A DNA stretch of 64,000 nucleotides from Macrostomum lignano (Eukaryota): assembly GCA_002269645.1 (NCBI GenBank), contig NIVC01001117.1, positions 45,670 through 109,669 on the forward strand, read 5' to 3'. The position numbers and the translations under genes were made by a program. Position 1 is the stretch's first letter. Each line of letters starts with the position of its first letter. This document shows positions 1 through 64,000 of the stretch, in pieces. The notes below the pieces were generated by a model, which was not told the DNA's origin, searched no databases, and saw nothing but the letters and a program-made list of their open reading frames with translations.

Positions 1-290
1 CCTCACTATCTAGACTGCAATCCGCCCTTCTGACCCTCACTATCTAGACTGAAATCCGTTCTTCTGACCCTCACTATCTAGACTGCAATCCGTCCTCCTG
101 ACCCTCACTATCTAGACTGCAATCCGCCCTTCTGACCCTCACTATCTAGACTGCAATCCGTCCTCCTGACCCTCACTATCTAGACTGCAATCCGCCCTTC
201 TGACCCTCACTATCTAGACTGAAACCCGTCCTCCTGACCCTCACTATCTAGACTGAAACCCGTCCTCCTGACCCTCACCAGACTGTAATG
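1..290. repeat. 34-bp tandem minisatellite (cctcactatctagactgcaatccgcccttctgac), truncated by window start
   Basis: About 8 near-identical units read directly. Confidence 0.95.
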
Positions 291-924
291 CCCCTTCTCT
301 GCCCAAGCTACTTGTATGCATAGTTTTTTACTTTTACCACTTCGTTCATAAATTCTACTTTGAAAAATAGCTCACACAAGTCATTGCACGCTAAAAGCTA
401 AGTTCTCGCACAAAATGTTTGTCGCGGGTAGCTTTGTCGGTCTTCTACTAGCCAATGAATAGTATTTGAGCTCCAATTTAAGAGAGAGCATTCACGACTT
501 GAAAAGCGTGACAGGATGCGAGAGCCAGACGAAAGAGGCTCAGGCTTGAGGGTTGCCGCTTTTAGAGCGAATAGAAAGTATTTTTAAATCTTCGTTCACA
601 AGCTTGGCTTCTACTGTATATTTTTGGAAGATTATTAGGTTGTAGCTGAACTTATTTCATCAGCCTCGTTGCTGCGATCAACGGATTCAAACTTGTCAAT
701 CAGTGAACTTTTAAATGTAATAAAAGTTCCTAGACTTTCTCTACTAGAGAATCTGGAAATTCTGACTGACTAGGATTCTTTTGTCAATTTCTACCATACC
801 CTTGAGCTCACTTCCTTGGGGTAATTCGCTTTGTAAAGTAATTTAGCTAGCTCTCATGTATTCTCATTCATCTGCATTTGATCACCGCACACTGTGAGTG
901 CAGGATTAGAAATCCCGAAAGAGT

Positions 925-1315
925 GATTGTGCAGGATTTATTATGTCTATAGTCAAACCTCCCCCGGAGCGTGCAGGATTGATTATGTCTATGGCCAAAC
1001 CTCCCCCGGAGCGTGCAGGATTGATTATGTCTATGGCCAAACCTCCCCCGTAGCGTGCAGGATTGATTATGTCTATGGCCAAACCTCCCCCGGAGCGTGC
1101 AGGATTGATTATGTCTATGGCCAAACCTCCCCCGGAGCGTGCAGGATTGATTATGTCTATGGCCAAACCTCCCCCGGAGCGTGCAGGATTGATTATTTCT
1201 ATGGCCAAACCTCGGGCCCGGAGCGTGCAGGATTGATTATGTCTATGGCCAAACCTCGGGCCCGGAGCGTGCAGGATTGATTATATCTATGGTTAAACCT
1301 CGGCCCCGGAGCGTG
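925..1315. repeat. 42-bp tandem minisatellite (gtgcaggattgattatgtctatggccaaacctcccccggagc)
   Basis: About 9 units; explains ORFs 906..1208 and 927..1280. Confidence 0.95.
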
Positions 1316-1319
1316 TGGG

Positions 1320-1440
1320 ATTTTTTTATTAGAGGCAGGGGGTTGTGTGCACCCTGGCGTACTTTAAGCGACATTGTCGCACAACCGGCGAGAGGCATTA
1401 CTGCCCATTCCGCCGACTCCCCTGAGAAGGCACACAAGCG
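1320..1440 (-). mobile_element. Short poly(A)-tailed retroposon (5'-truncated LINE 3' end or SINE tail), copy 1
   Basis: Reverse complement nearly identical to 15993-16115; ends in ctaataaaaaaaa. Confidence 0.75.
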
Positions 1441-1504
1441 CGCGGATACGTAAGCAGTCATACGCACAGGCAAACACTCACACAGGAGTGTACAGCGGCC
1501 CTAA

Positions 1505-1670
1505 CTTTATTTATCGTTTATCGGGGTTTGGCCCTCAAGGCCGTTAGTTGCACGAGCAGAGCCAAGCCGAGGTTCCAATTTAGCCCCAATTCAATGTGAC
1601 TGCACTTGGAATCGAGCATGGGGTCGCTGGCACATCAGAGCGCCGCGCCAGACCACTGGGCTACGACCCC
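1505..1670 (-). mobile_element. Degenerate tRNA-derived SINE
   Basis: Minus strand ggggtcgTAGCCCAGTGG (A box) ... gctcGATTCC (B-box-like); no full cloverleaf. Confidence 0.5.
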
Positions 1671-2276
1671 CTGCGTGCGGGTTTGATTTCGTCTATGGCC
1701 AAACCACCCGAGATAGTGCAGGATTGATTATGTCCATGGGTTAGCCTCATCAGACTCAGGCTCTCGCAAGGCTCTCTCTGTCTATATTATCAATGAAAAC
1801 CTTTCATTCCAGTAGTCATTTGGCCATTGGTTGTCATGTAATTAATTTACCAGTGCTAAAGCTAAATTATTCTATGATATTGTCAGCCAATAAGAATGGA
1901 TGAGAAGCCACCGGGACATTATTGAGCAGCTGAGCATTCACTCTAGCTTTTCAATTTAAGTCCTCCCAGATGCGCACAATCTCGCCAATAAATAACTCAA
2001 CGACATTCAATAGCAGAGAATTTTTCGCTAAAGAAAAAAATAGTAACAGGCCATAATAAAACTTTTGCCTGAAAGGCGATTCCAGATACCCGACAGATAG
2101 CATCTGCTATCCGCACCGCTGCCAACGGGAAGGCAAAGTCAAGCAAGTCACAATACAGACGACTCAGGCTTCACCTACACAGTATCTGGGATAAATAGAG
2201 AGAAAGTCATCCGTTCCCCCTTCAACTCCGGCTGCGATGCCAAAAGATTAATTGGCCTTGCCGTGCGACCGTCGGA

Positions 2277-2280
<4 letters not shown>

Positions 2281-2323
<43 letters not shown>
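2281..2323 (+). repeat. (GA)n microsatellite just upstream of the BAMBI-like gene
   Basis: Direct reading. Confidence 0.9.
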
Positions 2324-2325
<2 letters not shown>

Positions 2326-2411
2326 CACAGCAGCAGCAATCTATTAAAAAGCGGAGCAGCAGAGAAGGATCAGATTCAATCATTCTTAGAATTCCCAGCT
2401 GCGGAGACCCG

Positions 2412-5020
2412 ATGCCGAGACCAACCAGTTCCAGGCTGATGCACCTGCTGGCAGTGCTCATCGTCGGCTGCGGCGCCTCAGCCCTACTCTGTGAGTCCTG
2501 GAAGCTCAACCCTCAAAAAATGCCTAAAATCTCAGCTTGGGAGAAGTTGCATAGAGGACGCTGTTTCCGCTAGGTGGACTTGCAAGATTTCCCGTCGCAC
2601 AGCTCAACCAAGGCGTGAGACATACCTTCACCTCTGGCTTTACTCTGTAGAATTAAGGAACAGGATTAGAATGGTGCAGATCGCTTGGTTCCTGAGGCTG
2701 GTATGCGAGGGCGGCCAGGCGTGAGAGAGTAGGAATGTCTGCGCGGGAGGTGAGCCTATCTTTGTTAAGTCGCTGACGCCCTGTAGAGTTTGTTTTTCTG
2801 CTGAATTTTGTCACGGCGGCTGCTTCAGCACCTCTCTCAGCCCCGGCTCGCTCTCCGGCTCATGCTATTGAACAGGCTGCAGAGCAAAGTTAATGGAGAA
2901 GCTCTGGGAAAGCAGTTCAGAGAGGAGTTGAGAAGTAGGGACCGAGAGCAGTGCTCTCTTGGCTAGGGTGGGTCGGGCGGGCGGCATCCGCTTAGCGGAA
3001 GACGGCTTGGAAGGCTTGGGCTCCCTGCCTGATGCAAGCTGGCGCTCTGCGGCCGGTCTTCTTCTTTTTCTGTGTTTCTTTCTTTTGCTTCGCCTTTCTT
3101 TTTGGCTCATCTGTCTCGCTGTGCAGCACCCTCCACACTGCAGCACCCTCCTATCCTACAGCACCCTCCTATCCTACAGCACCCTCCACACTGCAGCACC
3201 CTCCTATCCTACAGCACCCTCCTATCCTACAGCACCCTCCACACTGCAGCACCCTCCTATCCTACAGCACCCTTCAATCCTACTGCACCCTTCAATCCTA
3301 CAGCACCCTTCAATCCTACGGCACCCTCCTATCCTACAGCACCCTCCTATCCTGCAGCACCCTCCTATCCTACAGCACCTTCCTATCCCCACAGCACCCT
3401 CCTATCCTACAGCACCCTCCTATCCTACAGCACCCTCCTATTCCCACAGCACCTTTCAATCATACAGCACCCTCCTATCCTACAGCACCCTCCTATCCTA
3501 CAGCACCCTCCTATCCTACAGCACCCTCCTATCCCCACAGCACCTTTCAATCATACAGCACCCTCCTATCCTACAGCACCCTCCACACTGCAGCACCCTC
3601 CTATCCTACAGCACCCTCCACACTGCAGCACCCTCCTATCCTACAGCACCCTCCTATCCTACAGCACCCTTCTATCCTACAGCACCCTCCACACTGCAGC
3701 ACCCTCCTATCCTACAGCACCCTCCTATCCTACAGCACCCTCCTATCCTACAGCACCCTCCTACGGCACCTTCCTATCCCCACAGCACCCTCCTATTCTT
3801 TTCTCGCTACTCGCTAGTAGTCAGTCTATAATTCAGCATCCTTCGCTGTATCTTCAGCAAACTCGGCAGGATTCGAACCCACGACCTGCGCCTGCACAAC
3901 CGCGGACTGCATCGGGGCGGGCACGGACATCTGCCGAGCTCCGCAGCTCTGCTACAGCCGGCTGAAGGCATTCAGCGGAGGCTCGCCAGAACCGCTTGAC
4001 AAAGGCTGCGTGCTCAGCAGCAAGGATCAGGGAGCCTGCAGTCTAGACGAGCCTGTGAAGGACTCGGAAGGGGCCTTCCTGGTCTGCTGCTCGGGCTCCT
4101 GGTGCAACAGCAAGCCGTCTGAGATAATGCCCACCCTGCCGGGCCAAGCCGGTGAGTGGCGCCTGACCAAATGCATAGCCCGACTGGTCCTTAGCTGACA
4201 GAATGCATAGCCCGACTTGTCCTTAGCTGACAGAATGCTTAGCCCGACTTGTCCTTAGCTGACAGAATGCTTAGCCCGACTGGTCCTTAGCTGACAGAAT
4301 GCTTAGCCCGACTTGTCCTTAGCTGACAGAATGCTTAGCCCGACTTGTCCTTAGCTGACAGAATGCTTAGCCCGACTTGTCCTTAGCTGACAGAATGCAT
4401 AGCCCGACTTGTCCTTAGCTGGCAGAGTGCATAGCCCGACTGGTCCTTAGCTGACAGAATGCATAACCTGGCCTGTCCTTAGCTGGCAGAATGCTCAGCT
4501 TGACTTGTCCGCCCTTCCGCCAGCCGTCTCAGGCCAAGGCCAGGCTCTGCACTCAACAGTCCCAAAGCAGATTCTGCAGCCATCTGCAACACCAGCGATG
4601 ACGTCTCCCACTGCAGCAAGCAGCAGCACCTCGGCGTCAACCACGGAGACTCTGCAGCAGCTGCGGCATCGCCGACCGATTCCGCAGTCGCCGAGAGTTG
4701 CCGACGGCAGTCTGGACGGCAGCGCGGCAATCTTGGCCACCGGACTGACCGCGGTGCTGCTGGGCATAACTGTGGCAGTCGCCGCTGCTGCCCTGCTGGT
4801 CCTGCTGGTCAGGCGTCGCCAACAAAGCCGGCGGCATCAACGACACGACCGGAGTCAGGAGGCCGAGCTGGAGGCCGCTGCCCAGCAGCTGCCGATGCCG
4901 GAGTCGCCGACTCTGTCGCAGTTGGCTCAGTTTGACCTGCACTACAGGAACAGCCTGGCTGAGCAGCTCTGCTCACCGCTGCCAGCAAGGACTCAAGCCA
5001 AGCTGGATGCGGTCTATTGA
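2412..5020 (+). CDS. BAMBI-like pseudoreceptor: signal peptide, activin/TGF-beta receptor three-finger ectodomain, Ser/Thr stalk, single TM, short kinase-less tail (289 aa)
   Basis: Exons 2412-2490, 3858-4151, 4524-5020; GT-AG, phase 1-1, total 870 nt. Ectodomain has 10 Cys: TCACTTADC..DICRAPQLCYSRL..PLDKGC..GAC..LVCCSGSWCN. TM AILATGLTAVLLGITVAVAAAALLVLLV followed by RRR. AATAAA near 5260. Orthology to BAMBI is inferred from architecture only. Confidence 0.8.
3120..3800. repeat. 18-bp minisatellite (cagcaccctcctatccta) in intron 1
   Basis: Direct reading; source of ORFs 2959, 3032, 3072. Confidence 0.95.
4175..4495. repeat. 32-bp minisatellite (gaatgcttagcccgacttgtccttagctgaca) filling intron 2
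   Basis: About 10 units. Confidence 0.95.
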
Positions 5021-5659
5021 ATCAGATTTGCCCGCCCCGTCTTAGTCTACTATTCTCCTTAGTGTAAATTAATCACAAAATAGCGTATAAAATTCAGCAA
5101 TGTTTACAAAGCTACTATAAGTAGTTTAAAAGATGCGAATTTGAAATTTTTAGCAAAAATGAACTAATTTAATCGTATGTAAATAATTTATATGCCAATA
5201 AATTGGAAATATAACGTCAACTATGTTTTCTGGTTATATCGAAATTATTGTGTTTGTTTTAATAAAGATGTTGGAAATTTACAGAAAATATCCCGTCTCG
5301 CTGATGTATTTTGAAGCTCCAGTGAAATTTGCACGAATTGAGAGTGTAGTTAAAATTTAATTGGAACGAAGAGGGTAGAGAACATCGAGAGACCTGCTTG
5401 ACCATCTCTTGAACTCATTCTGAACAATTTCTGCAGGTGCTGCATGACGCACTGTGGTGATTAAATATGCAGACCACCCTTGCTCATGCAAATTTTATCG
5501 ATTTCAATGTGTGGTGAGTGCAAATTCATTTAGATAGCAATCTGCACCAGTGTTTTGTAGCAGCCGACCAGAGCCCACTGTCTGGCACGATATTGTTGTG
5601 TCTTGTCAGAGCTGCGCGTGAATCACGTGGACACATCTCTTTAGCGTGGACAAAAGCAC

Positions 5660-6315
5660 TAAACGAGGACACAAACAATCACTAAATGAGGTCAGACACA
5701 AGCACTAAATGAGGACACAAACAAGCACTAAATGAGGACACAAGCAGGCACTAAATGAGGACAAAAAACACTATAAGCGAGGACACAAACAGGCACTAAA
5801 TGAGGGCGCAAACGCTAAGCGAAGACACAAGCAAGCCCTTAAACGAAGACAACAAACAAGTACTAAACGAAGATAACAAACAAGTACTAAACGAAGACAA
5901 CAAACAAGTACTAAACGAAGACAACAAACAAGTACTAAACGAAGACAACAAACAAGTACTAAACGAAGATAACAAACAAGTACTAAACGAAGACAACAAA
6001 CAAGTACTAAACGAAGATAACAAACAAGTACTAAACGAAGACAACAAACAAGTACTAAATGAAGACAACAAACAAGTACTAAACGAAGACAACAAACAAG
6101 TACTAAATGAAGACAACAAACAAGTACTAAACGAAGACAACAAACAAGTACTAAATGAAGACAACAAACAAGTACTAAATGAAGACAACAAACAAGTACT
6201 AAACGAAGACAACAAACAAGTACTAAATGAAGACAACAAACAAGTACTAAATGAGGACACAGACAAGTACTAAATGAGGACACAGACAAGTACTAAATAA
6301 GGACACAAACAAGCA
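5660..6315. repeat. 24-bp minisatellite (aacaaacaagtactaaacgaagac)
   Basis: Direct reading; open in three of six frames (one +, two -). Confidence 0.95.
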
Positions 6316-6739
6316 CAAATTATTATGATATTAAGCCACCAGTGTATTGCCATTGGTTCCGACTAATATATTTACAGAACACTTGCTTATGCCATTATAA
6401 TAATGCATGGAATTCCGATAAAAATTGAAACTGTGTGTACAGCCACTCGTAGAAATCGCAGATAAGAATTTTAGCAAAGAAATAACGCCAACGGAAATTA
6501 GTTCACACGGTACGCTGCTCTCAGGAAAATTTGTTAGGGCAACGAGAAGCTGACTGGGCGAGAGCAATGATGATGGGCTTAACTTCGAATACTCTTCTTC
6601 TGGGTGCCGAATAAATAACTGATTTGCTAATTTATGATCAAGTGTACGATTGCACTGCGGCTGCCGGCTGAATAAAAGGGAAGGCACTCTGGGCAGATCT
6701 CTCGCCCTTCTCAGGCTTGCTCATATTCTTGAATTGACT

Positions 6740-7320
6740 CAGAACCTGACTCAGAATCTCACTCAGAATCTCACTCGGAATCTCACTCGGAATCTCACTC
6801 AGAATCTCACTCAGAATCTCACTCGGAATCTCACTCGGAATCTCACTCGGAATCTCACTCGGAATCTCCCTCGGAATCTCACTCGGAATCTCACTCGGAA
6901 TCTCACTCGGAATCTCGCTCGGAATCTCACTCGGAATCTCACTCAAGCTCAGAAGCAAGTCTCACACCAAATCTTACTTGAAATCTCAACCCGAACCTCA
7001 ATCAGAATCTCACTTGGAATCTCACTTGGAATCTCAATCAGAATCTCAATCAGAATCTCATTCAGAAGAATCTCACTCGGAATCTCACTCGGAATCTCAC
7101 TCAAGCTCAGAAGCAAGTCTCACACCAAATGTCATGCTAAATCTCACTCCGAATCTCACTCTAAATCTCACTCCAAATCTTACTTAAAATCTCACTCCAA
7201 ATTTCACTCTAAATCTCACCTCAAATCTTACTTTAAATCTCACTCCAAATCTCACTCTAAATCTCACCTCAAATCTTACTTTAAATCACACCTCGAATCT
7301 CACTCTAAATCTCACCCCAG
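6740..7320. repeat. 12-bp minisatellite (cggaatctcact) with degenerate variants
   Basis: Direct reading. Confidence 0.9.
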
Positions 7321-10300
7321 ATTCTCCTCACAGTCCCAGTGAGAGTCACAGTCACAGCTCGGTGCCGAGGTCCGACTGCAGCGGCAGCCTGGAGTGCACC
7401 GGGCTGAGCCGCGCCCTGCTGCCCTGGGCTGACAGCGGTACATAGTCCAGGTGGCTCGCCGGTCGCCCCGCTTCCCGGCCTTCCAGCCTGACGACAGTTT
7501 CAATATCGATCGGAGATTCGAACCAACGACTCTGCCGCCGCTGCCGCTGCCGCCGTTCTCGCATCCGTTTCGAGAGCCGGTGGCCAGCATCGGCATCGAG
7601 GATGGCTTTGCTGTCGAGCAGTTGTTCGCGCTGACAGCCTCCGCTGTCGGTACGGCTGCTCCGTTGGCGGTGACGGCGGCGGCGGCGGCGGCTCTTGCGC
7701 CAGCCGGCAACGTTTGGCGCCGTCTGACGCCCAAGACAGCCGACGCCGCCGACGAGGCGCCGCTACTGCCGGTAGCTCCAACCTGGCGCCGGCTGCGGTA
7801 CGTGGCGTAGGACAGGCCGGCGGTCACCGCAACCACCGCGGCGCTGAACAAGAGGCCCGCTGTCAGGCCCGCGATCGTGTGCTTTGAGATGCCTTTGAGT
7901 ACGTGTAGAGTAGAGTAGAGTAGAATAGAGTAAAATAGAGTAGAGTAAAGTAGAGTAGAGTAGAGTAGAGTAGAGTAGAATAGAGTAGAGTAGAGTAGAG
8001 TAGATAGTGTAGAGAAGAATGGAGTAGAGTAGAGTAGGAAAGATCAGAAGGATATGAGAGGATAATGCAGAACAGACAGAAACAAGTGACTGAGTGACTG
8101 GATATTGTAAAAGTGCATTCACATTGTGCAGGAAACCAGAGAACTCACAGCCTTGCTCATCTGTTACTTCAGTTTTTCAGCAGCTGCGCACTCCGTTGCA
8201 CCTGGCGCTGGAGTGCAGGCAGAAGCTGGGCAACTTGATGCAGCTGAGCTTGGTAGAGTCTTTGCACTGATCAGCGCCTTTGCAGAGGAAGCCAGGGCAT
8301 TTTTCTGGCAGTTTTGAAACGAATATTTTTGATACGCGAGAACACGAAGTGTTCATCAGCACTTGCTCAAAGCACTCACCTGAACCTGTGTAGGCTTTTA
8401 ATGCTGCAGTGTACTTTAATTTGAATTTGATACGGCTGTCCAGGGACTTTCTGCTGACAAAGAATCTGCGGTAGGAGAAGCACAGCATATTGATGTTGTG
8501 TCCGCGATGGTGTCTCTACCGAGTTGGGTCATTTGGGACAGGGTTAGGGTAGGGACAGGAATGGGGTAGTTACTGGGGAATGAGGAGGCGCTGCAGAAAA
8601 ACTGGTGGAGGAAGGAGGGCTGCACAAAGACTAGGGAAGGAGGAGGGGCTGCACAAAGACTAGGGAAGGAGGAGAAGGGGCTGTACAAAAACTAGGGAAG
8701 GAGGAGGAAGGGCTGCACAGAGACTGGTCGGGAACGAGAGGCAGGACAAAGACAGGTGGAGGGAGGAGTGGCTGCATAAAGACTGGTGGAGGGAGGAGTG
8801 GCTGCATAAAGACTGGTGGAGGGAGGAGTGGCTGCATAAAGACTGGTGGAGGGAGGAGTGGCTGCATAAAGACTGGTGGAGGGAGGAGTGGCTGCATAAA
8901 GACTGGTGGAGGGAGGAGAGGCTGCATAAAGACAGGTGGAGGGAGGAGAGGCTGCATAAAGACAGGTGGAGGGAGGAGTGGCTGCATAAAGACTGGTGGA
9001 GGAGAGGCTGCATAAAGACAGGTGGAGGGAGGAGTGGCTGCATAAAGACAGGTGGAGGGAGGAGTGGCTGCATAAAGACTGGTGGAGGGAGAAGTGGCTG
9101 CATAAAGACTGGTGGAGGGAGAAGTGGCTGCATAAAGAATGATGGAGGGAGAAGTGGCTGCATAAAGAATGGTGGAGGGAGAAGTGGCTGCATAAAGAAT
9201 GGTGGAGGGAGGAGTGGCTGCATAAAGACTGGTGGAGGGAGGAGTGCTGCATAAAGACAGGTGGAGGGAGGAGTGGCTGCATAAAGACTGGTGGAGGGAG
9301 GAGTGGCTGCATAAAGACAGGTGGAGATAGGAGTGGCTGCATAAAGACTGGTGGAGGAGAGGCTGCATAAAGACAGGTGGAGGGAGGAGTGGCTGCATAA
9401 AGACAGGTGGAGGGAGGAGTGGCTGCATAAAGACTGGGGAACAGAGTAATGGCAGCAAAAGACTGAGAGGTTTTCATAGGTGGAAAAGTTTAGAAGCCTA
9501 CAGACCACCCACCTGACAAAGATCACGTGGCCGCTGCTAATGATGAGCTGCTCAGGCGACTCCTGCTCTCTGTTCGAGTGCTGCTGCCTACCGCAGATTC
9601 GCTCGAATGGCGGTTTAAACGCTTGAGGAAATCCGTCATAGATGGCCAGGTAAGCTGAGCTGCAACCTGCGGCTAAAATGGGTAAATGAGCACCTCATCG
9701 GCTCACTGAGTGACGGAATGCGGGGAGCGGTTCACTGAGTGAACGAAATGAAAGGTTGAACTCACACTCCTCGCCAAGCCAGACGCCGGACACAGACAGC
9801 GCCACCTGCCAACCGTGCGGCACCAGCAGCAGCCAGGCGCAGCGGACGTCGGCTCGGCTTGAGGCAGCCGGTCCAAACGATGCAGCATGCGGGATTCTGG
9901 GCGATTTGACGAGTCCGTGCCAGCCGGAATGGCTGTCCGGTCCGCAGTCTGTGGTCACCCCCGAGGCTTCGTTCTCTGCTTTGGCCAGCTCGCCTACAAA
10001 CCGTTTCAGCGGCGTTTGTGACGTCATGACTTTTTGAAAAAGCGGCGCTTAGCATTAATAGCTGTTGTGTATCTTTGTCACTAATAATGCCCCAAGGGCT
10101 ATAAAATGGGGTGGGGTCTGAGAGGGTGCCTCTGGAGGGCTATAAAATGGGGTGGGGTCTGAGAAGGTGCGTCTGGAGGGCTATAAAATGGAGTGGGGTC
10201 TGAGCCATGCCTCTGGAGGGCTATAAAATGGGTTGGGGTTTGAGATGGTGCCTCTAAAAAGCTATAAAATGGGGTGGGGTCTGAGAGGGTGCGTCTGGAG

Positions 10301-10641
10301 GGCTATAAAATGAGGTGGGGTCTGAGCCGTGCCTCTGGAGGGCTGTAAAATGGGGTGGGGTCTGAGAGGGTGCCTCTGAGAGGTCAATTAAAATTTTCTT
10401 GACTGTCTAGCGTGCAAGGTAGCAAACTCCAGACTCCCAAGCAGTGGGCGCTAATTACGAGCACTGGAATTCCTGTGCACCTGAGAGGATTCACTACCTC
10501 TGAGTCTGTCCGGCAGGCTCGAATCTCTGCTCTCAGTGCTTAACAAACAGATTGTTTACGAGCTAATGACTTTGCGAGCCGCCGGGATAGAGGGGCTGTA
10601 GTTAGGTAATGATTTGAGAGATATATCAGATTGTGCCATAG

Positions 10642-10682
<41 letters not shown>

Positions 10683-10684
10683 GC

Positions 10685-10737
<53 letters not shown>

Positions 10738-10740
10738 GGC

Positions 10741-10805
<65 letters not shown>

Positions 10806-13800
10806 CACAGACAGACAGACAGACACACAGACAGACACACAGACAGAGCCGGCATTGATACTCACCAACAGGTATAAACCTGTATTCAAACCGAAATCCT
10901 CTATAAACCTCCCACCGAACGGCCGAACTGTGAAATCGAACTCGGACCCTGGCGCTGTCCGAGATGATCCGGCCGGGCCGGCTGTCGCCGCACAGGTGCT
11001 CCAAGGCCAGACTAGAGCGCTGCTTGAACACGTTGAGCACAGCAACATAGTCTGCGTGACAGCTGCAGGAGGGGCATGGGAGGGGCCGGCAGGCCCGGTC
11101 ATTGTGTGCGGCATTAGGAGAAAGTCGGGGCTGCTCAGGAAGCTGCTTTCTTGGCTGATAATACTGGAAGCAAACAGTCAAGAATCGGTTTCTATGAAAA
11201 GAAAATTCGCAGTGAACCATACATTCTTTATTGGTTTGTTTATATCCGAATCGAATGTTCAGAATTAATTTTTACGGTCAATGCTAGTGGAGATTCTCGA
11301 TGTTTCATATGGCATACATATTTTTTATCCCAAGTAGGAGTCTTACTTGAGTACCATAGGGTGAGATTATTAGTTCTCACAGTCCTACTTGAGTATTATG
11401 GGGTTAGATTATTAGTTCTCAAAGTCTTACTTGAGTACCATAGGGTGAGATTATTAGTTCTCACAGTCCTACTTGAGTATGATAGGGTGAGATCATTAGT
11501 TCTCACAGTCCTACTTGAGTATGATAGGGTGAGATTATTAGTTCTCACAGTCCTACTTGAGTATTATGGGGTTAGATTATTAGTTCTCAAAGTCTTACTT
11601 GAGTACCATAGGGTGAGATTATTAGTTCTCACAGTCCTACTTGAGTATGATAGGGTGAGATCATTAGTTCTCACAGTCCTACTTGAGTATGATAGGGTGA
11701 GATCATTAGTTCTCACAGTCCTACTTGAGTATGATAGGGTGAGATCATTAGTTCTCACAGTCCTACTTGAGTATCATGGGGTTAGATTATTAGTTCTCAA
11801 AGTCTTACTTGAGTACCATAGGGGGAGATTATTAGTTTTCACAGTCCTACTTGAGTATGATAGGGTGAGATCATTAGTTCTCACAGTCCTACTTGAGTAT
11901 GATAGGGTGAGATCATTAGTTCTCACAGTCCTACTTGAGTATGATAGGGTGAGATCATTAGTTCTCACAGTCCTACTTGAGTATGATAGGGTGAGATTAT
12001 TAGTTCTCACAGTCCTACTTGAGTATCATGGGGTGAGATCATTAGTTCTCACAGTCTTACTTGAGTATCATAGGGTGAGATCATTAGTTCTCACAGTCCT
12101 ACTTGAGTATCATGGGGTGAGATCATTAGTTCTCATAGTCCTACTTGAGTATGATAGGGTGAGATCATTAGTTCTCACAGTCCTACTTGAGTATCATGGG
12201 GTTAGATTATTAGTTCTCAAAGTCTTACTTGAGTACCATAGGGGGAGATTATTAGTTCTCACAGTCCTACTTGAGTATCATGGGGTTAGATTATCAGTTC
12301 TCAAAGTCTTACTTGAGTACCATAGGGTGAGATTATTAGTTCTCACAGTCCTACTTGAGTATCATGGGGTTAGATTATTAGTTCTCAAAGTCTTACTTGA
12401 GTACCATAGGGGGAGATTATTAGTTCTCACAGTCCTACTTGAGTATCATGGGGTTAGATTATCAGTTCTCAAAGTCTTACTTGAGTACCATAGGGTGAGA
12501 TTATTAGTTCTCACAGTCCTACTTGAGTATCATGGGGTTAGATTATTAGTTCTCAAAGTCTTACTTGAGTATCATGGGGTTAGATTATTAGTTCTCACAG
12601 TCTTACTTGAGTACCATAGGGTGAGATTATTAGTTCTCACAGTACTACTTGAGTATCATGGGGTTAGATTATTAGTTCTCACAGTCTTACTTGAGTATCA
12701 TGGGGTTAGATTATTAGTTCTCACAGTCCTACTTGAGTATGATAGGGTGAGATCATTAGTTCTCACAGTCTTACTTGAGTATGATAGGGTGAGATCATTA
12801 GTTCTCACAGTCTTACTTGAGTATGATAGGGTGAGATCATTAGTTCTCACAGTCCTACTTGAGTATGATAGGGTGAGATCATTAGTTCTCACAGTCTTAC
12901 TTGAGTATGATAGGGTGAGATCATTAGTTCTCACAGTCCTACTTGAGTATCATGGGGTGAGATCATTAGTTCTCACAGTCTTACTTGAGTATGATAGGGT
13001 GAGATTATTAGTTCTCAAAGCCGCACTTGAGTCTTGAGAACTCAATACACAATAGCTGATAGCCAGCCTCTCTAATCCCCAAATTTTCCCGCAGCCCGCA
13101 GCCTAGCTGCTCAAAGTGATGGGGCACACGAGGCCTACAATGGACTACATTGATTGCCGACAAAAGTCGCTTTGAAAGAAACCACACAAAACCAGACAGA
13201 AAATTGCTACAAGTGCTTCTGTTGGTCTGCCAACCCCTCCCCCGCTGTGTAAGGAGGCGGCAGCTGAGAGACTCTGTTTTGATGAAGCTTGCCACCAACA
13301 GGCGCTTGAGTCTCTCAGCCTCTCCCGACGCGCTTTCTGCATCCTTTCTTGTCTCCCGCATCCGTGAGGCAGCGTGCGGGCTGACGGAAGGCAAAAATAC
13401 AATTGAAGTCTGAGACGGCTCCACCCCGCTGTGTAACTTGAGCGAGTGCCCGCCCTCTCTCAGTCCCGACTCAGCGCTCTGAGTTGCCTGCCGGCCTCAG
13501 CTCGGATCGAAAGTCCACCACCCCCCCCCCCTACCGGGTCCTCCTCGATCCAGCCTCGCGAGTAAATCTCCTCTTTACTAGCGAGTTCCTCAATTTCCTC
13601 CCCACCCCCGATTTTCCTGTTTTTTGCGATTCCCCAACCCGCCGCCGAACTGAGAGCTAGCTAATCCCACTAATCCTCCTAATCCCCTAATCCCCCGGTG
13701 TACGCGTATCCCAACTTGGGGGCTGCTCAACAAATTAACTTTTGCCCCGAGGACCAACTGCCTACCGAAACTACCCCCTCCCTCACGACCAGCAGTTGCC

Positions 13801-16800
13801 AAGGCTGCTCAGGTTTGCTGGTTAATTAGCGAACAAACTTGGCCACTCAATTTTGGTTTAAAATTGACTCAGGCGCAATAGTGAAGCTTTGAGGCACCAA
13901 GATGAGCATTGTGATGTCAAAATGAATGTTAAGACGGCAAAATGAACTTCTGAAGCCAAATTGACAGCCCAACGCAATACCCAGATCTCGCTCACAGTGT
14001 TGACGCCGCCAAATGCAAGTCGGTGAAGTCGATGACCACCCGCTGACCCGGCTGTCCGATCAGCTCGTAGACGCAGTCGGTCAGGGGCGCGTAGCCGGAC
14101 TCGCCGTCGTTGTCCCCGGCGCTGACACGATAGCCGGGCGAGCTGATCCACCCTGACAGCTGGTCGGAGCTGCGGAACTGCGTCACACCGCAGCCCACTG
14201 GAATTCGGTTGACAAGTCTGACACTAATTCAGTCTGACACCAAATCAGTCTGACACTAATTCAGTCTGACACCAACTCAGTCTGACACTAATTCAGTCTG
14301 ACACTAATTCAGTCTGACACTAATTCAGTCTGACACTAATTCAGTCTGACACTAATTCAATCTGACACTAATTCAGTCTGACACTAATTCAGTCTGACAC
14401 TAATTCAGTCTGACACTAATTCAGTCTGACACTAATTCAGTCTGACACTAATTCAGTCTGACACTAATTCAGTCTGACACTAATTCAATCTGACACTAAT
14501 TCAATCCGACACTAATTCAGTCTGACACTAATTCAGTCTGACACTAATTCAGTCTGACACCAATTCAGTCTGACACTAATTCAATCCGACACTAATTCAG
14601 TCTGACACTAATTCAGTCTGACACTAATTCAGTCTGACACTAATTCAATCCGACACTAATTCAGTCTGACACTAATTCAGTCTGACACTAATTCTGTCTG
14701 ACACTAATTCAATCTGACACTAATTCAATCCGACACTAATTCAGTCTGACACTAATTCAGTCTGACACTAATTCAGTCTGACACTAATTCAATCTGACAC
14801 TAATTCAGTCTGACACTAATTCAGTCTGACACTAATTCAGTCTGACACTAATTCAATCCGACACTAATTCAGTCTGACACTAATTCAATCTGACACTAAT
14901 TCAATCCGACACTAATTCAATCTGACACTAATTCAGTCTGACACTAATTCAGTCTGACACTAATTCAGTCTGACACTAATTCAATCCGACACTAATTCAG
15001 TCTGACACTAATTCAGTCTGACACTAATTCAGTCTGACACTAATTCAATCTGACACTAATTCAATCCGACACTAATTCAGTCTGACACTAATTCAGTCTG
15101 ACACTAATTCAGTCTGACACTAATTCAATCTGACACTAATTCAATCCGACACTAATTCAGTCTGACACTAATTCAGTCTGACACTAATTCAGTCTGACAC
15201 TAATTCAGTCTGACACTAATTCAATCCGACACTAATTCAGTCTGACACTAATTCAGTCTGACACTAATTCAGTCTGACACTAATTCAGTCTGACACTAAT
15301 TCAATCTGACACTAATTCAATCCGACACTAATTCAGTCTGACACTAATTCAGTCTGACACTAATTCAGTCTGACACCAATTCAGTCTGACACTAATTCAA
15401 TCCGACACTAATTCAGTCTGACACTAATTCAGTCTGACACTAATTCAGTCTGACACTAATTCAGTCTGACACTAATTCAGCCTGATAGTGAGTAAGTCTC
15501 TCTGCAAACTAATTCAGTATGGCTTGAGATATAATTTTTAGTCAAAAAAACAAAGGGATTAAGTTTCATATTACCCTAGCAAATATTCACTTAGATTACT
15601 GTCATTGATTATAGCATTTGCCTTAAAAGTAACTGGGGGGGACATTCAATATAGTTGTTCTCGCTGTAATTCTAGTAGTTAATGCAAGATTAGTGCATTT
15701 GTCATGCAGAAGTCTTTAGTACATTGATAATGGGATTAAAATTACAATTTTTAACAAAATGCTTTGAAACAACTCTTAGTACATGTTGCTACCCCGACAG
15801 ACAGGAAATATCCCCCCTGCAGAGGCCATCCCAAACCCTTTGGAACTGCCCGTGTACCATTTTCATATACATGTAACATTAAAAGTTAATTTTGATTCTT
15901 TTTGGGACGCCCAGGACATGAAACCATGTCCTGACCTGACCTGACCTGACCTTACATCCTAAAATCAGTATACCCCACCACTCTTGTATGCACGCTTGTA
16001 TGCCTGCTCAGGGGAGTCGGCGGAATGGGCAGTAATGCCTCTCGCCGGTTGTGTGCCTATGTCGCTTAAAGTACGCCAGGGTGCACACAACCCCCCTGCT
16101 TCTAATAAAAAAAATACCCCACCACTCATAAAACCTGAACACATCTAATGGACAAATCTCTCACACGGAATCAGGGGCACACCAACTTGGACCCCCTTAT
16201 CCCAGACACCCCATCCCGGACACATCTGTGAGACATGCCTTACCGGACACTTCATTCCGAGCACCCTATATCAGACTCCCCATCTTGGACAAACCAACCC
16301 GGACACCCTATCCCCCACACTCCATCCTGGACATCTTATACCATGCACTCCACCCCGGAGACCTATCTCGGACACTCCATGCCGGACATCCTATCTCGGA
16401 CACTCCATCCCGGACATCCTATACCGGACACTCCTCCCCGGAGACCTATCTCGGACACTCCATGCCGGACATCCTATCCCGGACACTGTATCCCTGAAAC
16501 CTCATCCCGGACACCTCATCCGGGAAATAACATCAAGGGCAAACCATCTCGGACACTCCACAATTGGCATCTCAGCCACCTGATCCCAGCGCAAGCGCAA
16601 CCAGCCCAGCCCGCACCTCTATACTGGAACTCGTAGGCGATGCGGAATCCCCAACTGCCGGAGTCTCCCCAGCCTCCGCCCTGCACGGAGTACAGCACGA
16701 ATGTGACGTTGGACACTCCGCGCAGCTGACCGCCGGACATATTGCCGCACAGACGGCGCAGGTAGAACGACTCAACGTAGAAATCCACGAAGTCGGATTC

Positions 16801-19800
16801 GCATCTGGTCGAGAATTGTGAAGAAAATGCAATGCTATTCGTCCGATAGCTGTGCCGTTTTTCTATGTTCCATTTTAGCTCTTCAATGACTCCCGGAATT
16901 GAGTGCCGGGTTGGAGATAGTTAAAAAAAGCGGCCAGGGAGGTGGGGTAGAGCTGGGGAGATGGGGTAGAGGGAGATGGGATAGAGGAAGGTGGGGCAGA
17001 AGAAGATGCGGCACTCATAGAGGAAGATGCGGGATAGAGGAAGGTGGGGCAGAAGAAGATGCGGCAGAGGGAGATGGGGTTAGAGGGAGATTGGGTAGAG
17101 GAAGTTGGGGTAGAGGCAGGTGGGGTAGAGGCAGGTGGGGTAGAGGCAGGTGGGGTAGAGGGAGGTGGGGTAGAGGAAGGTGGGGCAGAGGGAAGTGGGG
17201 TAGAGGAAGGTGGGGCAGAGGGAAGTGGGGTAGAGGAAGGTGGGGCAGAGGGAAGTGGGGTAGAGGAAGGTGGGGCAGAGGGAAGTGGGGTAGAGGAAGG
17301 TGGGGTAGAGGCAGGTGGGGTAGAGGCAGGTGGGGTAGAGGAAAGTGGGGCAGAGGGAAGTGGGGTAGAGGAAGGTGGGGCAGAGGGAAGTGGGGTAGAG
17401 GAAGGTGGGGCAGAGGGAAGTGGGGTAGAGGAAGGTGGGGTAGAGGCAGGTGGGGTAGAGGGAGGTGGGGTAGAGGAAGGTGGGGCAGAGGGAAGTGGGG
17501 TAGAGGGAGATGGGTTAGAGGGAGTTGAGGTAGAGGGAGGTGGGGTAGAGGAAGGTGGGGCAGAGGGAAGTGGGGTAGAGGAAGGTGGGGCAGAGGGAGG
17601 TGGGGTAGAGGAAGGTGGGGCAGAGGGAAGTGGGGTAGAGGAAGGTGGGGCAGAGGGAAGTGGGGTAGAGGAAGGTGGGGCAGAGGGAAGTGGGGTAGAG
17701 GAAGGTGGGGCAGAGGGAAGTGGGGTAGAGGAAGGTGGGGTAGAGGTAAGTGGGGTTCGAGGATGTGGGTAGAGTGAGGTGGGGTAGAGGAAGGTGGGGC
17801 GGAGGGAGGTGGGCCAGAGGGAAATGCGGCAGAGGGAGATGGAGTTAGAGTGGATGGGTAGAGGCAGGTGGGGTAGAGGCAGGTGGGGTAGAGGGGTGGG
17901 GATAGAGGGGGTGGGGATAGAGAGAAATAGTGGTAGAGGGAAATGGGGCGAGAGTGGGGGAGTGTGGGAGATTAGGGTGAAGGGAGCCAGGCAGAAGGGT
18001 GAGTGAGCACGCGCAGTCTGCTCACCCTTTGTTTCCCGGCCGGGAGCCAATGGAGAAGTGCAGCAGCCGCAGCAGCACCAGCTGGTTGGGGCCGGCCAGC
18101 AGGCTGTAGACAAAGCAGACCCCCCCGGGGGTAGCCGCCGGGCTGACCGAAATTCGGTGACTTGAGCTCTCCAAATCGACTGGCATTGCTGAGCACGGTG
18201 TCAGATCTGGCAGCTGAAGGTGTTGAGGGAATGGGCAGTCATTTTAGCGCCGCAAGTGCTCATCTTTCTAAAGCAGCGAGGAGAGGAGAGGGAAGAAGGG
18301 GATAAGAGAGTAGAGACATGAGAGGGGTGAGGAGATGAAAAGGTGGATGAGAGGGGAGAGGAGATGAAATAGGAGAAGAGATGAGAAAGGAGAAAAGACG
18401 AGAGGGGAGAGATAAGAGATGAGAGGGGAGAGGAGATGAGATGGAAGAGGAGATGAGGGCAGAGACTAGAGATGAGGGGAGAGGAGATAAGAGGGGAGAG
18501 AAGTGAGCTGAGAAGCAACACAGACTTTGAGCAGGCCGGATCGGCATTGTGAAGTTTTTTAAAGGACCCGAGGTCCGGATCGAGAGTTTGCCAACCCCCT
18601 GGCTCAGGAGAAAACCTGCTGGTTCTGATTAGATTGGCAGTCTAAGGGAGCAGCAGAGCGGAGTACCAGCTCCCTAAGGCTTATTCCCTAAGGGAATAAG
18701 GGAAGGCGGGCAGAAGTTCAACCAGGTGGAACAGGCATTCATTTAGCAAATAGAAGGTGCTGTCAGCTATAGTTTTTGTAATAACTGGGTTAGCGAGCGC
18801 CTGCTTGTTATATAAGTACTCAGCTATGAACCTTTCTCTGTTTTCAGTGTCCCTGTGTCTCACCTGCTGATTCTGTCGCCAACTTCATGAAGCTATACTC
18901 AGAAAAATCGATGAGCCAACCCATCAATCATTGTATTGAGAATTCATTCGTATTGTGTTCATGTGCAGATTGTAAATCTTCGAGTGTTTTTTGTATAGCT
19001 GCATGCAAAACGAACTGAATAACGCTCGTAAAAACTTAAGCCTGGCAGTCGAAAATCTCCCGTCTTAACATCATTCCCCTCGAAGGATTAATAGTCCTAC
19101 TGCGCCTAAGGGGCTGCATGGCCCTAGGGGGGGGGGTTATTTTCGCCCCAGCTATAGCTTTAATTTTAGCGATACGGGAACTCAGTTTTTCATCTCCCAT
19201 GCCTGGTCCGCTCTCGAGCAGACTTTGACAGCCCAGTCCTATCATTATGCTTTATAACTCTTGGCTCCTAGCTACTAGGAGCAGAGCTTCTTTGCCAGAG
19301 CAGATCGATACGCAGCCAAGAACCGAAGGAAATGGTAAAGTGGCTCTGCAGGAGAGGCAATACGCTTTTATGCACTGGATTTTCTCTGCTGCAGCTGGGG
19401 CATCGAGAACCTCTGCCCTGCCTTTCTATCGTCGAAGAAGCCAGGTTAGAGGGGGGAGGGGTAGCTCGCTGCGCATGCTTATAGCAATAGTAATATTGAC
19501 AGCTTAGGCGAGGGATCAATGCTGGCCTCTCGCACACCCTCTGGTATTTGGCACCTTATGCACATTCAGTGAGGATCCCTATTACTGGGGATTGGCGACT
19601 CGCCCCTCCCCCCTACTCCTGAACGCGCATTTCGCCTAAATTAGTGTAGATTTTTAACTAGAAAGACGCGCACAAACTTAAACTTCTATTAGACGCGTTT
19701 TTCAAGAATTAAAGTAATAGATGTAAAAGTACAAGCATACCAGGCATGATAAGTTTAAAGAGGCCTAATTGCCTAACTCCAAGGAAGCTGTTTGATGCAC

Positions 19801-20019
19801 AGACTTTCAAAAAGATTTGCTTTGAATTACAAGACACCCTGCTTTCCGATTTTGGCATGAACAGGCCTGTTCTGCGAATGCTGCTAAAGTATATTAAGAT
19901 CTTCAAATCAATTTCTACTGTATAAAAGTGCACTGTATTCTAGCACTTCTGCGAGATATTAGCGAATGTAGATTGATCAAAATATCTAAATTGATGGATA
20001 GATAAATAGATAGATAGAC

Positions 20020-20050
<31 letters not shown>

Positions 20051-20191
20051 CAGATAGATAGATAGACAGATAGATAGACAGATAGATAGAGAGATAGATA
20101 GATAAATAGATAGACAGATAGACAGACAGATAGATAGATAAATAGATAGACAGATAGATAGATAGACAGATAGATAGATAAATAGATAAAC

Positions 20192-20240
<49 letters not shown>

Positions 20241-20299
20241 AATAGATAGACAGATAGATAGATAAATAGATAGACAGATAGATAGATAAATAGATAGAC

Positions 20300-20352
<53 letters not shown>

Positions 20353-20484
20353 GATAGATAGACAAATAGATAGATAGACATGACACTCACCTGAGCAGCT
20401 GAAAGCTGCCAGACTGTGAAACCGCAGGCTGATCATGAGCAGCAGAGACAAACAGACCATTGCAGACAGTCTCGGACACTGCAT
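7312..20484 (-). CDS. SP-CUBx3-LDLa-TM type I membrane protein (Neto/LEV-10/SOL-1-like), about 692 aa if repaired; two lesions as sequenced
   Basis: Exons (-): 20484-20391, 18213-18026, 16804-16617, 14197-13996, 11062-10866, 9993-9766, 9672-9513, 8465-8380, 8304-8149, 7892-7312; all GT-AG and phase-compatible. CUB motifs [29 protein letters not shown]; [22 protein letters not shown]; [19 protein letters not shown]. LDLa-like [50 protein letters not shown]. Lesions: +1 G in a homopolymer near 18120-18126 and TGA at 8179-8177. Confidence 0.85.
7905..8040. repeat. (AGAGT)n pentanucleotide microsatellite
   Basis: Direct reading; lies in the last intron. Confidence 0.9.
8625..9440. repeat. 30-bp minisatellite (gactggtggagggaggagtggctgcataaa)
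   Basis: Intronic; source of three spurious ORFs. Confidence 0.95.
10096..10378. repeat. About 41-bp tandem repeat containing TATAAAA (gggctataaaatggggtggggtctgagagggtgcctctgga)
   Basis: About 7 units, intronic. Confidence 0.9.
10640..10848. repeat. (GACA)n microsatellite
   Basis: Direct reading. Confidence 0.95.
11335..13035. repeat. 42-bp minisatellite (cctacttgagtatgatagggtgagatcattagttctcacagt)
   Basis: About 40 units with shuffled variants; source of the 628-aa ORF. Confidence 0.95.
14215..15482. repeat. 16-bp minisatellite (cagtctgacactaatt)
   Basis: About 79 units. Confidence 0.95.
15984..16115 (+). mobile_element. Short poly(A)-tailed retroposon, copy 2, with TSD
   Basis: Flanking direct repeat cccaccactc at 15974-15983 and 16118-16127; aataaa plus A-tail; matches 1320-1440 inverted. 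Confidence 0.8.
16200..16560. repeat. Degenerate ccggacac/ccggacat short-period repeat
   Basis: Recurrent ccggaca motif; possibly a transposon subterminal array. Confidence 0.7.
16930..17960. repeat. G-rich 15-bp minisatellite (ggtggggtagaggaa / agtggggcagaggga)
   Basis: Direct reading; intron 2 of the CUB gene. Confidence 0.95.
19995..20380. repeat. (GATA/GACA)n microsatellite
   Basis: Begins just inside intron 1 of the CUB gene. Confidence 0.95.
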
Positions 20485-21849
20485 CACGCTGTCCGAAAAG
20501 CTGACCCGGCCAGCACCCAGGCACCAGCAGCAGCAGCAGGAGACTGGAGCCTAAATACCTGACAATTAAGCGCTCCGTTGATTCCCCAGAAAAAATGTTC
20601 AGCAGCCTTTATCAGGACACCCCCTCAGCTGGCAGCCAGCCTCCTCCCCCAGCTGCATCAATTAGGGATTGGCCGTGATGAGTGGCCAGCCAATCCCTCC
20701 ACTGGGTGACTTGAAAGTTTAAAAGAAATTAAAACTCCTTATTGGTTTCAGGAGACTTTAGAATCCCCTTCAAGTTGATTTATAACAATGCGCCAGTTCT
20801 GTAGCGTCCCATATTTATTTATGGTTTACTGTTATATTAATAAATTATAAATTTGACAAAAAACCAGCAGCGCGTAGCAAATATAAAACAGCCAGACTGA
20901 CTACTATTTAGCAGTACTACAGTTAGAATCTTACTATTAAAAGTTGATTTAAAAAAAATAAAATACAAACGCACAGAGTAAAACAAATAGGAATTATTTT
21001 GTGCGACAGGACTTCGATAAAGAAACATCGTGTTTGGAATGTATTAAATAAACACTGCGAAATGACAGAACTATTCATTAGAATAATTACTTTATTTACA
21101 GACTAATCTGTTGAATTATTAAATATTAATAATTTGTATAGTGTGCCATGAAAAAATGATTAGAATATTTATTAAAGGTAAAACTGTGCGCAAAATTGTA
21201 CTTTTTTAGCAAATAAAATTAACTGTAAAAGTCCAAATATATATTATGTATAGTGTATTGCACAGCAAAAATCAGATATGCAAAGCAAAATTGCACTTTT
21301 ACTATTGCAATAAGTACACACGAACTTAATGTAAATTCCCCTCGACGACAACCCGATTATTAATTATCAATAGTACCCGTGTTACACAATTATTGACAAA
21401 ATAAAACCACATTTGCGTGTAAGCTACTTACAGTTCAGTAGCAGGCTAAATTAAGAAGCATTTTAAATGTATTTTTAGGGTAAAACACTCATTTATTGGC
21501 TCTCTGACCCCCATAGCTTGAATCTCTACCCCCGTCCCACTGCAAAATTTTTATTGCGTTTCTCGCTGTGTTTTCTAACCTGCCATGTACATTCTCAGTG
21601 GCACTGGCTGAGGTAAATTATGACGGCTTGCGCCGCCAATAGCAAGCTGTTTATTAAGGTCTGCAAGTCACTCCAACTGGCTTTCTCTTTTCATAAAATA
21701 GCTTACGCATTATAACTTACTACTGAACTGAAAGCTAAAGTAGAGAGAAACACTTATAAAAAGCTTATATAATACGCCCAAGCCCCAAGTGGCCCATTTA
21801 AGTATGAGATTTATTATCGTTTGACTATTTCATAATGTTGCCATATGAT

Positions 21850-22290
21850 TTACATACACATGTACATCCATACACATGCACATCTATGCACATGTATATC
21901 CATACACATGCACATCTATGCACATGTATATCCATACACATGCACATCTATGCACATGTATATCCATACACATGCACATCTATGCACATGTACATGCATA
22001 CAAGGCACATCTTTGCACATGTACATCTATACACATGCACATCGATGCACATGTACATCCATACACATGCACATGTACATCAATGCACATGTACAGCTAT
22101 GCACATGCACATCTATGCACATGTACATCTATGCACATGTACATCTATGCACATGTACATCCATACACATGTACATCTATGCACATGTACATCCATACAT
22201 ATGTACATCTATGCACATGTACATCCATACACATGTACATCTATGCATATGTACATCCATACACATGTACAGCTATGCACATGTAAATCC
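21850..22290. repeat. Degenerate gcacatgtacatc(t/c)at repeat abutting the 3' end of a SINE
   Basis: Direct reading. Confidence 0.9.
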
Positions 22291-22522
22291 ATGCGCGGCG
22301 CATCTGAAGGCTGCGTACGGCTGTTCAGCCCAAGGACTGGGGGGTCGCCACACACACCCTCAATTACCCCAGCTAATGCTGGCACCCATTTTACAGCTGG
22401 GTGAACTGAAGCAATTCAGAGTTAAGTGTCTTGCTCAAAGACACAAATTGTTCCAGTGGGACCGGGAATCGAACCCCCGATCTTCAAGTAGTGAGTCCGA
22501 CGCTCTAACCACTAGGCTAACA
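22290..22522 (-). mobile_element. tRNA-derived SINE with conserved central domain
   Basis: Minus strand TAGCCTAGTGG (A box), GGTTCGATTCC (B box), then tgtgtctttgagcaagacacttaac...cacccagctgtaaaatgggt, resembling CORE/V/Meta-type SINE central domains. Confidence 0.8.
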
Positions 22523-22667
22523 ATTCTAAGAATCCCAATAATTATAGAGTTATTGATATTTCAAATAGTTCAGACACCTGCTGTGACAACACAAGAAACC
22601 ACAGTATATAATAAAACTTACTAATAGTGAATCAGCTACTCGAAAACGCACACCCTATGCCTGTGTC

Positions 22668-23480
22668 TTACACGGTGCTGTCGCCAAACGGGCCACCAGA
22701 CCGAGCCGTGCTGGCCTTGTAGTCTCCGCTAGTCGGATCATAATAACTGCCCGGTCCCTTGGCCACAGTGGACGGGCCAGGCAGACCGGACAGTCCCTTG
22801 TCCTCCTGGTCGGCCAGCAGGTAGTCTAGCTCGTCCTGGTCCAGGTAGCGAATCACAATGAATGCCACGGTGAACAGGCTGGCAAAGTTGGCCACGCAGG
22901 CGAGGCCATAGGAGAAGCCCAGCCTATTGTGGTCCGGCTTGGGCATCCATTCTCTATCCAGGCTTTTCACTCCGACCAAGATTAGCTGAAGCAGCACGCA
23001 GAAGGTGGCGAGCGACTGGCAGATGGCGCAGACGCGCAGCAGTTTCCAGTCGGCGGGCTCTCGCAGTACCTGCTTGTTGATGAATCGGCGACAGGCCAGC
23101 CGGCTGATGATCAGAGTGGCCAGCAGCATGCAGATAAGGGCCACAATGCCCATCATTTGCACAGCGTAGAACCATGGCGGATTCAACCAGGATCGAATGT
23201 AATAGTACTCAGGATAGTAGATGTACCAGCAGCCAGAATAGGCCTTGGACACGTAGTCCTCTGGGTGGATATAGTTATTGAAGCACGACACCCACAGGCC
23301 TAGTCTAGTGAATGTACTTTTCATAGCTGGATCAGATTCGATCCAATAGGGCGTGACAAAGGCAACAAGGTAGAGTATGGAGCCAACCACTGAGCTGACT
23401 AGGCTGCAGCGGAATGGCAGATCGCGCGGCAGCTGGCCATACTGGACTGGCTGCTGGTCATATCCTTGATAGCTGTGCAT
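22668..23480 (-). CDS. Claudin-family 4TM protein (Pickel/Sinuous/Kune-kune-like), intronless, 270 aa
   Basis: Four hydrophobic segments; W-(x)-LGLWVSCF..GCW extracellular loop signature; NPPWFYAVQ; C-terminal DSTV PDZ-binding motif. Confidence 0.9.
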   Translation of the reverse strand: MHSYQGYDQQPVQYGQLPRDLPFRCSLVSSVVGSILYLVAFVTPYWIESDPAMKSTFTRLGLWVSCFNNYIHPEDYVSKAYSGCWYIYYPEYYYIRSWLNPPWFYAVQMMGIVALICMLLATLIISRLACRRFINKQVLREPADWKLLRVCAICQSLATFCVLLQLILVGVKSLDREWMPKPDHNRLGFSYGLACVANFASLFTVAFIVIRYLDQDELDYLLADQEDKGLSGLPGPSTVAKGPGSYYDPTSGDYKASTARSGGPFGDSTV

Positions 23481-23793
23481 TAGCTGGAGCTCAGGAGTAT
23501 GCAGTGTAAGGAGTCAACATTATACATTATAAACATTATAACTTATGCAAATACAAAAGGGCAGCCTGTCTAAAAGAAGCTTGAGTCGGATTGGATGTAT
23601 TACTAAATAAAAGCCATACTTTAAGCAACATAAATTGTTTTAAATTTCAATGTAATTTCTTTTCTATGTTATTTCTATGAAATAGAAAGTTCTAGTATAC
23701 GTAGTCTAGTCTAGTTTAATTATAATATATTGTTTATAATTAAAACATATTATTCATTTTATAAATAATATTTGACAGACACATGCTTGGTCG

Positions 23794-23943
23794 CAACCTA
23801 GGGAGTCACCCGGCCATTTCTATTGGCAACACACACATCATTATCGCTATTGGACGAAATAGTAGTCATGTAACTGCTCTCAGACAATAGCGACTTACAT
23901 GTGTGTGTTGCCAATAGAAACGGCCGAGTAATTCCCAAGGTTG
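23794..23943. mobile_element. 150-bp imperfect inverted repeat (MITE-like foldback)
   Basis: caacctagggagtcacccggccatttctattggcaacacacacat pairs with atgtgtgtgttgccaatagaaacggccgagtaattcccaaggttg. Confidence 0.65.
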
Positions 23944-24069
23944 TGCATGTATGGACAGACATGTTTATAAAATCTATTTGATTGTCGACTTGGTTAACTA
24001 AAAGAAGTCACAATATTATAAACAAGGGAATTAAAAGCGTTATACTAATCACCACACTCTGCCCTAAAG

Positions 24070-24660
24070 GATCATGCACCTGAAGGATCAGAGACCTGAA
24101 GGATAATGCACCTGAGTGAATAGACCTAAAGGATTATAGACCTGAAGGATCAGAGACCTAAAGGATCTGAGACCTAAAGGATCTGAGACCTGAAGGATCA
24201 GGGACCTGAAGGATCAGGGACCTGAAGGATCAGGGACCTGAAGGATCAGGGACCTGAAGGATCAGGGACCTGAAGGATCAGGGACCTGAAGGATCAGGGA
24301 CCTGAAGGATCAGGGACCTGAAGGATCAGGGACCTGAAGGATCAGGGACCTGAAGGATCAGGGACCTGAAGGATCAGGGACCTGAAGGATCAGGGACCTG
24401 AAGGATCAGGGACCTGAAGGATCAGGGACCTGAAGGATCAGGGACCTGAAGGATCAGGGACCTGAAGGATCAGGGACCTGAAGGATCAGGGACCTGAAGG
24501 ATCAGGGACCTGAAGGATCAGGGACCTGAAGGATCAGGGACCTGAAGTATAAAGGAGCTGAAAAATCAGGGACCCAAAGGATCAGGGACCTGAAGGATCA
24601 TGCCCTTAAAGGATTAGACCAATAGGATCAAAGACCTTAATGATTAGAGACCTGATGACT
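24070..24660. repeat. 16-bp minisatellite (gggacctgaaggatca), homogeneous core with degenerate edges
   Basis: Direct reading. Confidence 0.95.
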
Positions 24661-25364
24661 CCAGATCATATAGTATATGCCAAAAATTTGGGTGCATTGG
24701 CATTGCATGCTAAAAGTTAGGCCTATATAGTTGGTGCATTCTTAGGTGCACTCCTAAGAAAATAATGTGCAAGCATACCAGGCATGCACTTTGTAGTATC
24801 ATGTCAAAGAGTTAGTATAAAGTGGAAAAAAGATTGAAAAGTTTATTTTTAATTGTAAATTTCATATTTTCCGATTTTTAACCTTGTAATAAAGCATTTA
24901 AACAAATTGTTGTGCATATATATTTCCCCTAAAGTAATAAAGGCAAGAATGATAAATAATCAACCAAATTATCAGTTAAAAAGGGTCTATTACGCAATGC
25001 AAAAAGATCATTTTTGGTCACAAATGTAAATAGGTCATTTATGATTTATTGTTGCAACACTGGCCTAGATTTGAGAGTGTAGACATGCACTTAGAATTTT
25101 TTGGCATTTATTTGTAATTGTTTAATTTTTGCTTAGGTGTGCAGCCAGCATGATCCAGACTATGGACTAACTAAAATCAAAGGCTAAGTATGCCCTATAA
25201 GTATTTACCACAAATATAAACTTAGATATCTAGAAAGTTTTATTATTATTTGAGTACAAGACTTTACTAGCTGCTTGATTCAAATACCCCTTTATAATAG
25301 ATTCTAGGAAATGAATGTACTATAAGTATATGTATAATCTTATTATTTTTAAATTATTATCAAA

Positions 25365-25804
25365 GGCAGCTGTTATTGTTACGGTGACCATTTAAATAGG
25401 AAGACAGTTATTTTTACAGTCAATACTTAAAAACAAATATATATAAATGAAGTGACAAACTTGCTATCCAATTACTAAGATGGTTGAATTAAAAAAATAA
25501 AGAAATATGTTATGAATAAATACAATGGTAACTTCTAGTGGTTCTTGTCATGGTAGCTAACTTTAGCTAATTGGTAACTATTACATTGTTATTAAACTGA
25601 AATTTCTTCCACATGACTGATGACCATTAAAAATAGCCATTTTGCTTCTTACCTATTATGGTGAGGGTAAAAATAACAGTTTTGCTATTTATACAGTTAC
25701 ATTAAGTAAAGACCATAGGCCCAGATAGTGTCTTATGCGGTAACCGTAAAAATAACCATTTTATTATTTATATGGTCACGGTCACCGTAACAATAACAAC
25801 TGCC
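25365..25804. mobile_element. 440-bp MITE with 25-bp TIRs and 9-bp TSD
   Basis: TIR ggcagctgttattgttacggtgacc / ggtcaccgtaacaataacaactgcc (1 mismatch); TSD attatcaaa at 25356-25364 and 25805-25813. Confidence 0.9.
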
Positions 25805-27484
25805 ATTATCAAAATATGGCTAGTATAGATATAGAAAACAATCTAATTAGAAACAATTTGTTTATCAGACGATTTGATATTAGTAGCTCAAAAGGAAAAG
25901 TGTTTTATCACTTCTATATAGTTTATTGAATCAAAAAGCTCTGATAAACCTCTTACAGTTTATTAAGACCTTAAGTGAACAATTTATACTGACCATTAAT
26001 TTTTTTTTCTATAAGCAGACGGAAATTAAAAGGAAATATATCAAAGCGAGAGTGAATCAGTGATAAATTATAATGTTAGTAAATTTCAGCAAAATAATTA
26101 TCTTTGAATTTTAGAAGACAATGCCATTGGGAAATAAAGTCAGTCTAAAACAATTATGCAAAAAATTTAAGAATTTACTTCCTCATTTTAAATCTACTCA
26201 GCACAGTTTTCGGAACAAAAAAATTAAATTAATAACAATCAAAGTAATAAAGAATTACTTTTTGTATTTTAAGAAAGCTTATTAGGTTAGATTTTAGATT
26301 GTTTTTAAAACTTATATTAAAATATCGTTTTACCTGACAGTTCTACGAAAAGAAAGAATAATAGGGGCCTAATTTAAATTGGGGTCGCCCTGAAACCCCG
26401 CGGGTAAATCTCAAACACAGAAGTAAAAAAATTGACAAAAAATAAAAGTTCAGTGGCATGGAAAATAATGCTTTACATCTAAAGATAAAAGAATAATATA
26501 ATAATTTTTCTACTTAAAACCACAAGTAACCCTGAATTTCAAGAAAGAATGCTGTTTGTTTTTTCGAAGGGTATTTTGACAACGATTAATACCGAAGACA
26601 AACAGTTTGTTTATTTAACTCACAAAATTGTAATTTTTGTTTTGTTAGAGTTATCTTTCTACTGGTTAGTAGTATTCATTAAAATCTTTTTTGTTTTTGA
26701 GTAACATTTTGTTATAAATTGAAACTGTTTATAGTTACTAAATTTAACGTGCTATGAATCTGCCTGATTTATAAAATAAACGGAATACACGGTACTTAAA
26801 CCATTTTTAATATATATCGAAAACACATACCGTTGACGGACTGATAACGGACGGAATTTATTATTGATGGCAAAGAAACGATTTCAACTGGGTTATTTAT
26901 CTTTACTGAAATTTAATATGGCGATCGAAACCTGCAAATTGAAATTGCTAGAACTTGAAAATTCTTATAAATTTTCCTTTTGAACTTTTGGTTAAGGTTC
27001 CCATCACCGATCAAATATATTGTCTGTAGAATTATTGTATATTCCCCATTTAATTTCTACTTTTAAATACGCAAGCAAAAACAGACCGAAACAGATACTT
27101 GAACTGCACTGGACTTAGGAAGTGCAGACCATAAAAAATCAATGAAAAGCGTACAGCTACTGGCACTGGGAAAATGTAAAACAGTAAAAAACGAGCCAAA
27201 ATGATGCTGGCAAAAAAAGAAAAAACAGAAAAACTTGCAGATTGGAAAATACTATGCAAAGCAGATATGGCACTGAAAACTATAGGAGAAATGGAAATGG
27301 CAAAGCAATACTAAAGCAAAACTGGGAACTAAAACATATATATATATGTGTTTTGTCCTGTCCCTTTTCGCGGCTCCTGTACGTGCCTCCCATCAGTAGT
27401 ATAAAGTAAAGTAACCACTTGACTACTCTATCCCCGTGGGAAAACCCAGAACCTTAAGTATCGACAGCTGGGTACAAAAAATTA

Positions 27485-28130
27485 CAAGGGGCGTCTCAAA
27501 AGTTCGTGCAATCGATCCATTTCTACCACAGACATCGCTCTAGTCGCTGCAGCCGTTACCACAGCTGTCCTGCGACCAGCAGCAGTCGTTTCCTGCGCAC
27601 TTGAGCTATCTAGCTCGTATTTGCACCTTTCTCCTTTCTTAGCTCGCATTATAACCCCACCGCGATTGTCATCACCATTGCTTTCCCTCTTCGGCCGACG
27701 TCGCGGTTATGGGAGATGAACCGCAGGAAGAGCAGCGGTGGTAAATTAAATCTGAATGGCTGCGAGGAATGCCAGCTACACAAGTCACCTACAGCTTGTA
27801 GACGCGTACAGCAAGGATGAACTTTGCCAGCGCGATGTGTACAAGAGGTATGATCGCTTCAAGAGATGGCTGCACTTCGACTCTGAATGAGCCAAGATCT
27901 GGGAGACCCCGGAAAGTGCGGACCGAGAGCAGCATCAAACTCATCCGTGGTCTGCTGCAAAGAAATGGCGGAACTCAGTAAAGTTCCTTCATCCACCATC
28001 CACCAAACTCTCAAATGCATAGAGGACCTGTGGCTGCAGTACGTCACTGTTCGATGGGTGCCGCATCATCTCGATGACAGTCAGGAAGCTGGCAACAAGT
28101 CATCGTTGCCCAACAACTTTCTCGACGCTA
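27485..28130 (+). mobile_element. Mariner-like transposon relic (5' TIR and broken transposase N-terminus)
   Basis: TA|caaggggcgtctcaaaagttcgtgcaa terminus; broken frames give EEQR..IK, RFK..NEPRSGRPRK and the WVPHHL motif. Confidence 0.8.
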
Positions 28131-30864
28131 TCGACGAGAAAGCAGCGAGTTGTCAAAATTGGTTGTGTATATTGAATGACATTTACAGCTCAGCTCAAAG
28201 AGCAGGTGCTGCAGCAGCTGAATGTTGAAGTCAATTTGTGTATCTCAGAAACCATATAAGAATGAGTTATAATCATCTTCATGGTATCTGGTATCAATTT
28301 AAAGAAAATAAGTGTAGTAATTTTAAGAATGTCAACATTAAAAATTGCCAAAATTTACAAAAAGGCAGATAGACTCTCACTTTCTATTTTTGCATGTAAA
28401 CACCGAGATAGCAGAGTTCAATTGAAAATGACTAAATAGAATAATATATATGGCATTCAGATTGCAAGGTAAACATATACTGCTACATATAGAAATAAAT
28501 ACAAATAGAAGTAGATAGACTATGCTAGTGTTACTTGTAATGAACTTAACATACTCGTACAACGAATTACGCTGCTCCTTCGGATCTAGCATTAGATATG
28601 CTTCTTAATTAAAAAGGCTTTCTAAGGGGTCATTAAATACAATTAAAATATCCAATACCAGCATTCTTTTTACTTTGACCTAAGCATATGATCTATTTCT
28701 AAGGGTTCCTGCCATACCTATTGTCCTTTGCTTATGCTAGCCAAAACAGCATTCAAATATGGTGATATTAGAGGAACATACTAAATAGATTGGCAGGAAT
28801 AAATTAAAATTTTTCTGTGGATTACTGAGCATTAGAGCTCAAGATATACTCATAAGATCAAAAGTGAATATCATTAGAAGTGAATCATCACAGATTTTCA
28901 CACAAACATATACATAAACAAAACTGCTTACTTAAGTATGCTACTTGGCTATAAATGGTTAAAACCCAATATAATGAACTTAATAAGGTCTATACTTCTT
29001 TAGTAAAATCACAAGAACATGCAATGAAAAACTACTCTTTGTTTAGTATTTTTCTACATAATTAGAAGATTTAGGAACATTTACATGCTTATGAGCTGAG
29101 TAAACTTACACCTTACAGGAAATTTTGTGCTTATGAAAAAAGTCTAAATGTAACATCAATAGGCATAAGTAAGTAACAGTGCATTGACAGTCGCAGATAA
29201 AATGGAATAACAATATTTAAAATGTATCTGAAAGAATGAATCACTGAAGATCATAATGGTTGGCATTGTTTATCAGAAAACTTACACCTTACAGGAATTT
29301 TTTAACAGTAGACAAATATCATGCAATCGAGACAGGGCCAAATAAGTTCATAAATATTGAAAACACAGCGGTAAAACATCCACAAGCTCACAGATGAAGG
29401 TTTTCCCCAATATTTTCAGTCATTTTCCCATAGACAAATATATTACACGTGCACAAAAAAACATTATGAAACAAAAAAACGTACTTAAGATACAAGTCAG
29501 AAAAATACGTTTTTGGTCGCTATCGCCACAAAAAAACATAAACTCTGACTAAAAGTTTAAAAAAATATTTTTTAATCAGTTTTTTATGAACGAAAGTTAA
29601 ATTCATGTACAATTGCTTCTAATTTAACAATGAAATTCCTGATGTAAGAAAAAATTTGTTTATAACTTACGTACATTTCAATCTGAGATTTACCCCCGCG
29701 CGGCTGTATCCCTAAAACAACGTCACGCACCGCACTGCGCCCCGCAGCAGTTTTAGGGAGTTTTAGTTTTAGGGAGACCCTTAAATTTGTGGCATCTTTA
29801 TACTGGTCCACCATCGATGCCATAGACCATAGCCATAGCATAATTGATTGAAGTTGGAGAAACAACCATACTCATGCTGTACTAGATAGCAGAAAATTTT
29901 GCTTGAGCTAACTCTTCTCTTACTACTATTACTTAAACATTTATTATAATTGATTATAAAATCATTTAAATAAAAAATAAAACTTGTTTTTATAAAAGTG
30001 GTAACTTTGTCTATTTATTTGACCATGTTCCATCTTGTATTGTAATGTTGACAAATCAAGCATTGTCATCCTTTAATTTGATCTTTGAGCTTTGAGCTTT
30101 TGACCTACTTAGCCCTAAGTTTTAGTTTTAGTTTTACCTAAAACACTAAAATTTAGTTCTATTGAAACAATAACAAATGAAAATAATTCTCATTTAAATT
30201 TGAATTAAAAATTAGGCCTAGCTAAACTTTCTTTTGCCTTTGTTTTTGTCCTTAGGGGGCCTACCTCTTTAGAAACTTCTCAAGTGATCTTAAGTGAAGA
30301 TCTAGAAAATTTTTGAAAGGGAGGGGCAAGCAATATCTACACTTTTCAATGCCTGTGCTTTTTGGTGCCTAGCATTTTGGTAGGGATGCCATCAAAATGG
30401 CCACACGTGGAATAGCCACTTGACAGAATGGCCACATAAAACAAAAAATGTTGCAGGTCTATCACATTTTGTACTATTAGGACACCATATATAATAGTCT
30501 GTAATAGAAGTTGAAAATGCTTAATTGAAGTTTGTAATCAACAAAAAGGGGGTGGAGCTACTATCTACTTTTGTGATCAATTTAACTTTTGTAGTAAATT
30601 TTATTTTGTGATACTTTGTAAATCATTTTAGCATTTTTTTAATTAAACTTTCTTACTCTGTAACATATGCTACAACTAAGAAAAAAGCAGTGGAATGAAG
30701 TATAAAAACAAGTGGTAAGGTATATTGCTCTGGCTTCTTAGCTTAGTGCTATAGAACTATATTTTATTGTTATGGCATTTGGTATAGATCCTATTCATTT
30801 CGTCAACTGCCATTTTGTTAACTGGACACATTGTCAACCTGTTCCCCATATTGGTTGTTTTGTT

Positions 30865-31535
30865 GGCTTCCAGACAGTTCGGCAACAAAACAATCTAGCG
30901 ACAGACAATCTGGCAACAATCAATCCGGCAACAGACAATCTGGCGACAGATATTAAATCAACATATATCAGGATACATATAGATTAGTTAAGCTATTATT
31001 TTAGCTTTTTATTATTTTTTCATAATAATACTATTATTATTATGTTATAATTATATATATTATACTAATATTATCCATGCAGCATTTGTTACGTTAAATG
31101 TGGGTTACGTGTATGTGTTAAAAATAACACATACAAGTTGCTGTGCGAATAGCAATTTTTTGGTTCTTCGACTCTTGAATATTGACACAAATACAATATA
31201 TACAACAATATTGATCATAGTCATACAAACTTGCTTTCCAAGCAGATTAAATTGATTGATTGTCTTTGAAAATAACATATTGAAAATCATCAGCTACTTA
31301 CAGCTGTAAAAATATAACTGCAAAAATTATAGTTTATGTAATTGTTATTTAATTATTTAAGTATTAATAGGTAATAATAAAGAGCTAAAAATATTGTAAT
31401 AGCTGAAATAATCCATATATATGCTGATATATGTTGATTTATTATCTGTCGCCGGATTGTCTGTCGCCGGGCCGGATTGACTGTCGCCGGATCGTCTGTT
31501 GCATGATCGTCTTGTCGCTGGATTGACTGGATACC
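30865..31535. mobile_element. MITE with long imperfect inverted arms and subterminal gacaatccggcgaca repeats
   Basis: 30865-30990 is the reverse complement of about 31400-31535; no clean TSD found. Confidence 0.65.
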
Positions 31536-32792
31536 ATTTTGTCAACCAACCAATAAGATACTTTCAAAGCTTGGTTATTTCATCAACTGTTCAATGGGAC
31601 AATGTCAACTTTTGGTCACTTCGTCAATTGCCAATAATACATGCCCCACATAAAACTTTTTTCCCTTCCGACTTGTATTCTTAGAGGCTGCAATGATTGA
31701 CACAGTATCTCTAAAACTACATGTTGTTTTAGTCTTTAAAACCACTGTATTCAGTTGCATGTTTATTCAATGCAGCCCTCCTCCTTTCTCAATGCAGCCC
31801 TCTCTCAGGCTTGGGACCAGACAATGGCAGAGTTATTGCCACAAAAATGCAGTTTGCATGGTAAAAAAAGGAAAAATGCATTGCACAAAATCATAAAAAG
31901 CACAAAGGCCACCACAAAGGTCACAATCAAATATAAAGCTAAAGATATGCACAGAATGTACAGTTATTTACAGGATTTATTTTGCTGTCTATTTGTTATT
32001 TGTAAAGAACAAGGATTCTATCCAAATATCCCCTATCGGGGGGGCAAAGATTGCTAGTAACTTACCAAGAGGAACAAAGTGAAATGAAATCATGAAATGA
32101 AATGAAATATATATATATATATATAGTGTTAAAAAAGGCCATAACCCTCTCTAATCTTGGCAATATCTAAATTGAATAGTTAGATAACTAAAATATTTCT
32201 AGGAAGAGATGAGATGAGACAAGATAGAAGTCACAAAAAAAATAATGCTAATAGGTAACAAGTAAGAAACACCAAAAACATATTCTCAGACTAATATTTA
32301 GACTTAGTGTATGTAATACTTATCCTCAAAATTTAATCTAAAGAATTGAGGTTAAAAAATCTATGCTTAGACTAGTCTTGTAACAACTTCAAGGGTATTT
32401 AGTGACTTAGTCATGAGTCCTACTGTAGAAAATTTTTGTGTTAGCAAAAGGACATAAGAATTTATCAAAAGACTAAAAGACAAGACAAATAGCTATTATA
32501 ACTTTGGTATCAGCTTTAAGGTAGAATTAAAAGTCTCTTAGATGTATTAGAAATCTCTAAGAAAACTGAAGTCTAGGCAATAAAAGTTTTTGCAAGCTCT
32601 TTATTCTGTTAATTATATAAATTAGGATAGATATTTGTGCAAATTATCTACCCAATATAATACTAAATAAATTACAGCTTGGATCTTTGATTAGATCCAA
32701 TGTTAAGCATAAAAAACATTAAATTTACCCAACTGGATTTTGATTGTGACAATGACTTTAACTATATATATGCATACAAAAATATTTACCTC

Positions 32793-33902
32793 ATGTCTAC
32801 CTCACTGCAACTGCCCTCAACAACAGATGAGGAGGCATCAGCCTCCGCCTATGCCAAATTTCTAATCATAGCCGATAATATCAAGCGTACCACGCGTACT
32901 GGCTGGCAGCTTCGAGGCCTGAACAATGTGGAAACTGTTGCCAGCCACATGTGGTCCATGGCTGCTGAAGCTGCAGTCCGCTTGCCAGCCTGGCCCGGCT
33001 GCTCCGGAGCCAACCAGGACCGCCTAGTAGAGCTCTGCATTGTACACGATCTGGCCGAAGCTGTTGTAGGCGACCTGACGCCACACTGCGGTGTGCCGCC
33101 GGACGAGAAGCTCAGACGCGAACAGGCCGCACTGAATAGCATGGCCGCCAATTTGAGCCGGGAGTCATCGGCTAAGCTAATTAGCCTGTTCGCTGAGTAC
33201 AATGCTCAGGCTACAGTAGAGGCCCGTCTAGCTAAAGAATTAGATAGATTAGACATGTGCTGCCAGGCGGCTTATTACCAATTGACCCGGCCAAACTGTC
33301 CGAATCTGTCCGAGTTCACCCGATCCTGTCTGTCAAAAACCAGCATTAGCGGTGTGTCCAGTCGAATTCGTTCGGCAAATGTTTTTGTTGAATCCGCCAA
33401 GTCTAGCGAGACTGACAGTGCTGAGATTCCATTCGAACAGTTGACTCTGTTCTCCAGGTACAAAGAGATGAGATTAATGCCATTACAGCTGCCGTCCACA
33501 GCCAGTTGGCAACCGGGACCAGTTCCGCTAGGCTGTCATCAGTACATGGTGTGCCTGATAGCGCTGACCCTGCCTAAGCATTGTTTGCCGATGCTTGCAG
33601 ACACCGGAGCAGCCGAACTTGTTCGCACTGTAGGCTCCGCTAACTTCTATGATGACGGCTCTGTAGCCTTCAGCAAACTGGATCTGCTCGATTCTGATAG
33701 CCTGGCCTGTCCGTTCGACTCCGCCAATTCGGTTGCTAAGGACGCTTCGGCTAGCGGACAGTTGCTTAGCGATTTAGTTTGGTTAGATGTAGCTTTGACT
33801 GCGCGCAGCGCTGGCGCATCAGCTGCTGCCGCGGCTAGCGGACTGCCTAGTCGGATTAGTCTGTCTTACCTGCGGCAGGTGTGCGAACACGTGTTGCACT
33901 AG
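32793..33902 (+). CDS. HDDC2: HD-domain 5'-deoxynucleotidase HDDC2-like protein with C-terminal degenerate HD repeat; intronless
   Basis: KRTTRTGW..ETVASHMW..LCIVHDLAEAVVGDLTP..EARLAKELDRLDMCCQA. Likely ATG at 32793; the supplied ORF start at 32700 is AT-rich upstream sequence. Confidence 0.9.
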   Translation: MSTSLQLPSTTDEEASASAYAKFLIIADNIKRTTRTGWQLRGLNNVETVASHMWSMAAEAAVRLPAWPGCSGANQDRLVELCIVHDLAEAVVGDLTPHCGVPPDEKLRREQAALNSMAANLSRESSAKLISLFAEYNAQATVEARLAKELDRLDMCCQAAYYQLTRPNCPNLSEFTRSCLSKTSISGVSSRIRSANVFVESAKSSETDSAEIPFEQLTLFSRYKEMRLMPLQLPSTASWQPGPVPLGCHQYMVCLIALTLPKHCLPMLADTGAAELVRTVGSANFYDDGSVAFSKLDLLDSDSLACPFDSANSVAKDASASGQLLSDLVWLDVALTARSAGASAAAAASGLPSRISLSYLRQVCEHVLH

Positions 33903-34084
33903 TTGAAGCTTTTCAGTTTCTAGCGAATTTCTGTTTGCATTAAATTTGAATGGCTTGCTATTATTGTCTGATGACTATTCACTCTACCACTACTAGAATG
34001 AGTCAGGAAGTTCGTTTTGGTTTGCACGAGTTTTTTCTAGGTTTTTATTTTTAGTTGACACATTTAATTAATATTGATAAAAAA

Positions 34085-34085
34085 G

Positions 34086-34116
<31 letters not shown>

Positions 34117-34134
34117 GATAGATAGATAGATAGG

Positions 34135-34198
<64 letters not shown>

Positions 34199-34244
34199 CA
34201 GATAGATAGATAGATAGACAGATAGATAGATAGACAGACAGATG

Positions 34245-34307
<63 letters not shown>

Positions 34308-34312
34308 GGATG

Positions 34313-34386
<74 letters not shown>

Positions 34387-34387
34387 C

Positions 34388-34425
<38 letters not shown>

Positions 34426-34430
34426 GTAGG

Positions 34431-34473
<43 letters not shown>

Positions 34474-34478
34474 GTAGG

Positions 34479-34518
<40 letters not shown>

Positions 34519-34538
34519 CAGACAGATAGAAAGATAGA
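34085..34538. repeat. (GATA)n microsatellite between HDDC2 and PPOX
   Basis: Direct reading. Confidence 0.95.
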
Positions 34539-34674
34539 TCCGTATAAAAAGTCTGCATCCGCATGCCACATAAGCCAGTAGTGAATGGCGTATCCTAGGT
34601 TACAGCTAATAAGAACTTCACGGCAATTTGAAAAGGCCAGTTTCCCTTTCCAAATTTGCAGCGGCTAACCAGCC

Positions 34675-36177
34675 ATGCCTTTTACAGCAGCCGCCGCCAG
34701 ACCAGCCGCTCGCATCGCAATTGTAGGCGCTGGCATTGCAGGCCTGTCAGCCGCCAGCACCCTGGCTCGGCTGGCAGCGGCCGCCAACCGTCAGCCGCTA
34801 GAGATCTGGCTGTTGGACAAGTCCGACCGGCCAGGCGGTTGGGTGCGCACCGCCACTGACTCGGCCGGCTGCGTGTACGAACTGGGACCCAGGACTATAC
34901 GCGGGGCGTCTCCGTCTGGCAGCTACCTGCTGGACTTGGTGAGGCAGTCCGGCTTGAAGGACGAACTGGTGACCCTGACTACTAGCCATCCGGCAGCCGC
35001 TAGGCGTCTGGTTGCCATCGACAACCAGCTGACAACTGTCGGTCAGCTATTGGCTAAGAATTTGGTATCATCTAAGCCGCCATTTCAGCGCTCTCTGATT
35101 GGCTGGACGGCCAGCCAATGGCTAGCTGGCCAATGGCCGCCTAAGCCTCTAGCCGAAGGCACGGACCAATCATTAGACGAATTCGCCAGGTCCCGGCTAG
35201 GGCCCGACCTGACCGACTATCTGCTCGACCCGCTGACCCGCGGCGTGTTTGCCGGCCGACTCTCCGACCTGGGCGTCGCTGCCGCTTTCCCGCATCTGCC
35301 CGAAGCTGAACGACGCCGCGGCAGCCTCCTGCTGGGCTTGCTAGCTCCGGGCGCATCCAAATCGCCGCCGGACCCGTTGCTAGGCGACCGGTGCGCTGTC
35401 TGGTCGCTGAAACGCGGCCTCGGATCCCTGGCCGAGGCGTGCCTAGACAAGCTCCGTCAGGACGCCAACGTTCGCTGCCGTTTCGGCTCGGCCGTTGAAA
35501 GCCTTCGCCGATTGGCCGACGGTCGAATCGGACTCCGGCTGAGCACCACGAAGGACGTATCTGGCGAGGCCAGCTTCGATGGCGTCATCCTCTGCGTGCC
35601 TGCCTTCTCCGCCGCCAGACTGTGGCCGGAGCGGCTCGGCCGGCTGACTCCGGAGCTGTCCAGCCTGCCCTGGGTCAGTCTGGCCATTGTCAGCCTGCTG
35701 TACAATGGCAACCCGGTGCCGGAGCCCGCTTTCGGTCATCTGGTGCCTTCGGGTGCCTCCGGCGGGGAGCCCGCTGTGCTCGGTGTGGTGTACGATTCGT
35801 GCCTGTTCCCGGACAGGCAGCCGGCCGGATCGGCCAGGCTCACCTGCATGCTCGGCGGCGCCTGGTACCATCGAATAGCCGGGCTGAGCTCGGACAGTCT
35901 CATCCGATTGGCTGTTAATCACGTGACCGCCTGTCTGGGCCCCTCGGCCTCCAGGCCTGTCGCGGCCGACTGTCGCCTGCTAACGAACTGCATACCGCAG
36001 TACCCGGTGGGACACGTCGGACAGGTGGCCGATTGGCGAGACGGACTGGCCGGGGCTGGAGCGCCGATTCTACTGGCTGGCGCGTCCTACGACGGCGTCT
36101 CCGTGCCCGACTGCGCCAGGAGCGGCGCCCAGCAGGCCAAGGAGTGCCTGCGGCTGCTGCGCCTGCTGCCGCACTGA
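34675..36177 (+). CDS. PPOX: Protoporphyrinogen oxidase (HemY type), intronless, 500 aa
   Basis: IVGAGIAGL FAD motif, RPGGW, YELGPRTIR, RGVFAG, GFGHLVP-like AFGHLVP, CIPQYPVGH, GASYDGVSVPDC. Confidence 0.95.
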   Translation: MPFTAAAARPAARIAIVGAGIAGLSAASTLARLAAAANRQPLEIWLLDKSDRPGGWVRTATDSAGCVYELGPRTIRGASPSGSYLLDLVRQSGLKDELVTLTTSHPAAARRLVAIDNQLTTVGQLLAKNLVSSKPPFQRSLIGWTASQWLAGQWPPKPLAEGTDQSLDEFARSRLGPDLTDYLLDPLTRGVFAGRLSDLGVAAAFPHLPEAERRRGSLLLGLLAPGASKSPPDPLLGDRCAVWSLKRGLGSLAEACLDKLRQDANVRCRFGSAVESLRRLADGRIGLRLSTTKDVSGEASFDGVILCVPAFSAARLWPERLGRLTPELSSLPWVSLAIVSLLYNGNPVPEPAFGHLVPSGASGGEPAVLGVVYDSCLFPDRQPAGSARLTCMLGGAWYHRIAGLSSDSLIRLAVNHVTACLGPSASRPVAADCRLLTNCIPQYPVGHVGQVADWRDGLAGAGAPILLAGASYDGVSVPDCARSGAQQAKECLRLLRLLPH

Positions 36178-36329
36178 GTGATGAAGCTGACTTGATGACA
36201 GGATCTGCTTGAATGGGGATCAGGATCAGGATTGGGAAGGCCTGAAAGGAATCAGTACTCTCGTATTTTGGGGTTCAAGATTGGTACGAGCGTATTAGGA
36301 TTTTAGGATCAGCCCATAGTCTTGGGGTG

Positions 36330-38050
36330 TGATCAGGATTGGGATGGGGATCAGGATTGGGATGGGGAACAGGATTGGGATGGGGAACAGGATTGGGATG
36401 GGGATTGCGAAGGGGATCAGGGTTGGGGATGGGGATAAATGTTGGAATGGAGATCAGAATTAGAATGTGAATCAAAATTAAGATAGGGATCAGGATTGAG
36501 GTGGGATTCAAGATTGAGATGGGAATCAAAATTAAGATAGGGATCAGGATTGAGATGGGATTCAAGATTGAGATGGGGATCAGGATTGAGATGGGATTCA
36601 AGATTGAGATGGGAATCAAAACTAAGATAGGGATCAGGATTGAGATGGGATTCAAGATTGAGATGGGAATCAAAACTAAGATAGGGATCAGGATTGAGAT
36701 GGGATTCAAGATTAAGATAGGGATCAGGATTGAGATGGGATTCAAGATTGAGATGGGAATCAAAACTAAGATAGGGATCAGGATTGAGATGGGAATCAAA
36801 ATTAAGATAGGGATCAGGATTGAGATGGGATTCAAGATTGAGATGGGAATCAAAACTAAGATAGGGATCAGGATTGAGATGGGATTCAAGATTAAGATAG
36901 GGATCATGATTGAGATGGGAATCAAAACTAAGATAGGGATCAGGATTGAGATGGGATTCAAGATTGAGATGGGAATCAAAATTAAGATAGGGATCAGGAT
37001 TGAGATGGGATTCAAGATTGAGATGGGAATCAAAACTAAGATAGGGATCAGGATTGAGATGGGATTCAAGATTAAGATAGGGATCAGGATTGAGATGGGA
37101 TTCAAGATTAAGATGGGAATCAAAACTAAGATAGGGATCAGGATTGAGATGGGAATCAAGATTAAGATGGGAATCAAAACTAAGATAGGGATCAGGATTG
37201 AGATGGGATTCAAGATTAAGATGGGAATCAAAACTAAGATAGGGATCAGGATTGAGATGGGATTCAAGATTAAGATGGGAATCAAAACTAAGATAGGGAT
37301 CAGGATTGAGATGGGATTCAAGATTAAGATGGGAATCAAAACTAAGAAAGGGATCAGGATTGAGATGGGAATCAAGATTAAGATAGGGATCAGGATTGAG
37401 ATGGGAATCAAAATTAAGATAGGGATCAGGATTGAGATGGGATTCAAGATTAAGATGGGAATCAAAACTAAGATAGGGATCAGGATTGAGATGGGAATCA
37501 AGATTAAGATGGGAATCAAAACTAAGAAAGGGATCAGGATTGAGATGGGATTCAAGATTAAGATGGGAATCAAAATTAAGATAGGGATCAGGATTGAGAT
37601 GGGATTCAAGATTAAGATGGGAATCAAAATTAAGATAGGGATCAGGATTGAGATGGGATTCAAGATTAAGATGGGAATCAAAACTAAGAAAGGGATCAGG
37701 ATTGAGATGGGATTCAAGATTAAGATGGGAATCAAAATTAAGATAGGGATCAGGATTGAGATGGGATTCAAGATTAAGATGGGAATCAAAACTAAGATAG
37801 GAATCAGGATTGAGATGGGAATCAAGATTGAGATGGGGATCAGGATTGAGATGGGGGATCAGGATTGAGATGGGGATCAGGATTGAGATGGGGATCAGGA
37901 TTGAGATGGGGGATCAGGATTGAGATAGGGATCAGAATTGGGATGGAGAGCATAATGAAGTGGGGATCAGAATGAGGTGGGATCAGGATAAGGGTGGTGA
38001 TTGGGATTAATATTGAGGTGATGATTGGGATTGGGATTGAGATGGGGATC
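36330..38050. repeat. 18-bp monomer minisatellite with about 54-bp higher-order organisation
   Basis: Monomers gatagggatcaggattga, gatgggattcaagattga, gatgggaatcaaaactaa recur in order; source of the 516-aa and 455-aa ORFs. Confidence 0.95.
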
Positions 38051-38528
38051 TGGTGATTAAGATTTGGATTGAGATGCGTATGGAAAATAAGATTCTTAAG
38101 GGTTTTTAAAATAGGAAATTTTATCGTCACAATCTGCTACTCTGTTGTGTTTAGCGTATTCTATAATATAGGCTATTAATTATTAACCCATTCTTTGGCA
38201 TTTTCCTATTTACCTTGAATATTCTCTCATTGGCTCATCACTTCATTTGCGTTAAAACGATAACAAAAAAGTCATGCATTTTATGGTCATTATTGCCGCT
38301 TGCAGCTCAATGTGTGTGTCTAGAATTACTAATCACATAGAACTTCGTTTAGCCATTTTGATGATAACTATAGTTCATTTTAGATTTGTGCCATTTTGTA
38401 ACTCCTAACATTTACAGAATTGTGTATATCGCTGACTTACTTGACTTAGCTGCAGGGCTGTCCCGGAGGGGACACAGCGGGAAGGCGCGGGCGCCCATTC
38501 CGCTAGTCCCTGAACGGCCGACGCGTCG

Positions 38529-41500
38529 CTATGGACGGAGGGTTGGCGCCGCCCAGGGAGGTCCACCAGTGTCGCCAGCAGCTATGGTGCTCTCTGGAAA
38601 GGAGAGTTCAGCCCTGCGGGTGGCCCGAAGGTAGCGCATGAGCTGATTAAAGTTTTCGGGTTTGCACGCTTCAGTAATAGATGTGTGTAGCCCGAGGTAA
38701 GTGAGTCTGGCCCGCGTGAAGGCGGGACAGATGCTGACGAAATGCTCAGCGGTTTCGTCACCTGAGTTGCAGAAACTACAGGTGGCGTTGGTGGCGTTGC
38801 CCTGCAGGTACTGGTGCCTGGAGAAGCAGCCGTGACCAGAGAGGGTCATGGTGGCAGCCCGGATGTCTCTGCGCGAGAGGCGCAAGAGGAGCTTCCGGAG
38901 CTGGTGAGAGGGCTGAGGGACAGCGCCTCTGGATTGCCTGCAGTTCGTGCGGTTCGCCCAAGTCGAGCGGTGCTGAGTCCTGATCCACGCTTTGATGCGC
39001 GAGTCGATGACACAGCCAGGAATCGGGACAAGAGGTTCGGGGCCGAGAGAGGAGCCGGAGGCACCAACTTTTGCAAGGGTGTCAGCCAACTCATTTCCTC
39101 GGATCCCCACATGCCCCGGAACCCACTTAAGGGTAATTTTGTTGGCGGAACCCAACACATTGAGGAGTTTGATACAGTCAAGGACTGTAGCAGAGTTGGT
39201 GCTGCAGCCACTGATGGCGTGCAAGGCAGCTTGGCTGTCCGAATGGAAAATGATGTTCTTACCAGTAACGCCAGTGGCGAGAAGCTCTGCAGTGCAGGAG
39301 CTGATGGCCAGAACTTCATTTTGGAAAACACTGGAGTTGACCCCAGTGTATTGAGCGTGGGTAGCGATGACCCTCCCGTTCAGAAAGATTCCAACACCAA
39401 AGCCGGTGTTGGCTGACTGCTTAGAACCGTCGGTGTAGCAATGAAGCTCACCAGGGTTCCAATGGTCATTGATGTTATCGCGCGAGTCGATAGCTACGGA
39501 GTAGCGCTGTCTCAGGTTGAGCGTTGAGGCAATGCCATCGGTGAAGACGCGATTGGCCTGACACTCGTTGAGAAAGTTGAGGCACAGATCGCTATGCGGG
39601 ACAAGGTTCCGCTTAGCAGGTGCTCTCATGTAAATGAATTTGACGCCGGCATCAATTAGACGCCGCGTCGTTCTAGCCGCCTCACCCCTGATGAAGAGGT
39701 CAAGAGGCGGAAGATTAAGAAAGGCCCCCATGCCAGCAAAGGGCGTGGACCTGGTGGCGTTGCAGATGAGCCTACACGCTCTGCCTTGGATCGTGTTGAG
39801 CAGGTCTGCATGGCTTTTGACCTGGGTAGCGCTAACCCAGACAACAGAGGCGTACGTAATGGCAGGTCTAACTACGGAAGTATAGATCCACCAAAGCCGC
39901 TTTGGGGATAGACCCCAAGAAGTGCCAAGTGCTCGTCGGAGCTGGGCCAGGATGGCTGAGGCACGCTTAGCTTTTGCTTTCACGTGGAAGGACCAGTTGA
40001 GCCGGTGGTCAAGTGTGACCCCGAGACATCTGGTCTGGTGCGCGAAGGCAATATCTCTGCCGTAGAGCTGCAGAGGACGTATGTTCCAGCGTAGTCTGCT
40101 GGTAAACATAATGGCAACGGTTTTGGGCTCAGAGAGTTCCAAACCATTGTCATTGGCCCAGGATTCTGCTTTGCGGATAAAGCTCTGCATCAGATCCCTG
40201 AGCGTGCTGGGAGACGGTCCTGCCACAATGGCCGTGACGTCATCAGCATACCCGACTTTGAAGACGGGGTCAGGTCGGGAGTCACTCAGAAGAGCGTCCA
40301 TGACCAGGTTCCAGAGCGTCGGGGTGAGGACTCCGCCTTGGGGTCCACCCTTACAGACTCTGGTGGAGGCAGTTTGCCCAAGAAGTTGGGCAGTGACCGT
40401 ACGGTTGGAGATCATGTACATGATCCACCGTATGAGGGTAGCATGAGCTTTGCGATTTTGAAGGGCCCTCTGAAACGCTTCAAAGATAACGTTGTCGAAG
40501 GCGCCAACAATGTCAAGAAAGAGAGCCAGGGCGTAACCGTCACCCAGTACCGCCCGTTCAATCTTTTCGACAATCGCATGCAGGGCGCTGTCAGTCGACC
40601 TCCCGGTACGGAAGGCGTGCTGATTATTGCTGAGGGGCATCGCTGTCAGCTCGCAGGAGAGCAGCCGCCAGAGAATAAGCCTCTCAGTGAGCTTAAGCAT
40701 TGCTGACGTTAAGCTAATTGGCCGGAAGGCCTTGACGCTTTGGTAGTCACCCTTCCCAGGTTTGGGAATAAAGACTACTCGAGCTTCAGTCCAGCTTTTG
40801 GGAACGTATCCCAGCTGGATAGAGGCCCGCATAAGATTGCGGGTGAGTCTCAGGAACGAGGGTATCTTGGCTGCTTCACGAAGGAGAACAGGGTAGATAC
40901 CATCAGGTCCAGGAGATTTGAAGGGTTTGAAGGTTCTGACCGCACGAGCGATTAGGTCTTCAGTGACAATGCCCGCCGCTAGGGTGGCTCCATCCATCGA
41001 ATGGTTGGGCTCCGGTCTAGCAGTAGGTACCCTCGGGAAGAATGTGCTAAGCATATGCTGAAGCACTTCTTCAGGGTCTTTAGTAAGAGAGCCATCATCT
41101 TTTTTGATCATGGCTAATTTGGACATTTTGTCCATTGTAAGGGCCTTGACAAGCCTAGAAGTAGGTCTGTCTTGATCCAATTCATTGCAGAATTGGCGCC
41201 ACTTACATTCCTTGGCCTTGCGCACTTCAGATTTGAAATTGCGGGAGGCTTGCCGGAAAAGCTCCATGTCCTCCGGGTTTCCGGTCTTCATGGCACGGCG
41301 ATGAAGGCTTTTGGCCTTCCGCCTGAGTTTCCCCAGCTCCGGGTTCCACCACGGCGCCGAGGTCTTGCCTCTGTAGGCGCGAGCAGGACAAGCCGCTTCG
41401 TAGGCTGCAATAATGCAACCTGTCAGCGTCTCAGCCATATGATCCACATCCTCGCAGGTCTCAATCGGACGTAAGTCCGTGAGTTCCTGCAGGTGCAGAT

Positions 41501-42269
41501 CAAGGGCAGCCTTGTAGGCCGCCCAATCAGTGTTGCGGATATTGCGTCTCCAAGTGATCGGAGACTGGGTTTTAGTGTCCGCGATATTAAAGGCAATAAA
41601 GCAGTGGTCAGACAGGGAGGGCTCCTCAGACCAGACTCTCCACTCCTTGACTCTGTCAAAGAGTCTTGGGGTAACGAGTGTGGCGTCGAGGACCTCGGTC
41701 CATCTGCCATTATTAAAGGTAGGAGTGCTGCCGCGGTTGCAGAGCATGAGGTTTGTGTTAGAGATGAGGGCCAGAAGCTCCTCTCCTCTAGTGTTGGTAT
41801 CTTTGCTGCCCCAGTGCTTGTGGTGCGCGTTGAGGTCGCCCCCTAAGCACAGCTCAGCGTTCTGGGACTCGCAGTACTGCGCAAGGCGCAGTAAACTCTC
41901 GGGAGCAGGGTCTCTGTCGCCTGGGATATAAACCGAGGCAACAAGACACGTACGCGGAGAGAAATGATTAGATTGGATGACGCAAAGGTCTCCATCAGAG
42001 AGATCAGTCCTCAGCCAAGCCTGGAGATGGCTAGCAGCGAGGATAGCCGCTCTAGGGCGGCTGTTCCCCGGGCCACACACATAAAAATCAGAGTAGCCAG
42101 AGGGAATGTTGGGCAACTTACCGTTGCGCATCCAGGGTTCCTGGATCAGGATGAGGCCTGGCCTGTACAGCTCAGCAATCTTCATCAGATTTACTGACGC
42201 AGATACGCAATGCTGTAAATTTATTTGCAGACAGAATGTCGCTCCTTTGGCAGCGTGGAGCTTAGTCAT
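38529..42269 (-). CDS. LINE ORF2: APE endonuclease, reverse transcriptase, RNase H, CCHC (1246 aa)
   Basis: QINLQH, IQEPW, GDLNAH, SDH (APE); FRPISL, PQGGVL, YADD (RT); YTDGSK, SDSQAAL, WVPGHVGIRGNELAD (RNase H); CSFC..ETAEHFVSIC. Confidence 0.97.
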   Translation of the reverse strand: MTKLHAAKGATFCLQINLQHCVSASVNLMKIAELYRPGLILIQEPWMRNGKLPNIPSGYSDFYVCGPGNSRPRAAILAASHLQAWLRTDLSDGDLCVIQSNHFSPRTCLVASVYIPGDRDPAPESLLRLAQYCESQNAELCLGGDLNAHHKHWGSKDTNTRGEELLALISNTNLMLCNRGSTPTFNNGRWTEVLDATLVTPRLFDRVKEWRVWSEEPSLSDHCFIAFNIADTKTQSPITWRRNIRNTDWAAYKAALDLHLQELTDLRPIETCEDVDHMAETLTGCIIAAYEAACPARAYRGKTSAPWWNPELGKLRRKAKSLHRRAMKTGNPEDMELFRQASRNFKSEVRKAKECKWRQFCNELDQDRPTSRLVKALTMDKMSKLAMIKKDDGSLTKDPEEVLQHMLSTFFPRVPTARPEPNHSMDGATLAAGIVTEDLIARAVRTFKPFKSPGPDGIYPVLLREAAKIPSFLRLTRNLMRASIQLGYVPKSWTEARVVFIPKPGKGDYQSVKAFRPISLTSAMLKLTERLILWRLLSCELTAMPLSNNQHAFRTGRSTDSALHAIVEKIERAVLGDGYALALFLDIVGAFDNVIFEAFQRALQNRKAHATLIRWIMYMISNRTVTAQLLGQTASTRVCKGGPQGGVLTPTLWNLVMDALLSDSRPDPVFKVGYADDVTAIVAGPSPSTLRDLMQSFIRKAESWANDNGLELSEPKTVAIMFTSRLRWNIRPLQLYGRDIAFAHQTRCLGVTLDHRLNWSFHVKAKAKRASAILAQLRRALGTSWGLSPKRLWWIYTSVVRPAITYASVVWVSATQVKSHADLLNTIQGRACRLICNATRSTPFAGMGAFLNLPPLDLFIRGEAARTTRRLIDAGVKFIYMRAPAKRNLVPHSDLCLNFLNECQANRVFTDGIASTLNLRQRYSVAIDSRDNINDHWNPGELHCYTDGSKQSANTGFGVGIFLNGRVIATHAQYTGVNSSVFQNEVLAISSCTAELLATGVTGKNIIFHSDSQAALHAISGCSTNSATVLDCIKLLNVLGSANKITLKWVPGHVGIRGNELADTLAKVGASGSSLGPEPLVPIPGCVIDSRIKAWIRTQHRSTWANRTNCRQSRGAVPQPSHQLRKLLLRLSRRDIRAATMTLSGHGCFSRHQYLQGNATNATCSFCNSGDETAEHFVSICPAFTRARLTYLGLHTSITEACKPENFNQLMRYLRATRRAELSFPESTIAAGDTGGPPWAAPTLRP

Positions 42270-43812
42270 ACTGTATTAAATGCAATATCTGGCTAGAGCC
42301 CAGGGCATCAAGGAGACTTGGACAACAGATCGTCCTCGTCCCAGGCCGCTGGGGCTTGACTGGGAGATGGGAGTTGGTCGACGTCCATGGCCTCCTCACC
42401 CCCACCGGCCCCCCAGCAGACTCCTCAGGCTCCGATGACAGGATGGAGGAAGCTTCCTCACCTGCATCTTTACCTTCAGACCCCACCAAGGTGGCCGAGG
42501 AGAGCTCGGATTCCGAAGACCCGGCCTCGTCCTCAACTCCTTCTCCGACTGGCAGGTTTGGTTCCCGGGGCTCGGCCGGAGCCGTTACCGCGGTCGCCGA
42601 ACTGCTGCTAGCAGAGGGGCGAGATGCAGCTTTGGCTTTGGGATCGGCTTGCGCCTTTCCTTGGGCCTTAGACTGCGCCCCGCTCTTGCCGGAGATGCCG
42701 GGGTTGGCAGTAGCCTTCCCTTTGGCAGACTTTCCTCGGCGCAACTTGAGCTTGAGGGCACCCAGCTGGAAAGAGGATCCATTAGGGTACCGACTCGCCC
42801 AAGTGCTGGAAAGGCCGAGGACAATTGAGTTGCCCGTCTCCCCCCTGCGGACTTTACGGTGATACACCAGTCCACTAGCAGGGAGGTCGGGGTTCAGACG
42901 CAGTAGGACCCGGCGAATAACGTCTGGTCCAGCTGCGGTGCTCTTAGCAGGGACGAAAACCACATAGGGTATCGTCTTTGGACGCTGGCCCTCGCGAAGA
43001 AAAAGAGCTCCGCCAAGGTCAGCATCCAAGGAGACCGTCGGTAGCCGCTGGAGCAGCCGCCGAGCGTCCTCCTCGCTGCTAGGAGCAATAAGAACGAATG
43101 TGCTTCGCAGCACCATCCGCTCAACGCCGATGGAGATTCCCTCCTCGACAGTCAGCTCAATCAGATAGGAGTCAACAGCACTCCACACTTTTTGAAGCTG
43201 ATCAGTGGTCCAGTCCTGGTCGCGACCTTGGATGATCACTCCCGGGATTTTGGCCTTGGCCTTCGCCGCAAAGGTAGCTCCCGAAGGAACCTCCTTGTTG
43301 GCAGTGGCCATTTGTTGCGCCGTGGTTTCGGCCTCAGCAGCCGCGGCAGCAGCTCCAGGGAGCGCCGCCGCTGAACTACTGGAGCTTCCACCGGCCGGCC
43401 CGCCTGGTTGCCTTGGGACTCCAGTCGCTTCAGCATCCATGGTGGACGCCGCCGCTTTGGCCCCCGCAGCTCCCTTCTTGGCCTGCCTTTTGGCGCGTTG
43501 TTTAGCGCGTTTGCGCTCAAGCCGAGCCCGCTGAGCTTCATCGGATCTGCCAGATTTGGCCGGTCCTTTAGGCTCAGAGCTCGCGGTTCCCTTAGATCCA
43601 CCAGCGGAGCTGGCAGGTCTTAGGGTATTTTGAGTTTGGTAGCTCTGGTCGGATCTGCCAGCAGAGCCAGCCGGTCCTTCCTTTGCCACAGTTGAATCAG
43701 TCGGTTGGGATCTGTCAGCAGGGCCGGCCGGTCCTTCGGACTGAGGTTGGGGTTTAGAAGGGTCCCCATCCCTAGAAATAGCTTGTTTATCCATAGTCGG
43801 CTCGAAGGCCAT
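42262..43812 (-). CDS. LINE ORF1 (gag-like, DUF4780-like core)
   Basis: Open frame upstream of ORF2; first ATG MAFEPTMDKQ near 43812; stop overlaps the ORF2 start (ATGACTAA). DUF4780 resemblance is from recall. Confidence 0.8.
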   Translation of the reverse strand: MAFEPTMDKQAISRDGDPSKPQPQSEGPAGPADRSQPTDSTVAKEGPAGSAGRSDQSYQTQNTLRPASSAGGSKGTASSEPKGPAKSGRSDEAQRARLERKRAKQRAKRQAKKGAAGAKAAASTMDAEATGVPRQPGGPAGGSSSSSAAALPGAAAAAAEAETTAQQMATANKEVPSGATFAAKAKAKIPGVIIQGRDQDWTTDQLQKVWSAVDSYLIELTVEEGISIGVERMVLRSTFVLIAPSSEEDARRLLQRLPTVSLDADLGGALFLREGQRPKTIPYVVFVPAKSTAAGPDVIRRVLLRLNPDLPASGLVYHRKVRRGETGNSIVLGLSSTWASRYPNGSSFQLGALKLKLRRGKSAKGKATANPGISGKSGAQSKAQGKAQADPKAKAASRPSASSSSATAVTAPAEPREPNLPVGEGVEDEAGSSESELSSATLVGSEGKDAGEEASSILSSEPEESAGGPVGVRRPWTSTNSHLPVKPQRPGTRTICCPSLLDALGSSQILHLIQYD

Positions 43813-44606
43813 GATAAAAGGTTGGTGGGCTACCCTCAAAGGGGCGCGGTACCCACCCGGCCGCTCCACCTGACCGGGCAGTAGGCCAATAGCACCCTCA
43901 AGGCTGGCCCGACACCAGGAGGGGGACCGCTTGCGACCGGACTACTCCCCGGCCTCCCAGCCCATCGGCACGGTCAACACCTTAGGCATTAGAGAGTACG
44001 TTGAGCAGTACCACGGCCTGCAGGTTGGCGAGCCAGACCCGCATACCCAAATTCGGCCGAAGCCACTGGATAGGGTCGCCAGCGCCGGAGCCCAGTCTGT
44101 CCAGCAGCCCTAGGGACTGCCTTGAACACACGCGGGGACGAGTACCCTGGGTCGACTTGCGAGACAGCGTGGGGGGGGGTCTGCGGCTGCCAGAGGCAAA
44201 TAGAGGGTGCAGACCTCCCACCAGCCTTGACCTGCTGAAGATAGGGGCAGGCGTGAAGCATCGCAGACCTTAGCCCATGGGCCTAGTCTGTCTCATACTT
44301 CACTGGCATGCTGAATACGCCTTCGCGTGCTATATCGCTGATTGTGTGCATAATTAGTCTCTAACTAAACAAAAATATACGGAATATTTACACCATTATT
44401 AGTTATGCTTGTAAATACATATTCATTGTAATAGTTTTGTCAATTTCAGTATCAAAAACCTTTTCTATCTACTGTTGAAAATTAAGTAGTGTATTGCCGA
44501 ATTCCTTCGTGTTTTTTTCTGTAAAAAATAGACTATATAAAAGCTCATACTTGCTACTTTGAAAAAAAAGTTGTGCAAATCGTTTTCTCGGTATTTTTTA
44601 TTACAG

Positions 44607-45059
44607 GAGACGAGACAAGCAATCCGCTGGCTACCAACGTTTCTGGCCTTTGTAGGCTTCTGGTATCTGCTCTGCCTCATTGTGGGCAGACGCGCCACCT
44701 ATAGTTTTGCCACCGTCTCCAGTCACCATGGCAACTATTCAGTTGTTTACATTACAACACCCTCATCTGACGAAGCCGAAAGTTTAGCTAGCGCTCTAGT
44801 GGCTAAAGAATTGGCCGCCTGCGTTAACGTGCTGCCCAGCGTCACCTCCGTGTACGGCTGGGAAGGTCAGGTGCGCAAGGATCCGGAATCGTTAATGATT
44901 GTAAAAACCCGGTTAGCTCTGTTGCCGGAACTGGCTGACTATGTTGCGTCAAATCATCCGTATAGTGTACCGGAAGTGCTGGCTGTTCCAGTGATTGGCG
45001 GCTTGTCAAAATACCTGGACTGGGTTCACAGGGCTACTGGCGGTCTGCGGCCCTCTTGA
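44607..45059 (+). CDS. CUTA: CutA divalent-cation tolerance family protein; exon lacks its own start codon
   Basis: VVYITTPS..LVAKELAACVNVLPSVTSVYGWEG..ESLMIVKT..HPYSVPEVLAVP..YLDWV; strong acceptor tttttattacag| at 44606, phase 0. Confidence 0.9.
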   Translation, partial: ETRQAIRWLPTFLAFVGFWYLLCLIVGRRATYSFATVSSHHGNYSVVYITTPSSDEAESLASALVAKELAACVNVLPSVTSVYGWEGQVRKDPESLMIVKTRLALLPELADYVASNHPYSVPEVLAVPVIGGLSKYLDWVHRATGGLRPS

Positions 45060-45334
45060 TTTTATGAGTGTGTACCCCACAGATAAAACAATAACTGGAT
45101 ATGTCACCCGCAAAAATGCATTTATCTACTCTTTGAGTAAGTTTTCAATCCTACAAGACTATTAAAGTTTTTTAAGCTGCAACGATCGTCTCTGGCTTTT
45201 TACAAGCAGACCCACTAAATTAGCATCTTCACCCTGGTTGAAGCTGCACCCAAATCTAGTGCGTGTTCACAGCGGGCAAGAGAGAAAAGTTGGTGGTGAC
45301 CCAGCCGGCCAGTCAGGCCGATAACCGGTTAGCT

Positions 45335-45470
45335 AATTTTGACCTCTCTCTTTACTACTCTCTCATTGGCTGAGCCAAATTGGGTCTGTCTCCCCAGGCT
45401 GAAGTTTCGTCCGTCTAACTTTTGCCTCTCTCCTTACTGCTCTCTCATTGGCTGAGCCAGATTGGGCCTC
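45335..45470. promoter_or_regulatory. Duplicated about 50-bp element containing inverted CCAAT boxes (ctcattggctgagcca..attggg)
   Basis: Two direct copies near 45338-45385 and 45419-45467; function unproven. Confidence 0.35.
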
Positions 45471-45879
45471 ATAAGTCACTTGTGTACACCGAGTTAAATG
45501 CTTGTTATTTATTCTCAACCCCATATGCTCCTGAGGCGCAAACCCCGGCCGAGTAAGGAAAGAACATTTTAGCTCCCACATTGAATTTAAGTGCCGCTGC
45601 GCAGACAAACTACTGAAAACAGAGTAGAGTTTTCACAACTTTAATTGCGAGTGCCATATATAGTTTTTTCCCTCTACGTGATGCCCCTAAGTTTTAACCG
45701 GTGACTTATTTTAATTTGTTCTCAATGCTTAATAGAGGATATTAGAAAATAGAGGAATTACTCATATTGAATGTATTGAATTACCTGTACCTATATATCT
45801 GCTATATACTCGTAGTAAATGTATAGCGCCTTTTCTGTAAGCGTCCTGTGCAAATAATACAATTCGAGAACTGTTTGTC

Positions 45880-46070
45880 ATGAAGGCGAGGACTAGGAAA
45901 CAGGTGACATGCCTGTTGGCTTCTCTTAGGTGTGTGTGTGGGTGGGTTCTTGTTTGCTAGATAATTCTTTTTCTCCCGTACCTATTCTCGAATTACTGTC
46001 GGTGTGCAAGTAGTGATATCAGATTCTTCTGTTGACCTGTCTGTATGTCTGTCTTTCTCTGTTCATCTTT

Positions 46071-46104
<34 letters not shown>

Positions 46105-48040
46105 CTTGTCTATCTGTTCTGTAAATGTGCCCAATTATCCTTAGTTAAATTTTACTTATCTCTTGCTGTCATTGTTCGGTTCTTTATGTCTGATTCCATG
46201 CAATCCAACAAGTTCAAGAAGTTTTAATTGCCAAAAGAAATATTACAGTAATACTTTCGTCTAAATTTCATTCTAAGAAAGTATGAAAATTTCGTAGTTA
46301 CTTTATTTTCATGTGCCTTTAAACAAGTTTAGTGCAACCCGACATTTAATATACCCACCTAATATAATGACTCGATTTGGATTGCAAATATTTTCTGCAT
46401 AAATATATGATACAAACACGGAAATTATTAATTTCATCTGGTTAGTCTATTGTCAAGTTAATTAATTTAATGCATTCTTAGTCAAACGCGTAAAGGATTT
46501 AGATTTAGTCAATATTCATTTAGGTTCGCCTATGGCGTGTCAATTCTACTTACATTATCAGGCGACGGACGTGTTGCTATGGGCAACGTACCTGTCACTC
46601 TAGTAATTCAGTTCATTTGAGTAGCTCTGTTTGTCTGTCTGTCACTGGAGCTGTTCTACAGTGTTGAATTGATTTAATAGAATGCGTTTCCATAGTAACA
46701 CATCCTGAACCTTACTCCTTATCCTGTCAGCTCCTGATCCTTACACTGCAAATCCTGTCAGTCAGCTCCTGATCCTTTCACCGCAAATCCTGTCAGTCAG
46801 CTCCTGATCCTTTCACTGCAAATCCTGTCAGTCAGCTCCTAATCCTTTCACTGCAAATCCTGTCAGCTCCTGATCCTTTCACTGCAAATCCTGTCAGTCA
46901 GCTCCTGATCCTTACACTGCAAATCCTGACAGTCAGCTCCTGATCCTCACACTGCAAATCCTGTCAGCTCCTGATCCTTACACTGCAAATCCTGGCAGTC
47001 AGCTCCTGATCCTCACACTGCAAATCCTGTCAGCTCCTGATCCTTACACTGCAAATCCTGTCAGTCAGCTCCTGATCGTCACACTGCAAATCCTGTCGGC
47101 TCCTGATCCTTACACTGCAAATCGTGACAGTCAGCTCCTGATCCTTACACTGCAAATCCTGACAGTCAGCTCCTGATCCTTACACTGCAAATCCTGTCAG
47201 TCAGCTCCTGATCCTTACACTGCAAATCCTGACAGTCAGCTCCTGATCCTTACACTGCAAATCCTGACAGTCAGCTCCTGATCCTTACACTGCAAATCCT
47301 GACAGTCAGCTCCTGATCCTTACACTGCAAATCCTGACAGTCAGCTCCTGATCCTTACACTGCAAATCCTGTCAGCTCCTGATCCTTACACTGCAAATCC
47401 TGTCAGCTCCTGATCCTTACACTGCAAATCCTGTCAGCTCCTTTCATCACAGAGCCTGTAAGCTATCATCGCAGAGTCTGTAAGCTTTCATCGCAGAGTC
47501 TGTAAGCTTTCATCGCAGAGCCTATTAGCTATCACCTTTCATCCCGAACCCTTCACCACACAGGCCTCATCCGGTAACCGCCGCAGCCGACTCTGCCAAG
47601 TCAACAACAACAACAGCATCGCCAGCACCAACAACCAGAGCTACTCTTATTCAGCTCTCCAAGTGGTGGATGATCTCAATCACAGCCGCAGTTCTGAGAC
47701 CGGCTCGGGCGGCGCTGTCCCGGCCAGCGGCCCGCTGCTCAGCCTGATGTTCACCTTCGACATCAACTTGGAGCACGCCGTTTTTGTATTGCACGCCTGT
47801 CACGGTGTTCTAGCCGAGGCGCTGTTCGTGCTGGCGTCTGGCGGCGCCCTTCGCTCCACGGGCCTGCCGGTCTGGACTCCTCAAGACGATGCCGACGTTT
47901 TGAGCTGCGACATTGAAAGAATGCGCCGGGTGCGAGATCGGTTCGGACGGGTTGACGTCTGTCTGCGCCTTATTTACCTCGGCGACTGCGGCTGGCCTGA
48001 GCCCGACCGCGACCCGCCTGAGCTGGCACTCTGCTGCTGA
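45880..48040 (+). CDS. Small protein with Rap1/TERF2IP C-terminal (RCT, Rap1_C) domain; about 166 aa
   Basis: Terminal exon 47564-48040 (acceptor cacacag|, phase 0) encodes LMFTFDINLEH..GVLAEALFVLASG..GLPVWTPQDDADVL..RFG..V..RL, matching recalled human RAP1 LMEKFNLDL..GELEATSAFLASG..GYPIWSRQDDIDL..KFG..VARR. First exon 45880-45903 (MKARTRKQ|gtgaca) is tentative. Confidence 0.7.
46720..47440. repeat. 31/35-bp minisatellite (gtcagctcctgatccttacactgcaaatcct[gaca]) in the RCT-gene intron
   Basis: Direct reading. Confidence 0.95.
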
Positions 48041-48059
48041 CTGATGCTGTTGCAAAACT

Positions 48060-48460
48060 CCGTGCCTGTCACTCCGTGTCGGTCACTCTCTACACACCGT
48101 GTCTGTCACTCCGTGTTGGTTACTTCGTGTCGCTCACACCCCAGTCACCTAAGTCCGTCACTCTCCAGTCACGTCGTGTTGGTCACTCCGTGTCGGTCAC
48201 TCCGTGTCGGTCACTCCCCAGTCATCCGTGTCCGTCACTCCGTGTCAGTCACTCTGTCGGTCAGTCCCCAGTCACCCGAGTCCGTCACTCCAGTCACTCA
48301 GTGTCAGTCACTCTGTGTCAGTCACTCCCCAGTCACCCGAGTCCCGCCCGGAACTCCTCAATCACTTCCTAGTCACTTCGTGTATATCATTAACCAGTCA
48401 CTCCGTGTCCGTCACTCTCCAGTCACTCCCTAGTCACTCCGTGTCAGACACTCGTTTGGA
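48060..48460. repeat. Degenerate gtcactccgtgtc low-complexity repeat
   Basis: Direct reading. Confidence 0.8.
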
Positions 48461-48987
48461 GTGACGCTGATAGACTGACGCGGTTGGAGTGACATATTAT
48501 GAAAGGTTATGCAGGAGTGACAAAGACCAAATGTGAGGACATTTAATTTGGTAAATGCTTTATTACTTCAAAAGCGCATTTTTAAACTCGGGTTTTGTAC
48601 TAGTGTACTAGTATTCTGCATTTTGTTTAGTTTATTAATAAATAGATATTTGAGTCACAGTTTGGAAATTTAATTTTCAATTTTCAATTTTGTTAACAAG
48701 AAAAAGTAGCCATGTTTTTTTTTCAAATTTGAGTCCGTTTCTCATTGACACGGTAGAAATCATTGAATAGTAATAAATAGTTTTATAGGTCAATTAACTG
48801 CATAAAAGACTGTATTTAATGTGTCAATTATTAGCTTATTATTATTAATAATATTTTATTTTTATTCATCATTTAATGTTGAAAGAAAAATTAAAACTGG
48901 GTGATGCAATAAAAAGTGACTTTACAGTGCTACTGCTCAGCTATGTCTCAAGAATATTTGTTAGAAACTGTTAAGGGGCTTGTCCTG

Positions 48988-49718
48988 TTGCTGGCGCCCC
49001 TGGTGCTGGCGCCCCTGGTGCTGGCGCCCCTGGTGCTGGCGCCCCTGGTGCTGGCGCCCCTGGTGCTGGCGCCCCTGGTGCTGGCGCCCCTGGTGCTGGC
49101 GCCCCTGGTGCTGGCGCCCCTGGTGCTGGCGCCCCTGGTGCTGGCGCCCCTGGTGCTGGCGCCCCTGGTGCTGGCGCCCCTGGTGCTGGCGCCCCTGGTG
49201 CTGGCGCCCCTGGTGCTGGCGCCCCTGGTGCTGGCGCCCCTTGGTGCTGGTGCCCCTGGTGCTGGCGCCCCTGGTGCTGGCGCCCCTAGTGCTGGTGCCC
49301 CTGTTGCTGGCGCCCCTGTTGCTAAAGCCCCTGGTGCTAAAGCCCCTGGTGCTGGCGCCCCTGGTGCTGGCGCCCCTGTTGCTGGCGCCCCTGGTGCTGG
49401 CGCCCCTGGTGCTGGCGCCCCTGGTGCTGGCGCCCCTGGTGCTGGCGCCCCTGGTGCTGGCGCCCCTGGTGCTGGCGCCCCTGGTGCTGGCGCCCCTGTT
49501 GCTGGCGCCCCTGGTGCTGGCGCCCCTGGTGCTGGCGCCCCTGGTGCTGGCGCCCCTGGTGCTGGCGCCCCTGGTGCTGGTGCCCCTGGTGCTGGCGCCC
49601 CTGGTGCTGGCGCCCCTAGTGCTGGTGCCCCTGTTGCTAAAGCCCCTGGTGCTAAAGCCCCTGGTGCTAAAGCCCCTGGTGCTAAAGCCCCTGGTGCTAA
49701 AGCCCCTGGTGCTGGCGC
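48988..49718. repeat. 15-bp GC-rich minisatellite (gctggcgcccctggt) with a 1-nt insertion near 49241
   Basis: About 48 units. Confidence 0.95.
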
Positions 49719-49835
49719 AGCATTCAAATGAAAGAAAAAATCATGATTAAACCCCTGCTAGGAGTACCAGCACTGTAAATTTCACCCCGTTTAATCGGAT
49801 CACCCGCTGAATCGGGTTCATTTATTCTCAGAAAG

Positions 49836-52800
49836 TTAGGCCGCCTTGTTCACTGCGGCAGTAGCTTCCACCAGCTCCGTGCTGTCAGCTCGGCCAGCAG
49901 CGTGGCATTTAGCGGATCGGATGTTGAACCCTATCGCGATTAGGCCAACGAGTAGTTCTACGAATTCCAGCATGGTTAGGACGGAGGCTCCGACCCAGAG
50001 ACCTGGCGAGGCAGAATTAGTTATTCAACCAAGTGTAGTTGATGCTAAATTAGTTTACCAGACTGTCCCTGAACGGGCACGAAAGGTATGCACAGCAACC
50101 TTGACGTTCTCTGTCATGCACTGCCTTGGATAATCGCACGACAAGCATCGGGCCAATTTTGTGTTTCGATTGTGTTCTTTGACCACAGCCAACACTGTAC
50201 ATATCCCCGACCAACTGTGCATAACCCCAACCCACTGTACATATCCTCAACCAACTGTACATGTCCCCAACCAACTGTACATGTCCCCAACCAACTGTAC
50301 ATATCCCCAACCAACTGTACATATCCCCGACCAACTGTGCATAACCCCAACCCACTGTACATATCCTCAACCAACTGTACATGTCCCCAACCAACTGTAC
50401 ATGTCCCCAACCAACTGTACATATCCCCAACCAACTGTACATATCCCCGACCAACTGTGCATAACCCCAACCCACTGTACATATCCTCAACCAACTGTAC
50501 ATGTCCCCAACCAACTGTACATATCCCCAACCAACTGTACATATCCCCAAACAACTGTACATGTCCCCAACCAACTGTACATATCCCCAACCAACTGTAC
50601 ATATCCCCGACCAACTGTGCATAACCCCAACCCACTGTACATATCCTCAACCAACTGTACATGTCCCCAACCAACTGTACATATCCCCAACCAACTGTAC
50701 ATATCCTTAACCAACTGTACATGTCCCCAACCAACTGTACATATCCCCAACCAACTGTACATATCCTCAACCAATTGTACATATCCCCAACCAACTGTAC
50801 ATATCCTCAACCAACTGTACATGTCCCCAACCAACTGTACATATCCTCAACCAACTGTACATATCCCCAACCAACTTCCCGGCCTGGTCAGCTCACCAAT
50901 CACTCCGCCAGCCTCAGACAGGAAGCTCTCAATGGATATTGCCAGTCCTCCTCGAACAGGGTAACCCTAGAGGACAGGAAGTAGATGTTGGCTTGAACCA
51001 CGTGGTCGCTGGCCGATATACCGCTGAGCATCTTGCCGCCTGCTGAGCTGACGTTGATCAGCGCTGGAATGAAGGACCGGTCGGGCGCCCTCTGCCAGGT
51101 CTGCAGCAGCAGTCGCTCAACGTCGCCGGTCCACTGACTGCCAGCAGTGCCGCCGCTGCCCGCAGAGGTTGTTGGCAGAGCCGTTGTGGCGGCGTGGGCC
51201 ACAATGCCCTCCTCTTTGCAGGCCTTCTGACAGGCGGACACCAGCCGTCCGTAGACTGTCAGATCGTCGTTAAATCGTAGCTGATTGTCGACGCAAGCTT
51301 TGTCCAGCATCATCCGGTCGAAGGAGTTGATCCGCGGCGGCGCCCCGGCCAGTCGGGTGAAATTCAACCGGCTGCAGCGTCTGTCCCGCTGCAGCGGCAG
51401 CGGAATCGGCAGGTTGTCCGTGACGCAGCCGCAGGCGGTTTTGATCGCCGAGTTCAACGCCATGTCGACGCAGTTCACCGTGTCGTAGTCGTAGTTCTCG
51501 GAGGAGCCGTCAAAGTTGACAGCCTGATGGTGCTTGGTGCACGGGTCGTTGATGGTGGTCATCCGTTTGGTGCGCTCGACCATCAGGCCGATGTCCGTGC
51601 GGTGGCCAGCGGGCGCCGGCACTGGCGCCGCCCGAAAGAAGTTGGTGAACTTGTCGTAAGGGGTCAGCAGGAAGGCGTAGCCCCGAGTGTACCGTGTCGA
51701 GGTGCTGAAGTAGCTGTCCTTCAGGCCTTCGTAGGCCAGCGTGAGGGTCAGGCCGTTGTCGTAGCCGCCGTAGGCCTGCGGGCGGTTCGCAAGGCCTATG
51801 AAGATGGGGCGCCCTCTGTATCAAATTGAGGCGCTATCTACGAAATCATCATCTACGAAAATGAGACTTCATCTAATAAAATGAGGCGCCATCTAAAAAA
51901 ATATGACTTCATCTAGTAAAGTGAGGCGCCATGTAGTAAAATCAGGCGCCATCTACGAAAATGAGGCGTCATCTAGTAAAATGAGGAATCCATCTACGAA
52001 AATGAAGCGCCATCTACGAAAATGAGGCGCCATCCAGTAAAATGAGTTGCCATCTACGAAAATGAGACACCATCTAGTAAAATGAGGCGCCATCTATGAA
52101 AATGTGACTTCATCTAATAAAATGAGGCGCCATCTAGTAAAATCAGGCGCCATCCAGTAAAATGAGGCGCTACCTACGAAAATGAGGCGCCATCTAGTAA
52201 AATAAGGCGCCAGCTACGAAATTGAGGCGCTATCTATGAAAATGAGATGCCATCTACGAAAATGAGGCGCCATCTAATAAAATGAGGCGCCATCTAGTAA
52301 AATGAGTCACCGTCTATGAAAATAAGGCGCACTCTGTATGAAAATAGACATCATCGATGCAAATGACGCGCCAGACAAAAACTTGACGCAGCCCAGTATG
52401 AAATGGCTCAGTCGAGACGCAAAGGGAAATCTCAATATTTCATAAATAATTATTGTTACAATATAAACTTATGCACTTAAAACAAACTTTGGTCCGGGCT
52501 CTGGACCAGCTGAAACCAACTGAACAAAAAAATTTGCTCAAATAGCTCCCTGCTCAACGATCAATATGGTACGATATAGCTAGCCTAGATCCTGAGCTAC
52601 ACCTGTGTTTGCAGCAGGGGTTTTGAATACACAAACGGGCTGCAGTTGACTTTCGTCATGACTCTGCATTATCCCTATGGATTAATGAGAATTTCTAACG
52701 ATGAGCGCTTTTTCAATGTGTGGGAGATTTTCTGAGACAGGAAATCTTTTCTCGTTTAAATTTGACTATCGGTGTATTCGGAATGCTGATGCTATGGAAT

Positions 52801-54201
52801 GGCTATGGTAGGGAAAATGAGCTGTGGTGATGCTGAAAATGAGTCAGGGTTAGATGCATGAGTACTGAAAATGAGTCAGGGTAGATGATAACTGAAAATG
52901 AGTCAGGGTAGATGATAACTGAAAATGAGTCAGCTAGGGTAGATGATAACTGAAAATGAGTCAGCTAGGGTAGATGATAACTGAAAATGAGTCAGGGTAG
53001 ATGATAACTGAAAATGAGTCAGAGTAGATGATAACTGAAAATGAGTCAGGGTAGATGATAACTGAAAATGAGTCAGGGTAGATGATAACTGAAAATGAGT
53101 CAGGGTAGATGATAACTGAAAATGAGTCAGGGTAGATGATAACTGAAAATGAGTCAGGGTAGATGATAACTGAAAATGAGTCAGGGTAGATGATAACTGA
53201 AAATGAGTCAGGGTAGATGATAACTGAAAATGAGTCAGAGTAGATGATAACTGAAAATGAGTCAGGGTAGATGATAACTGAAAATGAGTCAGGGTAGATG
53301 ATAACTGAAAATGAGTCAGGGTAGATGATAACTGAAAATGAGTCAGGGTAGATGATAACTGAAAATGAGTCAGGGTAGATGATAACTGAAAATGAGTCAG
53401 GGTAGATGATAACTGAAAATGAGTCAGAGTAGATGATACTAAAAATAAGTCACACCGATGATACTGAGAATGAGTCATGGTAATGACAAATGAACCACTT
53501 TACGCCAAAAAGTGAGTCACAGTGACACCAAACATCAGTCAATCTACCAGCAGCCCCCTCTGACACCCTTGAGAACTGCTCAGCTCACCCAGGCGCTGGA
53601 TCCAGTCGCGCTCGAACACAAATCAGATGCCGTACCGATCCGAGGCCACCGCAGTGAAATTCGCCGCGCTGCACGAGCGCCAGTTGAAGCTGCAGGTGAG
53701 CATCACCGAGTCCAGAGCGGTGGTCACATTGGCCAGCTCTGGCAGACGGCCCTCCAGGTAGGCGTCCAGCAGAGCCTTGTCCGCCACCGCCTCTCGACGA
53801 TCTTCTTCGGCTACGCCAAAATACGGCGAGGTCAAGTTGAACAGCTGATTGTGCAGGTCGCGCACTACCCAGTTACCCGGCTGGGTCATCAGGTAGCTGG
53901 AAAAGTAGCTGGTGGGACAGATGGCCACTTTGGGAAAGTGCAGCGGCTCCAGCACGTTGTTGGTGATCACCCGCTTCTGGTAGGCGAAGTACTTGACTGA
54001 GATCAGGGCCAGGTGGTAGGACAGGCCGCAGATAGCTCCAGTGAGCAGCAGGGACCACAAAATGGTTTTGATTCTGGACTCAGACTCGGCCACATTCTTG
54101 TATCCGTGACCGCTGGTTGACGTGGCGAACTGCAGCACCCGAAGTTTGGCCCGTTTCACCTTCAACTCTGCGCTGGAGCTGTCCGGCCCGGCTTGCGACA
54201 T
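49836..54201 (-). CDS. DEG/ENaC (amiloride-sensitive) sodium channel, about 565 aa if repaired; disrupted as sequenced
   Basis: Exons (-): 54201-53589, 51813-50897, 50002-49836. Motifs FATSTSGHG (HG), TM1, FPKVAICP, CSFNWRSC, RYGI*FVF, GLTLTL, ESFLSEAGGVIGLWVGASVLTMLEFVE (GAS filter, TM2). Lesions: TGA at 53625-53623, -1 frameshift near 50934, intron 1 needs a GAG acceptor. Confidence 0.9.
50190..50880. repeat. 20-bp minisatellite (ccaactgtacatatccccaa), DEG/ENaC intron 2
   Basis: Direct reading. Confidence 0.95.
51825..52330. repeat. Degenerate 20-bp minisatellite (catctacgaaaatgaggcgc), DEG/ENaC intron 1
   Basis: Direct reading. Confidence 0.9.
52860..53430. repeat. 27-bp minisatellite (gagtcagggtagatgataactgaaaat), DEG/ENaC intron 1
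   Basis: About 21 units. Confidence 0.95.
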
Positions 54202-54419
54202 CGTGTGAGAGTCGCTATTTCTTTTGTTGAGTAGCTCAGCAGCTCACCGACTTGGGTGCTTGTGTGACTGATTAATTCTGGACGGGGTGGTAAAGTTTAA
54301 ATTCTCTGGCCCTCACTTTGGTATCTCCTAAGGGCATTTCTCGGATTGGTCAACCACCAAGGTGTGAATTATCAGGGACGAATCAAGTAGAAGGACGGGG
54401 CTACAGCTACAAAACGGGC

Positions 54420-55720
54420 GCCAACTACAGAGGGGGCGCCAGCTACAGAGGGGGCGCCAGCTACAGAGGGGGCGCCAGCTACAGAGGGGGCGCCAGCTAC
54501 AGAGGGGCACCAGCTACAGAGGGGGCGCCAGCTACAGAGGGGCACCAGCTACAGAGGGGGCGCCAGCTACAGAGGAGACGCCAGCTACAGAGGGGGCGCC
54601 AGCTATTGAGAGGGTGCCAGCAACACAGGGGCGCCAGCTACTGAGAGGGCGCCAGCTACTGAGAGGACGCCAGCTACAGAGGAGATGCCAGCTTCAGAGC
54701 GGGCGCCAGCTACAGAGAAGACGCCAGCTACAGAGGGGGCGCCAGCTACAGAGGGGGCGCCAGCTACAGAGGAGACGCCAGCTACAGAGGGGGCGCCAGC
54801 TACAGAGGGGGCGCCAGCTACAGAGGGGGCGCCAGCTACAGAGGGAGCGCCAGCTACAGAGGGAGCGCCAGCTACAGAGGGGGCGCCATCTACAGAGGGG
54901 GCGCCAGCTACAGAGGGGGCGCCAGCTACAGAGGAGACGCCAGCTACAGAGGGGGCGCCAGCTACAGAGGGGGCGCCAGCTACAAAGGGGCGTCAGCTAC
55001 TGAGAGGGCGCCAGCTACAGAGGGGGCGCCAGCTACAGAGGGGGCGCCAGCTACAGAGGGGGCGCCAGCTACAAAGGGGCGTCAGCTACAGAGGGGGCGC
55101 CAGCTACAGAGGGGGCGCCAGCTACAGAGGGGGCGCCAGCTACAGAGGGGGCGCCAGCTACAAAGGGGCGTCAGCTACAGAGGGGGCGCCAGCTACAGAG
55201 GAGACGCCAGCTACAGAGGGGGCGCCAGCTACAGAGGGGGCGCCAGCTACAGAGGGGCGCCAGCTACAGAGGGGGCGCCAGCTACAGAGGGGCGTCAGCT
55301 ACAGAGGAGACGCCAGCTACAGAGGGGGCGCCAGCTACAGAGGGGGCGCCAGCTACAGAGGGGCGCCAGCTACAGAGGGGGCGCCAGCTACAAAGGGGCG
55401 TCAGCTACAGAGGGGGCGCCAGCTACAAAGGGGCGTCAGCTACAGAGGGGGCGCCAGCTACAGAGGGGCGCCAGCAACAGAGGGGGCGCCAGCTAATGAG
55501 ATGGCGCCAGCTACTGAGAGGGTCCCAGCTACAGAGGGGGCGCCAACTACAGAGGGGGCTCCAGCTACTGAGAGGGTGCCAGCAATAAAGGGGCGCCAGC
55601 TACTGAGAGGGTGCCAGCAACACACAGGGCGCCAGCTACTGAGAGGGTCCCAGCTACAGAGGAGACGCCAGCTACTGAGAGGGCACCAGCTGCAGATGGG
55701 GGCGCTAACTACCAAGGGGG
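54420..55720. repeat. 18-bp minisatellite (gggggcgccagctacaga) upstream of DEG/ENaC
   Basis: Units carry 1-nt indels that shift frame repeatedly. Confidence 0.95.
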
Positions 55721-56039
55721 GATGTACTGAGGTGCAAGCTACAGAAGTGCTACTACTACAAAAGTCACTCACATTAAATCTCATAGCTATTAATAAAACG
55801 AGAAAGGACGGAGTTCAGTCTCCAGTCCAGTTAGCCTAACTTGAAGCGTCCTTGGACAGGAGGAAAGAAGGGAGAGGAGAGAAGGGAGAGGAAAGGAAAG
55901 AAAGGAGAGAGAGAAAGGAGAGTAGGGAAGAGAGAGAAGAGAGAGGAGATGAGAGAGAAGAGAGCTGAGAAGAGACACAAACCCTGAGCGGGCCGGGTTG
56001 CTCTTGTAAAGTTTCAAAGAACCAGAGGTCCGGATAGAG

Positions 56040-56330
56040 TGGCTTTACGAGCAGGAGTTTGCCGACGCCTGCCTCGGGCTCTCAGAGTCGAAAACCACAG
56101 CGGTCACGCTCACCAACAAACTGCCCTGGACCATGAAGTGCCTCACCCATTATGCAAAGGACATTTCTATGATGAAACAGCTAGGTCCGTTGTCTGGGCC
56201 TCACTCTAGATCACAGGTTTAACTGGACCCCACACAACTAAGCCTCGGTATGGGCTAGCGGTCTGAACGTCAAGAGTAACCTCGATGCCCTCTATAGAGT
56301 TTATGGCAGAGCCTGCTGCTAAGAACATCC
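56040..56330 (+). mobile_element. Degenerate LOA-like ORF2 fragment (RT C-terminal region)
   Basis: LSESKTTAV..VRCLGLTLDHRFNWTPH..ASVW..YGRAC aligns by eye to LSEPKTVAI..TRCLGVTLDHRLNWSFH..ASVVW..QGRAC of the intact element. Confidence 0.75.
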
Positions 56331-56499
56331 GGTGTCCCCTGGATCTTCCCGGCGTCTTTCAAGAAGCATTTGCGAACTGTGCCTCAAGACTCTCGAGGAG
56401 TATATCGGGCTCAAAATCCTCGCGGACTCGATCCCAGCCACCCTTCTCCTTAGCCAGAGGTACAAGTTCTAATTTAGGGCAATTTATTACAGCCTGTGT

Positions 56500-57640
56500 G
56501 ACTCCAGCTAGCTTATTTCACAGTCTGTGTGAACCCAGGTAGCTTATTTCACAGTCTGTGTGACTCCAGGTAGCTTATTTCACAGTCTGTGTGACTCCAG
56601 GTAGCTTATTTCACAGTCTGTGTGACTCCAGGTAGCTTATTTCACAAGTCTCTGTGAATCCAGGTAAGCTTACTTATTACAGACTGAGTGGATACAGGTA
56701 AGCCTAGACAGACTGTGTGAACTCAGGTAAGCCTAGACAGACTGTGTGAACTCAGGTAAGCCTAGACAGACTGTGTGAACTCAGGTAAGCCTAGACAGAC
56801 TGTGTGAACTCAGGTAAGCCTAGACAGACTGTGTGAACTCAGGTAAGCCTAGACAGACTGTGTGAACTCAGGTAAGCCTAGCCTAGACAGACTGTGTGAA
56901 CTCAGGTAAGCCTAGACAGACTGTGTGAACTCAGGTAAGCCTAGACAGACTGTGTGAACTCAGGTAAGCCTAGACAGACTGTGTGAACTCAGGTAAGCCT
57001 AGACAGACTGTGTGAACTCAGGTAAGCCTAGACAGACTGTGTGAACTCAGGTAAGCCTAGACAGACTGTGTGAACTCAGGTAAGCCTAGACAGACTGTGT
57101 GAACTCAGGTAAGCCTAGACAGACTGTGTAAACTCAGGTAAGCCTAGACAGACTGTGTGAACTCAGGTAAGCCTAGACAGACTGTGTGAACTCAGGTAAG
57201 CCTAGACAGACTGTGTGAACTCAGGTAAGCCTAGACAGACTGTGTGAACTCAGGTAAGCCTAGACAGACTGTGTGAACTCAGGTAAGCCTAGACAGACTG
57301 TGTGAACTCAGGTAAGCCTAGACAGACTGTGTGAACTCAGGTAAGCCTAGACAGACTGTGTGAACTCAGGTAAGCCTAGACAGACTGTGTGAACTCAGGT
57401 AAGCCTAGACAGACTGTGTGAACTCAGGTAAGCCTAGACAGACTGTGTGAACTCAGGTAAGCCTAGACAGACTGTGTGAACTCAGGTAAGCCTAGACAGA
57501 CTGTGTGAACTCAGGTAAGCCTAGACAGACTGTGTGAACTCAGGTAAGCCTAGACAGACTGTGTGAACTCAGGTAAGCCTAGACAGACTGTGTGAACTCA
57601 GGTAAGCCTAGACAGACTGTGTGAACTCAGGTAAGCTATA
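56500..57640. repeat. Two related arrays: about 31-bp (tgtgactccaggtagcttatttcacagtctg) then 29-bp (actcaggtaagcctagacagactgtgtga)
   Basis: About 5 plus about 32 units. Confidence 0.95.
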
Positions 57641-58299
57641 TTCTGCACATTAAAAACTTGTTTGTAGCCTCCATCAGCTTGTGATAAAAAGAGCTCTATA
57701 AAATATCGAACACAGACTCTTGAAAGCATACAAACGCACCGGCTGTAATGTTTATGTTAGAAACATTGACTAACTGGAAGTGCTTGATGGCTAAGTAATG
57801 TTTAATCAAACACACACGGCCGGCAGAGGAGCCGTGGCGCCAGGGCCACTCAGTGTTTAGCAACGCTTTTCTATTAATTAGTTTTCCCATTTCAGATGCT
57901 GAAAAAGTTCGCGTCAGTCAGTCAATAGAAAAAACACAGTGCCATATTATTGGGAATTGGCAAACAGTTGATGGCGGCATCAGCTAAAAAGCAAGCAAAA
58001 TAGGCTGGCATATAACTCCTCTAGCTAGTATAAGCCACTCATAATTGATTGAAGAGGCCTTGCCAAACAATAATTTCTGCTTTTATTACTCAATATTTTC
58101 CACCTCTCCATACGAAATGCCAATTCTATTGCTGTTAGTAGACTTTCAAGTGGTTTTGAGTGTAATTAAACTGTCAAATTCATACAGACTGAGTATTATT
58201 ATTTCTAAACAGACTCAGTACTAAGCTCTATTCCGAATATTGATGTTTAGAATTTGTGTGACAGGGAATTAGTGCTAAACATTTGCACCAAAACTGATT

Positions 58300-58788
58300 G
58301 GTGAATTCTGAGATGCCAAGTGGGGAATTCTGAGATGCCAAGTGGGGAATTCTGAAATGCCAAGTGGAGAATTCTGAGATGCCAAGTGGGGAATTCTGCG
58401 ATGCCAAGTGTGGGAATTCTGAGATACCAAGTGGGGAATTCTGAGATGCCAAGTGGGGAATTCTGAGATGCCAAGTGGGGAATTCTGAGATGCCAAGTGG
58501 GGAATTCTGAGATACCAAGTGGGGAATTCTGAGATGCCAAGTGGGGAATTCTGAGATGCCAAGTGTGGGAATTCTGAGATGCCAAGTGGGGAATTCTGAG
58601 ATACCAAGTGGGGAATTCTGAGATGCCAAGTGGGAATTCTGAGATGCCAAGTGGGGAATTCTGAGATGCCAAGTGGGGAATTCTGAGATACCAAGTGGGG
58701 AATTCTGAGATGCCAAGTGGGGAATTCTGAGATGCCAAGTGGGGAATTCTGAGATGCCAAGTGGGGAATTCTGAGATGCCAAGTGGGG
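58300..58788. repeat. 22-bp minisatellite (ggggaattctgagatgccaagt)
   Basis: Direct reading; a degenerate continuation reappears after 63906. Confidence 0.95.
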
Positions 58789-59276
58789 CCTTCCGTTCGA
58801 TCCGGGCCGTCGTCCAGTCCGAAGAGCGCCAGAGGGCTCGGCTGTGGCAGGCGGTGGTCGAAACCGTCCTAATCTACAACGCCGAGACGTGGACGCTGAC
58901 GGCTACGCTGGAGCGGCAGCTGGACTCGGCGCACTCAGGGCTGCTCCGTGCGGCCTTTCGAGCTGACGAGAGTGTCGGGACGAGGCCCTGCACGATCTGC
59001 AGCAGCGCCCGTCCATCATCCTGCGCCGGCGGCGACTTCAACTGGCGGGCCACGTGATCCGGGCCGAGGGCTACTGCCCCCAACCTGTTCAGGACGTCCT
59101 GCTGCTCACCCTGCAGGGCCCGCTCAGGCGGCGGGTCAGGCCCAAACCCATCGATACGTGGACTGCCTCCTACGCGACGCCGGGGCGCCTGACACCGCCA
59201 AAGGCGCGGACTTCGTTCGCTCTCAGGTTCTGCGACGCGCCCTGCTCTGTGAATTTGCTTGCGGGGCTGCGTAATT
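58789..59276 (+). mobile_element. 5'-truncated RTE-clade LINE 3' fragment with (TTG)n tail
   Basis: LWQAVVETVLIYNAETWTLT..LD..LLRAA and RRRRLQLAGHVIR across frameshifts; TSD caagtgggg at 58780-58788 and 63906-63914. Confidence 0.85.
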
Positions 59277-59326
59277 TGTTGTTTTTGTTGTTGTTGTTGT
59301 TGTTGTTTTTGTTGTTGTTGTTTTGT

Positions 59327-59395
<69 letters not shown>
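59277..59395. repeat. (TTG)n tract, left flank of the Ingi-like element
   Basis: Direct reading. Confidence 0.95.
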
Positions 59396-59396
<1 letters not shown>

Positions 59397-62300
59397 GTGT
59401 CTTCGGCGAGAAAACCATTCAGCTGAGCACCGAGGGTGGGCCAGCTGAAGGAATTTTAAAACCTTGGGCTCGTCTTGAAGCGATCTTATTCCTTCCACTC
59501 CACACCGAATCCTGATAGAGTCCCATCTACTACACGTCATCCAGTGGTCTTTCGATTCTTCTTCGTCGCAAAAAGAGCAGTTTCCGGCCGGGTCCAGGCC
59601 CACCTTCTGCCTCCAATAGCTGGTATGCTTGCAGTGCCCACAACGCAGTTGAGCCATCAACACCTCCGTTTTACGGTTTACCGAGCACAGCACCCTCTTT
59701 TCTCCAAACACGGCCTCCAATCTCTTGTCTTCACAGGACGAGCTGGCACCTCTCTTGAGGATCTGCCTCTTGACGCAACTCCAGTCCATGGCCGTGTGAT
59801 CCTGGCACATCCCTCCAGCCGCCTTTGCCTCCTGGTCAGCCTCTTCGTTTCCTTGGATACCGATATGACTCGGATCCACTGTAGCCAGATCTCTGTCCTC
59901 TGGCTGGCACAGCGCAGCCTCCGATGGTGTTGTACATTCTGGCGACAGGGTGTCTTTTCGCCTCTGAGTTTAAGTAGTGCGGACTTGCTGTCCGTGCAGA
60001 TAAGAGCACTGCGGGGCTTTTTTTCCTCGATAAAATCCAGCGCTAACACTAACGCCACTTCTTCCGCCACCAGCGAACTGCAGAACTTACCCGCCGCCGC
60101 TCTACGGACTTCTCTGGCGTTATCCGTGAAGGCCACACACGCCGCTCCTCCATTTTGCTGCCCTCGCCCACAGAGCCGTCAGTGAACAGCCGCATTTCGA
60201 AGACACCGCAAGCCTCGATGGTAGCTTCTGCTTCTTCCAAGAGGTTTTCATCCCCCTTCTTACCACCTCGGATCAGCTCCGTGGAGATCACAACTCCGTC
60301 TCTCTGCAACCTTTTCCAGGGCGGATGTCTCTTACGGATAAAACTTTCACGAGGATGTTGGGACCATTCCAGGCAGGCTCCTCTAGCCTGTTCCTCCAGC
60401 CTTTATTTGCGGCGAGGCGCCTTGTAACATGTTTTTCACTGCAGCTCCTAAGCGGGTCGCCCTCCGGTGCTCGACAGGCTTTTTCCCACGCGATCAGCGC
60501 TCTCCTCCTGCCTTGATCCCTGATAGGTTCGACTCCGGTCTCCAGGTACACCGCCTCGATCGTCGTGGAGCGCACCAGTCCAGCCGCCGTCTGAGACAAT
60601 CCCTTTGGGTCCGTTCAAGCCTATCAAAATTTGAGCTAGACAGCCAGGGGAGCCACGCCGGTGCTCCATACCAGACACAGCTTTCCACGATGCTCTTGTA
60701 CACCAGCAGCAGGTCAGCCGTCCTCCACCCCCAGCTGGTATTCGCCAGGACCCGGATCGCTCGTGCTCTGCGCTTCATCTTTTGGGCCACCTGGTCGGTA
60801 TGCTCGGTGAAAGTCAGACCTCCATCGATGGTGACACCAAGGTATTTCAGCTTCCTGACCGTGGCGATGGGTGGCCCGCGATGCTCAGGCCGATGTCTAT
60901 GGTCTTATCCTTCGGCGCTCTGCTAAAAACGCATGCTTCACACTTTTGCGGATTTAGTTCGATCTTAAGGTCGCGGGCCCAGCGCTCGATCTTGTTGAGC
61001 GCTCGCTGCATGCGGTCACAGGCGCCTTCAACGGTCTGATCCGACGTCCAGATAGCCAGGTCGTCGGCGAATCCTCCATATTCCACTCCTTTTTCCTCGA
61101 GGTCCTTCCAGCCGTTTGCATACAGAAGGAACAGGGCCGGCGAGCTCACTGCTCCCTGGGGGAGGCCCTCCTGGAACCTCCTCCATTTACTGCGACCGTC
61201 TCCGACTCTAACTCTTGCCTGACGACCCTCCAGAAAGCTGGCAAACCATTTAACCAGGTGCGCCGGAGCTCTTTCCTCCATCAACCTGTTTATCAGTTTG
61301 ACTCTCCATACCCTCTCGTACGCCTTAGAGCAGTCCAGGGTTATGGCGATGGTCTTGAGTGGCTTTTTCGCCTCCCATCCGTCTTGGATGTCCTGGACAA
61401 GTCGAATAACTTGTTCCTCGGTGCTGCGGCCTCTCTGGAAGCCCGCCTGCCAGCTCTTAATGATCTTGTTCTCTTCCATCCAGAAATAGAGGCGGTTTGT
61501 CACCATGCGCTCCATCAGCTTTGCACAGGCCGATGTGAGGCTGATTGGGCGGTACGACTCCCGTTTCTTCGGATCTTTTCCGGATTTCAAAAGCGGGATT
61601 ATCTCTGCCTTCTTCCACGTACCGGGGCAGAGATGCTCCGCCCAACTTCTATTGAATAACTTGAGCCATCTTTCCAAACACCGGTCCGGCAGATTTTTAA
61701 GAAAACGCACCTCAATGCCATCGACTCCGCCTTTTTATCCGAGGCCATTTGCTCTAGCGCGTCCGTGAGCTCCTCCATGACGAACGGCACCCCGAAGTCG
61801 GCAGCTTCATTGTACTCACGGAGTCCTTTTGCCACCTGGGCTCGGAGCTTCCTGTCCTCTTTCTCAATCTTGACCTTGCTGTTTCCTGCGTACATGTCCA
61901 CGAACACAGCCGCCTTTTCCTCATCTGTCCTCGCTTCATGGTTTCCTTTCACGATGATCTCATTCGGTATGTTCTCCTCTTTAACCGAGTGAAGCGCTTT
62001 GATGGTTCTCCAGGTGTTCTTGCCGTCGTCTCCTTCCTTAAGGTTTTTGACATGCTCTTTCCAGAAGCTGAGCCTCTTTTCTCTAATCAGCGCGTTCAGC
62101 TGCTTGTTTGCCGCGGTCCAACGCGCGCGGCTGTCCTCATCCCTGCGCGTCTCTGCGTCTCTCTGACGTTGGATCTCTGTCAACTCCTCGTCCCAAAAGG
62201 GCATGTTCCGCCTTGACACTTTCTTTTTAGGCACTCCCTCTTCAGCTGCCTGCACCATCGCTCTACTAAGGTCTTTGGTCTCCTGCGCAATGGATCCGCT

Positions 62301-63833
62301 CGGGGTGGCCTCAAACGCTTCAGCGCACTTTTTTCTGAAAGACGACCAATCCGCTTTCTTCCACGCCCAAGCCAGCCGTATTCGACTGTCCCTAACTTCC
62401 CGCTCCGTCGCCACAGTGATGATGATGGGGTGGTGATCGGAGCTGAGGCCGCGGGTGACTTCCCATTGACAGCGTACCCCCAGGTTTGAAGCCGCCAGGG
62501 ATACGTCTGGGACGCTGTCGTTGCCGGTCCTCCAGTCCGTACGCGTGGCCGCGCCGTCGTTTAGGATCTGATAGTCGAACTCGGCAATCCAGTCCAGCAG
62601 CTCCCTTGAGTCTCTACGGTCCAAGGCGCTCTGGTCTGGGGTGGCTCCCCATTCCTCCGCATGCAGGTTGAAATCTCCAAGGACAATCTCGCGGCTGTCG
62701 GGACGCATCCAACTCCAGACCTCTTCGCTCTCTCTTGCATCCTCTCCTTCCACGCTTCTGACTGGAGGGCGGTATACATTGGTGACTACGACACGCTCTT
62801 TCTTGTTGAGATCGATAACCGTTCTCATGCCTTCCGTGACGCCTCCCTTCCACGCCAGCAGACGTTTGAACGGGATGTTGTGCTTGACAAGCGTGATGAG
62901 GCCTCCTCCCTTAGCTCTTTCACTCCGCCTGATTTCTAGACGGTCTTTTCGCAGGGTGGTATAGCCTCTAAAGCGTGGAGTCTCGCTATTTTCACAGAGC
63001 TTAGATTCTTGAATAACAGCCACGTCGATATCGTGGGCCTCCAGGAAGCCTCCAACTCGGCTCTCTTGGTGTTAATTCCATCAGCATTCCACTGCAATAT
63101 TCGCAGGAACCTCCTGGGTTCTTTTTTCCATCCTTTACTCGCTCCACAGGTAGAACTCGGTTCTTCTGTCGCTGCTTTCTCCTCCGCCATCCTGACCAGG
63201 CGGTTTAGACAGTGCATACAGGTCCAGAGGCCTCTCCTCACTTCGCCATCCAAACAGGCTCTGCTAGCACGAGTGCACTTGTTGTGGAAGAGGCCCATGC
63301 ACTCTTTGCAGCGCGCAATAACCTTCGTCACTTTGAGTTTGCTCTTGCAGCCCGGTGCTGCACACCTCTCACCGTTTTTTGATTTCCTCCGCCGCTGCTT
63401 CCCACCGCTTACGGTCTTCGTCGGCGTCTTCCTTCTCCCATTCTCTGTCCAGGGTGCAATGGGGGCAGCGCCACTCTCTATTTGCTTCTCTGACTTTCTT
63501 TTGGATGCACGGTGAGCCCTGTGCACGATCCATGGAACACTCGATCGCACTCCGTGCAGTTGGTGGGGTTTGCCCGAAGTGAGCACCTTGCCACATTTGG
63601 CGCAGGGGCCTGGATTTCTCTCTACGTCACTAGCCACTGGGATGACTTCACTCGCTCGCCAGCCCGTTCTGAGCTCCGGTTCTTCCGCTTCCATCCTGTT
63701 GTAATAACTTCTTTCTATCCCCAGGTTTTCCGAGTTGACCCAGCTGTTTCGTTTGTCCGGAGTGGTCTCCGGCTCCCGTCCGCCGAGTATCCTATGTTTA
63801 GGTCTACGAGAGGCCGCCAGGTCATAGGACGGG
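59396..63833 (-). mobile_element. Near-full-length Ingi/I-group LINE: 2A-like peptide, 2 PHD fingers, APE, RT, RNase H, CCHC; many 1-nt frameshifts
   Basis: SDVERNPGP; C..C..FHNKC..WTCMHC; ILQWNADG, IQESKL, GDFNLH, SDHHPI; YRPISLTS, GLPQGAVSSP, FADDLAIW; FTDGS, TDSKS, SHIGIQGNEEAD; CSFC..ESKDHWMTC. Confidence 0.9.
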
Positions 63834-63853
63834 TGTTGTTGTTGTTGTGTTGT

Positions 63854-63905
<52 letters not shown>
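63834..63905. repeat. (TTG)n tract, right flank of the Ingi-like element
   Basis: Direct reading. Confidence 0.95.
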
Positions 63906-64000
63906 CAAGTGGGGAAAGCTGAGATGCGAGGCTCGTAGGGAATGGCTTATATTGGACATTGAATGGCAGTAAAGAAAGAAAATAGGCGCTTCCACTACTT

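What the first reader, a model, noticed from the sequence alone, without database searches (positions are those of the whole stretch)
45880..48040. RCT-only mini-Rap1: a shelterin-like domain without BRCT or Myb
Seen: 47732-47985 encodes a segment aligning over about 80 aa with the recalled human RAP1/TERF2IP C-terminus (shared LM..F, G.L, LASG, G.P.W..QDD.D, FG..V..R). Only about 60 low-complexity Asn/Ser residues precede it, and I found no BRCT or Myb exon between CUTA and this exon. Established: the RCT binds TRF2 (vertebrates), Taz1 (fission yeast) and Sir/Rif proteins (budding yeast); Rap1 is not recognised in Drosophila or C. elegans. Inference: a minimal Rap1 adaptor, or a dominant-negative-like paralogue, pointing to a reduced or rewired telomere complex in this lineage.
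Basis: partly seen in the sequence, partly recalled or inferred. Interest (0 to 1): 0.72.

Follow-up and report, generated by a model that had tools for sequence, protein, structure and literature searches.

The report
Flatworm Rap1 tail domain standing alone
A flatworm (Macrostomum lignano) gene encodes a roughly 159-residue protein that consists of little more than the partner-binding C-terminal domain of the telomere protein Rap1, without the BRCT and Myb domains found in other animal Rap1 proteins; whether it acts at telomeres has not been tested.

Summary
Window 47564-48040 (+) is a single coding exon. [quoted passage not shown]
- Pfam Rap1_C: E 1.3e-4, 22.4 bits, just under the 24.2-bit cut-off.
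- Human RAP1 RCT (PDB 3k6g): E 4.5e-4.
- Profile-profile comparison with mammalian RCTs: 97% probability.
- AlphaFold model: six helices, and the top seven PDB fold matches are all Rap1 RCT structures.

The window is Macrostomum lignano. Two near-identical copies are annotated from RNA-seq as separate short genes, named only "hypothetical protein". They are the last gene of a unit that runs HD-domain gene, PPOX, CutA, RCT.

No BRCT or Myb domain was found in the 2.5 kb upstream or in the other plus-strand ORFs of the window.

The one distant relative found among 1.8 billion proteins is also a stand-alone RCT protein of 110 aa. It passes the Pfam cut-off.

The exon has no in-frame ATG before the domain. 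The start codon most likely comes from the flatworm spliced leader, which ends in ATG and would be in frame at the acceptor 47563|47564.

The RCT-only architecture is supported. A telomeric role, and the absence of a full-length Rap1 elsewhere in the genome, could not be tested. I rate it a new variant of a known kind, of moderate interest.

The parts
47562..47563 (+). AG splice acceptor (cacacag|GCC), proposed site of spliced-leader trans-splicing. It is in phase 0 with the ORF.
   Evidence: Sequence. The annotated paralogue P0005 begins with ASSGNRR, exactly at this junction. The M. lignano SL ends in ATG (PMC8629364). The site has CAG but not the full [T/C]TNCAG motif.
47564..48040 (+). Single coding exon of the RCT-only protein: 158 codons plus TGA, or 159 aa with an SL-donated Met.
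   Evidence: ORF and translation. It is 98% identical to NCBI PAA64053.1 and PAA46522.1 of M. lignano. GC at codon positions 1/2/3 is 0.63/0.49/0.73, like the neighbouring PPOX gene, against about 0.42 in intergenic DNA.
47564..47725 (+). Low-complexity Asn/Ser-rich N-terminal region, predicted disordered, with no in-frame ATG.
   Evidence: Translation. pLDDT is below 50. All amino-acid differences between the three M. lignano copies, and one in-frame codon indel, fall here. The region is not conserved in P0004.
47726..47986 (+). Rap1 C-terminal (RCT) domain, predicted to have six helices.
   Evidence: Pfam Rap1_C at E 1.3e-4. Human RAP1 RCT 3k6g at E 4.5e-4. hhalign against mammalian RCTs gives 97.1% probability and E 5e-11. 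The AF2 model has pLDDT 87-94 and helices at residues 12-22, 26-35, 40-49, 63-70, 74-84 and 86-98 of 47693-48037. The top seven Foldseek hits are all Rap1 RCT structures. There are 0 differences in 321 nt between the three copies.
47987..48037 (+). Pro/Asp-rich C-terminal tail ending in ...LALCC, predicted disordered.
   Evidence: Translation. pLDDT is below 50. The tail is identical in the three M. lignano copies and absent from P0004.
46721..47534 (+). Tandem repeat arrays (35/66-bp units, then 22-bp units) filling the presumed outron or intron just upstream of the acceptor. They are not coding.
   Evidence: Tandem Repeats Finder. Copy number differs between the window and L001. No Pfam domain in any plus-strand frame.
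45880..45903 (+). Rival 5' end: a candidate 8-codon first exon (MKARTRKQ) followed by GTGACA.
   Evidence: Enumeration of phase-0 ATG-to-GT exons. It is conserved in L001 and L002, which differ from the window by only a few percent, so this says little. It adds no domain. A second candidate at 45819-45836 (MYSAFS|GTAAGC) has a better donor.
44607..45059 (+). CutA gene, the previous gene of the same annotated transcriptional unit. Its acceptor is attacag|GAG at 44600-44606.
   Evidence: Pfam CutA1 at E 1e-34. Gene names are Mlig010534.g3 and Mlig011821.g6. It has no genomic ATG. One copy (L002) reads CATG where the others read ACAG.
48637..48642 (+). First AATAAA downstream of the stop codon. 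It is a possible poly(A) signal, after a repeat-rich 3' UTR.
   Evidence: Sequence only. Not verified.

Best explanation
The window comes from the flatworm Macrostomum lignano. Positions 47564-48040 (+) are a single-exon gene for a protein of about 159 residues. The protein has a disordered Asn/Ser-rich N-terminal stretch of about 55-58 residues, a six-helix Rap1 C-terminal (RCT) domain, and a short Pro/Asp/Cys tail. It has no BRCT domain and no Myb domain.

The gene is the last member of an annotated polycistronic transcriptional unit: HD-domain gene, PPOX, CutA, RCT. Its mRNA is most likely made by spliced-leader trans-splicing at the AG at 47562-47563. The leader's 3'-terminal AUG lands in frame and serves as the start codon (M-ASSGNRR...).

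By analogy with every RCT studied, the domain would act as a protein-protein adaptor that clasps a short helical Rap1-binding motif in a partner. The expected partner is a TRF2/Taz1-like double-strand telomere-binding protein. That would make this a natural "C-terminal-only" Rap1.

Shown:
- The domain identity.
- The short stand-alone ORF in three M. lignano copies and in one distant relative.
- The absence of BRCT and Myb domains nearby.
- The gene's membership of the transcriptional unit.

Inferred:
- The trans-splice site and the use of the SL AUG.
- The partner, and any telomeric role.
For: Domain identity:
- Pfam Rap1_C at E 1.3e-4 over 77 of 84 profile positions.
- Only human RAP1 is found in the PDB by sequence.
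- The sole remote relative, P0004, matches the window protein at E 4.3e-4 in a library of 1.84 billion proteins. P0004 itself passes the Pfam cut-off (30 bits against 24.2).
- hhalign of the flatworm pair against mammalian RCTs gives 97.1% probability and E 5e-11 over 82 columns.
- The AF2 model from a 10-row alignment has mean pLDDT 79.8 and six helices.
- Foldseek ranks human 3k6g and then yeast 4bjt, 3owt, 4bj5 and 3cz6 as hits 1-7. The yeast sequences were not in the alignment.

Real gene:
- NCBI PAA64053.1 and PAA46522.1 come from an RNA-seq-based annotation (PMC5730564).
- The GC3 pattern is coding-like from 47564 onward, but not in the open frame upstream of the acceptor.
- The window and L001 show 0 substitutions in 321 nt of the domain, against 1.5% in intergenic DNA and 6 in 156 nt of the N-terminal region.

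RCT-only architecture:
- No BRCT or Myb domain in 45060-47600.
- None in other plus-strand ORFs.
- None with a RAP1 HMM on all six frames.
- P0004 is a 110-aa ORF with its own ATG, lying between other genes on a 2.3-kb contig.

SL-donated AUG:
- The SL is CGGTCTCTTACTGCGAAGACTCAATTTATTGCATG (PMC8629364).
- A terminal ATG is a feature of all reported flatworm SLs and can provide a start codon (PMC12582326, which cites Cheng et al. 2006 for it).
- The HD-domain and CutA genes of the same unit also lack a genomic ATG and have phase-0 acceptors. In one copy of each, CATG replaces NCAG at exactly that spot.
- Gene names show one transcriptional unit.

Precedent for function: in S. pombe the Rap1 N-terminal region 1-456, which holds the BRCT and Myb domains, is dispensable for telomere length control, end protection and silencing (PMC3487762).
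Against: - The window's own Pfam score is below the gathering cut-off.
- The AF2 alignment was built mostly from mammalian RCTs, so the model is not independent. The Foldseek TM-scores are low (0.37-0.46, rmsd about 7 A).
- The acceptor cacacag lacks the T-rich [T/C]TNCAG motif found at 44% of M. lignano SL sites.
- CutA and the acceptor are 2.5 kb apart. Even without the repeats this exceeds the 1-kb operon criterion of PMC8629364.
- The N-termini of the "partial" annotated proteins are not reliably at acceptors. P0001 starts 27 nt downstream, CutA 30 nt downstream, and PPOX 6 nt after its own ATG. The match of P0005 to the junction is therefore weak evidence.
- No RNA reads were examined.
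- No search of the M. lignano proteome for BRCT/Myb Rap1 or TRF proteins was possible. The one human RAP1 search listed only mammals.
Confidence: 0.6

Rival explanations
1. Extra paralogue or gene-fission product. M. lignano also has a canonical BRCT-Myb(-RCT) Rap1, or a separate BRCT-Myb gene, elsewhere in the genome. This short protein would then be an additional RCT-only regulator, for example a competitor for the same partner motif, rather than the lineage's only Rap1.
For: Myler et al. state that the BRCT and Myb domains are found in all metazoans (PMC8653790), so complete loss would be unusual. M. lignano is a hidden polyploid (PMC10468722 abstract). Nothing here tested the rest of the genome.
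Against: The exhaustive HMMER search with the RCT found no second M. lignano RCT-bearing protein, although that library does contain M. lignano proteins such as P0001. A profile of the two flatworm RCTs again found only P0001 and P0004. Neither search could detect a BRCT-Myb protein that lacks an RCT or has a very divergent one.
Confidence: 0.25
2. Ordinary Rap1 with a mis-modelled 5' end. The RCT exon would be the last exon of a larger gene whose BRCT and Myb exons lie further upstream and were missed.
For: The exon has no ATG of its own. The acceptor could be a cis-splice acceptor. Phase-0 mini-exons can be drawn upstream at 45819-45836 and 45880-45903. The annotated proteins are flagged as partial.
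Against: The 2.5 kb back to CutA holds no BRCT or Myb match in any plus-strand frame. Further upstream on the same strand lie three unrelated genes and, in this copy only, a retrotransposon. No other plus-strand ORF of the window matches BRCT or Myb. RNA-seq-based models in two copies are single-exon. The distant relative P0004 has its own ATG and sits 550 nt after the previous ORF's stop. The drawable mini-exons add only 6-8 residues.
Confidence: 0.08
3. Chance resemblance. The domain would be an unrelated small helical bundle, for example UBA-like, and not an RCT homologue.
For: The single-sequence scores are marginal (22-23 bits). Foldseek TM-scores are low, and UBA domains appear further down the list. 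Single-sequence AF2 failed, with pLDDT 37.
Against: Two independent family members hit the same Pfam model end to end, and one is above the cut-off. hhalign gives E 5e-11. Rap1 RCT structures from human and yeast fill the top seven fold matches. Nothing else in Pfam or the PDB matches, even at E up to 10.
Confidence: 0.04
4. Decaying remnant. The exon would be a leftover of a lost Rap1 gene that is transcribed only as part of a read-through unit and is not translated.
For: It has no start codon of its own, repeats flank it on both sides, and the current annotation of a third assembly appears not to call it. The protein cluster has only two members.
Against: The reading frame is intact in three copies. 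The only indel is an in-frame codon. The domain shows 0 differences in 321 nt while flanking DNA differs by 1.5%. GC3 is coding-like. A relative with 38-45% identity keeps an intact ORF and a recognisable domain. Two other genes of the unit show the same lack of a genomic ATG.
Confidence: 0.05

Closest known systems
Human RAP1/TERF2IP RCT domain (PDB 3k6g, in complex with the TRF2 Rap1-binding motif)
   Same: It is the best sequence and fold match. Identity is 28% over about 80-85 residues, with the same six-helix layout and shared motifs (LM..F, G.L, LASG, P.W..QDD.D, FG..V..R).
   Different: Human RAP1 is 399 aa, with an N-terminal BRCT domain, a central Myb domain and an acidic linker before the RCT. 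The flatworm protein has only about 58 low-complexity residues before the RCT, plus a 17-residue Pro/Asp/Cys tail after it. Binding to a TRF2-like partner was not tested.
S. pombe Rap1 C-terminal fragment (residues 457-693), an experimental truncation
   Same: It is a Rap1 that lacks the BRCT and Myb domains but keeps the RCT, which binds Taz1. It is sufficient for telomere length control, end protection and silencing (PMC3487762). This is the nearest functional analogue of a "mini-Rap1".
   Different: It is a laboratory construct, not a natural gene. It also carries the Poz1-binding and Bqt1/2-binding regions, and no counterpart of these is recognisable in the 58-residue flatworm N-terminus.
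S. cerevisiae Rap1 RCT (PDB 3owt, 4bjt, 4bj5, 3cz6)
   Same: These are Foldseek hits 3-7. The domain is the same kind of helical module that clasps short helices, here from Sir3, Rif1 and Rif2.
   Different: It is larger (about 150 residues), is only 18-19% identical, and is attached to a BRCT domain and two DNA-binding Myb domains.
P0004, an unnamed 110-aa protein from a Logan assembly of SRR24765318 (locus L003 780-1112)
   Same: It is the only true relative found, at 38-45% identity. It is a stand-alone RCT ORF in a compact, operon-like setting, and it is preceded by a Ser/Thr-rich stretch that is in frame with an upstream acceptor.
   Different: It has its own ATG, a Gly/Ser insertion between helices 3 and 4, and no Pro/Asp/Cys tail. 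Its neighbouring genes are different. The source organism is unknown.

Membership tests
Rap1/TERF2IP orthologue (canonical BRCT-Myb-RCT protein) | N-terminal BRCT domain (Pfam PF16589) | tested here: not met
   Absent from the ORF. Absent from all plus-strand frames of 45060-47600 and from the other plus-strand ORFs of at least 50 aa. Absent with a mammalian RAP1 HMM run on all six frames. The rest of the genome was not searched.
Rap1/TERF2IP orthologue (canonical BRCT-Myb-RCT protein) | Central Rap1-type Myb domain (Pfam PF08914) | tested here: not met
   Same searches as for BRCT. No match.
Rap1/TERF2IP orthologue (canonical BRCT-Myb-RCT protein) | C-terminal RCT domain (Pfam PF11626) | tested here: met
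   22.4 bits and E 1.3e-4 for the window protein, which is just under the 24.2-bit cut-off. Its relative P0004 scores 30 bits, above the cut-off. hhalign gives 97.1% probability. PDB sequence and fold searches return only Rap1 RCTs at the top.
Rap1/TERF2IP orthologue (canonical BRCT-Myb-RCT protein) | Recruitment to telomeres through a TRF2/Taz1-type partner that carries a Rap1-binding motif | not testable with these tools
   No access to the M. lignano proteome to find a TRF homologue, and no binding or localisation data.
Rap1_C (RCT) domain family | Six-helix bundle fold | tested here: inconclusive
   The AF2 model shows six helices with pLDDT 87-94 in the domain, and the top seven Foldseek hits are RCTs. 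However, the alignment was dominated by mammalian RCTs, TM-scores are only 0.37-0.46, and the single-sequence model failed.
SL trans-spliced downstream gene of a flatworm polycistronic unit | Same-strand upstream genes in one annotated transcriptional unit | tested here: met
   The gene names are Mlig010534.g2, g3 and g4, and Mlig011821.g4, g5, g6 and g7, for HD, PPOX, CutA and RCT. The meaning of the naming scheme is given in PMC5730564.
SL trans-spliced downstream gene of a flatworm polycistronic unit | SL-junction reads at an AG acceptor, with the [T/C]TNCAG motif and a short intercistronic distance | tested here: inconclusive
   An AG acceptor in phase 0 is present, and P0005 starts exactly there. 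The motif is only CAG. The distance to CutA is 2.5 kb, of which about 0.9 kb is tandem repeat. No reads were available.

The most novel reading that the evidence does not exclude
Macrostomid flatworms have reduced Rap1 to a free-standing RCT adaptor of about 110-160 residues. In M. lignano it is translated from a start codon donated by the spliced leader. This protein would be the lineage's only Rap1. It would be a natural counterpart of the N-terminally truncated S. pombe Rap1 that still performs the main telomere functions. That would imply that the BRCT and Myb domains, which have been described as present in all metazoans, have been lost or moved to another protein in a regenerating animal.
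Probability: 0.35. Interest if true: 0.72.

Novelty: new variant of a known kind. Interest (0 to 1): 0.55.

Why it matters
The most recent survey of metazoan shelterin describes the Rap1 BRCT and Myb domains as present in all metazoans and treats the RCT as the less conserved part (PMC8653790). Here the opposite arrangement appears. The RCT is kept as an independent small protein in at least two divergent species, and it is annotated only as "hypothetical protein".

If it is the only Rap1 of these flatworms, it shows which part of Rap1 is indispensable in an animal. M. lignano is a transgenic, RNAi-amenable model in which to study what an RCT does on its own.

The locus also gives a clear example of three genes of one polycistronic unit that all depend on the spliced leader's AUG for initiation. 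This explains why ATG-requiring gene finders would miss such genes.

Tried and rejected
- Single-sequence AlphaFold of the 158-aa protein gave pLDDT 37 and was unusable.
- The exhaustive HMMER hits P0002 (636 aa) and P0003 (1263 aa) are internally repetitive proteins whose scores add up over 8-9 repeats. I rejected them as spurious.
- Searching with full-length human RAP1 was meant to harvest invertebrate Rap1s.
- A profile of the two flatworm RCTs found nothing new.
- The ORF just downstream of the RCT gene in L003 (1245-1736) has tryptophan spacing that looked Myb-like. Pfam, the PDB and the RAP1 HMM give no support, so I dropped the idea.
- I tried to identify the organism behind SRR24765318 from the literature and from the M. 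cliftonense/M. hystrix paper, without success.
- Literature searches for shelterin or Rap1 in flatworms returned nothing relevant.
- I considered using the N-termini of the "partial" NCBI proteins as markers of trans-splice sites. They sit 0-30 nt downstream of acceptors, or of a genuine ATG, so they are not reliable.
Full report
**What is in the sequence**

The frame that ends at the TGA at 48038-48040 is open from 47462. From 47564 it reads ASSGNRRSRLCQVNNNNSIASTNNQSYSYSALQVVDDLNHSRSSETGSGGAVPASG. A block follows that aligns with the C-terminus of human RAP1.
- Pfam gives one family at E up to 10, Rap1_C (PF11626). It scores E 1.3e-4 and 22.4 bits and covers profile positions 7-83 of 84. This is slightly below the curated 24.2-bit cut-off.
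- phmmer against all PDB sequences returns only human RAP1. 3k6g_A scores E 4.5e-4 and 8rd4_D scores E 6.4e-3, over query 59-138, which is window 47738-47977.
- A mammalian full-length RAP1 HMM, run without filters on all 2115 six-frame ORFs of the window and three related loci, hit only this ORF and its two M. lignano copies (E about 4e-5). The hit was confined to the RCT part of the model.

**Organism and existing annotation**

The exon is 98% identical to a Macrostomum lignano "hypothetical protein", BOX15_Mlig010534g4 (PAA64053.1, 150 aa, partial). The same 90% cluster holds BOX15_Mlig011821g7 (PAA46522.1, 159 aa, partial). Neither carries a precomputed Pfam domain, so the RCT identity is not annotated.

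Both contigs show the same plus-strand order: HD-domain gene, PPOX-like amine oxidase, CutA, RCT gene. The gene names (g2, g3, g4 and g4, g5, g6, g7 of one Mlig number) place them in one "transcriptional unit". In the Mlig_3_7 annotation such a unit is an RNA-seq-assembled precursor that is cut into genes at trans-splice and poly(A) signals (PMC5730564).

The window is a third copy of this locus. It differs by a 5.3-kb non-LTR retrotransposon on the minus strand between PPOX and CutA.

**Is it really an RCT?**

An exhaustive HMMER scan of 1.84 billion representative proteins found one true relative besides the M. lignano cluster. This is P0004, 110 aa, from a Logan assembly of SRR24765318. It scored E 4.3e-4 for the whole library and 45% identity. 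Two other hits are repetitive proteins and were rejected.
- P0004 passes the Pfam Rap1_C cut-off on its own: 30 bits, E 5.6e-7, profile positions 4-83.
- A profile of the two flatworm sequences, compared with a profile of seven mammalian RCTs, gives 97.1% probability and E 5e-11 over 82 columns.
- AlphaFold2 on the sequence alone failed, with pLDDT 37.
- With a 10-row alignment (window, P0001, P0004 and seven mammalian RCTs), AlphaFold2 gave mean pLDDT 79.8, with 87-94 across the domain, and six helices. This matches the six-helix bundle described for RCTs (PMC8653790).
- Foldseek against the PDB ranks human 3k6g first (E 4.4e-4). Yeast Rap1 RCT complexes 4bjt, 3owt, 4bj5 and 3cz6 follow, down to rank 7. 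UBA-like three-helix domains appear only after that.

There are caveats. The alignment is dominated by mammalian RCTs. The TM-scores are low (0.37-0.46). I therefore treat the fold result as supportive, not independent. Taken together, I put the homology at about 0.9.

**Is it a working gene?**
- GC at codon positions 1/2/3 is 0.63/0.49/0.73 in the ORF. The neighbouring PPOX gene shows 0.69/0.56/0.74, and intergenic DNA about 0.42. The open frame upstream of 47564 shows no such pattern.
- Between the window and L001, substitutions are 1.5% in unique intergenic DNA and 6 in 156 nt of the low-complexity N-terminal part, plus one in-frame codon indel. There are 0 in 321 nt of the RCT part. At the intergenic rate about five would be expected in the RCT part.
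- P0004 retains an intact ORF and a recognisable domain at 38-45% identity.

**Is it RCT-only?**
- Pfam finds no BRCT or Myb domain in any plus-strand frame of 45060-47600. This stretch is AT-rich unique DNA plus tandem arrays at 46037-46122, 46721-47437 and 47444-47534.
- Pfam finds none in 104 other non-repetitive plus-strand ORFs of at least 50 aa across the window.
- The RAP1 HMM finds none on either strand.
- The RNA-seq-based CDS in both annotated copies is a single contiguous block.
- In L003 the relative has its own ATG at 780. The previous ORF on the contig stops at 150, and the next ORF starts 133 nt after the RCT stop codon.

This makes an upstream BRCT-Myb part of the same polypeptide unlikely, at about 0.1. 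It says nothing about a separate Rap1-type gene elsewhere. All three word-indexed protein searches and the single exhaustive search are spent, and none could address this point.

**Where translation starts**

The first in-frame ATG is Met62 at 47747, inside helix 1, so the start codon must come from outside the exon.
- The exon is preceded by cacacag|GCC, with the AG at 47562-47563 in phase 0.
- The M. lignano spliced leader is CGGTCTCTTACTGCGAAGACTCAATTTATTGCATG (PMC8629364).
- A 3'-terminal ATG is common to all reported flatworm SLs and can provide a start codon (PMC12582326, which cites Cheng et al. 2006 for it).
- Trans-splicing at this acceptor would give M-ASSGNRR..., a 159-aa protein. 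PAA46522.1 begins exactly with ASSGNRR.

The same logic holds for two other genes of the unit. The HD gene (ccttcag|TCT in L001) and CutA (attacag|GAG in the window and L001) have phase-0 acceptors and no genomic ATG. In one copy of each, the four bases before the exon read CATG instead of TCAG or ACAG. Mlig_3_7 was polished with Pilon using RNA-seq reads. These are therefore probably scars left by SL-bearing reads, which would mark genuine SL sites.

Several points weigh against this model.
- The RCT acceptor lacks the [T/C]TNCAG motif seen at 44% of SL sites.
- It shows no such scar in any of the three copies.
- It lies 2.5 kb from CutA.
- The other "partial" N-termini of this annotation fall 6-30 nt inside their genes, so the coincidence for PAA46522.1 is weak evidence.

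Alternative phase-0 first exons can be drawn at 45819-45836 (MYSAFS|GTAAGC) and at 45880-45903 (MKARTRKQ|GTGACA). Either would add only 6-8 residues and no domain. I give the SL-AUG model about 0.65.

**How it most likely works**

Every characterised RCT is a protein-protein module that clasps a short helical motif of a partner. The known partners are TRF2 in vertebrates, Taz1 in fission yeast, and Sir3, Rif1 and Rif2 in budding yeast. These appear in the PDB entries and in PMC8653790.

In S. pombe, Rap1 lacking residues 1-456, which include the BRCT and Myb domains, still supports telomere length control, end protection and silencing. The C-terminal part with the Taz1-binding RCT is required (PMC3487762).

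The best-supported inference is therefore an adaptor that docks on a TRF-like telomere-binding protein. Its disordered N-terminus or Cys-ending tail might carry a second short interaction or targeting motif. This is inference from family knowledge. Nothing here tests binding, localisation or phenotype. I put a telomeric adaptor role at about 0.45.

**Comparison and novelty**

The protein meets the RCT criterion of the Rap1 family. It fails the BRCT and Myb criteria, so it should not be filed as a canonical Rap1 orthologue. It is an RCT-domain protein that plausibly works like the C-terminal half of Rap1.

I found no description of flatworm Rap1 or shelterin, or of a natural stand-alone RCT protein, in the searchable literature. 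That library is incomplete.

I rate it a new variant of a known kind. Interest is moderate (0.55). It would rise to about 0.7 if genome-wide searches show that this is the lineage's only Rap1.

Noticed in passing
window 32793-32796 against L001 2243-2246; L002 6576-6579 against window 44603-44606: At the splice acceptors of the HD-domain gene and of CutA, one copy of the locus reads CATG where the other copies read TCAG or ACAG. CATG is the 3' end of the spliced leader. The Mlig_3_7 assembly was Pilon-polished with RNA-seq reads, so these look like polishing scars from SL-bearing reads. They turn an acceptor into a false genomic ATG, and they also mark true trans-splice sites.
   Followed up: partly
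window 38532-43869 (minus strand): An apparently intact non-LTR retrotransposon. ORF1 is 535 aa. ORF2 is 1246 aa with endonuclease, reverse transcriptase and RNase H domains. It lies antisense between PPOX and CutA in this copy only, and is absent from L001 and L002. It therefore sits inside the annotated polycistronic unit.
   Followed up: partly
window 59226-63023 (minus strand): A second non-LTR element whose endonuclease and reverse-transcriptase parts are split over several ORFs. It is probably degraded by frameshifts.
   Followed up: no
window 47987-48037: The RCT protein ends in ...PPELALCC. The two terminal cysteines are identical in all three M. lignano copies and absent from the distant relative. 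This could be a lipidation or metal-binding site, but that is pure speculation.
   Followed up: no
L003 1245-1736 (+): A gene starts 133 nt after the stop codon of the stand-alone RCT gene, preceded by a tctttcag acceptor, so the layout looks operon-like. It encodes a Pro/Ser-rich protein with a tryptophan-spaced segment (VWPLRER...TWPTISRRLAKF...TWCSARSCAQQY) that looked Myb-like. No Pfam, PDB or RAP1-HMM match was found.
   Followed up: partly
window 22671-23480 (-), 50903-51622 and 53626-54201 (-), about 3820-5020 (+): Other genes in the window: a claudin/PMP22-family protein; two exons of an amiloride-sensitive sodium channel (ASC); and ORFs with an activin-receptor-type ectodomain (E 6e-4) followed by a transmembrane-like segment.
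   Followed up: no
window 34662-34677: Unlike its neighbours, PPOX has its own ATG, 13 nt after the likely acceptor (tttgcag|CGG). An in-frame TAA lies just upstream of it. The SL AUG would be out of frame here and would open a short overlapping upstream reading frame.
   Followed up: no
whole window: Tandem repeat arrays are very dense, with 12- to 77-bp units and often several hundred bases per array. They create many long spurious ORFs on both strands, including directly upstream (46721-47534) and downstream (48057-48330, 48984-49718) of the RCT gene.
   Followed up: partly
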